This document shows, in pieces, positions 1 to 64,000 of a stretch of 64,000 nt of DNA (the first letter of the stretch is position 1; every line of letters starts with the position of its first letter). The position numbers and the translations under genes were made by a program. This DNA is from an uncultured Acidobacteriota bacterium (lineage in GTDB: Bacteria; Acidobacteriota; Thermoanaerobaculia; Gp7-AA8), in contig CAWGHO010000003.1 in assembly GCA_963822445.1 (NCBI GenBank), positions 160,001 through 224,000 of the forward strand, read 5' to 3'. Under the pieces are notes generated by a model, which did no database searches, was not told the origin of the DNA, and was given only the letters and a program-made list of their open reading frames with translations.

Positions 1-124
1 ACACTCGATCCGAACGAGATCTCCCCTGCTCGTACGCCGGCAGGCGCCGAACGGCACATGCGCAATACGAGGGGTCGCACCTCGATCGGTTTTTTATCGA
101 TGAGGGCTTCCCGGATTTACGTCC

Positions 125-316
125 ACCCAACGTCTATCGCCTCAGCGGCGGCGAGGCCTCCGATGCCAGGAGGACGCGGCGCACCGCTTGCCGCAACTAA
201 CGAGTTGTCGGCGGGCGCGCTCTGCAAGCGGCGTGACGCCGCGCATCTTGGAGCGGTATAGGCGACTCGGCCGCGCCAACGAACGGCCCGCCGTCCGCTG
301 CTGGCAGTAGTTGGGC
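125..316 (-). mobile_element. Integron attC recombination site
   Basis: Minus strand reads R'' GCCCAAC-TACTG-CCAGCAGCGGACGGCG ... CGCCGCCGCTGAGGCG-ATAGAC-GTTGGGT R'. The arms pair (CAGCGG/CCGCTG, CGGCG/CGCCG) leaving the typical unpaired bases. At 192 bp it is long for an attC. Confidence 0.7.
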
Positions 317-419
317 CGCTACCGGCACGGACCGGTATACATGCCACCTCTACCTGCTTGAGCCTTGTAGCGAGCTCGCTTCACGTTGCAACGCCACTCT
401 ACAGCGGAGGACCTGCATC

Positions 420-1205
420 CTAGGGCGCAATGAACAGCTTCATGTCGTCCGCGTCGAGACTCCCAAACTCTGACTTTGACAGATAAACCAACTGATGACC
501 TACGCCGCGCACTAGAACCTTTTTCAAAATCAAGCTCTTTTTAGAGGCCTCGCTTGCGTACTTCTCCGCGTTGAAGCCGAGTCGAGTAAAGCAGATAGTC
601 GTGCCGCGTGCGATCTTTTGTAGCCTGGCGGCTATATTAATACATGGGCCTACGAAGTCCGACCCATCACCGATCGAGAACACACGCCCTCTTGCAAGGC
701 CAACTCGTAGAATGTCGGGCGGATCCGTGACATCTTTGCGGACCCTCGGGACGAATTCGTTGCGATAGGCGGTGCAAATATTCCAACATGTGATTGCAAT
801 GTTGAATGCAGCCGTTTCCTCGATACCACGCGTGTCCCAGAGGAATAGAACCCCGTCGCCCATGAACTTCGCGTAAAAAGGAAGTCGCGTGTAGAGAATC
901 ACACCGTCAGGAGTGGTTGTGAGTAGCGACTGGCTACGAAGTGTCCCGAATAGCCATGTCAGAAATGACGACATGAACTCCGGAATGGCCAGATGCGGCT
1001 CTACCTGTCCCGCGAATGTGGTGAAGCCGCCGAGATCGAACACCGCACAGATAGCATCGGTCGCCGAAGACGGCTTTCCGACATCGCCTAATCCCAGAAT
1101 GCTTGGGTCGAATCGCTCAAACGCGTCGGCACGCAAGAAGGGACCTTCGAGGTCTCCAATTTTTGTCTCAACGTAGTCGCTCCGACGTGTACGAAACCGT
1201 CCCAT
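420..1205 (-). CDS. Stand-alone class III adenylate/guanylate cyclase (probable gene cassette)
   Basis: Motifs FDLGGFT, KFMGDGV, RVGLARG, DFVGPCINIAARLQ; sequence visibly more AT-rich than the rest of the window. Confidence 0.85.
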   Translation of the reverse strand: MGRFRTRRSDYVETKIGDLEGPFLRADAFERFDPSILGLGDVGKPSSATDAICAVFDLGGFTTFAGQVEPHLAIPEFMSSFLTWLFGTLRSQSLLTTTPDGVILYTRLPFYAKFMGDGVLFLWDTRGIEETAAFNIAITCWNICTAYRNEFVPRVRKDVTDPPDILRVGLARGRVFSIGDGSDFVGPCINIAARLQKIARGTTICFTRLGFNAEKYASEASKKSLILKKVLVRGVGHQLVYLSKSEFGSLDADDMKLFIAP

Positions 1206-1301
1206 CCACGCATCATCTCACAGTGTTGGAATGGCACAGCTGCTTACCACAGCGCAGTCGTTGTGTTGCACGACGAACGCAAGCCGGATCCCTTCGGGTC
1301 G

Positions 1302-1320
1302 GCCTAACTCCTATTTATCA
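1302..1320 (-). mobile_element. attI-like site (cassette insertion point)
   Basis: Minus strand TGATAAA-TAGGA-GTTAGGC has the layout of the attI1 simple site (CCCTAAA-N5-GTTRRRY); no matching left attC arm found upstream. Confidence 0.45.
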
Positions 1321-1520
1321 GGCAGCCGACCCCGTCGACGTCTTCAAGCGTCCGTAAGCTGCCTCGAGCCCGCTCGGTTCGCTGATGACGGCCAAAATCC
1401 CTAATGAGGATTTCCTCTTTGACTCATAACCAACGCTGCGCCGGAGGCAGCGGCGGACACAGGAACCTGATCCCGGTTGCGTCAACCCTCAATCGACACA
1501 ACCGGCGGAAACGCGCAGCG

Positions 1521-2006
1521 TCAGGATTTCTCGTTCTTCCGTTCCTGCTCCCGTTTCGCGGCTCCCTCGGCCATCTCTTCGGGGCTTACGTCGCGAACGT
1601 GGCTGGAGATGTACCAGGAGTGGCCGAATGGATCTTCAATAGCGCCGCCGCGGTCGCCGTAGAACTGATCCTCGAGCGGCCGCGTCACTTTTGCGCCGGC
1701 TTTGACGGCGCGGTCGAACCAGGCATCGCTGTCGTCGACATACAGATGCAGCATCACTGGCGAACCGTTGAGCGTCGTCGGGCTGAAGAACTTCAGGTCG
1801 GGGAACTCATCCGCGAGCATCAACCGCGAGCTGCCGATCTGCAGCTCGGCATGACCGATTCCCTTGCCGTCCGGCCCGGGCATGCGGAAGAGCTCCATCG
1901 CGCCGAACGCGTTCTTGTAGAAGTCGATTGCCGCCTCGCCGCCTTTCACGCTGATGTACGGCGTGATCGTGTGATAGCCCTCGGGGACCGGATTCACTGT
2001 TGCCAT
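1521..2006 (-). CDS. VOC/glyoxalase (PhnB-like) protein
   Basis: PEGYHTITPY, AIDFYKNAFGA, FYGDRGG, DPFGHSW; AGGAG RBS before ATG 2006. Confidence 0.9.
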   Translation of the reverse strand: MATVNPVPEGYHTITPYISVKGGEAAIDFYKNAFGAMELFRMPGPDGKGIGHAELQIGSSRLMLADEFPDLKFFSPTTLNGSPVMLHLYVDDSDAWFDRAVKAGAKVTRPLEDQFYGDRGGAIEDPFGHSWYISSHVRDVSPEEMAEGAAKREQERKNEKS

Positions 2007-2018
2007 GACGTCCACTCC

Positions 2019-4727
2019 TTATTTTCCTGCGCCACCGTCGACCGGAATCCGCCAGACGCCGCGACCATGCGTCGCCGCGATCAGATATCCGGTATTGCGG
2101 TTGTAATCGATGTCGAGGATTCCCACGATCGGCATGTTGCGCCGCTCCGACGTCCAGGTCGCGCCGCGATCGCGCGTCGAGTAAACCGCCGTGTCCTGCG
2201 CGATCCAGAAACGGTTCACGTCGATCGGATCGAGAGCGATCGCCGATGCGGGAACGTCCGGCAGATTCGATGAGATGTTTTTCCACGTCGCGCCTGCGTT
2301 AGCGCTCATGAAGATCTTGCCGGGTGTGGCGGGCGTGTTCGCGTCGTATCCGCTGAACACCGCGTAAACAGTGTTCGCGCTGTCGACGCCGGCCATCACC
2401 TGCGTGGCGAAACGCGCCGGCAGACCGGTGCTGACGTTTGTCATCGTCCACGCGGTGCCGTTCAGGTCGAACCGGTAGACTTTGCCCGTCGTCGTGCTCA
2501 CCCAGAAGCGGTTGTGGTTCACGGGGGACGCGGAAATCGACGTAGGGATGCCGTCCATCGTTTCCGTCGTGGTGATGCGCGTGAATTTCTCGCCGTAATT
2601 GTCCGAGCGATAGATCGCCTTGTCGCTCGCTCCGTAAAGGGTCGAGGGCTCGACCGGGTCGAGCGCGAAGACGGGAACGAACGTCGTTGATTCGCCGGCG
2701 AGGACCTTCGACGGATCGAAGAGATTGAACTTCCAGCCGTCGGCGAAACTCTTCGCACCGTTCATCGTGTGGCGGTGCACGGCGAACTGCGTGCCCATGT
2801 AGATGACGTTGGGCTGCTGGGGATCGAATTCCGCGATCGTGCCGTCGCCGCCGCCCCATCCCTCCCACACCTCGCCGTTCCAGTAGCCGGAGGAGTTGTC
2901 CTGCATGCCGCCGAGGAGGATGTTCGGGTCAGTGGGATGGGAGGCGATGCGGTAGAACTGAAGCGTGGCCAGACCATTGTTCAACGTCTGCCAGCGATAT
3001 TCGATGTCCGCGCCCGGTACGAATTTTCCCGCCGCGCGGCGACGCGCTTTCGGAGTCGCGGCAGCCGGCGCAGGCAACGTCGTCTTGTACAGCCCTCCAT
3101 CATTCGCGACATAGATCGTGCGCTCCTTGCCGAATGCAATCGCATGAATGTCCGGATGCATCACCTTCGTCGAATCTTCCTCGGTGCACGAGTACCAGGA
3201 AAACGCACCGGGGAAGCCGGGGCTGGTCACGGCGACATTCGCACAATGCGGCGTAGTGTCGACCCAGGTCCGGCCGCCGTCGAGCGAGCGATACACCATG
3301 CCCCGCCACGGCATGTTCGTCAGCTTCCTCGGATTGTTCAGCGGCTCGGGATCGAACTGGTTGTAGTTGGCCATCCCGCCGATGAGGATGTCGTTCTCAT
3401 TCTCGGGATTGACGGTGATGACGTTGTCGTACTGGCATTGCCGCGCGCAGTAATCGGGCACGCCGTCGAACACCGTTCCCAGCCAGCGCCAGGTGTCGCC
3501 GCCGTCTTCCGATTTGAAGAGCAGCGCCATCCCTGTGGCGCGGTCCGACGCAGGCTCGTACACACCGTTGTTGTTGTAGTCGAGGCGATTCGAGGACTCA
3601 TAACCGGCGAACAGTACTTGCGGATTGGAAGGGGCCATGCCGATCTCGACGCGGCGGAAGTCGGCGGTCGTCGTCGGATTATCGAACCGCTTCAACCGCA
3701 GATACTGCCGCGTGCGGGTGTCGTAATAGGCGAGCTCGTTGATCGGAGTGGGAAACGTGCCGAAGCCGTTCGCGCGCTGCGGCGTGATGTACTGAAAATT
3801 CGCGCCGCCGTCGCGCGAGCGGAGCAGACCGCCGTGATACTCGCTGACGTAGAAGAGATCGGGCGCGGCCGCGCCGCCGTATTCGAGATCGAGAAACCCG
3901 ACGCTGCCCGACGGGCCGGGATGCTTGATTGCCGCGCGCAGCAGACGCCAGCTCATGCCGCCGTCGGTCGACTTGAAGAGTCCCGTCTGCGCGAGATTCG
4001 GCGGCGTGCGAAACACACTCGCCGTAACGGTCGCTGTCGCGACATAGAGCGTGTTCGCGTCACGCGCGTCGAAGTGGAGACCGGTGATGGCCGTGTACTC
4101 GAAGTTCCAGCCGTTGCCGCTCATCGGGAGCTGGTGCCAGGTCTCGCCGCCGTCGGTCGAACGAAGCAGTCCGTTGCCGTACATGCTCACGCTGCCGTGC
4201 GGCTCACCTGTGCCGGCGAAGAGCACGTTCGGATTGTCGGGGCTGTATTTCAGAACGCCGATGGCGAGCGTGGGCAGGCTCTGTTCGGGTCCGGTCGAGT
4301 AAAAGGTCTGGCCGCCGTCGACGGACTTCCAGATGCCGCCCATGGCCGTGCCGAGAAGCAGCGTCTGCGGATCGTTCGGATGGAGGGCGATGGCCAGCGT
4401 GCGGCCGCTCGCGTCATGCGCGCTGGTGTCGCCGAGCGGAACTCCACGAAGTGGTGCCGGTCCGAGGTTCGTCCAGCCGGTTTCACCTTCGGCGAGCGCG
4501 CGCGTCTGATTCAGCTCGCTGCGAACCGCGGCCTGATGCGCGGCCACGGGAATCGTGCCGGTCGGATACGTGCGCTGATTCCAGTACCAGTTGCGGCGCG
4601 CTTCGGGATCGTCGGCCGAGCCGGCGGAGTAGGGGAGCCGCTCACTACGAGGTGTAGACGTGCAGCCGGTGAACACCAGGATTGCGAGGGGAACGGCAGC
4701 GAGGGCGAGGGGAAATCGCTTGGCCAT
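2019..4727 (-). CDS. Lipoprotein with BNR/Asp-box beta-propellers (VPS10/GH74-like)
   Basis: Lipobox-like FTGC; many SxDGGxTW Asp boxes; HPDIHAI, GGMQDN and THGRGVW motifs. Confidence 0.85.
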   Translation of the reverse strand: MAKRFPLALAAVPLAILVFTGCTSTPRSERLPYSAGSADDPEARRNWYWNQRTYPTGTIPVAAHQAAVRSELNQTRALAEGETGWTNLGPAPLRGVPLGDTSAHDASGRTLAIALHPNDPQTLLLGTAMGGIWKSVDGGQTFYSTGPEQSLPTLAIGVLKYSPDNPNVLFAGTGEPHGSVSMYGNGLLRSTDGGETWHQLPMSGNGWNFEYTAITGLHFDARDANTLYVATATVTASVFRTPPNLAQTGLFKSTDGGMSWRLLRAAIKHPGPSGSVGFLDLEYGGAAAPDLFYVSEYHGGLLRSRDGGANFQYITPQRANGFGTFPTPINELAYYDTRTRQYLRLKRFDNPTTTADFRRVEIGMAPSNPQVLFAGYESSNRLDYNNNGVYEPASDRATGMALLFKSEDGGDTWRWLGTVFDGVPDYCARQCQYDNVITVNPENENDILIGGMANYNQFDPEPLNNPRKLTNMPWRGMVYRSLDGGRTWVDTTPHCANVAVTSPGFPGAFSWYSCTEEDSTKVMHPDIHAIAFGKERTIYVANDGGLYKTTLPAPAAATPKARRRAAGKFVPGADIEYRWQTLNNGLATLQFYRIASHPTDPNILLGGMQDNSSGYWNGEVWEGWGGGDGTIAEFDPQQPNVIYMGTQFAVHRHTMNGAKSFADGWKFNLFDPSKVLAGESTTFVPVFALDPVEPSTLYGASDKAIYRSDNYGEKFTRITTTETMDGIPTSISASPVNHNRFWVSTTTGKVYRFDLNGTAWTMTNVSTGLPARFATQVMAGVDSANTVYAVFSGYDANTPATPGKIFMSANAGATWKNISSNLPDVPASAIALDPIDVNRFWIAQDTAVYSTRDRGATWTSERRNMPIVGILDIDYNRNTGYLIAATHGRGVWRIPVDGGAGK

Positions 4728-4764
4728 GGCGGTAACAGTAGAGTATGCGGCGGGAGGAACATGA

Positions 4765-5253
4765 ATGCGAAACTATGAATTCTTCGCCACCTGCCTCGAA
4801 AAAGAGACCCCTGTTTTCGTCCGTGTTTTTCGTGCGATTCCAGCCGACAAGCTCGACTACAGGCCGCACGAGAAAAACACGGCGGCCGGCGATCTGATCT
4901 TCCAGATGGAACAGGAGATGACCTCCCTCGTCGACATCTTTCAAACCGGAGAAGTGAGCATGGGACCGCGGAAGCGCCCCGACTCGCTCGACGAGATGAT
5001 CACGAACTTCGAGACCTCCGCGAAGAAAGTGGCAGAAGCCGCGCGGGCAACCAGCGACGAGCGTTGGAAAGGTCCTGCGAAGTTTCTCTGGGACGGCAAC
5101 GTGGCCTGGGAGACGGTCGTTGCGGACATGGCCTGGGGTTTCCTCTTCGATCTCATCCACCACCGCGGCCAGTTGAGCGTCTACATCCGGCCGATGGGCG
5201 GGAAGGTCCCGTCGATCTACGGCCCGTCGGGTGATGACGCCGGCGGCGCGTAG
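4765..5253 (+). CDS. DinB family protein
   Basis: LDYRPH and IHHRGQLSVYIR motifs. Confidence 0.85.
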   Translation: MRNYEFFATCLEKETPVFVRVFRAIPADKLDYRPHEKNTAAGDLIFQMEQEMTSLVDIFQTGEVSMGPRKRPDSLDEMITNFETSAKKVAEAARATSDERWKGPAKFLWDGNVAWETVVADMAWGFLFDLIHHRGQLSVYIRPMGGKVPSIYGPSGDDAGGA

Positions 5254-5259
5254 CTGTCG

Positions 5260-6510
5260 ATGAACACCGCGTCCTCGAAAATTCAGAAGATCTACCTGCT
5301 GCTGGAGTTGCTGCACACGCTGGCGGCCTCGCTGATCTGGGGGATCAACACGCTGTTCCTGCTCGACGCGGGACTCAGTAACGCGCAAGCCTTCGCCGCC
5401 AACGCGTTCTTCACGGCCGGGCTGGTGCTCTTCGAGATTCCGACCGGCGTTCTCGCCGACGCGCGCGGCCGCCGCACCTCGTACCTCCTCGGCACGCTCA
5501 CCCTGATCGTCTCCACACTCATCTATCTATTGATGTGGCGCATCCATGCGCCGTTCTGGGGCTGGGCGCTCACCTCCGCGTTTCTCGGACTCGGATTCAC
5601 CTTCTTCTCCGGCGCGGTGGAAGCGTGGCTGGTCGATGCGCTGAAGGCCAGCGGCTTCGACGGGAAGCTCGAATCGGTGTTCGCGAAAGGGAAGATCGCC
5701 GAGGGTGTCGCGATGCTCGGCGGGTCCGTCGCCGGAGGATTCATCGCCCAATCGACGAACCTCGGCGTCCCGTACATCATTCGTGCGATCGTCCTCGGCA
5801 TCACCTTCGTGGCCGCGTTTCTGTTGATGCGCGACGTCGGCTTCGAGCCGAATCGAAGCAAGCGGCCCATCGAAGAAACGAAACGGATTCTGCGCGACTC
5901 ACTGAAGCATGGTCTCGGCAATCCGCCTGTGCGTTGGGTGATGCTCGCGTCGCCGTTCACCGACGGCGTGAGCATTTACGCGTTCTATGCGATGCAGCCG
6001 TATCTGCTCGAGCTGTACGGAAACAAGGAAGCCTACGGAATCGCCGGTCTGGCCGCGGCGATCGTCGCCGGAGCGCAGATCGCCGGCGGGCTGCTCGTGC
6101 CGTTCATCAGCCGCGTCTTCCAGCGGCGGACCACGGTGCTGCTCGCGGCGACGACCATCAGCGTCGTCATCCTCGCGCTCATCGGCACGATCCGGAGTTT
6201 CTGGATCGCCATCGCCTCGCTGGTCGTCTGGGGCCTGATGTTCGCTGCTGTCTCGCCGGTCCGGCAGGCTTATCTCAATGGTCTGATCGCCTCGGAGCGG
6301 CGCGCGACAATCCTTTCCTTCGATTCGCTTCTCGGATCGGCCGGTGGCGTTGTCGCCCAGCCGCTGCTGGGCCGCGCGGCGGATGTCTGGAGTTATCCGG
6401 CGTCGTATGCCGTCAGCGCCGCGGTTCAGGCCCTGGCCCTTCCGTTTCTATGGCTCGCGCGGCGGGAGCGGGCTCCGTCAGACAACGCCTCGTCCGGCAC
6501 CGCACAGTAA
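5260..6510 (+). CDS. MFS transporter
   Basis: About 12 hydrophobic segments; FEIPTGVLADARGRR motif A. Confidence 0.9.
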   Translation: MNTASSKIQKIYLLLELLHTLAASLIWGINTLFLLDAGLSNAQAFAANAFFTAGLVLFEIPTGVLADARGRRTSYLLGTLTLIVSTLIYLLMWRIHAPFWGWALTSAFLGLGFTFFSGAVEAWLVDALKASGFDGKLESVFAKGKIAEGVAMLGGSVAGGFIAQSTNLGVPYIIRAIVLGITFVAAFLLMRDVGFEPNRSKRPIEETKRILRDSLKHGLGNPPVRWVMLASPFTDGVSIYAFYAMQPYLLELYGNKEAYGIAGLAAAIVAGAQIAGGLLVPFISRVFQRRTTVLLAATTISVVILALIGTIRSFWIAIASLVVWGLMFAAVSPVRQAYLNGLIASERRATILSFDSLLGSAGGVVAQPLLGRAADVWSYPASYAVSAAVQALALPFLWLARRERAPSDNASSGTAQ

Positions 6511-6532
6511 GGGTATCCTTCGCCCCACTCCC

Positions 6533-9154
6533 TTGTTTTCTCCCGGTACGCGGTTCGGTCCATACGAAATCATTGAGCGCCTCGCCGAGGGCGGCATGGG
6601 TGAGGTGTACAAGGCGCGGGATACGCGGCTCGAGCGCACGGTCGCGCTGAAAGTCCTTCCCGAGCACGTGTCCGCCGATCCCGAGATCCGCCGCCGCTTC
6701 GAGCGCGAGGCGCGCGCGATCTCCGCGCTGTCGCATCCCAACATCTGCACGCTCTTCGACGTCGGCAACAACAACGGCCAGGAGTACCTGGTCATGGAAT
6801 ATCTCGACGGCGAGACCATGGCCGAGCGTCTGAGTCATGGCCCGATGACCATCGAAGAGCTCATGGCTTACGGGATGGACGTGGCCGATGCGCTGGAGAA
6901 GGCGCACAAGCACGGGGTCATTCATCGCGATCTCAAACCGGGCAACATCGTTCTGACGAAGTCCGGAGCGAAGCTGCTCGACTTCGGGCTGGCCAAGTAC
7001 ATGCCCGCCGGCCCGAACTCGATCCTCGGCCGCGCCGACGACATCACCGCGCCGCTCACCTCGCAGGGGACGCTGCTCGGCACCATTCCCTACATGGCGC
7101 CGGAGCAGCTCGAGGGGAAGGACGTCGACGCGCGGACGGACATCTTCGCGTTCGGCGCGATCCTCTACGAGATGGCCACCGGTGTGCGCGCGTTCAATGC
7201 CGCGTCGAACGCGAGTCTCATCGCCGCGATCATGCGCGAGGAGCCGGTGCCGGTTTCGCGGCTGCGGCGACTCACGCCGCGCACGCTCGACACGATCATC
7301 CGCACCTGCCTCTCGAAGAATCCCGACGACCGCTTTCAGTCCGCGCACGACGTGAAGCTCGCGCTGCAGATGCTGCACACGACCGCCGACGTGGAAGAGA
7401 TCGACGGGGTGAAGCCGCGGACGTGGCTTCTGCCGGCGATCGTGTCCGCCGTCGCGGTTGCGGCGATGCTCGTCGCCGGCGCGTTCATTTTCGGCCGTCC
7501 GAAAGAACCGCCGCGCATCTTTCGCTTCGCCGTCAGTCCGCCTTCCGGATCGACTTTTCCGTCGCTCGGCGAAGGCGGCGGTCTTGCGCTCTCGCCGAAT
7601 GGCCGGCAGCTGGTCTTCGAAGCGACCACACCCGATGGCCGGACGTATCTCTGGCTGCGCGAGCTCGATGCCGAGGCGCCGGAGCTGCTGGAAGGGACCG
7701 ATGGCGGGGAGTATCCGTTCTGGTCCGGCGACGGCCGCTCGATCGCCTGGTTCGCCGACGGCAAGTTGATGAAGAAGACGTTGCCGGATGGTCCCGCGCA
7801 GACCGTGTGCGCCGCTCCGACCGCGCGCGGCGGTGCGTGGAACAAGAGCGGCGTGATCGTTTTCGCGCCGTCGAGCAACGGCCCGCTCCATCGCGTCGCC
7901 GCATCCGGCGGTGTGCCCGAGGCGGTGACCATCACCACTCCGGAGACTTACTCGCACCGCTGGCCGGTGTTCATCGATGACGACCAGTTCCTCTTCGTCG
8001 CGCAGAGCCAGCGGCCGTCCGATCGCGGCGTGTTTGCAGGTTCGCTGAAGTCGAAAGAGATCACCCGGATTCTTCCCGGGGCGACGAGCGTCGCGTTCGC
8101 TCCGCCGCATCATCTCTTTCACGTTCGCGATCGCGTGCTGGTGCGGCAGCGGCTGGATCCGGACGACCTGACGCTCGACGTGGAGTCGACCACGATCGCC
8201 GATGAGATCGTTTACTACGTCGACCGTGCGTACGTTCCGGTGACCGCGGCGATGGGCAACGTGATCGCGTTTCGGCGCAACGGCGCGGCGCGGATGCGCA
8301 TCACCTGGCACGCTCGCGACGGCCGCCGCCTCGGCGCGCTGGGGGACCTCGGCGAATACGAGGGCGTCGCGCTGTCGCCCGACGGCGCGCGCGTGGCGTT
8401 CGGATATTTCGATGTGAGCGAGTCGCTGAATCACGTCGCCATTGCCCCGGCCAAAGGCGGCGTGGCGCGGCGCTTCACGTTTGCGCGCGGCAATCAGTAC
8501 TCGCCGGTCTGGTCGCCGGATGGGTCGCAGATCTCGTTCAGCGACGATCAGGCGGGCGTCGACACGGTGACCGCGAAGCCGCTGACCGGCACCGGGAACG
8601 AGCGCGCGCTGATTCCGACGCCGACCGGTTCGACGTATGCGCAGAGCTGGTGCGCCGACAACGACCACATTCTTTATCGCGCGCAGGACGACAAGACCGG
8701 CTACGACATCTGGGTGGTGTCGCTCAGCCAGCGCAAGAGCATGCCGTACGTGCACGGCCCCAGCGATCAGTCGCAGGGGACCTTCTCGCCGGACGGGCGG
8801 TGGGTGGCGTACACGTCGACGGAGTCGGGACGTCCCGAGGTTTATGTGCAGCCGTTTCCGGCGACGGGGGCGAAGTGGCAGGTCTCCGTGAGTGGCGGCG
8901 AGCAGCCGCGGTGGCGGCGCGATGGGAAGGAGCTGTTCTACATCTCGCCCGATCGCATGCTGATGGCGGTGGACATCCGCGTGCCCGGCGCGTTCGATGA
9001 GAACCCGCCGCGGCCGCTGTTCCAGACGAACATCCCCTTCGGCGACATCAATGTGTCGCACGCGTATGACGTCACGCCGGACGGGGAGCGGTTCGTGATC
9101 GCGGCGCCGGATCCGCTGTCGCCGCAGGCGCCGATTACGGTGGTCGCGCAGTAG
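6533..9154 (+). CDS. Hanks-type Ser/Thr kinase with TM helix and PD40/TolB-like propeller
   Basis: GGMGEVY, VALK, HRDLKPGN, DFGLAK, YMAPE, then TM and WSPDG repeats; TTG start at 6533 inferred. Confidence 0.9.
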   Translation: MFSPGTRFGPYEIIERLAEGGMGEVYKARDTRLERTVALKVLPEHVSADPEIRRRFEREARAISALSHPNICTLFDVGNNNGQEYLVMEYLDGETMAERLSHGPMTIEELMAYGMDVADALEKAHKHGVIHRDLKPGNIVLTKSGAKLLDFGLAKYMPAGPNSILGRADDITAPLTSQGTLLGTIPYMAPEQLEGKDVDARTDIFAFGAILYEMATGVRAFNAASNASLIAAIMREEPVPVSRLRRLTPRTLDTIIRTCLSKNPDDRFQSAHDVKLALQMLHTTADVEEIDGVKPRTWLLPAIVSAVAVAAMLVAGAFIFGRPKEPPRIFRFAVSPPSGSTFPSLGEGGGLALSPNGRQLVFEATTPDGRTYLWLRELDAEAPELLEGTDGGEYPFWSGDGRSIAWFADGKLMKKTLPDGPAQTVCAAPTARGGAWNKSGVIVFAPSSNGPLHRVAASGGVPEAVTITTPETYSHRWPVFIDDDQFLFVAQSQRPSDRGVFAGSLKSKEITRILPGATSVAFAPPHHLFHVRDRVLVRQRLDPDDLTLDVESTTIADEIVYYVDRAYVPVTAAMGNVIAFRRNGAARMRITWHARDGRRLGALGDLGEYEGVALSPDGARVAFGYFDVSESLNHVAIAPAKGGVARRFTFARGNQYSPVWSPDGSQISFSDDQAGVDTVTAKPLTGTGNERALIPTPTGSTYAQSWCADNDHILYRAQDDKTGYDIWVVSLSQRKSMPYVHGPSDQSQGTFSPDGRWVAYTSTESGRPEVYVQPFPATGAKWQVSVSGGEQPRWRRDGKELFYISPDRMLMAVDIRVPGAFDENPPRPLFQTNIPFGDINVSHAYDVTPDGERFVIAAPDPLSPQAPITVVAQ

Positions 9155-9155
9155 A

Positions 9156-9211
9156 GCCGGCGAGACGCCGGCGGACCAGCCGCCGAGCCGGCGGCGCTCC
9201 GGAGCGCCGGC
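9156..9211. repeat. GC-rich REP-like palindromic element
   Basis: GCCGGCGAGACGCCGGCGGACCAGCCGCCGAGCCGGCGGCGCTCC directly after the kinase stop; near-identical inverted copy at 15468-15512. Confidence 0.8.
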
Positions 9212-9389
9212 AAAGTTGACCCTCTGCATGGGTCAACCCACGTCCCCCGGCCCAGAAGTTAACCCTCCATCCTTCCGTCAGAAATCCGTCAACTCCCTGC
9301 GAACGCACCCACTTGAACCGGTTTCATTTTCTGGAACGTGCCGTGGACTAGGACCAGGTCGCGTGAGAACAACACGCAAGGAGGAATTG

Positions 9390-9989
9390 ATGAAGAAACG
9401 GCTCTCTCTCGTCCTCATCGGTTTGTCTCTGCTCGCACTGGCGGCGCCGCTCACGGCCTCGCAGTGGGTGCAGCTTTCGTTCGATCAGGTGGCTCGCGAG
9501 TCGACTTACGTCGTCCGCGGCACCGTCGAACAGACCTGGAGCAAGTGGGATGACCAGCAGGAGGTCATCTTCACGTATGCCACCATCCGCGTGCATCGCT
9601 ACTTCGGCGAGACCACCGGTCCGGACCGGATCGTCGTGCGCGAAGCCGGCGGCACGGTCGACGGCTACACCCAGGAAGCGATCGGCTTCCCGGAAGTTCG
9701 CAACGGCGAAGACGTGGTGATGTTCCTCTCGCAGTCCGATGACCCCTCCGCCTTCCGCATCCACGCGTACAACCAGGGCAAGTATCTCGTCCGCAATCGC
9801 GGCGGCGTCGAAGTGCTGACCGAGGATCCGATGAAGCAGGGTGACGGACGTATGGCGCGGCAGGGCCGCGACGTGAAAGCCAACGCCGCCGACGATCTCG
9901 ACGGAGCCCTCACCATCGAAGAGTTCGCGGGCATGGTCGAGTCGGCTCGCGCCGGCAACCCAGTCGAAGTGCTCGTGGGACGCGAATAA
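9390..9989 (+). CDS. Secreted protein resembling the N-terminal domain of acidobacterial matrixin-like proteases
   Basis: GGAGG RBS; signal peptide; VVRGTV, REAGGTVDG and GEDVVMFL pattern. Confidence 0.65.
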   Translation: MKKRLSLVLIGLSLLALAAPLTASQWVQLSFDQVARESTYVVRGTVEQTWSKWDDQQEVIFTYATIRVHRYFGETTGPDRIVVREAGGTVDGYTQEAIGFPEVRNGEDVVMFLSQSDDPSAFRIHAYNQGKYLVRNRGGVEVLTEDPMKQGDGRMARQGRDVKANAADDLDGALTIEEFAGMVESARAGNPVEVLVGRE

Positions 9990-10001
9990 GGAGATCGAGC
10001 C

Positions 10002-10598
10002 ATGAGAAAACAGACGATCCTCTCCGCTCTCATCACCCTCATCGTCCTCGGCGCGATCGCCGAGCCGGCCTTCGGCTACGTGCTGCTCTCGCCGCGCCGC
10101 CGCTGGGCTTCTACGCCCGTCAGCGTTCGGACTTACTACATCGGCAACAACACCATCGCTGACTCCGACAAAGGCGTGACGGCAGTCGTCGGCGCGATCC
10201 GGGCCTGGGGCATCATCAGCTCCAGCTCCACCACCTCCGCGGCCGTGCGCGGCTCCGCCCCGGCGACGATCATGTTGAACTCGAACGGCGGCCTTTGTTC
10301 CGGCAACTGCCTCGCCGCGACGCTGACCGGCTACTACGTTTCGCAGACCGGCGATGACCGGATCTACGACGCCGACGTCTACACCAACACGGCCATCCAG
10401 TTCTATTCGTCGCGCGAGGCGAGCTGCAGCGCCGAGTACGACATCGACGGCGTCATGGTTCACGAGGTCGGTCACGTGATCGGCATCGGCCACTCCACCG
10501 TCTCCGGCGCGACGATGTATCCCTCGGTCAGCGCGTGCAATTACGGCCCCCGCTCACTGGCCACCGACGACGTCAACGCGAAGAACGACCTGTACTAG
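10002..10598 (+). CDS. Matrixin/M10-like secreted zinc metalloprotease
   Basis: HEVGHVIGIGHS zinc motif, ATMYP Met-turn, signal peptide. Confidence 0.9.
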   Translation: MRKQTILSALITLIVLGAIAEPAFGYVLLSPRRRWASTPVSVRTYYIGNNTIADSDKGVTAVVGAIRAWGIISSSSTTSAAVRGSAPATIMLNSNGGLCSGNCLAATLTGYYVSQTGDDRIYDADVYTNTAIQFYSSREASCSAEYDIDGVMVHEVGHVIGIGHSTVSGATMYPSVSACNYGPRSLATDDVNAKNDLY

Positions 10599-10607
10599 AT
10601 CGGAACG

Positions 10608-11165
10608 ATGACCGGTCCGATCCTCATTACCGCAACGATTTCGACCGGGCCCGACGGCGTTTTCGCCGTCGGGCTCGACTCCGCGGGGGCTGCGTTGCCC
10701 GAGGAGGAGACGTTTCGTTTCGCGCTGCACTATTACGGGCGCGTGTTGTACGAGATGGCTCACACCCAGCGGTCTGTTCGGCGACTGCCTGAATGGACCG
10801 CGCGCATCGCGTCGACGGCTGTCGATCGGGAGACCGATTTCTTCGCCGTGGCCGGCGTGCAGGGAGCGATCGTCACGTCCCTGGCGCGGCCGCTCGCTAC
10901 CGTTCGCGTTGCATTGTGTACCGCCGGTTTGCGCGGGCGCGAAGTGACCGGCGATCTCTCGCCGCTGCGCGGCTCGACTCTCGCGCGCTCGGTCCTCGCC
11001 GTGTTTCAGGCCGTCATCCCCCAGCTATCGGACGACGTCTGTGCGTCGATTCCGTCGGCGCTGGCGAACATGAACGTGTCCTACGAGCTCACCCATCACT
11101 ACGCCGATCCGGAGAGCCATCGCGAGGTGCCGTCGACGGCCTACCTTGCCGCATCCTTCGTCTGA
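10608..11165 (+). CDS. Hypothetical protein
   Basis: Follows the matrixin gene at 9 bp; protein-like composition; no motif recognised. Confidence 0.6.
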   Translation: MTGPILITATISTGPDGVFAVGLDSAGAALPEEETFRFALHYYGRVLYEMAHTQRSVRRLPEWTARIASTAVDRETDFFAVAGVQGAIVTSLARPLATVRVALCTAGLRGREVTGDLSPLRGSTLARSVLAVFQAVIPQLSDDVCASIPSALANMNVSYELTHHYADPESHREVPSTAYLAASFV

Positions 11166-12135
11166 CGAACACGCCCACGACCAAGAGCGGCGCGATCAGC
11201 ACGTCGATCGGGACGTGGGTCGTGTCGTAGTTCGTGATCTCGTACGGCGGCGGGACGACGGGTCGCTGATCGGGATCCGTGATGAAGAAAAGATCGTCGG
11301 TCCCGGGACGCACGGACGACGTGTCTTCGAATGCCGTGAGCCGCTTTCCTTCGTGCTCCTCACTCCAGTACATCTGCCCCGGCCAGGAAGCGTCGGTGCC
11401 GAGAACGCCGCGGACGCGATCGGGACCGAGAAACCAGACGCGCAACGTCCGCGAGCCCATGGACAGCTCGCCTTGCGATGCGGGCTCGCGGTAGGGGAAG
11501 AACGGCCGGTCGGTGGTGAAAGACATCTTCACCGCGGATGTCTGCGCGGGCGCATCCTGGGTCTTGTCGATCTTGAAAGCGGTGAGGATCCAGCGCTGGG
11601 CGACGTACGCATCCAGCCATTCAGTGAGATCGGGCGTGGTCGCGTACCCGTTGGTGGCCAGCCAGTTCGTGAGGGCGCCGGCGTCGGTCGCGTCGAGAAC
11701 CGCCGCTTCGTAACCGGCCACTTTCTGGATGGAGAGCACCTCCACCGGCGGCGCGGCGGTCACTGCGGCGGTCTCGCCTTTGTGCCTTCCGCGCATCGTC
11801 AGGAGGAGGAGCGGCGTGAAATCCGTTTTCTTCACAGTGACGTTCACCGTCTGCCGCGTGGTTCTTCGCTTCATCTGATCGAAGATGCCGTCATCGACAG
11901 ACGCCAGCGTCGGTGCCGTCGGCGTGGGAACGAGAAATCCGAAGTCGCTGGCCTGGCCCTGGAAGGTCGCCCGGCGGATGAAGTGCTGCGTTTTCGTCGA
12001 CGGCTCCCAGATGATCACCGCCGATTCCTCGACCACGGCGATGCGCTCGCCGGGATGCGGCGCCGGCGCGCATGCGAGCGCCTCACGCGAGCACAGCAGG
12101 GCCGCGAGCACGAACCACGCGCTTGTTTTCCGCAT
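11089..12135 (-). CDS. DUF2330-like exported protein with C-terminal TM anchor
   Basis: Signal peptide, DFGFLVPTP, WLATNGY, YVAQRWILTAFK; hydrophobic tail followed by RRR. Confidence 0.75.
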   Translation of the reverse strand: MRKTSAWFVLAALLCSREALACAPAPHPGERIAVVEESAVIIWEPSTKTQHFIRRATFQGQASDFGFLVPTPTAPTLASVDDGIFDQMKRRTTRQTVNVTVKKTDFTPLLLLTMRGRHKGETAAVTAAPPVEVLSIQKVAGYEAAVLDATDAGALTNWLATNGYATTPDLTEWLDAYVAQRWILTAFKIDKTQDAPAQTSAVKMSFTTDRPFFPYREPASQGELSMGSRTLRVWFLGPDRVRGVLGTDASWPGQMYWSEEHEGKRLTAFEDTSSVRPGTDDLFFITDPDQRPVVPPPYEITNYDTTHVPIDVLIAPLLVVGVFVRRRMRQGRPSTAPRDGSPDRRSDG

Positions 12136-12757
12136 GCGCCGATTCTAAAACGACCATCTCCTCGCAGATCGCGTTCGCTTCCTCGCGCTGATGGGTGACA
12201 TAGACCATCGGAATCGGGAACTCGTCGCGAACGCGCACCAGGTACGCGAGCACGCGCGTGCGCAATTCGACGTCCACTCCCGCGAGCGGCTCGTCGAGCA
12301 ACAGCACCTGCGGTTGGCTGAGCAGCGCCCGCGCGAGCGCGACCCGTTTGCGCTCGCCGCCGGACAGGCGCGTCACACCGCGATCGAGAATCGCCGCGAT
12401 CTCCAGCACCTCGATGACATGCGACGCATCAGTCCCCTTGTCTGCTCCATGGAACGCGCCGTAAAACATGTTCCTGCGCACGGACAGATGAGGAAACAGC
12501 GCATCGTCCTGCGGCACATATCCGACCCGCCGTTCGCGCGGCGGAACGGACACGCGGCCGGCATCGAACACGGACCGTCCCATCAGCTCGATCGTTCCCG
12601 CGGAGGGAGTCCGCAATCCGGCGATCGCTTCGAGCAGCGAGGTCTTTCCCGCGCCCGACGGTCCGTACAGCGCTGTCGTGCGCGCGCGCATCTCCACGGA
12701 AACCTCGAGCTGGTGATGAGCGAGCGGCAGGACGAGATCGCGGATGACGATGCTCAA
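12083..12757 (-). CDS. modC: Molybdate ABC transporter ATPase (no TOBE domain)
   Basis: GPSGAGKT, LSGGE, LLLDEP, VTH; TTG start overlapping the modB stop. Confidence 0.85.
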   Translation of the reverse strand: MSIVIRDLVLPLAHHQLEVSVEMRARTTALYGPSGAGKTSLLEAIAGLRTPSAGTIELMGRSVFDAGRVSVPPRERRVGYVPQDDALFPHLSVRRNMFYGAFHGADKGTDASHVIEVLEIAAILDRGVTRLSGGERKRVALARALLSQPQVLLLDEPLAGVDVELRTRVLAYLVRVRDEFPIPMVYVTHQREEANAICEEMVVLESAHAENKRVVRARGPAVLA

Positions 12758-13428
12758 ACCCGCGCCCCTTTCCGCCGAAGAAACGCCTCGGCGATCCAAA
12801 CCGCGGCGAACGCGATGACCACGGAGATGGCGAGGAGGCGATACGCATCGGCGTCGCGGCCGAGCTGCACGAAGTTGTAGATCGCCAGCGAGAGCGTGGT
12901 GGTGCGGCCGGGGATGTTGCCGGCGACGAGGATCGTCGCGCCGAACTCGCCGATCGCCCGCGCGAACGCGAGCAGCATTCCGCTGACGATGCCGCGCGCG
13001 GCCAGCGGCACGGTGATGGTGACGAAAACGCGCGCGTCGCGCGCACCGAGCGTTCGCGCGATCTGCTCGAGCCGCGGATCGACTTCCTCGAACGCGACCC
13101 GCGCCGCACGCACGAGCAGCGGGAACGACATGACCATCATCGCCACCACCACTGCGCGCCAGGTGAAGACGATGTCGAGAGCGAACGTGCGGTGCAGCCA
13201 GCCGCCGAGGGGACCGCGGCGGCCGAGAAGCTCGAGCAGGATCAGGCCGCTCGCAACCGGCGGCATGACCAGCGGCAACGCCACGAAGGTCTCGACCAGC
13301 GATTTGCCGGGCCACGATTTGCGCGCGAGCAGCCAGGCCACGGCCAGCCCCGGCGACACGATGAGCAGCGTTGCCAGCGCGGCCGTGCGCAGGGTCAGTC
13401 CGAGGATCTGCCACTCGCTCGCGGTCAC
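12754..13428 (-). CDS. modB: Molybdate ABC transporter permease
   Basis: LPLVMPP, EQIARTLGA, FARAIGEFGAT motifs. Confidence 0.95.
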   Translation of the reverse strand: MTASEWQILGLTLRTAALATLLIVSPGLAVAWLLARKSWPGKSLVETFVALPLVMPPVASGLILLELLGRRGPLGGWLHRTFALDIVFTWRAVVVAMMVMSFPLLVRAARVAFEEVDPRLEQIARTLGARDARVFVTITVPLAARGIVSGMLLAFARAIGEFGATILVAGNIPGRTTTLSLAIYNFVQLGRDADAYRLLAISVVIAFAAVWIAEAFLRRKGARV

Positions 13429-14108
13429 CGGATCAGGAACCCATGTTTCGCGAAGATGGACAGCGCCTCTTTCGATCGGAGATGCGCGAGAAACCGCCGC
13501 GCGCCGGCCGGATTTTCGGCATCACGCAGCACGGCGAACGGATAAGAGATCGCGGGCCCATCGCCGCGCGGCACTTCGAACGCGAACGCGCCTTTCGCGT
13601 CGGTCTTGTAGACGATCGCCGCTTCGACATTGCCCGACTGCACCGCCGCCAGCGCGGCCCGGACGTTTTCCGTGGGAATGACCCTCGGCGCGATCGCCTC
13701 CCACAGCCCGATCTTCGTCAGGTACTGCTTCGCGTAAATGCCCGCGGGCACGCTCGAGGGCTCGGCGAGTGCGACCTTCTTTCCGACGAGATCGCGCGGC
13801 GACCGGACGTTGGCTCCGACGATCACCAACGTATTCGAAAGGACGCTCACGCGCTCGGTCACTACGACCAGGTCCATCTTCGCTTCATCCGCAGAAAGGA
13901 AAAGATCCGCGGGCGCGCCGCGCTCGATCTGCCGCGCCAGCGTGCTCGATGCGCCGAAGTTGAACACGACTCGTTCGCCGGTCCGCCGTTCGTACGCCGC
14001 ACCGATCTCGGTCAGCGCATCAGTGAGGCTCGCCGCGGCAAGGACCCGCACCTCGGAACCCCGCACGCACGAGGTGAGGAGCAAGAGAGTGAGAAGGTCG
14101 CGCAGCAT
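13425..14108 (-). CDS. modA: Molybdate-binding protein
   Basis: AAASLTDA, FGASSTLARQI, VPAGIYA, NVRAAL, IVYKTDA. Confidence 0.95.
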   Translation of the reverse strand: MLRDLLTLLLLTSCVRGSEVRVLAAASLTDALTEIGAAYERRTGERVVFNFGASSTLARQIERGAPADLFLSADEAKMDLVVVTERVSVLSNTLVIVGANVRSPRDLVGKKVALAEPSSVPAGIYAKQYLTKIGLWEAIAPRVIPTENVRAALAAVQSGNVEAAIVYKTDAKGAFAFEVPRGDGPAISYPFAVLRDAENPAGARRFLAHLRSKEALSIFAKHGFLIR

Positions 14109-14109
14109 G

Positions 14110-14135
14110 CCGATATCTTCGGCGGAGTATATCGG
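14110..14135 (-). promoter_or_regulatory. ModE-like operator overlapping a TATACT -10 box
   Basis: Inverted repeat CCGATAT-N12-ATATCGG immediately upstream of modA, similar to the ModE CGnTATA...TATAnCG box. Confidence 0.6.
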
Positions 14136-14136
14136 A

Positions 14137-14628
14137 TCAGTTGCAACCCGGCCCCTCGGTCACCGATTCGAAGGCGAAGGCAACGCCTGTCGCGGAACGC
14201 GGTACCGCGACCACATGAACGGGACGCGCCACCACCGCGGGACAACTGCAGCTCGGCGGTGATCGCGTCTCTTTCACATCAACCAGCAGCTCGCCGGAAC
14301 CGCGGCGCCGTACATCGTCGACCCGCACGCTTTTGCACGCATCGGGCGTGTCGCCGAGGGCGACGAAGATCAGGATGTTGCGATCGAAGTCGACGGCGGG
14401 GATGGGCGGCTTCGGAGAACGGTTGGAGACGATCTCCGCCCACATCTGCTCCCAGAGGTCCTGGCGTGAGATCAGCTGGGCGCGCCGTTCCCGGACGCCG
14501 GTGATCTGCTCGCGATGCACGGTCACGAACGGGACGATGGTGTCCGGACCGGTGGGGGAGGAATCGGAGCCGCTGTTACAGGATGCGAGGAGGAGAAGCG
14601 CGGTGGCGATCAGGGTTCCGGTGCGCAT
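14137..14628 (-). CDS. Lipoprotein, PrcB C-terminal-like domain
   Basis: Lipobox LASC; PAVDFDRNILIFVALG; C-terminal RPVHVVAVPR. Confidence 0.7.
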   Translation of the reverse strand: MRTGTLIATALLLLASCNSGSDSSPTGPDTIVPFVTVHREQITGVRERRAQLISRQDLWEQMWAEIVSNRSPKPPIPAVDFDRNILIFVALGDTPDACKSVRVDDVRRRGSGELLVDVKETRSPPSCSCPAVVARPVHVVAVPRSATGVAFAFESVTEGPGCN

Positions 14629-14637
14629 GAATGGATG

Positions 14638-14985
14638 TTACGGCAGCTCGTTCTGCATCTGCTCCCACTCGCGCGTGATCGCGCGGTCGGCTTTCCTCTC
14701 CATCCTCCGGTAGAGCTCGAGCACCTTGCGACCGTGTGCTGTGAGGTGCGCGCCGCCTTGCGCCGATCCGCCGCGTTCCTTCTCCACGAGCGGCGAGCGG
14801 AAGGCCGCGTTCATGGTGCGGATCAGCGTCCACGCGCGCATGTACGACATGCCCAATTCTTCGGCGGCGGCGCGAATGGAGCCGCTGCGCGCCACCGCGT
14901 CGAGAAGGTCGGCCTTCCCCGGGCCCATCACGATCGTGCCTTCGGCATCGACGATCCGGATGCGCGGTTTGATCGAGTGCGGCAC
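14638..14985 (-). CDS. modE: ModE-type winged-helix regulator (HTH only)
   Basis: MGPGKADLL, GSIRAAAEELGMSYMRAW, RGG..GGAHLT; GTG start inferred. Confidence 0.85.
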   Translation of the reverse strand: MPHSIKPRIRIVDAEGTIVMGPGKADLLDAVARSGSIRAAAEELGMSYMRAWTLIRTMNAAFRSPLVEKERGGSAQGGAHLTAHGRKVLELYRRMERKADRAITREWEQMQNELP

Positions 14986-15011
14986 GGCGACCGATGATAG
15001 AAGATGTACCG

Positions 15012-15407
15012 ATGCGCCGGGCTTCGATCGTCCTCGCCCTTCTCCTTTCCGCATGCGCGACGGTTCAGCCGTACGTCTCCGTGCCCGTCCTCGCCGACCG
15101 GCTGTTTTGCGGCCTGTCGATTCCGGGCGGCGGCGAGGTGACGGAAGCGGAATGGCGCGCGTTCGTGGCCGAGGAAGTGACGCCGCGATTTCCGGACGGT
15201 CTCAGCATCTGGCGCGCGGAAGGGCAGTGGCGCGGCGCGGACGGCGTGATCGTGCGCGAGCCCACTCTGATCATCGAGATCTTTCACGACCATGACGTAC
15301 GCATCGATCGCAAGATCGTGGAGATCGCCGAAGCGTACAAAACACGTTTCCGGCAGGAGTCGGTGCTGCGTGTGACCATGCCCGCGCGGATGGAATTCAT
15401 CGATTAG
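15012..15407 (+). CDS. DUF3574 family lipoprotein
   Basis: LSAC lipobox; EVTPRFPDGLS, GQWR, YKTRFRQESVL. Confidence 0.85.
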   Translation: MRRASIVLALLLSACATVQPYVSVPVLADRLFCGLSIPGGGEVTEAEWRAFVAEEVTPRFPDGLSIWRAEGQWRGADGVIVREPTLIIEIFHDHDVRIDRKIVEIAEAYKTRFRQESVLRVTMPARMEFID

Positions 15408-15413
15408 AAGCTG

Positions 15414-15512
15414 GCCGGCGGGACGCCGGCGCACCAGCCGGCGAGGACGCCAGCGCTCCAACGAATCGGAGCGCCGCCGGCTCGGCGGCTGGTCCGCCGG
15501 CGTCCCGCCGGC
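15414..15512. repeat. Inverted pair of REP-like elements
   Basis: Two related ~45-bp copies in opposite orientation separated by AACGAATC. Confidence 0.8.
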
Positions 15513-15540
15513 CCACGCACACGCTATCCTGTCCACTCCC

Positions 15541-18099
15541 TTGCGATTAGGCATCAATGATCGAGTCGGGCCGTACGTGGTCCTCGGTCCGCTCGGATCG
15601 GGCGGGATGGGCGAGGTCTATCGCGCGCGAGATGCCCGCCTCGGCCGCGACATCGCCCTGAAGATCCTGCCGACCGACCTCGCCAGCAACCCCGAGGCTT
15701 TGCGGCGGTTCGAGATCGAGGCGCGGGCGGCCTCGGCGCTCAACCATCCCAACATCGTCACCATCTACGAGATCGAGCGCGAAGACTCGATGGCCTGGAT
15801 CGCCATGGAGCTCATCGAAGGCGACGATCTCGCCTCGGTCCTGGACCGCGATCCGATGTCGATCAAGAACGCGCTGCGCATCGCGCTGAAGATCGCCGAC
15901 GGCCTCGCGTCGGCGCACGAGCGTGGAATCGTCCATCGCGATCTGAAGCCCGACAACATCATGATCACGCGCGACGGCTTCGTGAAGATCCTCGACTTCG
16001 GCCTGGCCAAGCAGATCCGCATGCTGTCGTCGAACGACACCACCGTCCCGCACACGTCGCCGGGCGCGGTGTTCGGGACTGTCGGCTACATGGCGCCGGA
16101 GATGGCGGCGGGACGCGAGACCGACTATCGCTCCGACCAGTTCGCGTTCGGCGTGATCCTTTACGAGCTGCTCACGCGGCGGCGCCCGTTCGATCGCGAG
16201 ACCAAGCCGGAGACGATGACCGCGATCATCCGCGAGGATCCGCCGCCGCCTTCCTCGAGCCATCACGAGATCCCCGACGAGCTCGATCGCCTGGTGATGC
16301 GCTGCCTGCAGAAAGAGCCGCGCGCGCGATACGCATCGACGCGCGACCTCGCCCACGATCTTCGCGAGATCCGCGACCGCTTCACCCACGGCTGGACGAC
16401 CGCTCGCAGCGCGAAAGCGTCGACGATGAAGAGACCGCGATCGGGGACGATGGTCGCCGCGGCCCTCATCGCCATCGCCGTGCTGGGCAGCGCGTTCGCG
16501 CTCTGGTACCGGCATCGCGTCCAGACGCGGCAGAGCGTTCAGTCGCTGGCGGTGATGCCGTTCCGCGATCTCTCGGCGAGCGCGGAAGGTCGCATGCTCG
16601 CGGATGGAATTTCTGAGATGGTCGCCGCGCGTCTGGCGGAAGTGCGCGACATCCGCGTGTCGCCGCCATTCGAAGGTGCTCCCGTCGAAGGCGATGACGT
16701 GCCGGCGGTCGCGCGGCGCAAAGGTGTTTCCGCGGTCGTGCGCGGCAGCGTGCAGCGCAGCGGGAATGACGTGCGCGTCACGTACTCGCTAGTCGACGCG
16801 GAAGGCGGGATTCTCGCCAGCGGCAGCGCCACGCGCGCGGCCACGGATCTGTTCGCACTCGAAGATGCGGTGGCTGACGACCTCCTCGGAAAACTCGGAC
16901 GTCAGGCTCCCGCGCGCCGCCAGACCGCGTCGGCGACACTCGGCCCGCAGGATCAGCAGCGCTTCGTCGAAGCGGTCGGGTTGATGCGGCGCATGCAGGA
17001 CGAACAGAGTATCGACCGCGCCATCACGACGCTCGAGAGTGTGCTGCGCAACACACGCGACTCCGCCGCGGTGAATGCCCTGCTCGCGCGAGCGTTGCTC
17101 TACAAGGCTTCGCTGGCGCGGCGGCCGGCGCTGATCGAACAGGCCATGGTGTACGCGACGCGCGGCGCGGCGTTGGAACCGAATGACCCCGAGAGTCACG
17201 TGACCCTCGGCAAGCTTCACAACGCATCGGGCCGCAGCACAGACGCCGTGCGCTCGTTCGAGCGCGCGCTGACCCTCCATCCGGACCGGCCGGAAGCCAT
17301 GGTCGGCCTCGCCGAGGCTTACGAGGCGATGGGGCGGGTCAGCGATGCCGAGGCGATGTATCGGAAGACGATTGCGCTGCGGCCGGATGACGTGGGTGCG
17401 CTGATGTCGTTCGGCGGCTTCTGTTACGCACAGGGACGTCATGAAGAAGCGGCGACACAATTTCGCCGCGCCACCGATCTCCTGCCGAATTTCTCGCAGG
17501 CTTGGGCGAACCTCAGCGGGACGCTGCACGCGCTCGGTCGGTACGACGAGGCACTGGCCGCTTCGAAGAAATCGATCGACATCAAACCGACCGCCGTCGG
17601 ATGGTCGAATCTGGGAACGCTCCAATTCACGCTCGGGCGGTACGACGACGCGCGGCGGTCGTATGAGAAGGCGACACAGCTGGCGTCGTCCGATCCCGTC
17701 TTCTGGATGAATCTTGGCGACGCGCGGCGCGCCTCGAAATCGCCTGATGCGAACGATGCGTATGCGCGCGCGATCGCGGCCTCGCGCGACGCGCTCACGC
17801 TGAATCCGAAAGACGCGCGAACGCGAGCGCGCATCGCCTTGTGTCTTGCCAAGAGCGATCAGGCGGCCGAGGCGCAGGAGGAGATCCGGCGCGCGCTGGA
17901 GATCGATCCGACCAATCCGCAGGTGCTCTACAACGCCGCCATCGTGAGCGCGTTGCGCGGCAACAGCGACGGAGCGATCTCCTGGCTCGAGCGCGCGATC
18001 GCGAATGGATATCCGGCGGTCGAGGCTTCGCGCGATCCGGACCTGACGTCACTGCGGAATCTGCCCTCATTCATAAGTGCCGTAAAATCCGGCTCGTAG
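15541..18099 (+). CDS. Hanks-type Ser/Thr kinase with TM, TolB-N-like domain and TPR repeats
   Basis: GSGGMGEVY, HRDLKPDN, DFGLAK, YMAPE; SLAVMPF; multiple TPRs. Confidence 0.92.
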   Translation: MRLGINDRVGPYVVLGPLGSGGMGEVYRARDARLGRDIALKILPTDLASNPEALRRFEIEARAASALNHPNIVTIYEIEREDSMAWIAMELIEGDDLASVLDRDPMSIKNALRIALKIADGLASAHERGIVHRDLKPDNIMITRDGFVKILDFGLAKQIRMLSSNDTTVPHTSPGAVFGTVGYMAPEMAAGRETDYRSDQFAFGVILYELLTRRRPFDRETKPETMTAIIREDPPPPSSSHHEIPDELDRLVMRCLQKEPRARYASTRDLAHDLREIRDRFTHGWTTARSAKASTMKRPRSGTMVAAALIAIAVLGSAFALWYRHRVQTRQSVQSLAVMPFRDLSASAEGRMLADGISEMVAARLAEVRDIRVSPPFEGAPVEGDDVPAVARRKGVSAVVRGSVQRSGNDVRVTYSLVDAEGGILASGSATRAATDLFALEDAVADDLLGKLGRQAPARRQTASATLGPQDQQRFVEAVGLMRRMQDEQSIDRAITTLESVLRNTRDSAAVNALLARALLYKASLARRPALIEQAMVYATRGAALEPNDPESHVTLGKLHNASGRSTDAVRSFERALTLHPDRPEAMVGLAEAYEAMGRVSDAEAMYRKTIALRPDDVGALMSFGGFCYAQGRHEEAATQFRRATDLLPNFSQAWANLSGTLHALGRYDEALAASKKSIDIKPTAVGWSNLGTLQFTLGRYDDARRSYEKATQLASSDPVFWMNLGDARRASKSPDANDAYARAIAASRDALTLNPKDARTRARIALCLAKSDQAAEAQEEIRRALEIDPTNPQVLYNAAIVSALRGNSDGAISWLERAIANGYPAVEASRDPDLTSLRNLPSFISAVKSGS

Positions 18100-18116
18100 C
18101 TCACAGAGGAGGGTTC

Positions 18117-18590
18117 ATGACCAGGTTGCGCATGCTTCTCGTCATCCTCGCGTCCGCAGGCTTGATCTCCACCTGCGCATCCCCGTCCGGCACGCGCCCG
18201 GCGCCTCATCCCCTCGGGCCATGCGGCGTCGCGGTCGCGCATCCCGATCGGCCCATCATCTGCGTCGATGATTCGTCCGAAGTGCTGCGGGTGAGACCCG
18301 ATCCGGTTCTCTTTCACGACGTCGTTTCCGACAGCAAAGGGATGTCGCCGGGCATCCTCTGGTTCACGCGATCCGGCAGAGGCGATCTCGAGATCCGCTT
18401 CCGCGATCAGGGCTGCGTGCGCGACATCAGGTGCAACGGCAGCAAATGCTTCGGCGCCGCCGCGCGCCTGGACAGCGTGCAGGATCGAAAGGTCTGCAAG
18501 TACGACGTCCTGCTGAGCGGCCATCCAACACTCGATCCGGAGACGGTCATCGTCCGTTGTTGCACGCTGGAGGGGACTGGCGGCGACTAG
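18117..18590 (+). CDS. Cys-rich secreted/lipoprotein, hypothetical
   Basis: GAGGAGG RBS; signal peptide ending ISTC; eight further Cys. Confidence 0.7.
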   Translation: MTRLRMLLVILASAGLISTCASPSGTRPAPHPLGPCGVAVAHPDRPIICVDDSSEVLRVRPDPVLFHDVVSDSKGMSPGILWFTRSGRGDLEIRFRDQGCVRDIRCNGSKCFGAAARLDSVQDRKVCKYDVLLSGHPTLDPETVIVRCCTLEGTGGD

Positions 18591-19725
18591 GCCGCGGCAT
18601 CCGCACTTTGCTCGCCCCGCACAATCCTGCGTGACGTTCGAGGGCGTCGCTGATGTCGATCGCGGCGCCCTCTTCTTCCATCCAGATCTTCGACACCAGC
18701 ATCGTTTCCTTCTCGACGCGCGCTTCAATGCGTCCGATGAGGCGATCGCGATGGAGCAGTGGACAGACGTACCAGCCCCAGCGCCGTTGCTTCGCCGGTT
18801 TGTAGACCTCCCAGACGTATTCGAAGTCGAAGATGAATCGCACCAGCTCGCGGTCCCAGATCAGGGGATCGAGCGGACCGAGAATGCGCACGCGGTCGTC
18901 GTAGGTGACGCGTCGTTTGTCGAAGAACGAGGGGATGGCGAGATAGCGGCGCGGCGAGTCTTCGATCGCGACTTCGATCAATTCGCCGGCTTCGATCAAC
19001 TCCGGGATCAACGGCGACGTGCGCACGGTGCTGAGCATCGACCACATCGCGCCGCCGGCGCGGGTGAGCAGGCCCGCCGCCTTCGCGCGTTCGAGCACGG
19101 CCCAACGGGAAAAGTCGCCATCGGCTTCTTCGAGTGTGCCGAGAGCGCGTTCGGGAATGTCATAGAGCTTCGCGCCTGATTCGGTGCGTCCGGCGACAAC
19201 GACGTCGCAGAGCGTCCAGAGAATGTCCAGGGCCATCGTCGTTGCCTTGGCGGTGCTCTTCCAGCCGCTCCAGTTCATCGGCTCGACCGTGCCGTGATCG
19301 GTGAGCTGCGCGGCGGTGATGGGTCCCTTCTCGCGAATCTCGTCGAATACAGCGCGCAACACTTTCGGCGGGATGCGCTCCTCGCGCTCGCCGTGACGCC
19401 ACCACGGCGTCTGCGCGAGGTGGCCCTGTTTGCGATAGCGCGGAAATGAGCTCGCGGGAAGGATGCAACGCTCTTTCGCGAAATGCTCGAAGGCGTGGCG
19501 GGGGAAGAGATGCCGCCACACGTCGCCGCGGCAGACGCCGTCGACGCGGGCCATGACCACGAGGTCGGCGTTGGTACCGATGACGTCGAGCGGATCGAGC
19601 TGAATGCAGCGAAGGCGTTCGAGCACCGCGCGCGTGCCACGCGCTCCGCGGCCGGCGACGCGGTTGAGCCCGAGATGGGAGATCAGCAGGCGGCGCGCTT
19701 CGGCGCGGGAGATCGTGACGGGCAC
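18547..19725 (-). CDS. AlkZ/YcaQ-family (HTH_42) crosslink-repair DNA glycosylase
   Basis: IQLDP (QxD motif), LGPLDPLIWDR, FEYVWEVYKP, RRWGWY. Confidence 0.88.
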   Translation of the reverse strand: MPVTISRAEARRLLISHLGLNRVAGRGARGTRAVLERLRCIQLDPLDVIGTNADLVVMARVDGVCRGDVWRHLFPRHAFEHFAKERCILPASSFPRYRKQGHLAQTPWWRHGEREERIPPKVLRAVFDEIREKGPITAAQLTDHGTVEPMNWSGWKSTAKATTMALDILWTLCDVVVAGRTESGAKLYDIPERALGTLEEADGDFSRWAVLERAKAAGLLTRAGGAMWSMLSTVRTSPLIPELIEAGELIEVAIEDSPRRYLAIPSFFDKRRVTYDDRVRILGPLDPLIWDRELVRFIFDFEYVWEVYKPAKQRRWGWYVCPLLHRDRLIGRIEARVEKETMLVSKIWMEEEGAAIDISDALERHAGLCGASKVRMPRPSRRQSPPACNNGR

Positions 19726-19748
19726 GGCCGCAGAGTATGGCGAAAAAC

Positions 19749-19764
19749 AGGCCCGTCGGTTGCA
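19749..19764 (+). promoter_or_regulatory. Sigma54 (-24/-12) promoter
   Basis: AGGCCCGTCGGTTGCA: GG-N10-GC with TTGCA, close to TGGCACG-N4-TTGCW. Confidence 0.55.
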
Positions 19765-19793
19765 CTAAATGACTGCGCTGAAAGGAGATCAAC

Positions 19794-19970
19794 ATGCCTG
19801 GTAAACGAGAGCTGATCGAGCCGACCAAGGGTGACAAACGCTACGTTCGTCGCGACTCCGAGGGCCGCTTCAGCGAGGTTGAAGACGTCGGGCGCTCCAG
19901 CGCGCAGGACCAGAAACGGTCCGCGAAAACCAAGTCGAAATCCGGCCACGGCGATCGCGGCGACAGGTAG
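19794..19970 (+). CDS. 58-aa hydrophilic small protein (absent from ORF track)
   Basis: AAGGAG RBS; translates MPGKRELIEPTKGDKRYVRRDSEGRFSEVEDVGRSSAQDQKRSAKTKSKSGHGDRGDR. Confidence 0.8.
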   Translation: MPGKRELIEPTKGDKRYVRRDSEGRFSEVEDVGRSSAQDQKRSAKTKSKSGHGDRGDR

Positions 19971-20015
19971 GGGAAATCGGCTACCTGTGCTCTCCTTTAG
20001 CGGAGGAGGGCAACC

Positions 20016-21152
20016 GTGACCGAACTTCCACTCAGCAGCGAACAGGGCGAATCGCGCCTCGAAGACGAGCTGGCCATCTGCCTCTCCGGCGGTGGCTACC
20101 GCGCCATGGTGTTTCACCTCGGCGTGCTCTGGTATCTGAACGACGCCGGATATCTGCCGAAGCTCGACCGCGTTTCCAGCGTTTCCGGCGGATCGATCAC
20201 CGCGGGCGTGCTGGCGACCCGTTGGAACCAACTAGCCTTCGACGCGCAGGGCCGCTCCTCCCAGTTCGCGAATCTCGTCGTCACTCCCGTCCGGAAGATG
20301 GCCAGCACCACCATCGACGCCGGCTCGGTCATCGTCGGCAGTCTCCTTCCCGGAACGAGTGTCAGCGATCGCATCATCAAGGCCTATCGCTCGACTCTCT
20401 TCGGCAACGCGACCCTGCAGGACATTCCGGACCGCCCGAAGTTCATCATCGGCGCGACGAACGTGCAGACGGGATCGCTCTTCCGCTTCTCGAAGGCCTA
20501 CCTGTCCGATTGGCGGATCGGCCGCGTGTTGTCACCGAAGACGGGAGTAGCCGAAGCGGTTGCGGCTTCCTCGGCGTTCCCTCCGGTTCTGTCGCCGGCG
20601 CGTCTCGACCTCAAACATTCGGACTGGACCGAGCTTCAGGGCGACGTTTGCGGCAAGCCGCCGTTCACGACGAAGCTCGTGCTCACCGACGCCGGCGTCT
20701 ACGACAACCTCGGCATCGAGCCGGTGTGGAAACGCTGCAAGCGGGTCCTCGTCAGCGACGCCGGCGGGCGCTATCAGCCCGAAGCCGATCCACACTCCGA
20801 TCCCCTGCGGCATGCGCTGCGCGTGCAGGCCACGATCGACAACCAGGTGCGCTCGCTGCGCAAACGCCAGGTCGTCGGGTCGTTCGTCGACAACAGCGAC
20901 GCGCACACCGGCACCTACTTCGGCATGTGGGTCAAGCCGGACGACTATCCCGTTCACGCGCCGAAGCTGCCGATCGACGCCAGGCGCGCCGACGAGCTCG
21001 CGCGCACGCCCACGCGGCTCGCCAAGATGTCGAATGAACTGCAGAATCGCCTGATCAACTTCGGATACGGAATGACCGAGCGCGCGATCCGCAGCTACTT
21101 CGACAAGACCGCCTTCGAGCCGACGGCGTTCCCGTGCCCGGGAGGCGTTTAG
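20016..21152 (+). CDS. Patatin-like phospholipase
   Basis: LSGGGYRA oxyanion loop, SVSGG nucleophile elbow, ASSAFP, DAGVYDN; GGAGG RBS. Confidence 0.9.
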   Translation: MTELPLSSEQGESRLEDELAICLSGGGYRAMVFHLGVLWYLNDAGYLPKLDRVSSVSGGSITAGVLATRWNQLAFDAQGRSSQFANLVVTPVRKMASTTIDAGSVIVGSLLPGTSVSDRIIKAYRSTLFGNATLQDIPDRPKFIIGATNVQTGSLFRFSKAYLSDWRIGRVLSPKTGVAEAVAASSAFPPVLSPARLDLKHSDWTELQGDVCGKPPFTTKLVLTDAGVYDNLGIEPVWKRCKRVLVSDAGGRYQPEADPHSDPLRHALRVQATIDNQVRSLRKRQVVGSFVDNSDAHTGTYFGMWVKPDDYPVHAPKLPIDARRADELARTPTRLAKMSNELQNRLINFGYGMTERAIRSYFDKTAFEPTAFPCPGGV

Positions 21153-21155
21153 ACG

Positions 21156-23102
21156 ATGGCCGATCCGATCTATCTCGAGCGCTGGCTGGTCGAGCAACTG
21201 CTGTTCGGCAGCGGCCATGTGCGGCGGTTCACGCAGGACTCACCGGTTCTGCCCGACGTCTGGATCGAGTACGCGACCGATCCCGCGAAGAAACAGGAGC
21301 AGGTCACGCGGCGCTACGCGAACGGCGCGCTCGATCTCCTGCTCTCGCCGTTCCGTGAAGCGAGGACGGGCGAGATCCGCGACGAATTGCGACAGCGCGT
21401 TCCGGCGGGCCGCATCGTCTACAACCAATCGACAGTGCTCGCGCGACTGACCTTCGAGGATCTCGTCCGCGGCGTGATTCCGATGACCGACTGGTGGGCG
21501 CGACTCACCAGCAAGTTCGACATCGCCGCGCTGCAGTCGGAAGCGGTGAAGAAGCATCTGTCCGAGAACGTGAAGGATCCCGAGCATCCCGCGCCGTTCG
21601 TCAACAAGGACCGGACGGTGGTCCTGCCACCGGACGTGCTCTGGATGATCCGCATCGTCGGCGCGATCAAGCTCGCTCACGAAGGAACGCTGCTCGATCC
21701 CGTCTTTCTCGATCCGAAGGCCGGACCGGGCAAAGCGACGGCGGAGCAATGGCGGCCGCTCGTCGATGCCGTCGCGCGTCTCCTGGAAGGTGTCACCGGA
21801 AGTCACGAGGCGAAGGTCCATACGATTTCCCTGAATCGCATCGCCCGCTCGACTATCTCCGGATCCGTGTTGGCGGTGAAAGCCGATGCGGCCCGGCAGC
21901 TCTTCACCGTGTCCTGCAAAGACATCCGCTGGGCCATTCTCGACAGCGGGATCGACGCGACGCATTCCGCGTTTCGCAAGCAGCGCAGGAAACGGAAAGG
22001 GGAGAGCGCGGCGCCGGAGGTGAAAGTCGAAGGCGGCACGCCCTTCGACGAATACGACAGCCGCATCCGCGAGACCTACGACTTCTCCAGCATTCACGAT
22101 CTGCTCGACGCGGACTCGATCCAGCTGCCGCCGCATCTCGTGCGCACAGCGGCCGGCGACGCCGCGAAGGAAAAGGAATTCACCGACGCGATCCACAAGG
22201 CGAACGAGTCGATGGAGGGCGGCCGGGCCATCGACTGGGGCGTGTTCGCGCCGCTGCTGCGAATCGCCCACGACGAGAATTACGAGACCCACAAGCACAT
22301 CCCCGCGGACTCCCTCGATCACGGCACGCACGTCGCCGGCATCCTCGGCGGCGACTGGAAGAAATCGCCGAAGAATGGGCTCGAGGAGGATCTCGTCGGC
22401 GTCTGTCCCGACATCGAGATGTACGACATCCGCATCCTCGACGATCAGGGCAACGGCGACGAGTTCACGGTCATGGCCGCGCTGCAGTTCGTGCGCTGGC
22501 TGAACGCCCGGCACGACTACATGGCCGTGCACGGCGTGAACATGAGTCTGTCCATTCCCCACGACGTCGCGAACTACGCCTGCGGCCGCACGCCGGTGTG
22601 CGATGAAGCGGAGCGCACGGTCTCGTCGGGAATCGTGGTCGTGGTCGCGGCGGGAAATCAGGGCTATCGGACATACACCACCGCCGACGGGATCTCCGCG
22701 AGTGCGTACAACACCATCAGCATCACCGATCCCGGCAACGCCGATCTGGTGATCACAGTCGGCGCGACGCATCGCGCGAGGCCACACACGTACGGCGTGA
22801 GCTACTTCTCCAGCCGCGGGCCGACCGGCGATGGCCGCCTGAAGCCGGACCTCGTCGCGCCCGGCGAGAAAATCACCGCGCCGTTGCCGAAAGGGATGTC
22901 CGGTCTGAAAGACGGAACGAGCATGGCCGCACCGCACGTGAGCGGCGCCGCGGCGATGCTGATGGCGCGGCACAATGAGCTGGTCGGCCGTCCGATGCGC
23001 ATCAAGGAGATCCTCTGCCAGACCGCAACAGACCTCGGACGCGAGCGCTACTTCCAGGGCGCGGGGATGCTCGACATCCTTCGCGCCATGCAGTCGGTGT
23101 GA
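21156..23102 (+). CDS. Cytoplasmic S8 (subtilisin-like) protease with long N-terminal domain
   Basis: ILDSGID, HGTHVAG, AAGN, GTSMAAPHV; no signal peptide. Confidence 0.92.
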   Translation: MADPIYLERWLVEQLLFGSGHVRRFTQDSPVLPDVWIEYATDPAKKQEQVTRRYANGALDLLLSPFREARTGEIRDELRQRVPAGRIVYNQSTVLARLTFEDLVRGVIPMTDWWARLTSKFDIAALQSEAVKKHLSENVKDPEHPAPFVNKDRTVVLPPDVLWMIRIVGAIKLAHEGTLLDPVFLDPKAGPGKATAEQWRPLVDAVARLLEGVTGSHEAKVHTISLNRIARSTISGSVLAVKADAARQLFTVSCKDIRWAILDSGIDATHSAFRKQRRKRKGESAAPEVKVEGGTPFDEYDSRIRETYDFSSIHDLLDADSIQLPPHLVRTAAGDAAKEKEFTDAIHKANESMEGGRAIDWGVFAPLLRIAHDENYETHKHIPADSLDHGTHVAGILGGDWKKSPKNGLEEDLVGVCPDIEMYDIRILDDQGNGDEFTVMAALQFVRWLNARHDYMAVHGVNMSLSIPHDVANYACGRTPVCDEAERTVSSGIVVVVAAGNQGYRTYTTADGISASAYNTISITDPGNADLVITVGATHRARPHTYGVSYFSSRGPTGDGRLKPDLVAPGEKITAPLPKGMSGLKDGTSMAAPHVSGAAAMLMARHNELVGRPMRIKEILCQTATDLGRERYFQGAGMLDILRAMQSV

Positions 23103-23113
23103 AAGGAAACTCA

Positions 23114-24262
23114 ATGTTCGTACTCGAAGCACTCCGCGCGAAACATGGCGACGCACTCCTGCTGCATTACGGAACGGAAGACAAACCGCGGCTGGCGGTG
23201 ATCGACGGCGGTCCCGGCGGCGTGTACGCCGACGCGGTCAAACCGCGATTGATGGAGATCCGCGAAGAGCGCGGACTCGAAGACGAGGACCCGCTGGAGA
23301 TCGAGCTGATGATGGTCAGCCATCTCGACGCGGATCACATCACCGGAATCCTCGAGCTCATGCGCGGCCTGCGCGATCTGACGGACAAGAAGAAGCCGCT
23401 GCCCTGGAAGATCGCGCGCTTCTGGCACAACGCCTTCGAAGACCTCACCGCCAGCGACGACACGACCGTCGCCTCGGTCGATTCAGGCTTGTCGCCGGCG
23501 TCCGTCGGCGGCCTTCTGGGGTTTGAAGGATCGAGCCTGCTGGCGAGCGTCGGCCAGGGCCGCGAGCTTCGTGACCTCGTGAAGCGCTTCGGCCTCGACG
23601 GCAACAAGCCCTTCAAATCGATCGTGAAATATCCGCACGCGAAGAATCCCGTCTCGTTGCCCGGGCTCGAGCTGACGGTCATCGGTCCCGACGAGCAGAA
23701 CCTCCAGAAGCTGCAGGAGGACTGGGACAAGAAGGTCAAGGCGCTGCTGGAGAAGAAGGACAAGGCCGCGAAAGCGGAGCTCGCGGCGTACGTCGACAGG
23801 TCGGTCTACAACCTCTCCAGCATCGTCGTGCTCGCGGAGGCCGACGGGAAGACGATGCTGCTCACCGGCGACGCGCGTGGCGATTACACCCTCACCGCAT
23901 TACGCGGCGCGGGGTTGCTGAAGGATGGGACGCCGCTCGAAGTCGACCTGCTGAAGCTTCCGCATCACGGCAGCGATCGCAACGTCGATCAGGATTACTT
24001 CGACAACCTTCGCGCGAGCCACTACGTGATCTCAGCGGACGGCAAGTACACCAACCCCGACGTAGCGACACTGGAGATGATCGCGAATTCGCGCACCGAC
24101 GACGACTTCACCATCTGGCTCGCCAATGCCCCGGAGGATTTCGCCGATGCCGCGGTGGGTGGGGAAGTCGCGAAGTTCTTCATGGATCAGAAGAAGGCCG
24201 GACGGAAGTTCAAGTTGATTTCGCGGGAGAAGGACGCGCTCGGCGTCACGATTGCGCTGTGA
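23114..24262 (+). CDS. MBL-fold hydrolase (ComEC/Rec2- or Avs1a-like)
   Basis: HGDALLL, IDGG, SHLDADHITG, NLSSIV, LLTGDA, KLPHHGS; alternative GTG start at 23099 overlaps the S8 stop. Confidence 0.85.
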   Translation: MFVLEALRAKHGDALLLHYGTEDKPRLAVIDGGPGGVYADAVKPRLMEIREERGLEDEDPLEIELMMVSHLDADHITGILELMRGLRDLTDKKKPLPWKIARFWHNAFEDLTASDDTTVASVDSGLSPASVGGLLGFEGSSLLASVGQGRELRDLVKRFGLDGNKPFKSIVKYPHAKNPVSLPGLELTVIGPDEQNLQKLQEDWDKKVKALLEKKDKAAKAELAAYVDRSVYNLSSIVVLAEADGKTMLLTGDARGDYTLTALRGAGLLKDGTPLEVDLLKLPHHGSDRNVDQDYFDNLRASHYVISADGKYTNPDVATLEMIANSRTDDDFTIWLANAPEDFADAAVGGEVAKFFMDQKKAGRKFKLISREKDALGVTIAL

Positions 24263-25877
24263 CGTCCTTGCGCATCTGCCACAAGAGATGCGACAGGTAC
24301 GCGCGACGGGCCTCGCCTGTCGTCACGATCAACAGCTTCGTGATCTTGAGCTCCAGCGGATCGGTGTAGAGCAGGATCAGCATCTCCCGGATGAAAGTCG
24401 TGCCGAGAGTGATGTCGTTGTCGGTGCCCACGCCGAGGCGAAGGCCTTTCTTTTCCCACCACGAAAACGGGTGATCGGCGTAATCGGTCAGCGCGCCGGT
24501 GAGCTTCTTGTTCGACGACGGCAGCGAGATCAGCGTCAGGCGCTTGTCGATCATCCGATTGAGGACGTCGTGCTGATACGTCTCGACTTCGCGCGCGTGA
24601 TGGAACTTCGTTTTCGTCGCCAGCGTCGCCTCGGCTTCGGTCAGCGGAACGCCTTGCAGAAGCTTCTCGCGGATCTCTTCGCGGCCGCTCGTGTCCATGT
24701 CCATCAGCTCCGCGTACTCGCGTGAGCTCGGGCGCATCGCTTCACCGCGGCGATTACCGCGGAGGATGCGCTGGAGCATGGAGTGGAAGTAGAAGTTCGG
24801 GTTGATGCCGAGGGAGAGGCCGTGCTCGATGGCGTCGACGTGCCAGATGTTCATGGCGTTGTCGACCGCCTGCACGCCGTGGCGCAGTGTGTTCCAGGTC
24901 TCGCCGTGATGGCTGCGCGTGCGGAAACCGTACGCCTGGAGCTTGCGCATGCCCACGCGCATTTCCTTGAAGTGGGCCTTCCGGTAGAAGCCGCGTTCGT
25001 TGCCGACCGTGTCGACTTCTGTGACCACATCCCGTAATTCGGGATGCTTCTTGAGCAGTTCCACGATCTGCTTCACCTGATCGTCGAAGCTGGCCCGCTT
25101 CGATGGATAGCGCGTGGCGTCGTAGAACCCCGGCTCCTTGCGGAAGCTCGGCGAGAGCACGAACTGGAATGACGGCACTTCGCTCTGAAACGCGCGGAAG
25201 CCTTCGTAGAGGCCGAGGAGCACATCTTCGGGAGTGAGTCCGGAGAGGCCGGGGATCTGTTCGGATGGATCGGTGGTCTCGCGGAAGAGCGTGAACTTGA
25301 GTCGCAGCGAGCCGACATTCGACGTGCGATGGAGGCGGCTGGCCATGTGATACGCCGCGTCGCGATGGGCGTCGCGCGTGGTGAGGATCAGTTTCGGTAG
25401 GTAGAGGATTTTCAGGTACTGGTCGAAGCGGTCTTCGTCGCGGAGGCGGACCAGGCGCTCAACGTCGGCGACGCTCTTGATGGGCAGGGCCTCCGCTCCA
25501 TACACCTCGCGGATCTTCTGTTCGTAAATGTGGCGTTGCGGGCCTTCGAGCAAGGCCTGCAGCCGCGGGTAGACAAAGTCCGCGGCCAGCGAGCCGGTGA
25601 GATGGATGTGCTCATCGCGGAAGGGGATCGGAAACCCGCGAAAGAATGCCTCCAGCGCGTGGGAAACGGGGTGGGCGAGCAGTACTTCGAGGGGGACGGT
25701 GTGCAGTCGAAAGCGACCGAGGAGCGCGCGAAACTCGCGCACGTGGGCGCCGAGCTCCGGATCGGCATCAGCCTGCGGTGATTGTTCCGCCAGCGCCAGC
25801 GTGTCGTCGATCGACAGCCCGCTGGTTTCGCTGATGAGATGCGTCAGAAAGCGGGTGATGCGGGGAACGGACTGCAT
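24246..25877 (-). CDS. Adenosine/AMP deaminase-like amidohydrolase
   Basis: EHIHLTGS, SHHGE, IEHG, PSSN and GTDND motifs in ADA order. Confidence 0.75.
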   Translation of the reverse strand: MQSVPRITRFLTHLISETSGLSIDDTLALAEQSPQADADPELGAHVREFRALLGRFRLHTVPLEVLLAHPVSHALEAFFRGFPIPFRDEHIHLTGSLAADFVYPRLQALLEGPQRHIYEQKIREVYGAEALPIKSVADVERLVRLRDEDRFDQYLKILYLPKLILTTRDAHRDAAYHMASRLHRTSNVGSLRLKFTLFRETTDPSEQIPGLSGLTPEDVLLGLYEGFRAFQSEVPSFQFVLSPSFRKEPGFYDATRYPSKRASFDDQVKQIVELLKKHPELRDVVTEVDTVGNERGFYRKAHFKEMRVGMRKLQAYGFRTRSHHGETWNTLRHGVQAVDNAMNIWHVDAIEHGLSLGINPNFYFHSMLQRILRGNRRGEAMRPSSREYAELMDMDTSGREEIREKLLQGVPLTEAEATLATKTKFHHAREVETYQHDVLNRMIDKRLTLISLPSSNKKLTGALTDYADHPFSWWEKKGLRLGVGTDNDITLGTTFIREMLILLYTDPLELKITKLLIVTTGEARRAYLSHLLWQMRKDVTAQS

Positions 25878-25898
25878 CCGCGCATGCTAACGCGCGCT

Positions 25899-25944
25899 GG
25901 ACCGCCGGCGTCCGCGCCGGCTGTTGCGCCGGCGTCTCGCCGGC
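25899..25944. repeat. REP-like element, diverged copy
   Basis: GGACCGCCGGCGTCCGCGCCGGCTGTTGCGCCGGCGTCTCGCCGGC; same family as 9156 and 15414. Confidence 0.7.
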
Positions 25945-25970
25945 CAGGCAGGGGCGGTAGAATTCTGCTG

Positions 25971-26228
25971 TTGCCGGAGATCAGCCGCTTTCTCGGGATC
26001 GTCATCTTGATCAATTACAACGAACACGATCCGCCTCACTTTCATGCGCGTTACGGACGCGAGAAGATCTCCGTTCGCATCGCCGATGGCGTCGTGATTG
26101 GGACGTTTCCTCCTCGCGCGCTCAGTCATGTTCTCGAGTGGTGGAGCCTGCATCGCGCTGAGTTGGCCGAGAATTGGCAGCTCGCTCGCCAACGGATGCC
26201 GCTCAGGCGGATCGCGCCTCTGGAGTAG
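25971..26228 (+). CDS. DUF4160 family toxin-antitoxin component
   Basis: PEISRFLGI, NEHDPPHFHARYG, ELAENW, IAPLE; TTG start after TAGAAT. Confidence 0.88.
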   Translation: MPEISRFLGIVILINYNEHDPPHFHARYGREKISVRIADGVVIGTFPPRALSHVLEWWSLHRAELAENWQLARQRMPLRRIAPLE

Positions 26229-26231
26229 CTG

Positions 26232-26477
26232 ATGCTGATCGACGTCATCGAAGTCAGACACCTCCGCGATTTCACTCTCTGGGTGAAATTCGAGGATGGT
26301 AGTCAAGGCGAGATCGACCTGTCAGGAGAGCTCTACGGCCCTGTTTTCGAGCCCCTCCGGGACGTCGACTACTTCCGGCAGGTACGCGTCGATCCGGAAC
26401 TAGGCACGATCGTCTGGCCGAATGGTGCCGACCTCGCGCCTGAGTTTCTGTACGAGAAGGTGCACGTTCACGCCTGA
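26232..26477 (+). CDS. DUF2442 family toxin-antitoxin partner
   Basis: LWVKFEDG, GPVFEPL, TIVWPNGADLAPEFLY. Confidence 0.88.
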   Translation: MLIDVIEVRHLRDFTLWVKFEDGSQGEIDLSGELYGPVFEPLRDVDYFRQVRVDPELGTIVWPNGADLAPEFLYEKVHVHA

Positions 26478-26740
26478 CGCGCGCGCGCCCATTGCGCGAT
26501 CTCGTCCGCGCACGATCCGCACACCCGCCCCTTGATCGTGCTCGCCGCGGGCTCCTCGCGGATCTCGAAACCGCACCCAACGCAGTAGGAGTTCGGTACG
26601 GGCTCGATCTTCTCCTCATTCAGCTTCGCGACCATCGTGGCGATGCAGCGGTCGCAGACATACGCGGCGTGGCCCATGAATAGCTTCGCGACCTGCGAGC
26701 GATCGCGAAAGCAGAACGAGCAGCGGGCGCCTTGTTTCAT
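26468..26740 (-). CDS. ClpX C4-type zinc-finger protein (two fingers)
   Basis: CSFC...VCDRCI followed by CVGC...VCGSC. Confidence 0.7.
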   Translation of the reverse strand: MKQGARCSFCFRDRSQVAKLFMGHAAYVCDRCIATMVAKLNEEKIEPVPNSYCVGCGFEIREEPAASTIKGRVCGSCADEIAQWARARQA

Positions 26741-26760
26741 GAGTGTCACGTGGTACGGCC

Positions 26761-26787
26761 TGAAACCGCGCTTGTTGCGCGGCCGTA
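26761..26787 (+). promoter_or_regulatory. Possible ECF sigma promoter for dcp
   Basis: TGAAAC-N17-CGTA about 65 bp upstream of the dcp start. Confidence 0.35.
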
Positions 26788-26850
26788 TCCGGTAGACTGC
26801 GGGCCCGCAATTCGCACCCGCGACGCATCACCACTCATGAAAGGTTGCTA

Positions 26851-29097
26851 ATGAACCGATACTTCACCCGCGCTGGTGCGCTGGCTCTACTCCTGCTCGC
26901 CATCGCCGGCTGTGCAACGACAAACGACGTGACTACAGATACGACGACACAGACTGCCGCCATCCCCACTCCTGCCGCCGAACCGGCGCCTCCTGCGCCG
27001 GAGCCGACTCCAACGCCCACGTCAGCAACATCCGACAACGCACTGCTCGCGCGCTGGACCGGCCCGTACGGCGGCGTTCCTCCGTTCGACAAGGTTCGCG
27101 TCGCCGACTTCAAGCCCGCGCTCGAAGCGGCCATGGCCGACAACCTGGCCGAGGTCGATCGGATCGCGAAAGATCCCGCTGCGCCGACGTTCGAGAACAC
27201 CATCGTGGCCCTGGAGCGCGCCGGCCGCACGCTCGATCGCGTCGCCACGAGCTACGGCATCTGGAGCTCGAACATGTCCAACGACGAGTTCCAGGCCGTC
27301 GAGACGGAGATGGCGCCGAAGCTCGCCGCGTTCTCGGATCAGATCACGCAGAACGAAGCGCTGTTCCGCCGCATCGAGGCCATCTACAACTCGCCGCAGA
27401 AATCGAGCTGGACGCCCGAGCAGCAGCGCCTGGCCTGGATCTACTACACGAACTTCGTCCGCGCCGGCGCGAAGCTCGACGCGACCGCCAAAGCGAAGCT
27501 CTCCGAGATCAACCAGCAGCTCGCGGGTCTCTACACGAAGTTCGCGCAGAACGTGCTCGCCGACGAGAACGACCAGTTCCTCGTTCTCGAAAGCCAGGCC
27601 GACCTCGCCGGCCTGCCCGAATCGGTCCGCGCCGGTGCGGCCCGGGCGGCGGCGTCCAAGCAGCACGAGGGCAAGTGGGTCATCACCAACACCCGCTCCT
27701 CGATCGAGCCGTTCCTGACCTACTCCACGCGCCGCGATCTGCGCGAAAAGGCGTTCAAGATGTTCGTCAACCGCGGCGACAACGGCGGTGAGCGCGACAA
27801 CAACGCCATCATCACGGACATCCTCCAGCTCCGAGCCCAGCGGGCGAAGCTCCTCGGCTACAAGACCCACGCGCACTGGCGTCTCGAGAACACCATGGCC
27901 AAGACCCCCGAGCGCGCGCTCGAGCTCATGGAGCAGGTCTGGACGCCGGCCGCGGGACGCGTGAAGGAAGAAGTCGCGGACATGCAGCGCGTCGCGAATC
28001 GCGAAGGCGCGAAGATCACCATCGAGCCGTGGGACTACCGCTTCTACGCGGAGAAAGTCCGCAAAGAGAAATACGACCTCGACGAGAACGAAGTGAAGGA
28101 GTACCTGCAGCTCGACAAGCTCCGCGAGGGCATGTTCTGGGTCGCCGGCCAGCTCTTCAACTTCAACTTCACGCCGGTCGACAACGTACCGGTCTATCAC
28201 CCCGACGTGATGGTCTGGGAAGTCAAGGACAAGACCACCGGGCAGCACATCGGCCTCTGGTACTTCGATCCGTATGCACGCGAGGGCAAACAGTCCGGCG
28301 CGTGGATGAACGCGTATCGCAATCAGCATCGCGTCGACGACGCCGGTGCGGTCACGACGATCGTTTCCAACAACTCCAATTTCGTGAAGGGCGAGGCCGG
28401 CCAGCCGGTGCTCATCTCCTGGACGGATGCGGAGACGCTCTTCCACGAGTTCGGCCACGCGTTGCACGGGCTCTCCTCGAACGTCACCTATCCGTCGCTG
28501 TCCGGCACGAGCGTCGTGCGCGATTACGTCGAGTTCCCGTCGCAGCTGCTCGAGCACTGGGTGTCGACGCCGGAAGTGCTGAACAAGTTCGCGGTGCACC
28601 ACAAGACCGGCAAGCCGATTCCGGCGGAGCTGGTGGAGAAGATCGAGAACGCCTCGACCTTCAACGAGGGCTTCAAGACCGTCGAGTACCTCTCCAGCGC
28701 GATCGTCGACATGCGCCTGCATCTCGCCGGCGAGCAGCGCATCGATCCGGACAAGTTCGAGCGGGAGACACTCGAGCAACTGGGCATGCCGCGCGAGATC
28801 GTCATGCGCCACCGCACGCCGCAGTTCCTGCACGTGTTCGCCGGCGACGGGTATTCGGCCGGTTACTACAGCTATCTCTGGTCGGACGTCATCACCGCGG
28901 ATGCGGCCGAGGCGTTCACCGAGGGTGGTGGTTTGTACGATCCGGCGGTTGCGGCGCGGCTGCGGCAGCACATCTTCTCGGTAGGCAACACCATCGATCC
29001 AGCGGAAGGCTATCGCGCGTTCCGCGGACGCGACCCGCAGACCGGCGCGCTGATGCGCAAGCGCGGATTCGCGCGCGAGCGGCGCACGAAGAACTAA
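26851..29097 (+). CDS. dcp: M3 family metallopeptidase (peptidyl-dipeptidase Dcp), lipoprotein
   Basis: IAGC lipobox; FHEFGHALH, DYVEFPSQ, YSAGYYSYLW. Confidence 0.92.
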   Translation: MNRYFTRAGALALLLLAIAGCATTNDVTTDTTTQTAAIPTPAAEPAPPAPEPTPTPTSATSDNALLARWTGPYGGVPPFDKVRVADFKPALEAAMADNLAEVDRIAKDPAAPTFENTIVALERAGRTLDRVATSYGIWSSNMSNDEFQAVETEMAPKLAAFSDQITQNEALFRRIEAIYNSPQKSSWTPEQQRLAWIYYTNFVRAGAKLDATAKAKLSEINQQLAGLYTKFAQNVLADENDQFLVLESQADLAGLPESVRAGAARAAASKQHEGKWVITNTRSSIEPFLTYSTRRDLREKAFKMFVNRGDNGGERDNNAIITDILQLRAQRAKLLGYKTHAHWRLENTMAKTPERALELMEQVWTPAAGRVKEEVADMQRVANREGAKITIEPWDYRFYAEKVRKEKYDLDENEVKEYLQLDKLREGMFWVAGQLFNFNFTPVDNVPVYHPDVMVWEVKDKTTGQHIGLWYFDPYAREGKQSGAWMNAYRNQHRVDDAGAVTTIVSNNSNFVKGEAGQPVLISWTDAETLFHEFGHALHGLSSNVTYPSLSGTSVVRDYVEFPSQLLEHWVSTPEVLNKFAVHHKTGKPIPAELVEKIENASTFNEGFKTVEYLSSAIVDMRLHLAGEQRIDPDKFERETLEQLGMPREIVMRHRTPQFLHVFAGDGYSAGYYSYLWSDVITADAAEAFTEGGGLYDPAVAARLRQHIFSVGNTIDPAEGYRAFRGRDPQTGALMRKRGFARERRTKN

Positions 29098-29154
29098 GAG
29101 ACGTGAATCCCGGGTCGGGCCGTCATGGTTCGATCCGGGATACGCTCGCCGCGT

Positions 29155-30558
29155 ATGAGCGGGAGACGCTGGTGGACGCTGCTTTCGCTCATCGTTCTCT
29201 TCACGCTGGGGCGCGTGGCCACCACGCACCGCGTTTTCGCCCAGACCCTCGATGAGTCGGCGCATCTCATCGCCGGCTACCATGCCCTCACCAAGCGCGT
29301 TTTCACCGTCGACCGGATGCATCCGCCGCTGGCACGCATGCTTTTCGCGCTGCCGTTCGTGACCGCGCCGGAGCCCGGAGCTGACGGGAACAGGCTTTTC
29401 CTCCGCAACGATCGCTACACGCAGAACCTCGCCCGCGCCAGAATGGGCAATCTTCTTTTTCTGGCGTTGGGGATCATCGCCGTCGCGCTGTGGGCGCGGC
29501 AACTGGTCTCGCCTGCAGCCGGTCTGGTTGCCGCAGTTCTCTTCGCGTCGCTTCCACCGGTGCTGGCCCACGGGGGTCTTGCGACGACGGACATGGCCGC
29601 CGCGGCGACGCTCGCACTCGCCCTTTACGCGCTGACGTTGCTGCTGGGATCTCCGACCTGGCCGCGTGCGGCGGGCCTCGCCGTCGCGATCGCCCTGGGA
29701 CTTCTGGCCAAGTATTCGTTCGTCTTCTACTTCCCGGCGTGCGCTTTGGTGATCTTCGCGTTCCGCCGCCGGTTCCCTCTGGCGAAGCTCGCCTCCGCCG
29801 TTGCCGGAGCAGTGCTTCTGGCCGCTCTGGTGATGCCGCCGATGGAGTATCTCGACGGCGTCCTGCAGATCAGAGTCATGACCGCCGATCCGCCGAAGGC
29901 AATTCTCTTCGGTGAAGTGCGCACCGGCGGCTGGTGGTACTACTTTCCGGTCGTGCTGTTCTTCAAGACACCGATCCCTTTTCTTGTTCTCGCGTCGATC
30001 GGTTGCGCCCGAAAACGCGAGCCGGCCGTGATCGCCGTCGTGATTCTGCTGCTGGCCATGACCAGCGGCATCAACATCGGCGTGCGGCACATCCTCCCGA
30101 TTTACGCGCCGCTGGCGGTTGCCGCCGCATCGGTGCGCCTGCGATGGACGGCCGCGATCCTCGGCGCGTGGCTGATCGCCGGCTCGGCGCTCGCGCATCC
30201 CGACTACCTGCCCTGGTTCAACGCCTTTGCCGGCAAAGAGCCGCAGCGCGTTCTGAACGACAGCAATCTCGATTGGGGGCAGGACGTCCTGCGCCTGGTT
30301 CGCGTGGCCCGCAACGAGAAGATCCCCAGCATAACCACGTCACTGGCGTCCAACGCGCCGCTCGATCGCATCGGACTGCCGCCGCGGAAGGATCTCGAGG
30401 CGCTGCAACCCGTGCACGGCTGGGTCGCCATCAGCGAGTTGAACATCGCCCTCGGCCGCGCCATCAGCCCCGAGATTCGCGTCTGGCTCGACGACCTTTT
30501 GCGGGACAGGCCGTATCGCCGGATCGGAACGTCGATCCGCCTCTACCACTTCGAGTGA
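29155..30558 (+). CDS. GT-C glycosyltransferase (ArnT/PMT-like)
   Basis: TLDE..H, HPPL, TTD, LLAKYS, IGVRH, DSNLDWGQD; many TMs. Confidence 0.8.
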   Translation: MSGRRWWTLLSLIVLFTLGRVATTHRVFAQTLDESAHLIAGYHALTKRVFTVDRMHPPLARMLFALPFVTAPEPGADGNRLFLRNDRYTQNLARARMGNLLFLALGIIAVALWARQLVSPAAGLVAAVLFASLPPVLAHGGLATTDMAAAATLALALYALTLLLGSPTWPRAAGLAVAIALGLLAKYSFVFYFPACALVIFAFRRRFPLAKLASAVAGAVLLAALVMPPMEYLDGVLQIRVMTADPPKAILFGEVRTGGWWYYFPVVLFFKTPIPFLVLASIGCARKREPAVIAVVILLLAMTSGINIGVRHILPIYAPLAVAAASVRLRWTAAILGAWLIAGSALAHPDYLPWFNAFAGKEPQRVLNDSNLDWGQDVLRLVRVARNEKIPSITTSLASNAPLDRIGLPPRKDLEALQPVHGWVAISELNIALGRAISPEIRVWLDDLLRDRPYRRIGTSIRLYHFE

Positions 30559-30566
30559 TCATCGCG

Positions 30567-30893
30567 TCAAGCCGCGGGCACTTCCTCTTTGATGAGCCAC
30601 TTCATCACCAGGAACACGACCAGGGCGACGATCACGAAGTCGAGCAGCGCGCCGATGAGGTGTCCGTAGAGGATTGCGTTCTCGGTGACCTTTCCGGCCG
30701 CGTCGGTGCTGCTGCTCAACACGATCCGCGCCTCCCGCCAGCTCCCGCCGGGCAGCACCACGCCGATGATCGGCATGAGCACGTCGTCGGCAACCGCTCC
30801 GACCAGCTTCGCCACCGCCGCGCCGAGCACGACCCCGATGGCCAGGGCAATGGCATTCGCCTTGATCAGAAACGCACGAAATTCAGTGATCAT
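30567..30893 (-). CDS. mscL: Large-conductance mechanosensitive channel
   Basis: EFRAFL..NAIALAIGVVLGAA, DVLMPII, YGHLI..LLDFVIVA. Confidence 0.88.
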   Translation of the reverse strand: MITEFRAFLIKANAIALAIGVVLGAAVAKLVGAVADDVLMPIIGVVLPGGSWREARIVLSSSTDAAGKVTENAILYGHLIGALLDFVIVALVVFLVMKWLIKEEVPAA

Positions 30894-30929
30894 TCGTTCG
30901 ACCTCCGCAGGGTGCCTACGGTACACCGG

Positions 30930-31133
30930 CTAGTCGCCGTCGGTCTCGAGGTCGTCGGGATCGCTGCCGGTCACACGCTCTTCCACGAGCACGCCGTTGC
31001 GAACGATGACGATGGCGGTGTTGGTCTGGCGGGCGATCTCCCGTGCGCGGCGAGCAGCGCGTAGCAGGGCCTGCGGCGCGGCCTGCATGTCGCCGTCCGG
31101 TAACTTCGACTTCAGATCGTCGTGGTGCGACAT
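30930..31133 (-). CDS. Small hypothetical protein
   Basis: GGAGG RBS; ALLRAARRAREIARQTNTAIVIVRNG pattern. Confidence 0.7.
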   Translation of the reverse strand: MSHHDDLKSKLPDGDMQAAPQALLRAARRAREIARQTNTAIVIVRNGVLVEERVTGSDPDDLETDGD

Positions 31134-31227
31134 CGTGACCTCCCTCGCGAACACGAATGGCGACGCGCGCGTTCTTCCGGTCGGCTTCGCGACCGCGCGC
31201 GTCCCAAACCCCACTTTCCAAAACATG

Positions 31228-31256
31228 TTGACGAACGGACTTTTTGCCGTCAGAAT
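31228..31256 (+). promoter_or_regulatory. Sigma70-type promoter of the redox operon
   Basis: TTGACG-N17-CAGAAT, overlapped by the TGACG-N14-CGTCA inverted repeat. Confidence 0.55.
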
Positions 31257-31303
31257 CTCCGCTCGTCCCACCCACCACCACAATCTGCTGAAGGGAGCTG
31301 TCT

Positions 31304-31846
31304 ATGCTCTGGCGCGCCACGGTTCAGAACGAGGACCCCGCGAAGCCCATCGGTTTCTCGCCCACGAATCAGCAAGCGCAGGCCGGCGATGCGCTCTTCT
31401 GGTTCAACGAAGACGCTCATGAGAGCCATCAACCCGTCCCCGACTCAGGCGTCTGGAACATCGAAGTCATTCCCCCCGGCAATTCCTCCGAGCAGTTGAG
31501 TCTCAGCAGTCCCGGCGAGCTCTCCTATCACTGCGCCATCCACACGAACGAAAAGGCGACCATCGTCGTCGCCAACGCCGTGCTCATCGCCGCCGGCTCC
31601 AACCCGCTCTTCGGCAGCACCGCCGTCACAACGGGCCAGTGCGTTTCGTGGGGCAACTCCGACGCCGAAGCGCACCAGCCCTGTCCCGACAGCGGCGACC
31701 CCTGGTTCGATGCTCCCATCCCCTCGGGCGACCTCTCGGCATCGGTACCGTTCAAAACCGCCGGCACGATCACCTATCACTGCGCCCTGCACCCGGACAA
31801 CGCTGCCGAAACGGGCACCCTCACCGTCACCAATCCGACCACCTGA
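31304..31846 (+). CDS. Tandem two-domain cupredoxin-like protein, no signal peptide
   Basis: Two repeats of WxNxD..HQP...G..xYHCxxH; AAGGGAG RBS; in-frame stop just upstream. Confidence 0.8.
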   Translation: MLWRATVQNEDPAKPIGFSPTNQQAQAGDALFWFNEDAHESHQPVPDSGVWNIEVIPPGNSSEQLSLSSPGELSYHCAIHTNEKATIVVANAVLIAAGSNPLFGSTAVTTGQCVSWGNSDAEAHQPCPDSGDPWFDAPIPSGDLSASVPFKTAGTITYHCALHPDNAAETGTLTVTNPTT

Positions 31847-31866
31847 AAATTAGAAAGGGGAGTTTC

Positions 31867-34161
31867 ATGGCCGACCACCTCGACCCCCTCCACACAAATC
31901 CCGACGCGGAGACGGAAGACCAGCAGAGCTTCGTCGCCAGCCGCCGCGACTTCATCAGCCTCGCCCTCGCCGCCGGATCCGGCGTCGCCCTCTGGCCGCT
32001 GTTTTCGCTCGAGGCCCAGGTTGCCGGCGCGTTCTGCGCGGGCATCACCGGCAAAGAGCTCGTCAATCCCGGCGAGATCGTCGGCGGCGGCGGTTTCCTC
32101 CGCGGCCTCATCGACCTCGGCGTCGAAGCCCGCAGCGTCACCTACTACCAGCCGTCGACCGTCAAGAAGACACCTCCCGCCGCGGGCGGCTATGTCTGCG
32201 TGAAGCCGACGCTGCGCGCCTACCAGGGCTATCAGGGCTGGAGTCTCGATCCGAAGAACCGGGTCACCGTCGTCGGCACGTCAGGTCCCGGCCCCACGCT
32301 GCGCGCGAAAGTCGGCGACAAGATCGAGCTGATCTTCCTCAATCGCGTCGACCGCGCGAAGTTCAACCAGACCTCGCTGACGAGCATCAAGAGCGCGCCG
32401 AACAAATGCGACACGGTCCTGAACACGGATGGCACCGAGGCTTATCCGGCGAATGACAAAGCGCGGTTTCCGAACTGCTTCCACGCTTCGAACACCAGCA
32501 ACCTCCATTTCCACGGCACGCACACCACGCCGGGAACCTTCGGCGACAACGTTCTGATCGGCGTCCTGCCGCATCCCGGGATGAACCCGACCAACGCCAT
32601 CGACACCGCGAAGCGGGCCTATGCCGACTGGGACGCCGGCAAGGACCCCACCAAGTGGCTCATCGAGGACGCGATGGCCAACCTTCAGGTGATGCTCGCC
32701 GCGGCCGAAGCGGCGAAGGACGACGCGCTGGCGACGCAACTCCGCGACGCCATCAACACCAACGAGACCAACCTCGCCCACGGCGAGTGGCCGCAGTACT
32801 GGCCGGGCTTCTATCCCCACTTCTTCGACCTTCCGATCTGGAGCGGCAGCCTGCAGAAGTTCCCGAAGATGGGGCAGTCGCCGGGAACGCACTGGTATCA
32901 CTGCCATCAGCACGGCTCGACCGCGCTGCAGCTCATCAACGGCATGGGCGGCCTGTTCATCATCACCGGCGATTACGACGATCAGATCCTGCGCATCGGC
33001 GCGGCCACGCCCGACAAGCCGAAGTACAAAGAAAAGGTCATGATCTTCCAGATCTTCGGCGAGCAACCGCAGCAGATCCAGGCCAGCCCCACCACCAACC
33101 AGATCACCGTCAACGGCCAGGTCGTCCCCACCATCAGCATGAAGAAAACGGAAGTGCAGTGGTGGCGTATCGGCGACGCGGCCATGAAAGCGCACGGCGT
33201 CGGCGAGTTCGCGTTCCTCGACGAGCAGACCTACAACTACTACGTCAACAACCCCACCGCGCTGCAGGTGCCGGCGCAGGCCGGCAGCCCGACCATGGCG
33301 CCGCTGCCGGCGATCGATCCCGCCAAGGTCCCGAATCTCTACCAGACCGCGCAGGACGGCGTGCAGCTCGACTGGACCAACTTCACGCGCCTTTCGAAGA
33401 TGACCTCGACCATGCAGGCGCCGGGCAATCGCGCCGATTTCCTGGTCAAGGCGCCGGCCAACGCCGCCACGAGCTACCTCGTGTTCTGGTTCGCGGAGAA
33501 GGGTCCTCCCGCGCCGGCGGACATCCGCCTGAACCTCGTGGCCAAGATCGTGACGGCCGGTGATCCGGTCGGCGTCAACACGACCCTGCCCACCACCGAA
33601 GAGGAGTATCCGAAGCAGCCCGATTTCCTCACCGACGTCACCGACGAGGAGATCGAAGGCCGCCATCGCACGCTCGTCTTCAGCATGGAAGGCGGGATCG
33701 GTACCCAGCCGGTCTTCAAAATCGACGGCAAGCAGTTCGAGGAGGGGGTCATCGACCAGCTCATGCTCCTCGGCAATGCCGAAGAGTGGACCGTGGAGAA
33801 CATCTCCGGACGCTCGGTGATGCATCCGTTCCACATCCACATCAACCCGTTCCAGGTCACGGAGATCTTCGATCCGCTGACCATGAAAGAGCCGCTGAAG
33901 CTTCCGGCGCCGTGGGTCTGGTGGGACACCTTCCCGATTCCCGCGGGCGTGCAGAAGATCGCCAACGGCAAGTTCCAGTTCGACCCTGTGACGAACTTAC
34001 CGGTTCTCGAAGGACCTCCCGGTCACATCAAGATCCGCACGCGGTTCGTCGACTACCCCGGCACTTACGTTCTGCACTGCCACATCCTCGGCCACGAAGA
34101 CCGCGGAATGATGCAGCTCGTCAAGGTCATGGACAACAAGACCGTCGTCAAGCATCACTGA
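31867..34161 (+). CDS. Tat-exported multicopper oxidase
   Basis: SRRDFI Tat motif; NLHFHG, WYHCHQH, HPFHIH, HCHILGHEDRGM. Confidence 0.93.
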   Translation: MADHLDPLHTNPDAETEDQQSFVASRRDFISLALAAGSGVALWPLFSLEAQVAGAFCAGITGKELVNPGEIVGGGGFLRGLIDLGVEARSVTYYQPSTVKKTPPAAGGYVCVKPTLRAYQGYQGWSLDPKNRVTVVGTSGPGPTLRAKVGDKIELIFLNRVDRAKFNQTSLTSIKSAPNKCDTVLNTDGTEAYPANDKARFPNCFHASNTSNLHFHGTHTTPGTFGDNVLIGVLPHPGMNPTNAIDTAKRAYADWDAGKDPTKWLIEDAMANLQVMLAAAEAAKDDALATQLRDAINTNETNLAHGEWPQYWPGFYPHFFDLPIWSGSLQKFPKMGQSPGTHWYHCHQHGSTALQLINGMGGLFIITGDYDDQILRIGAATPDKPKYKEKVMIFQIFGEQPQQIQASPTTNQITVNGQVVPTISMKKTEVQWWRIGDAAMKAHGVGEFAFLDEQTYNYYVNNPTALQVPAQAGSPTMAPLPAIDPAKVPNLYQTAQDGVQLDWTNFTRLSKMTSTMQAPGNRADFLVKAPANAATSYLVFWFAEKGPPAPADIRLNLVAKIVTAGDPVGVNTTLPTTEEEYPKQPDFLTDVTDEEIEGRHRTLVFSMEGGIGTQPVFKIDGKQFEEGVIDQLMLLGNAEEWTVENISGRSVMHPFHIHINPFQVTEIFDPLTMKEPLKLPAPWVWWDTFPIPAGVQKIANGKFQFDPVTNLPVLEGPPGHIKIRTRFVDYPGTYVLHCHILGHEDRGMMQLVKVMDNKTVVKHH

Positions 34162-34188
34162 CGAGTAGGTTCGTAGAGGAGAACGGTC

Positions 34189-36714
34189 ATGCGGAAGCTC
34201 CTGCTGTGGCTCATCGTAATCATCGTGGTTGTCATCGCCGGTCTGTGGATCTGGAAGCTCCTCGAAAAAGACGAAGACAAACCGGTAGCCGGCCAGGTCC
34301 TCGATGAGGCGAAGCTGGCCGGACGCGACGCGGCGAGCATGCCCGGCGCGGACGAGGACTACTACGCCGACATGGATTACGGCGTGACCAAAGATCCCGC
34401 GCTGATGCATGCGCGGCTCTCGCCGTACGTTCCGGGAATCACGCCGCAGGACGCGGTGCGCCGCGCCGCCATCGGCCGCAACAACTGGGTCGTCTGGACC
34501 GCGGGCAACGATCGTCTGTGGGACATCCTCTCGGTCAGCAGCTTCGGCAATCTCGATCTGCTCAAGACCGTCTCCAACCATCCCAATCTCAAGTTCAGCC
34601 GCGACACGCGCTGGCAGTACCTCGGCCTGGTGAACGAGCCCTGCTACAAGAAGAGCACCGCGCCGCGCGCCGACCGTTTCGGCCTCTGGCTCGATGAGCG
34701 GGTCACCGGCGGCGACTGCAAACCCGATCCCTTCGAGAACGAGCAGAAGTATCCCGGCGTGAAGTACGGCGCGCGCGGAACGGGCAAGCTGCCGGTCGGC
34801 TCGTACTACGGCTACGGCACGGGCATCGTCGGCCTGCGTCTCTTCCCGAATCCGAACTTCGACGAGAAGGCCGCGGCGGCGTGGGACCCGGTGCGCTACT
34901 ACACCGATCCCGCGTACTACCAGAGCGACAAGCTGGTGAAGCCGTATCGCGTGGGCATGTCCTGCGGCTTCTGCCACGTCGGCCCCAATCCCTCGAATCC
35001 TCCCGCCGATCCCGAGAACCCGAAGTGGGAAAACCTGAACAGCAACCCCGGCGCGCAGTACTTCTGGATCGATCGCATCTTCCAGTGGGAGCCCGACCAG
35101 GGCAACTTCATCTTCCAGCTCTTCCACACCTCCCGTCCCGGCGCGCTGGACACGTCGCTGGTCTCCTCCGACCAGATCAACAACCCGCGCACGATGAACG
35201 CGATCTACAACCTGCAGGGACGCCTGGACATCTCCCGCCGCTGGGGTCAGGAGAAGCTCGGTCCGGGATCGAACGACAACAAGCAGCTCAATGATTACGT
35301 CCCCGCCGGCACGCCGCTGACGCAGTACTTCGAGAAGCCGGACACGGTTTACACGACACACGTGCTCAAGGACGGCGCGGACTCGGTCGGCGCACTGGGC
35401 GCGCTCAATCGCGTCTACCTGAACATCGGCCTGTTCAGCGAAGAATGGCTCCTCCACTTCGTTCCGCTCCTTGGCGGACGGGACATCACGCCGATTCCCA
35501 TCGCCGCCGCGCGCAAGAACTCGACGTACTGGAACGCGAACGAGATGCAGACGCCCGATCTGGCGCTCTTCTTCCTCGCCAGCGCCACTCCCGATTACCT
35601 GGCGAAGGCGCCGGGTGGTGCGGCCTTCATGGCTGACGCGCCGCTCATCCCGCAAGGCAAAAAGGTCTTTGCCGAGCGTTGCGCGCGCTGCCACTCGAGC
35701 AAGCTGCCCGAGAAGACTCTCGCCAATCACTTCAAACCCGGCTGCGTCGGCCCGGACTACATGAAGTGCTGGAACGACTACTGGCAGCACACCAAGACGC
35801 CGGAGTTCAAGACCGAGATGACGGCCATGGTCAACGACCCGACGTTCCTCGACGGCAACTTCCTGTCGAACGACGTCCGCGTTCCGGTGACGCTGCTGCA
35901 GACCAACGCCTGCAGTCCTCTGGCGACGAACGCGATCCGCGGCGACATTTGGGACAACTTCTCCTCCGAGTCGTACAAGAACCTTCCCTCGGTCGGAAAG
36001 GTGATGATCCACCATCCGTACACCGGCGAGCCGTCCTGGTACGAGCTGCCGGACGGCGGACGCGGATTCACCCGCCCCGCGTCGCTGGTCAGCCTCTGGT
36101 CGACCGCGCCGTTCCTGCAGAACAACTCCGTCGGACCGTTCGAGTGGACCGGATCGGTCGCCGGCCGCATGAAGTCGTTCGACGCGTCGATCATCGAAAT
36201 GCTCTGGCCGGAGAAGCGCCAGGGAAGCAAGAGCTATCAGACCGCGTCGGGCAAAGCCCATCCGGGCGTCATCGACGTCACCACCGCGACGGCCTACCTC
36301 AAGGTTCCGAAAGGCTATCTGCCGAAGGACCTCCAGGGCCTGACCGGAATCCTGGGCTGGTTCCTCCCGAACGCGTTCCACGACGACAGCCTGCAGGTCG
36401 GTCCGATTCCGAAGGGAACGCCGGTCAACCTGCTGTCGAACATCAATCTGAAGACGCCGACCCCGCAACTGCTCAGCCTCGGCAAGACCCTGATCAAGGA
36501 CCTCAAGAAACTGCCGCGCAATGCGACCGACGACGATGCGCGAAAGGCATTCGCGAACGCGGTTCCCAAGCTGCTGGCGGCATCGAAGTGTCCCGATTTC
36601 GTGGTCAACCGCGGTCACTACTTCGGCACGGACTTCCTGCCCGCGAGCGAAGGGGAGCCGGGCCTGACCGACGCGGACAAGCAGGCTCTCATCGCGTATC
36701 TGAAGACGTTCTGA
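34189..36714 (+). CDS. Membrane-anchored dihaem cytochrome c, RoxA/MauG-like
   Basis: N-terminal TM; CGFCH and CARCH; SLWSTAPFLQNNSVG; GHYFG...ALIAYLKTF. Confidence 0.85.
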   Translation: MRKLLLWLIVIIVVVIAGLWIWKLLEKDEDKPVAGQVLDEAKLAGRDAASMPGADEDYYADMDYGVTKDPALMHARLSPYVPGITPQDAVRRAAIGRNNWVVWTAGNDRLWDILSVSSFGNLDLLKTVSNHPNLKFSRDTRWQYLGLVNEPCYKKSTAPRADRFGLWLDERVTGGDCKPDPFENEQKYPGVKYGARGTGKLPVGSYYGYGTGIVGLRLFPNPNFDEKAAAAWDPVRYYTDPAYYQSDKLVKPYRVGMSCGFCHVGPNPSNPPADPENPKWENLNSNPGAQYFWIDRIFQWEPDQGNFIFQLFHTSRPGALDTSLVSSDQINNPRTMNAIYNLQGRLDISRRWGQEKLGPGSNDNKQLNDYVPAGTPLTQYFEKPDTVYTTHVLKDGADSVGALGALNRVYLNIGLFSEEWLLHFVPLLGGRDITPIPIAAARKNSTYWNANEMQTPDLALFFLASATPDYLAKAPGGAAFMADAPLIPQGKKVFAERCARCHSSKLPEKTLANHFKPGCVGPDYMKCWNDYWQHTKTPEFKTEMTAMVNDPTFLDGNFLSNDVRVPVTLLQTNACSPLATNAIRGDIWDNFSSESYKNLPSVGKVMIHHPYTGEPSWYELPDGGRGFTRPASLVSLWSTAPFLQNNSVGPFEWTGSVAGRMKSFDASIIEMLWPEKRQGSKSYQTASGKAHPGVIDVTTATAYLKVPKGYLPKDLQGLTGILGWFLPNAFHDDSLQVGPIPKGTPVNLLSNINLKTPTPQLLSLGKTLIKDLKKLPRNATDDDARKAFANAVPKLLAASKCPDFVVNRGHYFGTDFLPASEGEPGLTDADKQALIAYLKTF

Positions 36715-36740
36715 ACGGCGTTTGAGCTGGGGGGAAACGA

Positions 36741-38645
36741 ATGGCGAGTGATGCGACCCGTTCTGCCGAGTATGAGTACGTCGTAGTTGGATCGGGAGCC
36801 GGCGGCGGGACGCTCGCCGCACGGCTCGCCGAATACGGGCACAAGGTGTTGTTGCTCGAGGCCGGCGGCGATCCGATGAAGTTGCAGGGATCGGATCCCG
36901 CCTACCCGGACAAGGAACGGTTACCCGAGGATTACGAGGTACCGGTCTTCCATCCGTTTGCTTCTGAAAACTCGGCGATGTCGTGGGACTTCTTCGTCCG
37001 CCACTACACCAATCAGCAGCTGCAGGAAAAAGATCCCAAGTGGGTCAAGGACTTCGACGGCAAGCCGGTCAACGGCGTCCTCTATCCACGCGCCGGCACG
37101 CTCGGCGGCTGCACCGCGCACAACGCGCAAATCATGGTTTACCCCCAGAACGACGACTGGAAGTTCATGGAGACCCTCACCGGCGACAGCTCCTGGTCGC
37201 CGGAGAACATGCGCCAGTACTTCGTGCGGATGGAGAACTGCCGCCACCGCCCGGGCTGGCGCTTTCTGTACAACTTGCTGCGCATCAATCCCACGAAGCA
37301 TGGTTTCCGAGGATGGCTGAGCACGGAAAAGGCGCTACCTGAGGCGGCGCTCGAGGACAAGGGGATCCAGGAGTTCATTGCCGAGACCATCGCCGCGGAG
37401 ATCGAAGACGAAGGCTCGTCGCTTGCCGAGCGTCTGAAGTGGCAGGTCCGCGGCCACGCCGATCCCAACGACTGGCGTCTGGTCAAAGACGAATCGACGG
37501 GCCTCCGTTACCCGCCGCTCTCCACGCACAAACATCGCCGGATCGGTGCGCGCGAGCGGGTAATCGACGTCGCCGCGAAACATCCCGACAAGCTGACCGT
37601 GGAGCTCGACGCGCTCGTGTCGCGCGTTCTTTTCGACGATCAGAACCGCGCCATCGGCGTCGAATACATCAAAGGCGCACGGCTCTATCGCGCCAGCCGC
37701 AAGCCCAATCCCGATCCCGGCCAGGTCAAACAGGTCTACGTCTCGGGCGAGGTCATTCTCTGCGGTGGTGCGTACAACACGCCGCAGATGCTGATGCTCT
37801 CCGGCATCGGGCCGAAGGAACATCTCGAGAAATTCAACATCCCCGTGCGCGTCGACCTGCCGGGCGTCGGCTCCAACCTGCAGGACCGCTACGAGGTCGG
37901 CGTCGTCAATCGGATGAACTTTCCGGAATGGTGGTGCCTCAAGGGCGCCAACTTCGAGAAGGGCGATCCGCAATACGAGCAGTGGACGAAGGGGAAGGGC
38001 GTCTACACGACCAACGGCGCGGTTGCGGCGATCATCAAACGATCCGCCAAAGAACGCCCGACGCCGGACCTGTTCATCTTCGCCCTCCTCGGATTTTTCC
38101 GCGGCTACTTCCCCGGATATTCGAAGATCTTCAAGGAAAAGAAGAACTACCTGACCTGGGCCATCCTCAAGGCCCAGACCCAGAACTGCGCCGGTCAGGT
38201 GCGGCTGCTCTCCAACGATCCGCGCGACGTGCCGTACATCGACTTCTGCTACTTCACCGAAGGCAACGACGTCGAGGGAACCGATCTCGCCTCGGTCGTC
38301 GAGGGCATCAAGTTCGTGCGCAAGCTGACCGAGAAGATGCGCAAGGAAGGCTTCATCGCCGCCGAAGAGCTGCCCGGTCCGGACGTCAACACCGATGAGG
38401 AGATCGCCGACTTCGTGCAGACCCACGCCTGGGGCCATCACGCGTCCTGCAGTTGCCCGATGGGCGTCCGTGACAAGGGCGGCGTGGTCAACACCAACTT
38501 CCAGGTCTACGGAACGAAGGGTCTGCGGATCGTCGACGCCTCGATCTTCCCGAAGATCCCCGGCTTCTTCATCGTCACCTCGGTCTATATGATCGGCGAG
38601 AAGGCCGCGGACGTGATTCACGCCGCGTCAGGGAAGGCATCGTAA
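36741..38645 (+). CDS. GMC family FAD oxidoreductase
   Basis: [49 protein letters not shown]. Confidence 0.93.
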
Positions 38646-39763
38646 TGCGATCGACTGTTGCGCTCTGTCTCGTGTTGTTCGCATTTGGCGCCTTCGCGTC
38701 CGATCACGCCGATCCGGCCGTGCTCGCGACCAAAGAGGCCGGCCTGACCGATCTCTTCTTCTATCCGAACGGCGACGAGTACATCCTGATGCTCTGCGTG
38801 CGGCCGGCACTCACCGCAAACCCGCCGTACAACCTCGAGCCCTTCACCTACAAGATCAACTTCGATCTGCACACCGGTCTCTCCTTCGACAACGCCGCGG
38901 ACAAGGCCCGCTACGGCGGCACGGTCATCAACCCGTCGAGCATCAAGCCGGACGTGACCATCACCTACACGCTCAACAACGACGCCACGCTCAAGTCGAA
39001 GACCATCACCGGCCTCACCAATCCCGAGCGCATCAGGGTCTACACCGGCGTGCGCGACGATCCGTTCATCTTCCCGAAATTCTTCGGCAAGAACACCATC
39101 GCCGCGGTCTTCTCCATCCCCAAGTCGTCGTTCCCGGCCGCACAGGAGAACTTCATCATCTACGGCGAGGCCTGGGAGCATGGCGACGAGCTGGTGGACA
39201 CCGTCGGCCGCTCGAATCGCAGCCAGAACGGCCGCTATCAGTTCCTGACCACCGTGCCCGTTCCGAAGCAGGTCGCGAAGCTGAAGGAGGAGTACGACAA
39301 GACCACGAAGATCTTCAACTTCCTCAATCGCGAAACGAAGACCCAGGGTCTGGCCGCGGCGTATCACAACCTGCTGCAGCTCTATCCCTACGACCTGACC
39401 AATCCCGACGTGATGATCTTCACCACGAAGTTCCCACCGGGATATCCGAATGGCCGCCTGCTGACCGACGACGTGGCCTACATCAGCTGTCAGTACGGCG
39501 ACTGCGCGCTCATGTCGCTGTCCTACGCCGAGAGTCCGCAGTTCCCGCGCGCGACGGTGAACGACAAGCCGTTCATGCCCGACTTCCCCTTCCTCGCCGA
39601 TCCCTGGCCGCCGTCCCCCGCGCCGCCGATGAAGGGTTTCGGCTGCACCACCATCCTCTGGATCGCGCTGATCCTGACCGTGGCCCTGGTGATCGTGTTG
39701 TGGATCGTGTCGCGGAAGAAGTGGAAGCACCAGTATCCGACGGTCGATCCCGCGAAGCTTTAA
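38645..39763 (+). CDS. DUF4331-like secreted protein with C-terminal TM anchor
   Basis: Signal peptide then SDHADP; GVRDDPF; GYPNGRLLTDDV; TAATG overlap with the GMC stop. Confidence 0.75.
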   Translation: MRSTVALCLVLFAFGAFASDHADPAVLATKEAGLTDLFFYPNGDEYILMLCVRPALTANPPYNLEPFTYKINFDLHTGLSFDNAADKARYGGTVINPSSIKPDVTITYTLNNDATLKSKTITGLTNPERIRVYTGVRDDPFIFPKFFGKNTIAAVFSIPKSSFPAAQENFIIYGEAWEHGDELVDTVGRSNRSQNGRYQFLTTVPVPKQVAKLKEEYDKTTKIFNFLNRETKTQGLAAAYHNLLQLYPYDLTNPDVMIFTTKFPPGYPNGRLLTDDVAYISCQYGDCALMSLSYAESPQFPRATVNDKPFMPDFPFLADPWPPSPAPPMKGFGCTTILWIALILTVALVIVLWIVSRKKWKHQYPTVDPAKL

Positions 39764-39838
39764 TGCCGTAGGACGATTACGTCTTGCGCCGCGGAGCGCG
39801 GGCGCGATAGAAGTGCCTCTGAAAAGAGGCAGTTCGTC

Positions 39839-42800
39839 ATGTCGTTATTTTTCAGATATTTGTGTGTCTTTGCCTTCTTCTGTTCTTGGGATGTCGCCGC
39901 CCAGCAGGCAGATCTCGCGGTCGTGAAAACCGGCACGACCAAGGCCAGCCGTGGCGAGCAGGTGTCCTACAACGTCCTGCTGACGAACGAAGGTCCGAAC
40001 GATGCCATCTCCGTCACGATGGTCGATCAGATTCCCGACGGCATGACGTTCGTCTCGGCGACCCAGAATGACGGACCGGCCTTCAACTGCCCCCTGCCGC
40101 CTGTGGGCTCGACGGGCTCGATCAATTGCACGAACGTGCTCTTCGCCGCAGGCGCCTCGGCCACGTTCACCTTTGTCTTCGCCATCGATGAGAACGTGGC
40201 CCTCGGCACGATTTTCACCAATATCGCCACGGCCAGCTCGCAAACACCCGATCCCGACAACTCCAACAACTCCAGCGAGGCCGTCACGGTGATGCCGGCC
40301 GCTGACCTGGAGGTGATCAAGACCGGTCCCGCGACTGCTTCAGCGGGGAGCGACGTCACCTACATGATCGAAGTGACCAACGACGGTCCCGATGAAGCGG
40401 TGTCCGTTGTGCTCGATGATGACATTCCCGCTGGTATGACCTTCGTCTCGGCGACCGCGCCCGCGGGATTCTCCTGCACCGACCCGGGCGTGGGACTCGG
40501 CGGCACCGTCACCTGCACAGCCACGACGCTGGGCATCGGTGCAAGTGCGACGTTCACGTTCGTGTTCAACATCGACGGGGCCACGCCGCCCGGCACGATC
40601 TTCAGCAATGTCGCCGAGGTTGCGAGCAAGGAGGAGGACGAACCGGTGATGTTCGATCCGAACGAGGAGAACAACTCCTCGGTCGTCGTGACCGTCGTTC
40701 CCTTTCCTCCCCAGGCCGACCTCGGCGTGATGAAGTCCGGGCCTGGCGCGGCCGGGCCGGACACCGATGTCACGTACACGATTTCGCTGACGAACGGCGG
40801 ACCCGCTGCAGCGACGAATGTCTCCCTCACGGACACGCTTCCGGGGACCATGACTTTCGTCTCGCTCGCCCAGACCGGCCCGGCGCTGAACTGCACCACT
40901 CCCGCGGTCGGCGCTGGCGGCACGGTGACCTGCACCGCCGCGAGCTTCCCGGCCGGGCAGACGGCGACGCTCACGCTCATCGCGCACATACCGGCGGACA
41001 CGCCTTCCGGCACGGAGTACTCGAACCAGGCCGTCGTGAATTCGGACCAGGACCCGAACGAAGAGAACGACGTCGCCACCGCCGCGACGATCGTCTCGGC
41101 GGTGGACATCTCCGTGGTCAAGAGCACCGCGGCGACCGCGGTCAATGCGGGAGACACCATCAGCTACACGATCAACGTCGCGAACGCCGGTCCTGATGCG
41201 GCGTTGACGGTGACGCTCGTCGATCAGCTTCCGCCGGGGACGACCTTTGTTTCGTTCATACAGAACAACGGCCCGTTCGCGGAGTGCACCCGGCCTCAGG
41301 TGGGCGCGTCCGGCACGGTCCAATGCACGTTCCCCATGGGCATTGGCGGCACCGCACAATTCACGCTGCAGATCCTCGCCGGCGACACGACGTCCATCAC
41401 CAACACCGCCGTGGTGACGACGGAAAACTTCGACGTCGACAACTCCGACAACAGCTCGAGCGTCACCACTCCCGTGACGCCGCAGGCGAATCTCGCCGTG
41501 GCGAAGAGCGGTCCGGCGACGATCACCGCCGGCACGGACGTGACCTACACAGTCACGCTCACCAACAACGGGCCGTCGACCGCGTCGAATGTCGCGCTGA
41601 CTGACGACGTGCCGGCTGGCATGACGTTCGTGTCCGCGACGCAGAACACCGGACCGACCTTCATCTGCGGCGGGGGAGCGACGATCACCTGCACGATCGG
41701 GACGTTCGCTCCGAGCGCGACGGCGACGTTCACCTTCGTCATGCACGTCGCGCCGTCGGCCACGGGATCGATTGACAACGTCGCCACCGTTGCGGCCACG
41801 ACCGCCGATCCCGCGGGCGGCAATAACACGTCAACTGTTTCGTCGACCGTCACGACGAGCGCGAATCTCGCGGTGGTGAAGAGCGGTCCGGCCTCCGCGG
41901 TCGCCGGTGAAACGGTGACGTACACCATCACCGCGAGCAATGCCGGTCCGTCCACGGCGGTGAATGTGACCGTCTCGGACATCCTGCCGCCGAACACCAC
42001 GTTCGTCTCCGCCACTCCGAATTGCAGCGAGGCCGCCGGTACGATTACCTGCACCATCGCCTCGTTCGATCCATCCGCGACAGCGACGTTCACATTCGTA
42101 TTTGCCGTCTCGCCGACGGCGACCGGCTCCGTCGTCAACACCGCCTCGATCACGTCCCCGACTCCTGACCCGGCGCCCACGAACAACAGTTCAACGACCA
42201 CGGCCAGCCTGAGCTCGAGCGCGGACGTGAGCGTGACCAAGAGCGGACCGGCTGCCGTCGCGGCCGGATCGAACGCGACCTACACCGTCACAGTTGCCAA
42301 CGCCGGTCCGTCGACCGCGTCGAACGTCACACTCACTGACACGCTCCCGCCAAATGCCACGTTCGTCTCCGTGGAACAGACCGCCGGTCCCACGTTCAAC
42401 TGCACGCCGCCCGCTGTGGGAACGACCGGTCAGCTCGTCTGCACGATCGCCGCGCTCGCTCCGGCGGCTCCGGCGACCTTCACCATCGTCGTGAACGCGA
42501 ACGCCGGCGCGTCGGGCACGGTCGACAACACCGCCACCGTGTCCTCGTCGACCGCCGATCCGAATGCGGCGAACAACACCGCGACGTCGAGCGCCGGTAT
42601 CGATCCCGGACCGACCGACCTCACCATCACCAAGACCGCGAGCGGCGACCGCTTCGGCGCGGGCAGCGCGGTGACCTACACCATCGCCGTCACGAACAAC
42701 GGCCCGAGCGTCGCCTTCGGCACGACGGTCACCGATGTTCTTCCCGCCGGAACCACCCTGCTCTCGGCGACCCCGAGCCAGGGCACCTGCACCGGCACGA

Positions 42801-43063
42801 CAACCGTCGTCTGCACCCTCGGCACACTGGCGCCGTCATCGTCGGCGACGGTGATTCTCGAGGTCCGGCTGCCGCTCACCATGGGCTCGGTCTCCAATAC
42901 CGCGAGCGTCTCCGCGGCGAACCTCGACACCAACGGCGCGAACAACGCTTCCACTACGGCTCTGGCCGTCGTCTCCGAGATTCCGTCGTTGTCCGAGTAC
43001 GGACTGATGCTGCTGGCTATGATGCTTGCGATGATTGGGATGGTGACCCTGCGGATCAGATAG
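39839..43063 (+). CDS. Surface protein with eight DUF11 repeats and IPTL-CTERM
   Basis: Eight ADLxVxK...NxGP...DPxxxNN-type repeats; tail IPSLSEYGLMLLAMMLAMIGMVTLRIR. Confidence 0.9.
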   Translation: MSLFFRYLCVFAFFCSWDVAAQQADLAVVKTGTTKASRGEQVSYNVLLTNEGPNDAISVTMVDQIPDGMTFVSATQNDGPAFNCPLPPVGSTGSINCTNVLFAAGASATFTFVFAIDENVALGTIFTNIATASSQTPDPDNSNNSSEAVTVMPAADLEVIKTGPATASAGSDVTYMIEVTNDGPDEAVSVVLDDDIPAGMTFVSATAPAGFSCTDPGVGLGGTVTCTATTLGIGASATFTFVFNIDGATPPGTIFSNVAEVASKEEDEPVMFDPNEENNSSVVVTVVPFPPQADLGVMKSGPGAAGPDTDVTYTISLTNGGPAAATNVSLTDTLPGTMTFVSLAQTGPALNCTTPAVGAGGTVTCTAASFPAGQTATLTLIAHIPADTPSGTEYSNQAVVNSDQDPNEENDVATAATIVSAVDISVVKSTAATAVNAGDTISYTINVANAGPDAALTVTLVDQLPPGTTFVSFIQNNGPFAECTRPQVGASGTVQCTFPMGIGGTAQFTLQILAGDTTSITNTAVVTTENFDVDNSDNSSSVTTPVTPQANLAVAKSGPATITAGTDVTYTVTLTNNGPSTASNVALTDDVPAGMTFVSATQNTGPTFICGGGATITCTIGTFAPSATATFTFVMHVAPSATGSIDNVATVAATTADPAGGNNTSTVSSTVTTSANLAVVKSGPASAVAGETVTYTITASNAGPSTAVNVTVSDILPPNTTFVSATPNCSEAAGTITCTIASFDPSATATFTFVFAVSPTATGSVVNTASITSPTPDPAPTNNSSTTTASLSSSADVSVTKSGPAAVAAGSNATYTVTVANAGPSTASNVTLTDTLPPNATFVSVEQTAGPTFNCTPPAVGTTGQLVCTIAALAPAAPATFTIVVNANAGASGTVDNTATVSSSTADPNAANNTATSSAGIDPGPTDLTITKTASGDRFGAGSAVTYTIAVTNNGPSVAFGTTVTDVLPAGTTLLSATPSQGTCTGTTTVVCTLGTLAPSSSATVILEVRLPLTMGSVSNTASVSAANLDTNGANNASTTALAVVSEIPSLSEYGLMLLAMMLAMIGMVTLRIR

Positions 43064-43073
43064 GAGATCAATC

Positions 43074-43781
43074 ATGCTCGCACTCGTTCTCAGCTCGCTG
43101 CTCGCATTTGCACCGCCGGCAGATGCTGCCGCTGCGGATCTCACCGGCGCGTGGAAGCACGTCCGCGAAGACGGCGCGACCGGTGTCTGGATCCTCACCG
43201 GCGACCATTTCTCGATCGCCTGGTACAAGAGCGATCCGGCAAAGTTCATCTACACCGAAGGCGGGAGCTGGTCGAAGAGCGACGACGGGATCTCGCTGAC
43301 CTACGAATTCGATACCGCCACTCCTGCACGCGTCGGAACCTCGCGCACGATCGTCGTCAAAGCATCGGCCGATCGCATGACCGCCGACGGCGCGAACTGG
43401 ACGCGCATCGACAAAGGCGTGCCCGGCGCACTCGAAGGCGCGTGGCTGATGACCGGTCGCAAACGCAACGGCGAGATCACCACCCGCAAACCGGGCGCGC
43501 GCCGGACGATGAAAATCCTTTCCGGCACGCGCTTCCAGTGGATCGCCTACAACGTCGAGACGAAAGAGTTCTTCGGGAGCGGGGGAGGGACGTACAGCAC
43601 CGCCGACGACGGCAAGTACACCGAGAACATCGAGTTCTTCTCGCGCGACGACGCCAAAACCGGCCGCAGTCTCGAATTCCAGTACGACATGGTCGAAGAG
43701 GCGTGGCATCACATCGGGAAGAGCACCGCCGGCGAGCCGATGCACGAGGTCTGGAACCGCCGCGAAAAACTCGGCATCTAG
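43074..43781 (+). CDS. Secreted protein with two lipocalin-like (LxGAW) repeats
   Basis: Signal peptide; LTGAW and LEGAW; GGGTY, YTENIEFFSRD. Confidence 0.7.
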   Translation: MLALVLSSLLAFAPPADAAAADLTGAWKHVREDGATGVWILTGDHFSIAWYKSDPAKFIYTEGGSWSKSDDGISLTYEFDTATPARVGTSRTIVVKASADRMTADGANWTRIDKGVPGALEGAWLMTGRKRNGEITTRKPGARRTMKILSGTRFQWIAYNVETKEFFGSGGGTYSTADDGKYTENIEFFSRDDAKTGRSLEFQYDMVEEAWHHIGKSTAGEPMHEVWNRREKLGI

Positions 43782-44612
43782 ATGTGCCCCGTCTGCGGAG
43801 GAGAGCGGTTCGCGTCGTCGACGATCGCCGGACTCGATCTTCGCCGCTGCCGCACTTGCGGATTGCGCATCAGCGCGATCGCCGGCGGAGCGGGAACGAA
43901 TTACGCCGACGTCGATGACGAGGCGTACCTCCAGTCGATTGGCCGCGTGCGCCGCGAGCAGGGCCAGGCGATCGTCGCCTTCGTTCGCGAGCATGAGCGC
44001 GGCGGCGAATGGCTCGACGTCGGCTGCGGCTTCGGTTACGTGCTCGAAGCCGCGCGCGCGGCAGGCTTTCGCGTTCGCGGTCTCGAGCCCGATGCGAAAG
44101 CAGCGAAGGCCGCGCGCGACCGCGTCGGCAACGTCGAACAGGGAGTGCTGGACGAACGCACTCCCGCCGCCGACATCCTCTCCACCCTCGATGTCATCGA
44201 ACATCTTCACGACCTCAACGCCTTCGCCGAACTGGTGAAACGGAAAGCGCGCGCGATGTGGGTGATCAAAGTCCCGTCCAGCGAAGGCGCGTTCTTCCGC
44301 ATCGCCCACGCCCTGCGCATCGGCAGGGCGGTGAAGCGCCTCTGGCAATCCGAGTACGAGCATCCGCACCGCGTCTACTTCGATCAACCGTCGCTCACCC
44401 GATTCCTCACCAGACACGAATTCGAGGTCGTCGCCGTCCGCTATCTCCCGGAGATGCCGACGAGCACCGTCGTCGATCGCCTGACCCTCGACGGACGCGT
44501 CCCGCGGTGGAAAGCGCGACTCGCGCTGCCGCTCTTCTTCGCCGTGAATCTCCTCGAGCGCATGCGAGGGAAATCGGACGCGATCGTAGTCCTCGCCGTC
44601 AGACGCGTTTGA
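43782..44612 (+). CDS. Class I SAM-dependent methyltransferase with N-terminal Zn ribbon
   Basis: CPVC..CRTC; LDVGCGFG; DVIEH. Confidence 0.85.
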   Translation: MCPVCGGERFASSTIAGLDLRRCRTCGLRISAIAGGAGTNYADVDDEAYLQSIGRVRREQGQAIVAFVREHERGGEWLDVGCGFGYVLEAARAAGFRVRGLEPDAKAAKAARDRVGNVEQGVLDERTPAADILSTLDVIEHLHDLNAFAELVKRKARAMWVIKVPSSEGAFFRIAHALRIGRAVKRLWQSEYEHPHRVYFDQPSLTRFLTRHEFEVVAVRYLPEMPTSTVVDRLTLDGRVPRWKARLALPLFFAVNLLERMRGKSDAIVVLAVRRV

Positions 44613-46134
44613 CCGGCAACCGCACCTCGATGCGCGCACCGCGCGGTTCGAGATTCACCGCACGGATGCTTCCGCCGTAGCCTTCGACGACAGCGAGGGC
44701 GATGGCTAGTCCGAGGCCGTCGTGGTTGGCGCGGTCTTCGTGGTCGGGGCGGAACGAGAAGAAGCGGTCGAACACACGATCGAGATGCTCCGGTGGAATG
44801 CCCGGCCCTTCATCGTCGACGTGAATGACAGCCTCGGCACCCTGTTCCCGCACGGTGATGAGTACGCGACCGGGCGAAAAACTCACCGCGTTGTCGAGGA
44901 TGTTGCCGAAGGCTTGAGCCAGGTGATCTTCCGACGCGGCGATCACGATTGGTGTCGCCGGCATGGCCAGCTCCACATTCGCCCGCGTTTGTGCGAGCTC
45001 CGCCAGCACCGAATTCAGGTCGACCGGCGTCGCGGCCTCGGTATCGAGCGCGGCGTCGATCTTCGAGACCTCGCGAACGGCGTTGAGCAGGCGGTTCAGC
45101 CGCGTCACTTCCTTCTCGATCGTCCCGCCGAGCTGTTCCCGCTCTTCGGGATCGGACGTATGCGGCAGCAACTCCGCGGCGCTGCGAATCGACGCCAGCG
45201 GGTTCTTGAACTCGTGCGATACGTCTGCGGAGAAGCTCTCCACGAACACGAGATGCCGCTCCAGCCGCGCCGTCAGTTTCTCCAGCGCGCGGGTCAGATC
45301 GCCGATCTCGTCGCGGCGGTGCGATCCGCGAAACGTCTTCTTCAACCGGCCGCGGTGATCGAGCAGATCGTCGGCTTCGTCGCGCAGGCGAACCAGCGGC
45401 CTGGCGATCGTCGCGGCCATTAAAAGACTGAGCACGATCGCCGCGACGACGGAGAGCGCGAAAACGTTGATGGTGTCGAGCCGCACCCGCCACAGCGCGC
45501 GCAGAATTCGCGAAGTCGACTGCGAGACCATCACCGCGCCGATGACCTCGCCGTTTCCGCCGGCGCGAACGGGAAGCGCGCCGTAAAGTGTCAACGAGCG
45601 CTGGCCCGAGCTCTCGCGTAACGCCGCGCCATAACGTCCCGCCAGCGCTTTGCTGATGACATCGCGCGGCGTGACATCGGCGGTATCCGAGCTTGAAGAC
45701 CGTGGGGCGGGCTCGATGAAGTCGCGAACGGCGTTGAACGCCTTCCACAGCGCGACGCCGATTTTGTAGAGCAGACGTTTGCGCGACGCGACATCCGCTT
45801 CTTCGTACGCGTCCACGGTCTCGATCGTTCGCGGCCGGATCGTCGCCGAGTCCGCAAGCACCACACCCCGGCGATCGACGACGCGAATCCGCGCCTCGGA
45901 ATGGCCGCCGAGGCGTTCGATCAGGCCGCGGGCGGCTTCGGGGGTCAGGGCGGTGTGCTGAGAAAGCGCGGCCGAGACCAGACGGCCCTGCTGCACCATC
46001 GACCGCTCCTGCAAATCGAGAAGTTGCCGCTCCAGGCTGCGCAGCGAAAACAGACCGGCGATGGGGAGGAACACGAGCAGGACGTTGAACAGCAGCAGCC
46101 GCAGCGCGATCGGCGAGAGCCACTTGCGGATCAA
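44599..46134 (-). CDS. Sensor histidine kinase (ChvG/CreC-like)
   Basis: Two TMs, HAMP (DEIGDL), HEFKNPL, NILDNA, DEGPGI, GLGLAI. Confidence 0.92.
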   Translation of the reverse strand: MIRKWLSPIALRLLLFNVLLVFLPIAGLFSLRSLERQLLDLQERSMVQQGRLVSAALSQHTALTPEAARGLIERLGGHSEARIRVVDRRGVVLADSATIRPRTIETVDAYEEADVASRKRLLYKIGVALWKAFNAVRDFIEPAPRSSSSDTADVTPRDVISKALAGRYGAALRESSGQRSLTLYGALPVRAGGNGEVIGAVMVSQSTSRILRALWRVRLDTINVFALSVVAAIVLSLLMAATIARPLVRLRDEADDLLDHRGRLKKTFRGSHRRDEIGDLTRALEKLTARLERHLVFVESFSADVSHEFKNPLASIRSAAELLPHTSDPEEREQLGGTIEKEVTRLNRLLNAVREVSKIDAALDTEAATPVDLNSVLAELAQTRANVELAMPATPIVIAASEDHLAQAFGNILDNAVSFSPGRVLITVREQGAEAVIHVDDEGPGIPPEHLDRVFDRFFSFRPDHEDRANHDGLGLAIALAVVEGYGGSIRAVNLEPRGARIEVRLPVKRV

Positions 46135-46847
46135 GGTTCCACCCGGAAGCGGTAGCCGAGTCCGTGGACCGTCTCGATCGGATCCGAATCCGGCCTCGCG
46201 TCGGCGAGCTTCTTCCGCAGACGCTTGATGTGCGTGTCGATCGTGCGCTCGGCGACGTGCACGTCGTGCGGGTAAGACTCGCGAAGCAACTGGCCTCGCG
46301 ACTTCACGATGCCCGGCCGGCGCGCGAGGGATTCCAGCAGGTTGAACTCGGTGAGCGTGAGCGGCAGCGTTTGCGAGTGCCAGCGCGCCTCGAAGCGGCG
46401 GAGGTCGAGACGAAGGTTTCCTGACTCGACGATCTGATCCTCAGCTCCTTCTTCGGGCTGCTGCCGCAGGCGCGCGCGCCGCAGCAGTGCTTTCACGCGG
46501 GCGATCAGCTCGCGCAGCGCGAACGGTTTGCACAGGTAATCGTCGGCGCCGAGCTCGAGACCGATCACGCGATCGAGCTCCTCGTCCTTCGACGACAGAA
46601 TGAGGATCGGCAGGTGCTCGCTCCGCGCGCGAAGACGGCGGCAGAGCTCCAGACCGTCGAGGCGGGGCATGACGATGTCGAGGATGGCCAGATCGGGCAG
46701 CCCTCGCTCGAAGCGCGTCATGGCCTGCAGGCCGTCGGCGAACGTCTCCACGCGGAACCCGTCGCGCTGCAGGGCCAGGGCGACGGTCTTGCGCAGACTT
46801 TCCTCGTCGTCGACGAACGCAACGAGTGCTCCGGGCACGCTGCTCAT
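46131..46847 (-). CDS. OmpR-family response regulator (ChvI/CreB-like)
   Basis: VDDE, LDIVMP, GADDYLCKPF, RTIDTHIKRLR, GLGYRF. Confidence 0.92.
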   Translation of the reverse strand: MSSVPGALVAFVDDEESLRKTVALALQRDGFRVETFADGLQAMTRFERGLPDLAILDIVMPRLDGLELCRRLRARSEHLPILILSSKDEELDRVIGLELGADDYLCKPFALRELIARVKALLRRARLRQQPEEGAEDQIVESGNLRLDLRRFEARWHSQTLPLTLTEFNLLESLARRPGIVKSRGQLLRESYPHDVHVAERTIDTHIKRLRKKLADARPDSDPIETVHGLGYRFRVEP

Positions 46848-46888
46848 GACTCGCGAATCTAATCCAGAACGCCGCGGATCGAGGCCGT

Positions 46889-46927
46889 GCCACGAAATCG
46901 CCACATCTCTCCTTCGGAATGCCTCAC
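46889..46927 (+). promoter_or_regulatory. cre-tag-like direct repeats upstream of creD
   Basis: GCCAC-N6-GCCAC (11-bp period) plus CTCAC; compare the CreB site TTCAC-N6-TTCAC. Confidence 0.45.
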
Positions 46928-46987
46928 ATCGTTCGCGCGCGCGCAACGTCGTCGGGGCAACCTCGTCGAAGAAAAAGGAGAGCAATC

Positions 46988-48358
46988 ATGAGCTCAAACG
47001 AAGGGTTTCAGGGCGGACGGCGGCTTCGGTATCCGGCGATGGTCGAGCTGGCGATTCTCGCCGGCCTCGCCGTCGTGCTGGTCATCGCGTTGTGGATGAT
47101 CCGGTCGCTCGTCGACGAGCGCTCGGAACGCGCGCAGGCGGCGCAGCGCGAAATTGCGGCGAGCTGGGGCCAGAGCCAGAAGATCGGCGGACCGGTGCTG
47201 ATCGTCCCGTACGTCGTTCGTTTCATCGACACATCCGGCAGACATCAGGCCGCGGTGCATCGCGCGCGATTCCTGCCCGATCAATTGAAAATCGGCGGGA
47301 AGCTTCTTCCGGAGCGGCGTCACCGCGGGATTTTCGAGACCGTTCTCTATCGCTCCGATCTCACGGTGCAAGGGCGGTTCTCGAGACCCGATTTCTCGAC
47401 CTGGAAGATCCCGGCCGAGGACATTTTGTGGGGCGATGCGGTCGTGACGATGGCTATCACCGATCTGCGCGGCGTTCGCGGAACCTCGCTGAAGTGGCGC
47501 GGACGGCCGCTGCCGCTTTCCGGCGGCAGCGCCGATGTGAGCCTCTGGCCGAGCGGGCTGACCGCGACGACACCGCTTGCCGCCGATCCCGCCGCGGAAG
47601 ACGGCTACCCGTTCTCGCTCGACCTTCAGCTCAACGGAAGCGAAGGCATCACGTTCTATCCGCTCGGCGGCGAGACGACCGTCGAGCTAATCTCGACTTG
47701 GCCCGATCCCGGATTCTCCGGCGCGTTTCTTCCCGAGTCGCGGGCCCTGTCGGCGTCGGGCTTTACGGCGCGCTGGGCGGTTTCATCGCTCGCTCGCGGC
47801 TATCCGCAGCGCTGGCGCGATCTACCGGAAGAAAACACGAACGCTGTGGCCCTCGTCGCCGCGTCCGCATTCGGCGTCGGCCTCGTCAATCCCGCGGGTC
47901 ACTATCAGAAGACCGAACGGTCGATGAAGTACGGCGCGCTGTTCATCATCCTCACGTTCCTGACGTTCTTCCTGTACGAGCTGCTCAGCCCCGTCACGCT
48001 GCATCCGGTGCAGTACTTCCTCGTCGGCGGCGCGCTCTGTCTTTTCTATCTGCTGCTGCTCAGCATCTCCGAGCACGCGCCGTTCGGCGTGGCCTACGCC
48101 ATTGCCACGGTTGCGACGGTGAGTCTGATCTCGTCCTACGGCGCCGCGTTGCTGCGCAGCGTGCCGCGAGTGCTCGGACTGGCCGGCGTTCTGGCGTTGC
48201 TCTACGGATATCTGTACGTGTTGCTGCAACTCGAGGACTGGGCACTGCTCATGGGATCGATCGGCCTGTTCCTGATCCTGGCGCTGGTGATGTACACGAC
48301 CCGGCGCGTGGACTGGGGATCGGCGCACCTCGGCCGAATTCGAGAAGCGGGGGCCTAG
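46988..48358 (+). CDS. creD: Inner membrane protein CreD
   Basis: GPVLIVPY, RGIF, WPDPGFSGAFLP, KYGALFI, HPVQY, YLLLLSISEH, TRRVDW. Confidence 0.92.
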   Translation: MSSNEGFQGGRRLRYPAMVELAILAGLAVVLVIALWMIRSLVDERSERAQAAQREIAASWGQSQKIGGPVLIVPYVVRFIDTSGRHQAAVHRARFLPDQLKIGGKLLPERRHRGIFETVLYRSDLTVQGRFSRPDFSTWKIPAEDILWGDAVVTMAITDLRGVRGTSLKWRGRPLPLSGGSADVSLWPSGLTATTPLAADPAAEDGYPFSLDLQLNGSEGITFYPLGGETTVELISTWPDPGFSGAFLPESRALSASGFTARWAVSSLARGYPQRWRDLPEENTNAVALVAASAFGVGLVNPAGHYQKTERSMKYGALFIILTFLTFFLYELLSPVTLHPVQYFLVGGALCLFYLLLLSISEHAPFGVAYAIATVATVSLISSYGAALLRSVPRVLGLAGVLALLYGYLYVLLQLEDWALLMGSIGLFLILALVMYTTRRVDWGSAHLGRIREAGA

Positions 48359-51255
48359 GACTCCACCCGATCGCGACCTGCCGACTTCGCGCGATACAGC
48401 GCGGAGTCGGCAGCAGCGATCAGCGACGCGGGCGTCGGCGCGGTTGTTCCGTTGCTTGCTGCTACGCCGAGGCTTGCTGTGACGATTCCAGATTCCGTGG
48501 CGGTGTGGCGGATCGCGGCATCGCGCACCATCAACCGGAACCCCTCCGCCTCGGCACGCGCCGCATCCATCGCAACACCCGGAAGCAGCCACGCGAACTC
48601 CTCGCCGCCGATGCGCGCGGCAAGTCCACCGCGAGTTTCCGTGCGTTGCGCGAGCAGCGTTGCCACCGCGCGCAACGCCTCGTCACCGTCCTGATGCCCC
48701 TGCGAGTCGTTGAGCCGCTTGAAATGATCGAGATCGATCAGCACCAGCGACACCGGCTGACCTCCGGTTCGAGCCGCATCGCATGCTTCGGCGAGCGCCT
48801 CGTCGAAACGGCGGCGATTCGCGACACCAGTCAGGCCGTCGATGTAGGACAGGCCGCGCAGCCGTTCGTTGGCGATGGCGAGCTCGCCGGCCATGCGATT
48901 CACATCTTCATACGCACGGTGCAGTTTCGCAGCGAGACGCAACTGCACCGCGGCCCAGATCGCGGCGGCAATGACGGCGATCGCAAGCAGGCGCGCCCAC
49001 CAGGTCTCATACCAGCGTGGATCGACGGTGACGCCGAGGCGCGCGTCGCCTTCGCTGCGCACGCCGTCTTCGTTCGTGGCCATCACCCGGAACGTGTAAT
49101 CGCCCGGCTCGAGCTTCGTGTAATGCGCGACGCGTGCGGTGCCGGCATCGACCCAATCGCGGTCGTAGCCATCGAGGCGATAGCGAAACGTCACGCGCTC
49201 GGGAGCGCGAAGACTCGAAGCGGTGTAACGCAACTCCAGACGTTGCGCGGCGGGCGGGACGCGCAATGGCCGCGCGGTTGCCGGCGTGCCGTCGATGAGC
49301 ACCTCTTCGATGTGCACCGGAGGGCGCATCGTGTTGCGACCGGTCGCGAGCGGATCGATGACAGCGACTCCGCGCGCCGTTCCGACCCAGAGGTGCCCGT
49401 TCCGCGCACGGATCGCCGCGGGGAAGGCGGCGTTGGTCTCCTTCGAGGGCATGCCTTCGGTCGTGCTGTAGACGATGCCGGAGAGATCCGGTTTCGCACC
49501 GTTCATCGCCGCGAGCACGCGGTCGCGGCTGACGCGATACAGCCCGCGGTTGCTGGTCATCCAGAGATCGCCGCCCGGCCCCTGATCGACGACCTGGAAC
49601 ACGACGTCGTCGAACAATCCGTTGCGGCGCGTGACGGACCGCACGGAGTTGTCGCGGAGATCGAGCCGCGCCAATCCACCGCCCGAGGTTCCGATCCAGA
49701 TGCCACCGCCCACGGCGTCCGCGGCGAGGCTGAACACGCGATCGCTCTTCAGACCGCGGCCCGTTTTCGCGATGAGCGTCGCCTTCGCACCATCCTCGGT
49801 CACGCGCCAGAGTCCCGCGCCATCGGTTCCGACGAGCAGTGTTCCATCGGCCAACGCGAGGAGGGGACGGAGCTGGCGATCCTCGAGCTCTTTGACGCGC
49901 GATGTCTTCCCATCGCGAATGCGCGCGAGCCCGGCGGTCGTGCTCACCCACAGCGTTCCGTCAGCCGTCTCGACCAGCGCGCGTACGCGATCGTTCGGCA
50001 GACCGCGTCGCGTGTCGATCGTCTCGACGACGCGTCGCTCGCGCAAACGCACCACGCCTCCGCCATCGGTGCCGGCCCACAGGCTGCCGTCGCCGCTCGA
50101 AGCCAGCGCGTAAACGGTGTCGTGCGGCAGTCCGTTGACCTTCGTCAGGCAATGCACCGATCCGGGTTGAATCTCGCAGAGCCCGCCGCCTTCCGTTCCA
50201 ACCCAGATCCGTCCATTGCGATCTTCGACGACCGCGCGGATCGAGTCGGCGGACATCCCTTCCTTCCGCGTGAACGAGAGGAAGCGCGTGTCGCTCATCC
50301 GCGCCAGCCCGCCCGTGGTGCCGACCCACAGCGAGCCCTCGCGATCCTCGATCACCGCGCGGACAGTCGGACTGGGAAGACCTTGCGCGGTTCCGAAAGA
50401 CTCCGCACGCGTTCCGCGCCAGCGCGCCAGGCCGCCGTCGGTTCCGATCCAGAGACTTCCGTCGCTGTCGCGTTGCAGCGCGCGAATGAGATTGCTCGGC
50501 AGTCCGTCGCGCGCCGTCACTGTGCGCACGACCGCGCCATCGCGCCACGCGACGACACCACCGCCATCCGTTCCGATCCAGAGCGTGCCGTCCGGATCGC
50601 GCAGAAGTGCGCGCGCGTGATCGCTGGGAAGACCGTCGCGCACGCTGATCTGCTGCTGAACGCGCGAGTCCTTCCAGCGAACCACGCCGCCGCCGTGCGT
50701 CGCGACCCAGAATCCGCCGGCGCCGTCGTCCTCCAGCGCCCAGATGCGGTCGGTCGGCAATCCATGACGCATGGTGAAGCGCGTCACCTTCTCGCCGTCG
50801 ATGCGCAGCAATCCACCGCCGGCTGTCGCCGCGAACAAAACCCCACCGGCGACGTGCATCTCGCGAATGCGATCCGATCCGAGGATGTCCGGGCGAAATG
50901 GCTCGATCCGTCCGTTGCGCATTCGCGCCAGGCCACCGCCATACGTGCCGATCCACAACGTTCCATCGGCCGCTTCGAACAGCGACGAGATGAACGAGCT
51001 TCGCAGCGCCGGTGATGTCTGCCGGTCAGTCACGACGAACCGCACGCCGTCGAACCGCACCAGCCCTTCCTCGGTCCCGATCCAGAGATAGCCGTCGCGG
51101 GTCTGCACGATCGCGTCGATGGTGTTCTGCGGCAGGCCGGTCTCGCTGGTCCAGACGGACACGCGCGCCTGGGTGAGTGCCCGCGCGGGATCGAGCGCGA
51201 ATGCGCGGCTTGCGAGCAGGATTGCTACGACGACGCTCGACCAGAATCGATGCAC
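48355..51255 (-). CDS. Diguanylate cyclase with Reg_prop/Y_Y_Y periplasmic sensor
   Basis: Many DGxLWIGT.GGL repeats, FRYRL..YT.LEPGDYTF, TM, DGLTGVANRR, RIGGEEF; GTG start inferred. Confidence 0.9.
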   Translation of the reverse strand: MHRFWSSVVVAILLASRAFALDPARALTQARVSVWTSETGLPQNTIDAIVQTRDGYLWIGTEEGLVRFDGVRFVVTDRQTSPALRSSFISSLFEAADGTLWIGTYGGGLARMRNGRIEPFRPDILGSDRIREMHVAGGVLFAATAGGGLLRIDGEKVTRFTMRHGLPTDRIWALEDDGAGGFWVATHGGGVVRWKDSRVQQQISVRDGLPSDHARALLRDPDGTLWIGTDGGGVVAWRDGAVVRTVTARDGLPSNLIRALQRDSDGSLWIGTDGGLARWRGTRAESFGTAQGLPSPTVRAVIEDREGSLWVGTTGGLARMSDTRFLSFTRKEGMSADSIRAVVEDRNGRIWVGTEGGGLCEIQPGSVHCLTKVNGLPHDTVYALASSGDGSLWAGTDGGGVVRLRERRVVETIDTRRGLPNDRVRALVETADGTLWVSTTAGLARIRDGKTSRVKELEDRQLRPLLALADGTLLVGTDGAGLWRVTEDGAKATLIAKTGRGLKSDRVFSLAADAVGGGIWIGTSGGGLARLDLRDNSVRSVTRRNGLFDDVVFQVVDQGPGGDLWMTSNRGLYRVSRDRVLAAMNGAKPDLSGIVYSTTEGMPSKETNAAFPAAIRARNGHLWVGTARGVAVIDPLATGRNTMRPPVHIEEVLIDGTPATARPLRVPPAAQRLELRYTASSLRAPERVTFRYRLDGYDRDWVDAGTARVAHYTKLEPGDYTFRVMATNEDGVRSEGDARLGVTVDPRWYETWWARLLAIAVIAAAIWAAVQLRLAAKLHRAYEDVNRMAGELAIANERLRGLSYIDGLTGVANRRRFDEALAEACDAARTGGQPVSLVLIDLDHFKRLNDSQGHQDGDEALRAVATLLAQRTETRGGLAARIGGEEFAWLLPGVAMDAARAEAEGFRLMVRDAAIRHTATESGIVTASLGVAASNGTTAPTPASLIAAADSALYRAKSAGRDRVES

Positions 51256-51277
51256 GGTGTGGGCGTATCTTAAAGCG

Positions 51278-52006
51278 CTACTCGACCTTGACCCAGCGGA
51301 TGTCGAGCCCTTCCCGACGATCGACGAAGCCGGTGATCGCACCGGCTTCGTCGCGTTGAAAGATCCGTCGCGTCCGCGGCTGTCCCGGCTGAAAAAACAC
51401 GTCCCGAACCTCGGCCTTGAACGTCGCCGCCTTCCGCCCCGTGCGCTCGGACGCCAGACCGTCGTCGGTGCAGCTCACCTTCGTCACGATCTCCGGCGTC
51501 AGCCGATACGTGCCGCTGTAGCCGCACAGGACTTCGCGAGAGAGCGCGATCGCCGGAGGATCCTCGAGGATCGCGAGCACTTGCGTGGCGATGAGCCGCC
51601 ATCCCGCGGCGGTCTTCAGCCAGGTGTCGGTCATGCGGAACTGGCTCTCGAGGACCTGCCCGAAGTAGTCGAGGCGCTCGTCGGCGACGTACGTGGTCAC
51701 GGCGACGTTTCCGTGCAGCTCCGCTCTGAACGCGCCCACTTCGAGATCGCCGACGAGACCTTTTGGAAGCGGCTGGAGCTCTTCGAGCAGTTTCGCCTTG
51801 GTCATCTCCTGATTCGCTTCGCTGACGTAGATCAGCCGGTCGTGCGTGTACTTTTTCCAGACCTCGGCGTTGCCCGGCCCGACGGCATCGAGCAGCTCGT
51901 TCGTCATCCGCTTCAGCTCCGCTTCGACTGTCGCCTTGTCCGCCGCACCGGCGTTGACGGGGAGTGCGGCGAGCACCGCAAGACCGGCTGCACAAAGAGC
52001 GAGCAT
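51278..52006 (-). CDS. Secreted NTF2-like (DUF4440) plus DUF3471-like protein
   Basis: AGGAGG RBS; signal peptide; TDTWLKTAAGWRLIA; YSGTYRL. Confidence 0.75.
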   Translation of the reverse strand: MLALCAAGLAVLAALPVNAGAADKATVEAELKRMTNELLDAVGPGNAEVWKKYTHDRLIYVSEANQEMTKAKLLEELQPLPKGLVGDLEVGAFRAELHGNVAVTTYVADERLDYFGQVLESQFRMTDTWLKTAAGWRLIATQVLAILEDPPAIALSREVLCGYSGTYRLTPEIVTKVSCTDDGLASERTGRKAATFKAEVRDVFFQPGQPRTRRIFQRDEAGAITGFVDRREGLDIRWVKVE

Positions 52007-52017
52007 GGAGTTCCTCC

Positions 52018-53487
52018 TTATGTCTTCGCCTGCACCACACCCCTGTAGCACTCGGCGAGCTTCGCGATTCCCGGTTCTATGTCCGATTCCGCGACGGTTG
52101 TGTAGCCGATGATCAGGCGAGCGTCGCGCGGTGCGGCCACGTGGTAGGGCCGCGCATCGTAGACGCGCACGCCGCGACGCAATGCCTCTGCGACGAGCGT
52201 GGACGCCGCGGCCGCTTTTACGTTCTTCAGGCGGAGATAAAGGTGAGTGCCGCTGCTTGCGCCCGAGATCACGATCTCGTGATGCGAGAAATGAGACTGC
52301 AGCGCGTTGAGCAGGATCTTCCGCTTCGCCGCCAACCGCCGCGCCATCCGCCGTCGCGCGCTCTCGTACGCACCCGATTCGATCAGCGTCGCCATCGCGT
52401 ACTGCCCGGTGAGAGGACTGCCGCGGTCGGCGAGCCACTTCACCGCGCGAAACGCGTCGACCAGCGCCGGAGGGACGACGACGTATCCGAGGCGGAGGGC
52501 GGGGAAGAAGGTGCGGGCGAAGGTGCCGATGTAGACGACGCGGCCACTGCCGTCGAGACCCTGCAGCGCCGGAATCGCACCGACGCCGTAACGGAACTCG
52601 CAGTTGTAGTCGTCCTCGACGATCCAGGCGTGATGTCGTTCCGCCCACTGCAGCAGTTTCAGGCGGCGCTCGACGGACATGATCGCGCCCGTCGGGAACT
52701 GATGCGACGGCGTGACGCAGATTGCCGCCGCACGCCGGAGCGCCTTTTCGTGGCGACCGACATCAAGACCATCGCCGTCGATGCCGCAGACGGCGAGACG
52801 AGCACCGGCCGCGGTGAAGATCGCCCGCGTGCCCTGGTAATGAGGATCTTCGATTCCGACGACCGTGCCGCGGTCGCAGAGCACCCGCGCCGTGAGATCG
52901 AGTGCCTGCTGCGAGCCGCTGACGATCAGCACGCGCTCCGGCTCGGCGATCACGCCACGTTCCTGACGGAGGTACTGCGCGAGCGCGGTACGAAGGCGCC
53001 ACGAGCCCGCGGGATCCGGATAACCGCGCGCGGCTTCCGCGACCGCGCCGCTCAGCGCCTTCCGCCAGATCGTCACCGTGCGCTCATCGAGCTCAGTGTC
53101 GCCGTAAGAGAAATCGATCGCCGCCGCGGCATCAGAACCGGTGGCGCTGTTCTGCGGCGCGACCGCGCGCGCCCGTTCGGCGTAGCTGGAGATCCGCCCC
53201 GGCGTGCGAGTGGTTCGCAGCCGGCGGTCATTCGCATCCGTGCGTTTCTGCTCCGGTTGCAGCGCGACGCGAGTGCCGGATCCCAGCTTCGCAACGACGT
53301 ACCCCTCGGCCGCAAGTTGCTCGAAGGCTGCGAGCACGACGATGCGCGAGACGCCGAGGTCGCGGGCGAGGGTGCGGGTGCCGGGGATGCGCGCGCCGGC
53401 GGAGAGCGAGCCGTCGAGGATGGCCGTCCGCATCGTGTCGTAGACCCGCCGGTACAAGGGCGCGTCCTGGCTTCCGGCGAGGATCAT
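52018..53487 (-). CDS. MocR/GabR-family GntR regulator
   Basis: N-terminal wHTH (TRTLARDLGVSR, EGY); TPSHQFPTG, EDDY, GTFARTFFPALRLGY. Confidence 0.92.
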   Translation of the reverse strand: MILAGSQDAPLYRRVYDTMRTAILDGSLSAGARIPGTRTLARDLGVSRIVVLAAFEQLAAEGYVVAKLGSGTRVALQPEQKRTDANDRRLRTTRTPGRISSYAERARAVAPQNSATGSDAAAAIDFSYGDTELDERTVTIWRKALSGAVAEAARGYPDPAGSWRLRTALAQYLRQERGVIAEPERVLIVSGSQQALDLTARVLCDRGTVVGIEDPHYQGTRAIFTAAGARLAVCGIDGDGLDVGRHEKALRRAAAICVTPSHQFPTGAIMSVERRLKLLQWAERHHAWIVEDDYNCEFRYGVGAIPALQGLDGSGRVVYIGTFARTFFPALRLGYVVVPPALVDAFRAVKWLADRGSPLTGQYAMATLIESGAYESARRRMARRLAAKRKILLNALQSHFSHHEIVISGASSGTHLYLRLKNVKAAAASTLVAEALRRGVRVYDARPYHVAAPRDARLIIGYTTVAESDIEPGIAKLAECYRGVVQAKT

Positions 53488-53490
53488 CGA

Positions 53491-53551
53491 AGTGGTTATA
53501 CCAAAAGCGCGATAACTGGCTCTTTTCTGTAACCGGTTTGACTCGTACCAT
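53491..53551. promoter_or_regulatory. Divergent promoters with probable MocR operator
   Basis: TGGTTATACCA...CTGGCTCTT...TACCA; TATAAC and TACCAT -10-like boxes 6-7 bp before the two starts. Confidence 0.5.
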
Positions 53552-53557
53552 GCTCCG

Positions 53558-54325
53558 ATGCGATCACTGCGTCCGCTCGCCACCGCGCTTCTGCTTCTCT
53601 CAGCTTCGTGCACCACGACCAACGTTCGACCAAACACGACACCGATCGAGGTCACCTGGCTGGGACATGCGGCGTTCCAGGTCGTTTCGGCCGGAGGGAC
53701 GACGCTGCTCATCGATCCGTTCCTCACGGACAACCCGGCCACGCCGGCCGAGCTGAAGGATCTCTCGCGCTACAAACCGAGCTTCATCCTCGTCACCCAC
53801 TCCCACGGCGATCACCTCGGCAACGCCATCGAACTGTCCAAGCGCAATCAGGCGCCGATCGTGGCGGTGAACATGCCCGCGCTTTATCAGAAGGAGAATC
53901 TGCCCGAGGCGTTGATCCAGACGGTGAACGTGGGAGGGACCGTGCGGCTCGGCGACGTCACCGTTCACGTCGTGCCGGCGATGCATGGCAGCGAGCCCAG
54001 TGGCCGCCCGGTGGGCTTCGTCATCGCCTTCGCCGATGGCCGCTCGCTCTATCACCAGGGCGACACCTGGGTCTTCGGCGACATGGCTCTGATCCAGGAG
54101 TTCTATCGCCCGACGATCATCCTGCTGAACGTCGGCGGACGCGCTTACGGCCAGAGCCCGGAAATCGCCCTTCGCGGCGTCAATCGCTATTTCGATCCCG
54201 AGATCATCGTGCCGATGCATTACGCGTCGATGCCGACGATGTCGACCGAGGAGGAGGTTCGCGCCGCCCTCGGACGAGACCGGCGGGTGCGCTTCATGAA
54301 GGTGGGGGAGAAGGGACACTTCTGA
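53558..54325 (+). CDS. Exported MBL-fold metal-dependent hydrolase (UPF0173-like)
   Basis: WLGHA, IDPF, THSHGDH, HQGDT, PMHY; lipoprotein-like signal. Confidence 0.85.
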   Translation: MRSLRPLATALLLLSASCTTTNVRPNTTPIEVTWLGHAAFQVVSAGGTTLLIDPFLTDNPATPAELKDLSRYKPSFILVTHSHGDHLGNAIELSKRNQAPIVAVNMPALYQKENLPEALIQTVNVGGTVRLGDVTVHVVPAMHGSEPSGRPVGFVIAFADGRSLYHQGDTWVFGDMALIQEFYRPTIILLNVGGRAYGQSPEIALRGVNRYFDPEIIVPMHYASMPTMSTEEEVRAALGRDRRVRFMKVGEKGHF

Positions 54326-54705
54326 TGAAAAACGCATCAGCGAAGCCGGAGACGATCGACGACTACATCGCCGGGTTTCCCGAGAACATTCAGAAGATCC
54401 TGAAGAAGATCCGCGCGACGATTCGACGTGCCGCGCCGGATGCGGAAGAGGCGATCAAGTATCAGATCCCGACCTTCACCCTGAATGGCAACCTCGTTCA
54501 TTTCGCCGCATTCAAGAACCACATCGGCTTTTATCCAGCGCCGAGCGGCACGGCGAAGTTCAAGAAGGAGCTCTCCGTTTACGAAGCCGGGAAGGGCTCG
54601 GTGCAGTTTCCGTTGGACGAGCCGATTCCTTACGACCTGATCACGAAGATCGTGGAGTTCCGCGTCAAGGAAAGCGCCGCTAAAGCAAAGGCGAAGAAGA
54701 AGTGA
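54325..54705 (+). CDS. DUF1801 (YdhG-like) protein
   Basis: TIDDYI, IKYQIPTF, HFAAFKNHIGFYP, KGSVQFP. Confidence 0.88.
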   Translation: MKNASAKPETIDDYIAGFPENIQKILKKIRATIRRAAPDAEEAIKYQIPTFTLNGNLVHFAAFKNHIGFYPAPSGTAKFKKELSVYEAGKGSVQFPLDEPIPYDLITKIVEFRVKESAAKAKAKKK

Positions 54706-55169
54706 CTCTCGCGGGCGCGCTCGATTTCGATTTCCTCCATGGCCGATGGGACGTCGCGCACCGCAGACTGCGCGAGCGGCTGGCCGGATGTGATGAGTGG
54801 GTGGCGCTGACGGGGATTGCCGAGGTTCATCCCGTTCTGTGCGGGCTGGGCAATGTGGACCGCGTCACGTTTGACGGTCACGACCACGAAGGCATGACCT
54901 TGCGCCTCTTCGACGTGGACACGCACGTCTGGACCATTCACTGGGCCGATTCGCGCACCGGCCGTCTCGATCCGCCGATGAGCGGACGCTTCGAATCCGG
55001 CGTAGGCGTATTCTTCGGGGACGACACCCACGCCGGACGCGTGATCCGCGTCCGCTTCATCTGGCGTTCCACCGCCGCCGGGCCGCGGTGGGAACAGGCG
55101 TTCTCGAGCGACGGCGGCGTGACGTGGGAAACGAACTGGATCATGGACTTCACGCGGAGGAATGAATGA
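54702..55169 (+). CDS. DUF1579-like protein
   Basis: DFDFLHGRW, WEQAFSSDGGVTWETNWIM. Confidence 0.8.
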   Translation: MTLAGALDFDFLHGRWDVAHRRLRERLAGCDEWVALTGIAEVHPVLCGLGNVDRVTFDGHDHEGMTLRLFDVDTHVWTIHWADSRTGRLDPPMSGRFESGVGVFFGDDTHAGRVIRVRFIWRSTAAGPRWEQAFSSDGGVTWETNWIMDFTRRNE

Positions 55170-55441
55170 GTGACGAGAAAATCCTCACCAAACATCCCCA
55201 GGGCAAGAGCGGGAAGAACATCGATAAGAAGAAATACGACGCGATGTCGCGGGCGATCGGTTCCGTGTTGCGCGGCAAGGAGCTGACGCACACGGAACTG
55301 ATGGCGCGCGTCGACGAGAAGCTCGAGGGCAAGTTCGACGGCAACATCGGCTGGTATGCCGAGACGGTGAAGCTCGATCTCGAAGCGCGGCGCGTCATCG
55401 AGCGGACCGCATCGCGTCCGCAGCGCTACCGGCTGCGGTAG
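55166..55441 (+). CDS. Small winged-helix-like conserved protein (DUF6958-like)
   Basis: HPQGKSG, IDKKKY, WYAETVKLDLEAR. Confidence 0.75.
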   Translation: MSDEKILTKHPQGKSGKNIDKKKYDAMSRAIGSVLRGKELTHTELMARVDEKLEGKFDGNIGWYAETVKLDLEARRVIERTASRPQRYRLR

Positions 55442-55449
55442 AACGTTCG

Positions 55450-56694
55450 TTATCGCCGCGGGGCAATCTTCCAGAGCTGTCCGTTCGATTCGTCGGTCAC
55501 CACGTAGAGCGCGCCGTCCGGACCCTGACGCACGTCGCGGATGCGCTGTCCGCGATCGGTCAGGAGATGTTCTTCGCCGGTCACGCGATTGTTCTTCAAC
55601 TCCAGGCGGACGAGCCGTTGCTCGCGGAGTGCGCCGATGAAGAGACTGCCCTTCCACGAGGGAAACGCGTTGCCGGTGTACACCTCCATGCCGGAAGGCG
55701 CGATGACGGGATCCCAGTAGTAGACCGGGTCGACGAAGCCGCTGCGCGTGGTGACGGAGCTCGCGATCGGATCGCCTGAATATTCTTCGCCGAAGGTGAC
55801 CAGCGGCCAGCCGTAGTTCTTCCCCTTCTCGATGAGGTTCAACTCGTCGCCGCCCTTCGCGCCGTGCTCGACGGTCCAGAGCCGTCCCTGCGGGTCGAAG
55901 ACCGCTGACTGGATGTTGCGATGGCCGAGGGACCAGATTTCCGGGCGGGCGTTGGTCTGGCCGGTGAAGGGATTGTCGTTGGGGGCGGTGCCGTCGGGAC
56001 GGATGCGAAGGACCTTGCCCATGTGGCTGTCGAGGTGCTGGGCCTGGGGGCGGATGACTTTGCTCGAGCGGTCGCCGGTGGTGACGTAGAGCATGCCGTC
56101 GCGTCCGAACATGAGGCGCGAGCCGAAGTGGGCCGCGCCGTCGAACGTCGGGAGCGCGCGGAAGATCACCCGGACGTTGTCGAGACGCGTGCGATCGGTG
56201 CTCAGCACGCCGCGGGCGACGCTCGTGGCATTGCCGCCGGTGCGCGGTTCGGAGTAGCTCCAGTAGATCGTCCGGTCGGTGGCGAAGGTGGGGCTGAGTG
56301 CGACGTCGAGCAGGCCGCCCTGTCCGCGATCGTCGACGTCCGGCACTCCCTGAATCGGTGCGCCGATGGTGCCGCTCGCGCTGACGATGCGCATCGTCCC
56401 CGGCTTTTCGGTGATGAGGAGATCGCCGCCGGGCAACGGCTCGACCGCCCAGGGACTGTCCAACCCCCTCGCCACCACGGTGACGTCGAACGCAACGCTG
56501 GATTTCACACCGCACGCGCGGGTCTGTCCGGCAAAGGTCGGGCGCTGGTCGGGAACGTTCGCCCGCCCGGTCTCGAGCGGCTTGCAGTCCGCGGATTTCG
56601 CCGCCGTCGCGTTCGCGTCATTGGCCACCGCCGACTGCTGCCCGCAGGCGACGAGTGCCAACCCGGCGACGATGCTGAAAAGTGCTGCGCGCAT
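55450..56694 (-). CDS. PQQ-dependent sugar dehydrogenase (YliI/GSDH family), lipoprotein
   Basis: LVAC lipobox; GQGGLLD, HFGSR, GHRN, HGAKGGDELN, NYGWP, RIRDV. Confidence 0.92.
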   Translation of the reverse strand: MRAALFSIVAGLALVACGQQSAVANDANATAAKSADCKPLETGRANVPDQRPTFAGQTRACGVKSSVAFDVTVVARGLDSPWAVEPLPGGDLLITEKPGTMRIVSASGTIGAPIQGVPDVDDRGQGGLLDVALSPTFATDRTIYWSYSEPRTGGNATSVARGVLSTDRTRLDNVRVIFRALPTFDGAAHFGSRLMFGRDGMLYVTTGDRSSKVIRPQAQHLDSHMGKVLRIRPDGTAPNDNPFTGQTNARPEIWSLGHRNIQSAVFDPQGRLWTVEHGAKGGDELNLIEKGKNYGWPLVTFGEEYSGDPIASSVTTRSGFVDPVYYWDPVIAPSGMEVYTGNAFPSWKGSLFIGALREQRLVRLELKNNRVTGEEHLLTDRGQRIRDVRQGPDGALYVVTDESNGQLWKIAPRR

Positions 56695-56741
56695 GAGGTC
56701 TCCTTGGGGGAGGGATGGTGCAAGGGGCGTGCGGGAGCGCG

Positions 56742-56829
56742 GCGGTTACGGGATTACGAGGTTTCGGGGTTACGAGGCATTTGAAAACGTACTTCTTTCC
56801 ACCTCGTAACCCCGTAACCCCGTAACCTC
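56742..56829. repeat. Inverted arrays of 8-bp repeats (GGGGTTAC / GTAACCCC)
   Basis: About four units at 56742-56777 and about three complementary units at 56802-56829. Confidence 0.8.
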
Positions 56830-57367
56830 AACGTCCCCTCACCCTCCGCCGCACCCCCGCCCAGTAAATGACGTAGTAACCCAGCACCGCCGCGCCCGCG
56901 CCCATCGAGCCGGCCGCGCCGGACGATGCGATCCAGGACTCGCCGGCAGGCGTGGTCTGCCAGGCGTGCCAGGCGCGCCAGAAGCCGTAGAAAATCCGCG
57001 CGGTCACGATCAGGGTGATGATCAGGATCAGCCAGCGATTCGGCGTGTAGTGCAGGCCCTGATGCGACGTCTCCCAGCGGCTCAAAGCCAGTCCGAGGAA
57101 GCCCAGCGCGTAGCCGCAGGCGGAGCCGATGAGCGCGTAGCGGAACGCGTTCGGAATCCAGGCGTTGCTGATCGCCGCCGTCACGAGCAGGACAGTCGAT
57201 GACAGCAGCGCCGCGAACAGGTTCAGCGAGATCAGCCAGCCCCACGCGCGCCGCCGCGTCGATCCCGCGCGAAAGCGCATGGCGATCGACAGCGGCAGCA
57301 TGACCACCATGAAAACGAACACGCCGGCGATCACCGCGGCGACGGCAAGTAAAGGCACGCCCCGCAC
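56828..57367 (-). CDS. DUF1453-like membrane protein
   Basis: Five to six hydrophobic segments; LHYTPNRWL motif. Confidence 0.7.
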   Translation of the reverse strand: MRGVPLLAVAAVIAGVFVFMVVMLPLSIAMRFRAGSTRRRAWGWLISLNLFAALLSSTVLLVTAAISNAWIPNAFRYALIGSACGYALGFLGLALSRWETSHQGLHYTPNRWLILIITLIVTARIFYGFWRAWHAWQTTPAGESWIASSGAAGSMGAGAAVLGYYVIYWAGVRRRVRGR

Positions 57368-57375
57368 TGGAGCAA

Positions 57376-60300
57376 TTACTCGGCCGGGTTTGCTGCGTCC
57401 GCCGTGTTGTCCTCCGGCTTGCGATCGAGCAGGGTGTGATCGGGATCGATGGCCGCGCTCGCGGGCTTGCGCGCCGACGTCACGATCACCGTGATCGTCT
57501 GCGTTCCCGACCGGATGCGATGCGGGTTACGGTAGATCGATTTTCCGCCGTCATCGAACACAGCGACTTCGATCGCGTCGTTCATCGGCACCGGCTTCTC
57601 TTTCCCCATCGCGTTGCCTTTGAGCTTCTGCGCCTCGACTTCCAGCTCAACTCGATAAGTCCCGTTGACCGCCGCCCGCACATCGACCTTCTTCGTCTTC
57701 AGATCCCAGAAGGTGATCTCCTCGAACAGTTCCTTGAGCAGGTAGTGCATGTCCGGCGGCGTAGCCGCACGAAGCTCGGCGTAGAGATCGAGCGAGGTCG
57801 CGAACGGCGGCCGTTGCGGATCGAACTTCGCCAGCAGATTGCGCAATGCGCCGTTGACGCGATCCACGCCGGCCAGCTCGCGCAGCGCGTACATCGCGAA
57901 CGGACCGGTGCGATAGGCATCGAGGCGGTCCCACGCGCGAAGCAGCGGAACCTCGCGGGTCTGGTGCGGAGCCATGTACTCGCGCCGCATGATCCGCAGA
58001 AGCCGATCGAGATGGTCGCGGCCGTAGGTCTGTTCGACGACGAGCATCGCGCTGTACCAGGCCAGGCTCTCGCTCAGAATCGGCGCGCCCTCGACCACGG
58101 CCGGCACGAGCTGGTGACCCCACCACTGATGCCCCATCTCGTGCGCCATGACCGCAAACGGGAAATCGATCTTCCGTTCATCATCCTCGACGCGAACCAG
58201 CGCGAACCCCTCCGAATACTCGATCATCCCCGGGAACGACGTCAGTCCCAGTCCGCGGCCGGTGCTCGGGTATTCGACGAGCCGCAACTGCTTATGCGGA
58301 TACGGGCTGTAGTGGCGCGTGTGATAGTCGAGCGAGGCCCTGGTGCTCTGCAGCATCCGCTCGAGGTTTCGGGTGTGCGGCGGATGATGGAGGATCTCGA
58401 TGTGGACGTCCTTCCACTTCGCCCGATGGACCGCGTACTTTGCCGAATAGATCGCATACGAGTTGGCGATCGGCAGGTCGGTCACATAGTGAAAGTAGCG
58501 GCGGCCGTTCTCGGTCCAGGTGCGTTGTAGTTGACCGGGAGCGACGCCGGTTTGATTCGCGTCCGTCCCGATGATCGTCTCCAGCTCGATCTTCTCGCGG
58601 CCCCGCTGCACGCTCCGCGCGGCCACGTCCTCGAGCGCGGGAATCGAGCGCTGCTTCGGGAGCCCGTGCCGCTTGCGCGGAGCGTCGTACTGCAGCTCGC
58701 GGCTCGGTTGATAGCCGACGAACGGAAGCCATTGCCGGTCGCCGTGATTGTGATCGGCGCGATGTTGAATCCAGGAGCCGTTGCCGGTCACGCTCGGAAT
58801 CCAGCCGTTGTTCCCGAATCCGCGCGGCGCGGAGACGATCTCGAAATTCATCCGCACCGACTCGCCGGGCTGCACCGGTTTGCCGAGCGCGTAGATGTGG
58901 TAGCCATGTTCTTCGTCGGTGAGGACATTGCGCGACGGGCGATCGAACGACACGTCGTTCGTCTCGACCTCCGGATACACGACGAGATGAATCGCGTCGA
59001 TGGCGGCGGTGCTCCGGTTCTCCAGTCGATAGCTGCCACGAATCGTGGCCGCCTTCTTCTCGGGATAGAAATCGACCTGCAGTTTCGTCGCGGCCAGCAG
59101 CGGTTGCGCGAGCGATCGATACTTGCCATACCGCCGCTCATACTCCGCGCGGTGCTCGTCGCGCTCGGCGTCGGTCCAGTAGGGGTTCAGGACGTTCGTG
59201 TTGTAGAAAACGAAGCCGCCCGCGCCGGCGATGATCGCCAGCGCGACCGCGGCAATCACCGAAGGCCACCGCGTCAGCCGCCGCCGCGCGAGCGAAGCAC
59301 GCCAGCGAAGGGCGCGCTCTTCCCCGCGCATCCAGAACAGATACGCCACGACGCCGCACAGCAACGCCCAGCCCAACCAGTACGACGTGAACCAGAGCCA
59401 CGGCCCGACCTGCGCGCCGAATCCGCTCATCTGCGAGTATGCCGGTTCGGGTGCGCTGCCGTAGAGCAGGAGGTTGTGCTCGATGCCGAGCTCGCGCGCC
59501 AGCTGCATGCCGATGTAGGCCAGCACGGCCACGACGTTGCCGACGTACTTCTGATTCACCAGAACGTGAATCAGCATCGCCAGCGCCGCGAACAGCAGGT
59601 AGCCGCTGAGCTGGAAGCCGAAGAGCATCTTCAGGTAGAGCCCGAGCTCGATGTCGTGGAAACCGAGCATCGCCTGCACCGTCACGCCGGACGCGAGAAA
59701 GATCACCTCGGTGATGACGAGCATCAGGCCGAGGGCCAGGAACTTGCCAAGGAAGGAGACCCATTCGGGGACTGGCGCCACGTCGGCGATGGCGTTCACG
59801 CGTGCGTCGCGCTCCCGCCAGACCAGCGTTCCCGCGGAGAACGCGACCAGGATCGCGACGAGTCGCGCGAGCTCGCCCGCGGCGAAGACGTCGGCCACCC
59901 GCGCGGTCGTCGCCGCCCCCGGCGTCCCCAACTCGACCTCGAGCACCTCCGCCGTCGTGGCGATGAAGAGGATCGCCGTGAACGGCACGATCAGCCACGC
60001 CCGGCCCTTGTGGAGGTTTTGCAGAGATGCGACGGCAACCGCGAACAGTTGCCGCATGCGCGTGCGGACGCCGAACGTGCGCCGGGCTGTGGGAACTGTG
60101 ATGCCGGTCCAGCGGACGGTGGGCACGTCGTCGATTGTCGCCTTGCGTCCCCAGCTCCATCCGCGGCTGCCCGCGGCAACCGCGGCGAATCGAAAGCGTG
60201 CATGCGCGATCGCGAGCACGACCAGCGCGACGCCGAGCCAGAGCAGGCGGTTCGAGAGGAGCGGGCCTTCGAACGCGATCGCCATCGTGTTTTTCTGCAG

Positions 60301-60978
60301 CGGGTTGTAAGTCCGCCAGAGCGAGACCAGTGCGGTGTAGCCGAGGGGATCGAGGAGCCTGGCCAGGGGCCAGTTGTGGAGGCGGCCGGCGATGAAACCC
60401 TGGGCGATGAACGCGGAGAAGAAGAGGACCACCGCGCCCGCGTAGGCCGCGCCGGCGCGACGGCTGAGCGTCGCCAGCGAGAAGAGCACCGCCGTGGCCA
60501 CGAACGCATTCGGCAAAGCCAGGAAGAAGTAAGCCGTCAAATACCCCTCGGCACGAAAGGGCCCGAGCAGCTCCGGCCCCATGCCCGGCATCCACGTCGC
60601 CATGAGCAACGCCAGCGGAACCGCGCCGAGAAGGAGCGCGTTGACGGCGAACGCGCCGAGAAAGCGGCCGCTGACGTACAAGCCTTTGCGCAGAGGCGTG
60701 GTGTAGAGGAGTGAGTCGAGACGCAATTCGCCATCGCGCGTCGCGGCGTCACTGGCGACTGCCGCCGTGACCAGCAGCGACAGCATGCTGGCGATGATGG
60801 TGATCAGGCCGATGACGACCGGTGCGTTGAAGAAGTAACCGTCATCGCGCGCGTCGAGGAAGATGATGAAGTCCAGCGCCAGCGCGAATCCAAAAAAGAT
60901 CGCGAAGTAGATCCGCGTCGAGATGCGGCTGACCTGATAACCGAGCTCGAAGCGGAAGACCTCCCAGGTCTTCGTCAT
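57376..60978 (-). CDS. ABC-2 permease fused to M1 aminopeptidase
   Basis: Two multi-TM blocks followed by AHEMGHQWWG...ESLAWY. Confidence 0.9.
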   Translation of the reverse strand: MTKTWEVFRFELGYQVSRISTRIYFAIFFGFALALDFIIFLDARDDGYFFNAPVVIGLITIIASMLSLLVTAAVASDAATRDGELRLDSLLYTTPLRKGLYVSGRFLGAFAVNALLLGAVPLALLMATWMPGMGPELLGPFRAEGYLTAYFFLALPNAFVATAVLFSLATLSRRAGAAYAGAVVLFFSAFIAQGFIAGRLHNWPLARLLDPLGYTALVSLWRTYNPLQKNTMAIAFEGPLLSNRLLWLGVALVVLAIAHARFRFAAVAAGSRGWSWGRKATIDDVPTVRWTGITVPTARRTFGVRTRMRQLFAVAVASLQNLHKGRAWLIVPFTAILFIATTAEVLEVELGTPGAATTARVADVFAAGELARLVAILVAFSAGTLVWRERDARVNAIADVAPVPEWVSFLGKFLALGLMLVITEVIFLASGVTVQAMLGFHDIELGLYLKMLFGFQLSGYLLFAALAMLIHVLVNQKYVGNVVAVLAYIGMQLARELGIEHNLLLYGSAPEPAYSQMSGFGAQVGPWLWFTSYWLGWALLCGVVAYLFWMRGEERALRWRASLARRRLTRWPSVIAAVALAIIAGAGGFVFYNTNVLNPYWTDAERDEHRAEYERRYGKYRSLAQPLLAATKLQVDFYPEKKAATIRGSYRLENRSTAAIDAIHLVVYPEVETNDVSFDRPSRNVLTDEEHGYHIYALGKPVQPGESVRMNFEIVSAPRGFGNNGWIPSVTGNGSWIQHRADHNHGDRQWLPFVGYQPSRELQYDAPRKRHGLPKQRSIPALEDVAARSVQRGREKIELETIIGTDANQTGVAPGQLQRTWTENGRRYFHYVTDLPIANSYAIYSAKYAVHRAKWKDVHIEILHHPPHTRNLERMLQSTRASLDYHTRHYSPYPHKQLRLVEYPSTGRGLGLTSFPGMIEYSEGFALVRVEDDERKIDFPFAVMAHEMGHQWWGHQLVPAVVEGAPILSESLAWYSAMLVVEQTYGRDHLDRLLRIMRREYMAPHQTREVPLLRAWDRLDAYRTGPFAMYALRELAGVDRVNGALRNLLAKFDPQRPPFATSLDLYAELRAATPPDMHYLLKELFEEITFWDLKTKKVDVRAAVNGTYRVELEVEAQKLKGNAMGKEKPVPMNDAIEVAVFDDGGKSIYRNPHRIRSGTQTITVIVTSARKPASAAIDPDHTLLDRKPEDNTADAANPAE

Positions 60979-61886
60979 CGCGCGGCCTGAAGCGCCGGGA
61001 TCTGCAGACCGTAGTGGCCGTTCATCACGCTGAAGTAGACGTCCTGCAGATCAGGCTCCACGGCGTGGAATGCCGGCGACGGCGCGTGATCGCTCCACAT
61101 CCGCACGAGCGTGCGGCCGGAGAGGAGCTTGGTCGAGAGCATGGCGTGCTCCTGTTCGACGGCCGGCAGTTCTTCTTTGGTCACGACCCGTTCCCACACG
61201 CGTCCGCGCATTTCCTCGACCGCTGCGAGCGGCTCGGCCTCGAGGAGAATCCGCCCCTTGTCGATGATGGCCATGCGGGTGCAGAGCTCAGAGACGTCTT
61301 CGACGATGTGCGTGGAGAGGATGACCACGCTGTTCTCCCCGAGCTCGCTGAGCAGATTGAGAAAGCGGACGCGCTCCGCGGGATCGAGGCCGGCGGTCGG
61401 CTCGTCGACGATCAGCAGCTTCGGGTTGCCGAGGAGGGCGATGGCGATGCCGAAGCGCTGGCGCATGCCGCCGGAGTAGCCGCCGAGCTTCTGCTTGCGC
61501 ACGTCCCAGAGGTTGGTCTGCTTGAGCAACGCTTCGACGACGGCGCGGCGCTCGCCGCGATCGGCGATGCCTTCGAGAATGGCGAAGTGCTCGAGCAGTT
61601 TTTCGGCGGTGACGTGGCGATACACGCCGAAGTCCTGGGGCAGATAGCCGAGCGTCTCGCGTACGGCAGCTTTCTGGCGGACGACGTCGATGTCCCCGAG
61701 GTGGATCGTGCCTTCATCCGGTTCCTGAAGCGTGGCCAGGATGCGCATGAGCGTCGACTTGCCGGCGCCGTTCGGCCCGAGGAGTCCGAACATGCCCGCC
61801 GGGATGGTGAGGCTGACGTTCTGCAGTGCCTTGACGCCGTTCGGATAGGTTTTGGACAGGTTGTCGATGCGGAGATCGAGGGCCAT
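60975..61886 (-). CDS. ABC transporter ATP-binding protein
   Basis: GPNGAGKS, YSGGM, IVDEPT, STH. Confidence 0.93.
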   Translation of the reverse strand: MALDLRIDNLSKTYPNGVKALQNVSLTIPAGMFGLLGPNGAGKSTLMRILATLQEPDEGTIHLGDIDVVRQKAAVRETLGYLPQDFGVYRHVTAEKLLEHFAILEGIADRGERRAVVEALLKQTNLWDVRKQKLGGYSGGMRQRFGIAIALLGNPKLLIVDEPTAGLDPAERVRFLNLLSELGENSVVILSTHIVEDVSELCTRMAIIDKGRILLEAEPLAAVEEMRGRVWERVVTKEELPAVEQEHAMLSTKLLSGRTLVRMWSDHAPSPAFHAVEPDLQDVYFSVMNGHYGLQIPALQAAR

Positions 61887-61975
61887 TGCCGGGTTATTAC
61901 GTGCGGGGAAGGAAAAGGTGCACAGGGGCAAAAGCGCTGCCGCGTTGGCGCGGTGCGCTCACAGGCGATGGTGCT

Positions 61976-64000
61976 TCATGGTCGATGATTCGCGGCCCCC
62001 AGCACCGCGAAAGCTGCCCAGCGACGGATCTCCCGATTACCGCCGAGTGCTTCGAGTTGTGCGGCGCGAAGTGCTTCAGATGGCGCTACACCCCGCGACA
62101 GGTGTTTGTGAAGTGCGGTGACCAACGGGGCAGCTTCCCGGTCATCGATGTCCCAGAGTGTGCCGATGACCGCTGAGGCGCCGGCTACGAGGAATGCACG
62201 CGAGAGGCTCGATACACCCTCCACCGCGGCGTTGCGGCCGGTCATGGTGCTACATGCAGCCAGGACGACCCAGGGATGACGGCTCAACTTCAATTGTGCG
62301 ATCTGCCGTGAGGTCACGGTGTCGCCCGATGCGCAGATCAGGGCGGAGCGAGCCGGCTCGTGCTTATCGACGACTGCGTGGCCGGCGAAGTAAATGACCT
62401 GATGACTGGCTGCCATTGCGGTAAAGCGGGCCGCCGTCGCTTCTTTGCCAGCGAGAAGATCTGATCGTTGGTAATTGCGCGCCGCTTCGCGCGCTTCGGC
62501 CTCCGCAACATGTAGGGACGGGTAACGCTCGCCCGCGAGCGGATTCGCGTAGATGAGGGCCGACGCAGGTCGATAATTACCGCCGGCCGACAGGCGATCG
62601 ACAATTGCGGCGAAAATAGAGGCGCTCGGCGCCGTCGCGAGGGTGACCCGCTCGATCAGATACGCGCCTGACCTCGGATCGAGTAAAGCGGCAAACGGTA
62701 CGCGTTGCAGGACGTCGTCAGCAACGATCGTCACCGCGCGCACACCCGACAGTTCCGCTCGGATCGGTTCGATCACCAGTTCGTGCAGCTCCACAGACGC
62801 CGCGCGAGCGACGTGATCATCGCGACGTTCGGACAGAGCGTCGACGAACCTCAGTGCCGTTTGCGCAACGCGGTCGCGCGAAGCCAGCACGATGCGGTGA
62901 TTGAGGTGATCCTGCGTGATCACGAAGATGACTAACCGGTCCGTGAGAGCTACGTACTCGAGCAGTACCGCACCGGGCGCGAGACGACGCTGCACCTCAG
63001 CCAGCGGAGCGATTGGAGGCGCATCGGCATCTTCGATCTGCTCGAGCGCCGTCCGGGCGCGGCCCCGCTCGACGTACGCGAGCGCCGTCGCTGGATCGTT
63101 CCGGTGCAGGTGGAGCGCCACGGCCTCCTCGAACAGATCCGATGCGTCGTCGAAAATGCCTGGACGGATCTCGGCATCGCGGATGGTTGTCCGTTGCCGC
63201 TCGAGCTCACGGATGCCCTCGTCGAAGTCGTGGTGCGCCGCTTCCAACGCGCCCGAAGCGAGGTGAATGCGACCTCTGGCGAGGTGTAGCTCCGGAAGGA
63301 GGATTGGCCGCGACGCATGCTTCTGATACGCGATCGCCGAGGTGAGGAGAGTAGCCGAGCGCCGTGGGTTTATCCGCCGGAGGATCATGCCCTCCACGGC
63401 ATCGATGTCTGACAAGAGCGTGTAGCGCAAGTGGTTCGCAGCGATTCGCACGGCCGAAGCGCGCGCACGAAGAAGCGCCTCTGCTGCCAGCCTCCGGTTC
63501 CCGAGATGTGACTCCGCCGTCGCGTCACGCAGGAATAGGTCGGCGTCCAAGCCGTCGTCCTTCTGCACGTGAATGAGCGCCGCCTCGAGACGCTGAACGG
63601 CGCGTGCCCACGTCCAGCGGTGACCTCTTAACTCGGTGCGCGAAAGTGCAGCGAGGATCACTCGTACGCGATCGAGATCTCCCGCAGCGGACGCATTTCG
63701 AAGCGCGGAGAAGCAGTGGCGCCTCGCCGTCGCCGCCTGACCGACGAAGTCGTAATCCTCGCAGAGGATTGCTTCAGCCGCAGCGACGTTTCCGCGCTCG
63801 CCGAGGGAGCGGGAGATGACCACAGATTCAGCAGCCGCGTCGAGAGATGCGGACCAATGTCCCTGCACTGCCTCGGCCAGCGCAATCTCGAGTTGAATAC
63901 GTGCCATTAATGCCTTATGTGTCCCGCCGGCTCGCCGTTCGTCTGCGAGAAGCCGCCTCTGAATCTCGAGGGCCTCGTTGGGGCGACCCATCTTCAGCGT
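61976..64000 (-). CDS. CHAT-domain (caspase-like) TPR protein, 5' end outside window
   Basis: Helical repeats, then FAGHA and LAACST dyad motifs, GTLWDIDD, ALRAAQL, WAAF. Confidence 0.88.
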   Translation of the reverse strand, partial: TLKMGRPNEALEIQRRLLADERRAGGTHKALMARIQLEIALAEAVQGHWSASLDAAAESVVISRSLGERGNVAAAEAILCEDYDFVGQAATARRHCFSALRNASAAGDLDRVRVILAALSRTELRGHRWTWARAVQRLEAALIHVQKDDGLDADLFLRDATAESHLGNRRLAAEALLRARASAVRIAANHLRYTLLSDIDAVEGMILRRINPRRSATLLTSAIAYQKHASRPILLPELHLARGRIHLASGALEAAHHDFDEGIRELERQRTTIRDAEIRPGIFDDASDLFEEAVALHLHRNDPATALAYVERGRARTALEQIEDADAPPIAPLAEVQRRLAPGAVLLEYVALTDRLVIFVITQDHLNHRIVLASRDRVAQTALRFVDALSERRDDHVARAASVELHELVIEPIRAELSGVRAVTIVADDVLQRVPFAALLDPRSGAYLIERVTLATAPSASIFAAIVDRLSAGGNYRPASALIYANPLAGERYPSLHVAEAEAREAARNYQRSDLLAGKEATAARFTAMAASHQVIYFAGHAVVDKHEPARSALICASGDTVTSRQIAQLKLSRHPWVVLAACSTMTGRNAAVEGVSSLSRAFLVAGASAVIGTLWDIDDREAAPLVTALHKHLSRGVAPSEALRAAQLEALGGNREIRRWAAFAVLGAANHRP

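Follow-up and report, generated by a model that had tools for sequence, protein, structure and literature searches.

Five co-directional open reading frames (A to E; Table 1) occupy positions 31304-39763 of the window, i.e. the whole 64,000-nucleotide stretch that was analysed. They are tightly spaced, with intergenic gaps of 20 bp (A-B), 27 bp (B-C), 26 bp (C-D) and -1 bp (D-E); at the last junction the start of E overlaps the stop of D in a TAATG, and a purine-rich ribosome-binding site precedes every one of the five starts. The open reading frames of the window thus reproduce the order and gaps given in the preliminary description of this DNA, and domain calls and motifs uphold the identities it had assigned to all five products. 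It had also placed the genes behind one promoter: the candidate ahead of A is indeed the sole sigma-70-like site on either strand between 30500 and 44800, but shuffled sequences yield 1.5 +/- 1.1 such sites, so that the count is not above chance. Given the gene spacing, this single promoter-like site and the lack of any terminator-like hairpin between B and C, all five genes are probably transcribed together in this genome. The cluster has the five genes described, but the co-directional run does not stop at 39763; it goes on for three further genes, spaced by 75, 10 and 0 bp. The spacer downstream of E folds with a minimum free energy of -43.6 kcal/mol (z = -3.87; an equally good fold in 0 of 200 shuffles) and contains no T-run; it is a possible partial terminator or processing site bounding the module.

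Table 1. Features of the gene cluster in window coordinates; module numbers refer to the two-module reading discussed in the text.
Feature	Module	Coordinates	Strand	Length	Remarks
Sigma-70-like promoter candidate ahead of A		31228-31256	+		TTGACG-17-CAGAAT; supported by position, not statistics
Gene A, tandem cupredoxin	1a	31304-31846	+	180 aa	
Gene B, Tat-signal three-domain multicopper oxidase (MCO)	1b	31867-34161	+	764 aa	
Gene C, membrane-anchored dihaem c-type protein	2a	34189-36714	+	841 aa	
Gene D, GMC-family FAD oxidoreductase	2b	36741-38645	+	634 aa	
Gene E, DUF4331-like protein	2, accessory	38645-39763	+	372 aa	
Structured spacer 3' of gene E		39764-39838	+	75 nt	Folding energy compared with shuffles

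The cupredoxin A lies below the cut-offs of both family models it resembles (Pfam Cupredoxin_1, 23.3 bits against 27; NCBIfam amicyanin, 30.9 bits against 110.2). Its two domains retain the His...Cys-x2-His pattern; the axial Met position is taken by Glu in domain 1, and in domain 2 a 3-residue insertion places Asn there, followed three residues later by a conserved Glu. The full type 1 (blue) copper ligand set with axial Met is thus found in neither domain, and C-x2-H-x2-E is the rule among the relatives of A. A lacks a signal peptide, and a longer N-terminus is ruled out by an in-frame TGA at 31289; judged by eye, a signal peptide is also missing from the N-termini of its relatives, and the MCOs adjoining them retain RR[DEQ]F. 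In B, Cu-oxidase_2 (48.1 bits; cut-off 20.4) and Cu-oxidase_3 (29.7; cut-off 21) are scored above their Pfam cut-offs, and the models of CueO and PhsA reach only about 50 bits (cut-offs 525 and 950). The copper motifs (H214/H216, H345/H347, H653/H656/H658 and H737-C738-H739...H743...M748) are invariant in 21 relatives, as are R26, R27 and F29 of a Tat motif, S25-R26-R27-D28-F29, which leads into a hydrophobic stretch (a motif reading, no predictor); this confirms the Tat-signal MCO with all four copper motifs that had been proposed.

The two genes travel together. All 4 orthologous MCO loci of the genus, and 30 of 36 from metagenomes, have the cupredoxin gene directly upstream; the remaining 6 offer less than 400 nt of upstream sequence or are cut by the contig end. 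Complex prediction, which had been recommended for pairs of the five products and was run for this one, favors binding, with an ipSAE of 0.82 (median of 3 runs) against 0.00 for the best control; solved complexes reach this mark in 116 of 157 cases and mismatched pairs in 2 of 215, counts that hold only roughly here, as the prediction used alignments of our own. At least 82% of the contacts agree between runs, with a partner pLDDT of at least 90. The model supports binding of A to B; its score may partly mirror the packing of cupredoxin domains in solved multidomain copper oxidases. The predicted binding in turn suggests that A is co-exported with B through Tat: A would most likely fold and acquire copper in the cytoplasm, bind in folded form to the N-terminal half of the MCO, leave with it via Tat, and serve in the periplasm as an extra electron-entry subunit for the reduction of O2.

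B resembles CueO, the CotA-like laccases and PhsA in its four copper motifs, its Tat signal and its Cu-oxidase_2 and Cu-oxidase_3 domains; it differs from them in its length of 764 aa, with long insertions, and in the dedicated gene for a signal-less cupredoxin that partners it, the predicted interface between the two being large. No described MCO is known to us to have a separate cupredoxin subunit of this kind, and none turned up in the literature searched. The arrangement is that of the Tat 'hitchhiker' pairs (NxrA/NxrB, the small and large subunits of hydrogenases), in which a signal-less cofactor partner adjoins the gene bearing the Tat signal; NxrB is described, in the relevant part of PMC3578206, as such a signal-less, cofactor-bearing partner encoded next to the Tat-signal subunit. 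Here, however, the passenger is a copper protein rather than an iron-sulfur subunit, and its co-export is a deduction from the predicted complex.

Gene C carries an N-terminal hydrophobic helix (residues 2-25) and two CxxCH sites (C259/C262/H263 and C498/C501/H502), both sites invariant in 69 sequences, in agreement with the transmembrane-anchored, 841-aa dihaem cytochrome of the preliminary description; its orthologues are anchored either by a transmembrane helix or by a lipobox. NF040606 is the only family model to match, with 34.2 bits where its cut-off is 150; an NCBIfam scan to E 0.01 brings up none of the RoxA, RoxB and RoxC models, and a phmmer search of the PDB to E 1 does not find RoxA (4b2n). 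The AF2 model (pLDDT 89.1, pTM 0.90) has as its best 7 matches among 48,161 chains only members of the bacterial CCP/MauG superfamily (Z 13.0-9.0), the next match falling to Z 4.8; RoxA is the sole Foldseek match of note (E 1.5e-3), and profile-profile comparison to a neighboring RoxA-like family gives 98.0% probability (E 1.9e-13) over a span bounded by the second haem site and the MauG motif. Within this span, residues 640-649 (APFLQNNSVG) align to APYLHNGSVP, the histidine of the MauG motif (P-Y/F-x-H-N-G-S-V-P) being Gln in C and His in paralogues. C is thus a member of a large unnamed family with the bacterial CCP/MauG/RoxA fold, and the fold assignment made earlier holds.

The FAD oxidoreductase D scores above cut-off for GMC_oxred_C (105.8) and GMC_oxred_N (64.4) and below it for the choline dehydrogenase BetA equivalogs (234.6 against 605, 198.8 against 732); choline, alcohol and aryl-alcohol oxidases are among the solved proteins closest to it in sequence. 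As only 16 residues precede the FAD-binding GxGxxG (GSGAGGG, beginning at residue 17), there is no room for a signal peptide, and an export signal is absent from the GMC protein here and in most loci. A natural fusion (P0241), in which a GMC domain without signal is followed by HRRPLR, a transmembrane helix and the cytochrome domain, places the GMC part on the cytoplasmic side, as read from the order of its segments. In the versions from Nitrospira and from beta- and gammaproteobacteria, the GMC protein bears a Tat signal with a lipobox; there the partners can share the periplasm, and a picture of opposite membrane faces is thus not general. E matches Pfam DUF4331 (PF14224) at 39.5 bits (cut-off 27), over the last 57 positions of the profile only (365-421 of 421), and its relatives bear the same label. 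It carries a signal peptide ahead of a mature N-terminus that is invariant (SDHADP), forms a beta-sandwich and has a transmembrane helix at its C-terminus, in keeping with the anchored DUF4331-like protein of the preliminary description; the sandwich is weakly similar to CBM9, ethylbenzene-dehydrogenase-gamma and CDH-cytochrome folds in Foldseek (E 3.6e-4 to 1e-2), and its structural matches do not rise above background (Z at most 7.4).

A neighborhood survey seeded with the cytochrome, as the preliminary description had proposed, separates core from accessory genes. The cytochrome is followed by a GMC gene in 66 of the 73 testable loci (those with at least 700 nt downstream), across Acidobacteriota, Proteobacteria, Nitrospirota, Chloroflexota, Verrucomicrobiota, cyanobacteria and other phyla; these two genes form the core, and the DUF4331-like gene, present at 11 of 80 loci, recurs as an accessory. 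Other recurring neighbors are RoxA-like dihaem proteins (13), DyP-like proteins (11), patatin-like lipases (9) and members of the animal-haem-peroxidase family (9). In the window, the neighbors that suggest a lipid are absent, save for an unlinked patatin-like gene 10 kb upstream.

The same survey bears on whether the five genes belong together, as had been claimed. The window's MCO and cupredoxin occur at none of the 80 cytochrome loci, which span many phyla, nor at any of 16 in the genus; conversely, the cytochrome, GMC and E genes occur at none of the 36 metagenome MCO loci, 18 of which extend at least 2.5 kb downstream, and cytochrome, GMC or DUF4331 genes are lacking from the 4 MCO loci of the genus. 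Among 60 related genomes, orthologues of the cytochrome (60-71% identity; G008, G033, G002, G006, G011, G003, G032) and of the MCO (55-57% identity; G014, G031, G004, G021) are never found in the same genome. We therefore read the stretch, with about even confidence once the mechanisms proposed here are included, as two modules, A-B and C-E, each conserved on its own and brought together in this lineage alone, rather than as a five-part machine. That the five products nevertheless form one envelope oxidation system in this lineage, for example with the MCO-cupredoxin pair providing the dihaem enzyme, on a membrane scaffold, with an O2-reducing electron sink or a source of radicals, is quite unlikely. 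The tight gaps, the one promoter-like site and a B-C gap free of any terminator-like hairpin speak for it, as do contigs from three other studies that bridge the B-C junction (X1 record 3, X3 record 17, X4 record 26); these, however, are about 93-95% identical to the window and represent near-identical relatives, not independent events, so that the link between MCO/cupredoxin and cytochrome is essentially unique to this genome, an outcome that the preliminary description had itself named as refuting its five-gene system. At one locus of the genus (L093, in G006), the cytochrome orthologue is directly preceded by another MCO, of 870 aa, and no GMC gene follows, which could point to a recurrent MCO-cytochrome link in the genus; but the genus is rich in MCO paralogues (matches in 28 of 61 genomes, many with several places), so that chance adjacency is not rare. 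Together with the empty counts in both directions and the disjoint genome sets, this leaves the single-system claim unsupported. The idea of a membrane scaffold, raised along with it, suits C, D and E but not A and B; no characterised pathway with this gene combination came up in the literature searched.

For C, D and E, the most likely role is to oxidise a membrane-soluble substrate from the two sides of the membrane, with substrate class and reaction order deduced as follows. The dihaem enzyme would be tethered at the outer face of the inner membrane and the GMC flavoenzyme at its inner face, accompanied by E as a periplasmic, C-terminally anchored beta-sandwich protein; the N-terminal haem would most likely oxygenate or peroxidise an unsaturated acyl chain or isoprenoid, and the flavoenzyme would then most likely oxidise the alcohol so formed. 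The choice of a membrane lipid follows from the patatin-like lipase, peroxidase-type and RoxA-like neighbors and from the olefin-acting oxygenases of the same fold: in the portions of the sources that treat their substrates, RoxA acts on polyisoprene (PMC6311187) and PA2077/PA2078 act on oleate (PMC4496055).

The core fold of C is common to YhjA, MauG, BccP and MbnH (Z 11.3-12.1) and to BthA (Z 9.4); MauG, MbnH, BthA, YhjA and the classical CCPs are, however, of 300-450 residues, against 841 in C, and have other partners, MauG acting on a protein substrate. The largest structural overlap is with RoxA 4b2n (349 residues, 20% identity, Z 9.0, rmsd 4.1). Like RoxA and RoxB (4b2n; NF050033/NF050034), C is a large dihaem c-type protein with a CCP/MauG core, long loop insertions and two CxxCH sites; as in RoxA, it has a conserved C-terminal histidine in N.GH..GT; by motif correspondence only, this residue (H810) could provide the C-terminal haem with its second ligand. 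C is membrane-anchored and its orthologues are membrane- or lipid-anchored, whereas the Rox proteins are secreted; its family is typically paired with a GMC gene, a pairing not known to us for Rox genes. The motif histidine is replaced by Gln, APFLQNNSVG standing against the PYFH-NGSVP of RoxA given in the motif description of PMC6311187. The oleate 10S-dioxygenase and 7,10-diol synthase of Pseudomonas aeruginosa (PA2077/PA2078) are periplasmic dihaem proteins of the CCP family which, in the part of PMC4496055 concerned with their reaction, oxygenate an unsaturated lipid rather than reduce H2O2. Set beside C by description only, they would be the closest functional analogy for the proposed mechanism. 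They act as a tandem dihaem pair and are not known to have a flavoenzyme partner.

Two other roles for C and D have to be weighed against this. With the two modules kept, C to E may instead form a small respiratory branch, in which the GMC protein is a dehydrogenase reducing membrane quinone from either face and the anchored dihaem protein, in the manner of E. coli YhjA, acts as a quinol-dependent peroxidase or oxidase that disposes of periplasmic H2O2 or lipid peroxides. YhjA (9qdt) is the second-best structural match of C (Z 12.1 and rmsd 4.6 over 241 aligned residues), the occurrence of the GMC protein on either membrane side and the membrane attachment of both partners would be accounted for by a quinone link, and the neighbors are mostly peroxidases. 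YhjA-type quinol peroxidases, however, have a third haem domain for quinol oxidation, whereas C has two haems; its 841 aa, its long insertions and its greatest aligned length, with RoxA, make it more like the oxygenase branch; and those of its orthologues that are anchored as lipoproteins lack a transmembrane segment close to the quinone pool. We consider this role unlikely. A hand-over of H2O2 from a GMC oxidase to a dihaem peroxidase, the counterpart of the fungal laccase/peroxidase/aryl-alcohol-oxidase toolkit suggested in the preliminary description, is very improbable. GMC oxidases commonly release H2O2, the solved relatives of D include such oxidases, the cytochrome has the CCP fold, and both proteins are periplasmic in the lineages with a Tat-lipobox GMC; but without an export signal here and in most loci, and with the cytoplasmic position in P0241, the H2O2 would arise on the wrong side of the membrane to reach a periplasmic haem enzyme in this genome, and the fungal analogy fits poorly.

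Returning to the two-module reading, it is a tentative and rather doubtful proposition that both modules are undescribed enzyme assemblies, a copper hitchhiker MCO and a two-face membrane oxidation device, gathered here under one promoter. Were it true, an MCO would gain two extra copper centres with axial glutamate from a separately encoded tandem cupredoxin brought through the Tat pore, the first copper 'hitchhiker' subunit of an MCO; a widespread two-enzyme device, with a RoxA-like dihaem oxygenase outside and a GMC enzyme inside, would oxidise a membrane lipid or isoprenoid, joined in the periplasm by the DUF4331-like protein as third component; and in this lineage the copper oxidase might consume what the haem enzyme produces or give protection from it. 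A GMC/FAD enzyme genetically tied to a haem protein is also a feature of the flavocytochrome dehydrogenases (cellobiose dehydrogenase, the membrane-bound fructose and alcohol dehydrogenase complexes). Flavoenzyme and haem partner share one compartment only in the lineages with a Tat-lipobox GMC, however; here they are predicted on opposite membrane faces, and the haem protein has the fold of an enzyme rather than that of an electron carrier.

The stretch from A to E is two conserved pairs joined end to end, since the neighbourhood surveys made from the cytochrome and from the multicopper oxidase (MCO) mirror each other. The first pair is the cupredoxin and the MCO (A and B), the second the dihaem cytochrome and the GMC flavoenzyme (C and D), to which the DUF4331-like E is an accessory. 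The survey seeded with the cytochrome, which had been proposed in the preliminary description, finds relatives in 18 of 61 genomes of the same class, seven of them with orthologue-like cytochromes at 60-71% identity and the others with lipoprotein paralogues at 41-47%. Among the 16 loci fetched from the genus, the GMC gene is the recurrent neighbour of the cytochrome; E is near it in one (genome G033), and the MCO and cupredoxin in none. A scan with one genome per species gives 596 cytochrome relatives, and the best 80 of these 596 loci, which were examined, come from Acidobacteriota, alpha-, beta-, gamma- and deltaproteobacteria, Nitrospirota, Chloroflexota, Verrucomicrobiota, cyanobacteria, Rokubacteria, Binatia and Methylomirabilales. 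Of these 80, 73 are testable, with 700 nt or more beyond the cytochrome gene, and 66 of them have a GMC gene that starts no more than 1 kb downstream on the same strand; E lies within 10 kb of the cytochrome in 11 of the best 80, the window's MCO and cupredoxin in none. An HMM from the MCO alignment has no match on 96 cytochrome loci and also misses the divergent MCO of locus L093; an added scan for the motif HCHxxxHxxxx[MLF], which a distant MCO lacking the motif would escape, has L093 as its sole match.

Seen from the other side, MCO orthologues (55-57% identity) occur in four genomes (G014, G031, G004 and G021), none of which has a cytochrome orthologue; in all four a tandem cupredoxin is encoded directly upstream of the MCO, with neither cytochrome nor GMC nearby. 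Scanned with the MCO alignment, metagenomes yield 36 loci whose relatives are at least 39% identical: in 30 a cupredoxin of one to three domains is encoded directly upstream, the remaining six are truncated by the contig end or leave less than 400 nt ahead of the MCO gene, and cytochrome, GMC and E are found in none of the 36, of which 18 have at least 2.5 kb downstream. The single five-part envelope oxidation system of the preliminary description thus failed its own test; tight, operon-like packing in a single genome is here no predictor of a functional unit. The unpublished genomes G002 and G025 enter the genome tallies of cytochrome, MCO and E and one row of the table of 16 loci, and no alignment or model.

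What had been read from the genes themselves stands. A is a tandem cupredoxin and B a Tat-signal MCO with all four copper motifs; C, of 841 residues, has a hydrophobic helix at its N-terminus and CxxCH at two sites, D belongs to the GMC flavoenzymes, and E is DUF4331-like, with both a signal peptide and a transmembrane helix at the C-terminus. The five co-directional frames, with a third-position GC of 0.82-0.89, are separated by gaps of 20, 27, 26 and -1 bp, as had been noted, and have a ribosome-binding site at every start. The 75-nt spacer after E folds strongly (z -3.87). The co-directional string runs on past E to 44612, so that 'five genes' is a choice of boundary; none of the three following genes (see the table) was found beside the cytochrome in relatives, and none of the window genes flanking A-E on either side has a match in the 16 genus loci, which means that conservation does not extend to the wider context. 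The window corresponds to positions 160001-224000 of contig C3 in a genome (G000) of 6.0 Mb and three contigs, and the named relatives of its proteins are mostly from Thermoanaerobaculia metagenome bins.

Coordinates of features in the window, elsewhere in its genome (G000) and in compared loci
Feature	Place	Position	Strand	Remarks
67-aa ORF	window	30931-31133	-	divergent from A; strong ribosome-binding site; no family match
Sigma-70-like site	window	31228-31256		well placed ahead of A; single occurrence not above shuffled-sequence count
A, cupredoxin	window	31304-31846	+	
B, MCO	window	31867-34161	+	
C, cytochrome	window	34189-36714	+	
D, GMC	window	36741-38645	+	
E, DUF4331-like	window	38645-39763	+	
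DUF11-repeat protein	window	39839-43063	+	1074 aa; eight DUF11 repeats and IPTL-CTERM sorting signal
DUF4488-like gene	window	43074-43781	+	10 bp gap after DUF11-repeat gene
Methyltransferase gene	window	43782-44612	+	0 bp gap after DUF4488-like gene
MCO paralogue	G000, C3	238465-240912		
MCO paralogue	G000, C3	997542-999698		
MCO paralogue	G000, C3	1727445-1729520		
Paralogous GMC-cytochrome pair	L031 (G000:C2:1212000-1231900)	~7377-11233	-	
870-aa MCO	L093	6639-9251	+	
LRR-Roc-COR-TIR protein	L093	12726-15767	-	
Four-gene DyP set and its surroundings	L095 (Nitrosomonas europaea ATCC 25978)	4949-9494 and 14684-17545		
Tandem RoxA-like genes	L076	14686-17828		
ECF sigma factor gene	L124	11450-12058		Pfam Sigma70_r2, Sigma70_r4
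ECF sigma factor-like gene	L115	3571-4227		likeness to L124 protein by eye
Single-domain cupredoxin	L150	1957-2214		downstream of MCO relative

The junction between B and C (34161/34189) is genuine: three other studies contain DNA contigs, at about 93-95% identity, that bridge it, but the bridging contigs are close kin, not independent events. One locus runs counter to the independence of the two pairs: in G006, of the same genus (L093, the same place as L019), the cytochrome orthologue stands directly behind a different MCO, whose C-terminal half matches Pfam Cu-oxidase_3 and Cu-oxidase_2, and is followed by no GMC, its downstream neighbour being the LRR-Roc-COR-TIR protein. Chance is a sufficient explanation of this adjacency, though not the only one, because MCO paralogues are numerous in the genus. 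Most genus genomes have several MCO places, so the family is expanded here; the window's own genome has at least three further large paralogues, with open frames of 834-964 aa.

In the first pair, the cupredoxin has no signal peptide, and a missed upstream start that would supply one is ruled out by an in-frame TGA at 31289; the N-termini of its relatives are alike (MLWR..., MPFQ..., MGQF...), and the MCOs retain RR[DEQ]F. When MCO residues 40-764 are modelled together with the cupredoxin, the predicted complex scores 0.82 (median of three runs), and the best of three controls 0.00. Among solved complexes 116 of 157 attained the mark of the pair, among mismatched pairs 2 of 215, counts that hold only roughly since own alignments were used here. 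At least 82% of contacts are shared between the runs, the partner has a pLDDT of at least 90, and the approximately 200 predicted contacts fall on MCO residues 49-61, 92-115, 163-189, 283-288 and 399-408. The model supports binding, and could partly reflect the packing of cupredoxin domains in solved multidomain copper oxidases. In the simplest reading the two would form a heterodimer in which the signal-less cupredoxin exits the cytoplasm together with the Tat substrate MCO, in likeness to other signal-less subunits such as NxrB, for which export with a Tat partner is proposed in PMC3578206. No description of a cupredoxin as passenger or subunit of an MCO was found in the open-access literature, and the conserved pair with its predicted interface is new; common in soil metagenomes, it offers a simple test case for Tat co-export of copper proteins.

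Both cupredoxin domains keep His...Cys-x2-His, with glutamate at the position of the axial methionine in domain 1 and, after an insertion, three residues beyond it in domain 2, and C-x2-H-x2-E is the rule among relatives; to judge by these residues, the protein would hold a naturally occurring type 1-like copper site whose axial residue is glutamate. The cupredoxin of L150 has the canonical axial Met (HCEIHPGM), unlike the upstream Glu-type partners. In L124 and L115, two loci of the genus, the cupredoxin-MCO pair is followed by the ECF sigma factor and ECF sigma factor-like genes of the table.

The family of the cytochrome counts over 7,700 database members, which bear the label 'hypothetical' and no Pfam domain, from methanotrophs, nitrifiers, soil Acidobacteriota, marine gammaproteobacteria and others. 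Cytochrome C itself has no solved relative by sequence and no Pfam family outside the CxxCH region. Its AF2 model from 69 sequences (pLDDT 89.1, pTM 0.90) has RoxA (4b2n, E 1.5e-3) as its one notable match in Foldseek, and in a wide structural aligner matches seven chains well clear of the rest, all of the bacterial CCP/MauG superfamily: hydrazine synthase chain C (Z 13.0), YhjA (12.1), MauG (11.8), BccP (11.5), MbnH (11.3), BthA (9.4) and RoxA (9.0, with 349 residues aligned at 20% identity), the next row having Z 4.8. In profile-profile alignment it matches the RoxA-like dihaem proteins whose genes accompany some orthologues (98.0% probability, E 1.9e-13), over a span between the second haem site and the MauG motif, with APFLQNNSVG in the cytochrome against APYLHNGSVP in the RoxA-like set. 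The motif N.GH..GT near the C-terminus, which contains H810, is kept in the family and resembles the invariant GH..GT of that set; on the model of RoxA H641 (review PMC6311187), H810 is a candidate for the second ligand at the C-terminal haem. Membership of the RoxA/RoxB family is ruled out, as the cytochrome matches neither the family models nor 4b2n by sequence.

The GMC starts 16 residues ahead of its GxGxxG, as do most orthologues. In a natural fusion, the metagenome protein P0241 (1476 aa), a signal-less GMC is followed by a positively charged stretch, one transmembrane helix and the cytochrome domain, the reverse of the usual gene order; the predicted topology of this chain has the flavoenzyme on the cytoplasmic side and the haem domain on the outer one, and the fusion shows that the two act at one place on the membrane. 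A second long protein, P0242, was rejected as a fusion, since it reads as a frame-error run-through. Two forms of the GMC, a split that is itself new, can be told apart: the window's subgroup, with the motif GSGAGGGT and no signal, and a subgroup of beta- and gammaproteobacteria and Nitrospira, with GSGAGGGP, a Tat signal and a lipobox, about 47-50% identical to the window's GMC (L044, L052, L055, L065, L067, L076, L101 and L105). The latter is probably a Tat-exported lipoprotein, both partners then being periplasmic lipoproteins.

As to what the second pair does, we tentatively favour, at somewhat less than an even chance, an oxidation in two steps: the haem enzyme would oxygenate or peroxidise an unsaturated lipid or isoprenoid at the outer face of the membrane, and the flavoenzyme would then oxidise the resulting alcohol. 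Such a substrate is favoured because of the genes that join the pair elsewhere (listed below) and because the oxygenases known with this fold, RoxA acting on polyisoprene (PMC6311187) and PA2077/PA2078 acting on oleate (PMC4496055), target C=C bonds of hydrophobic chains. A membrane-soluble substrate, reachable from either face, would also reconcile the cytoplasmic and periplasmic arrangements of the GMC. The main rival takes the pair as a quinol peroxidase, with YhjA as model, and does equally well on this last point, as a shared quinone pool would fit a GMC on either face.

Outside this window, genes beside the cytochrome-GMC pair include patatin-like lipases (9 loci), animal-haem-peroxidase-family genes (9 loci), DyP-like genes with three partners (11 loci) and tandem RoxA-like dihaem genes (13 loci). 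The DyP-like gene belongs to a recurrent four-gene set, in which it stands third between proteins of 151 and 433 aa and one of 404 aa, these three being unknowns with no Pfam or NCBIfam match; the order in L095 is kept in L111, L085, L096, L099 and L102, and the animal-haem-peroxidase-family gene is often on the other side. The RoxA-like genes, of about 500 aa, flank the pair in several phyla (L076; upstream of the cytochrome in L084, L091, L092 and L094), and their products exceed the cut-off of NCBIfam NF040606, with 165-180 bits, and match Pfam RoxA-like_Cyt-c. Searches of the open-access literature found nothing relevant on the cytochrome-GMC pairing, and the module, with or without its DUF4331-like protein, is real, widespread and, as far as these searches reach, undescribed. 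The fixed partnership points to a common envelope chemistry, which culturable carriers of the cytochrome family (Marinobacterium rhizophilum DSM 18822, Methylocapsa polymorpha RX1 and Nitrosomonas europaea ATCC 25978) open to testing. The window's genome has a second, paralogous pair (L031), with an intact GMC (47% identity) and a cytochrome matched in frames -2, -3, -1 and -3, that is, with at least three frameshifts, reflecting either a pseudogene or indel errors of assembly.

E, a new accessory of this module, falls in a 480-member subgroup labelled DUF4331, for which no paper was found in the open-access literature, and whose invariants are a mature N-terminus SDHADP, RDDPF, PNGR.L.DD and a cysteine pair. 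It has no match among solved structures by sequence. The model of E (pLDDT 87) shows a beta-sandwich, then helices and lastly the anchor, and Foldseek matches it weakly to CBM9 1i82 (E 3.6e-4), to ethylbenzene dehydrogenase gamma and to the cytochrome domain of CDH; the wide aligner gives Z of at most 7.4, mostly to immunoglobulin-like chains, and a protein atlas search with the homologue P0189 gives a single match at 0.78, below the useful range. Fold matches being at background level, no DOMON or haem-b fold is claimed. E occurs in 2 of 61 related genomes, each time beside the cytochrome-GMC pair (as for the cytochrome, the tally takes in G002 and G025), and in 11 other loci, directly after the GMC in five, upstream of the cytochrome in four and further off in two. 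In the window its start overlaps the GMC stop, which suggests that the two genes are translationally coupled.
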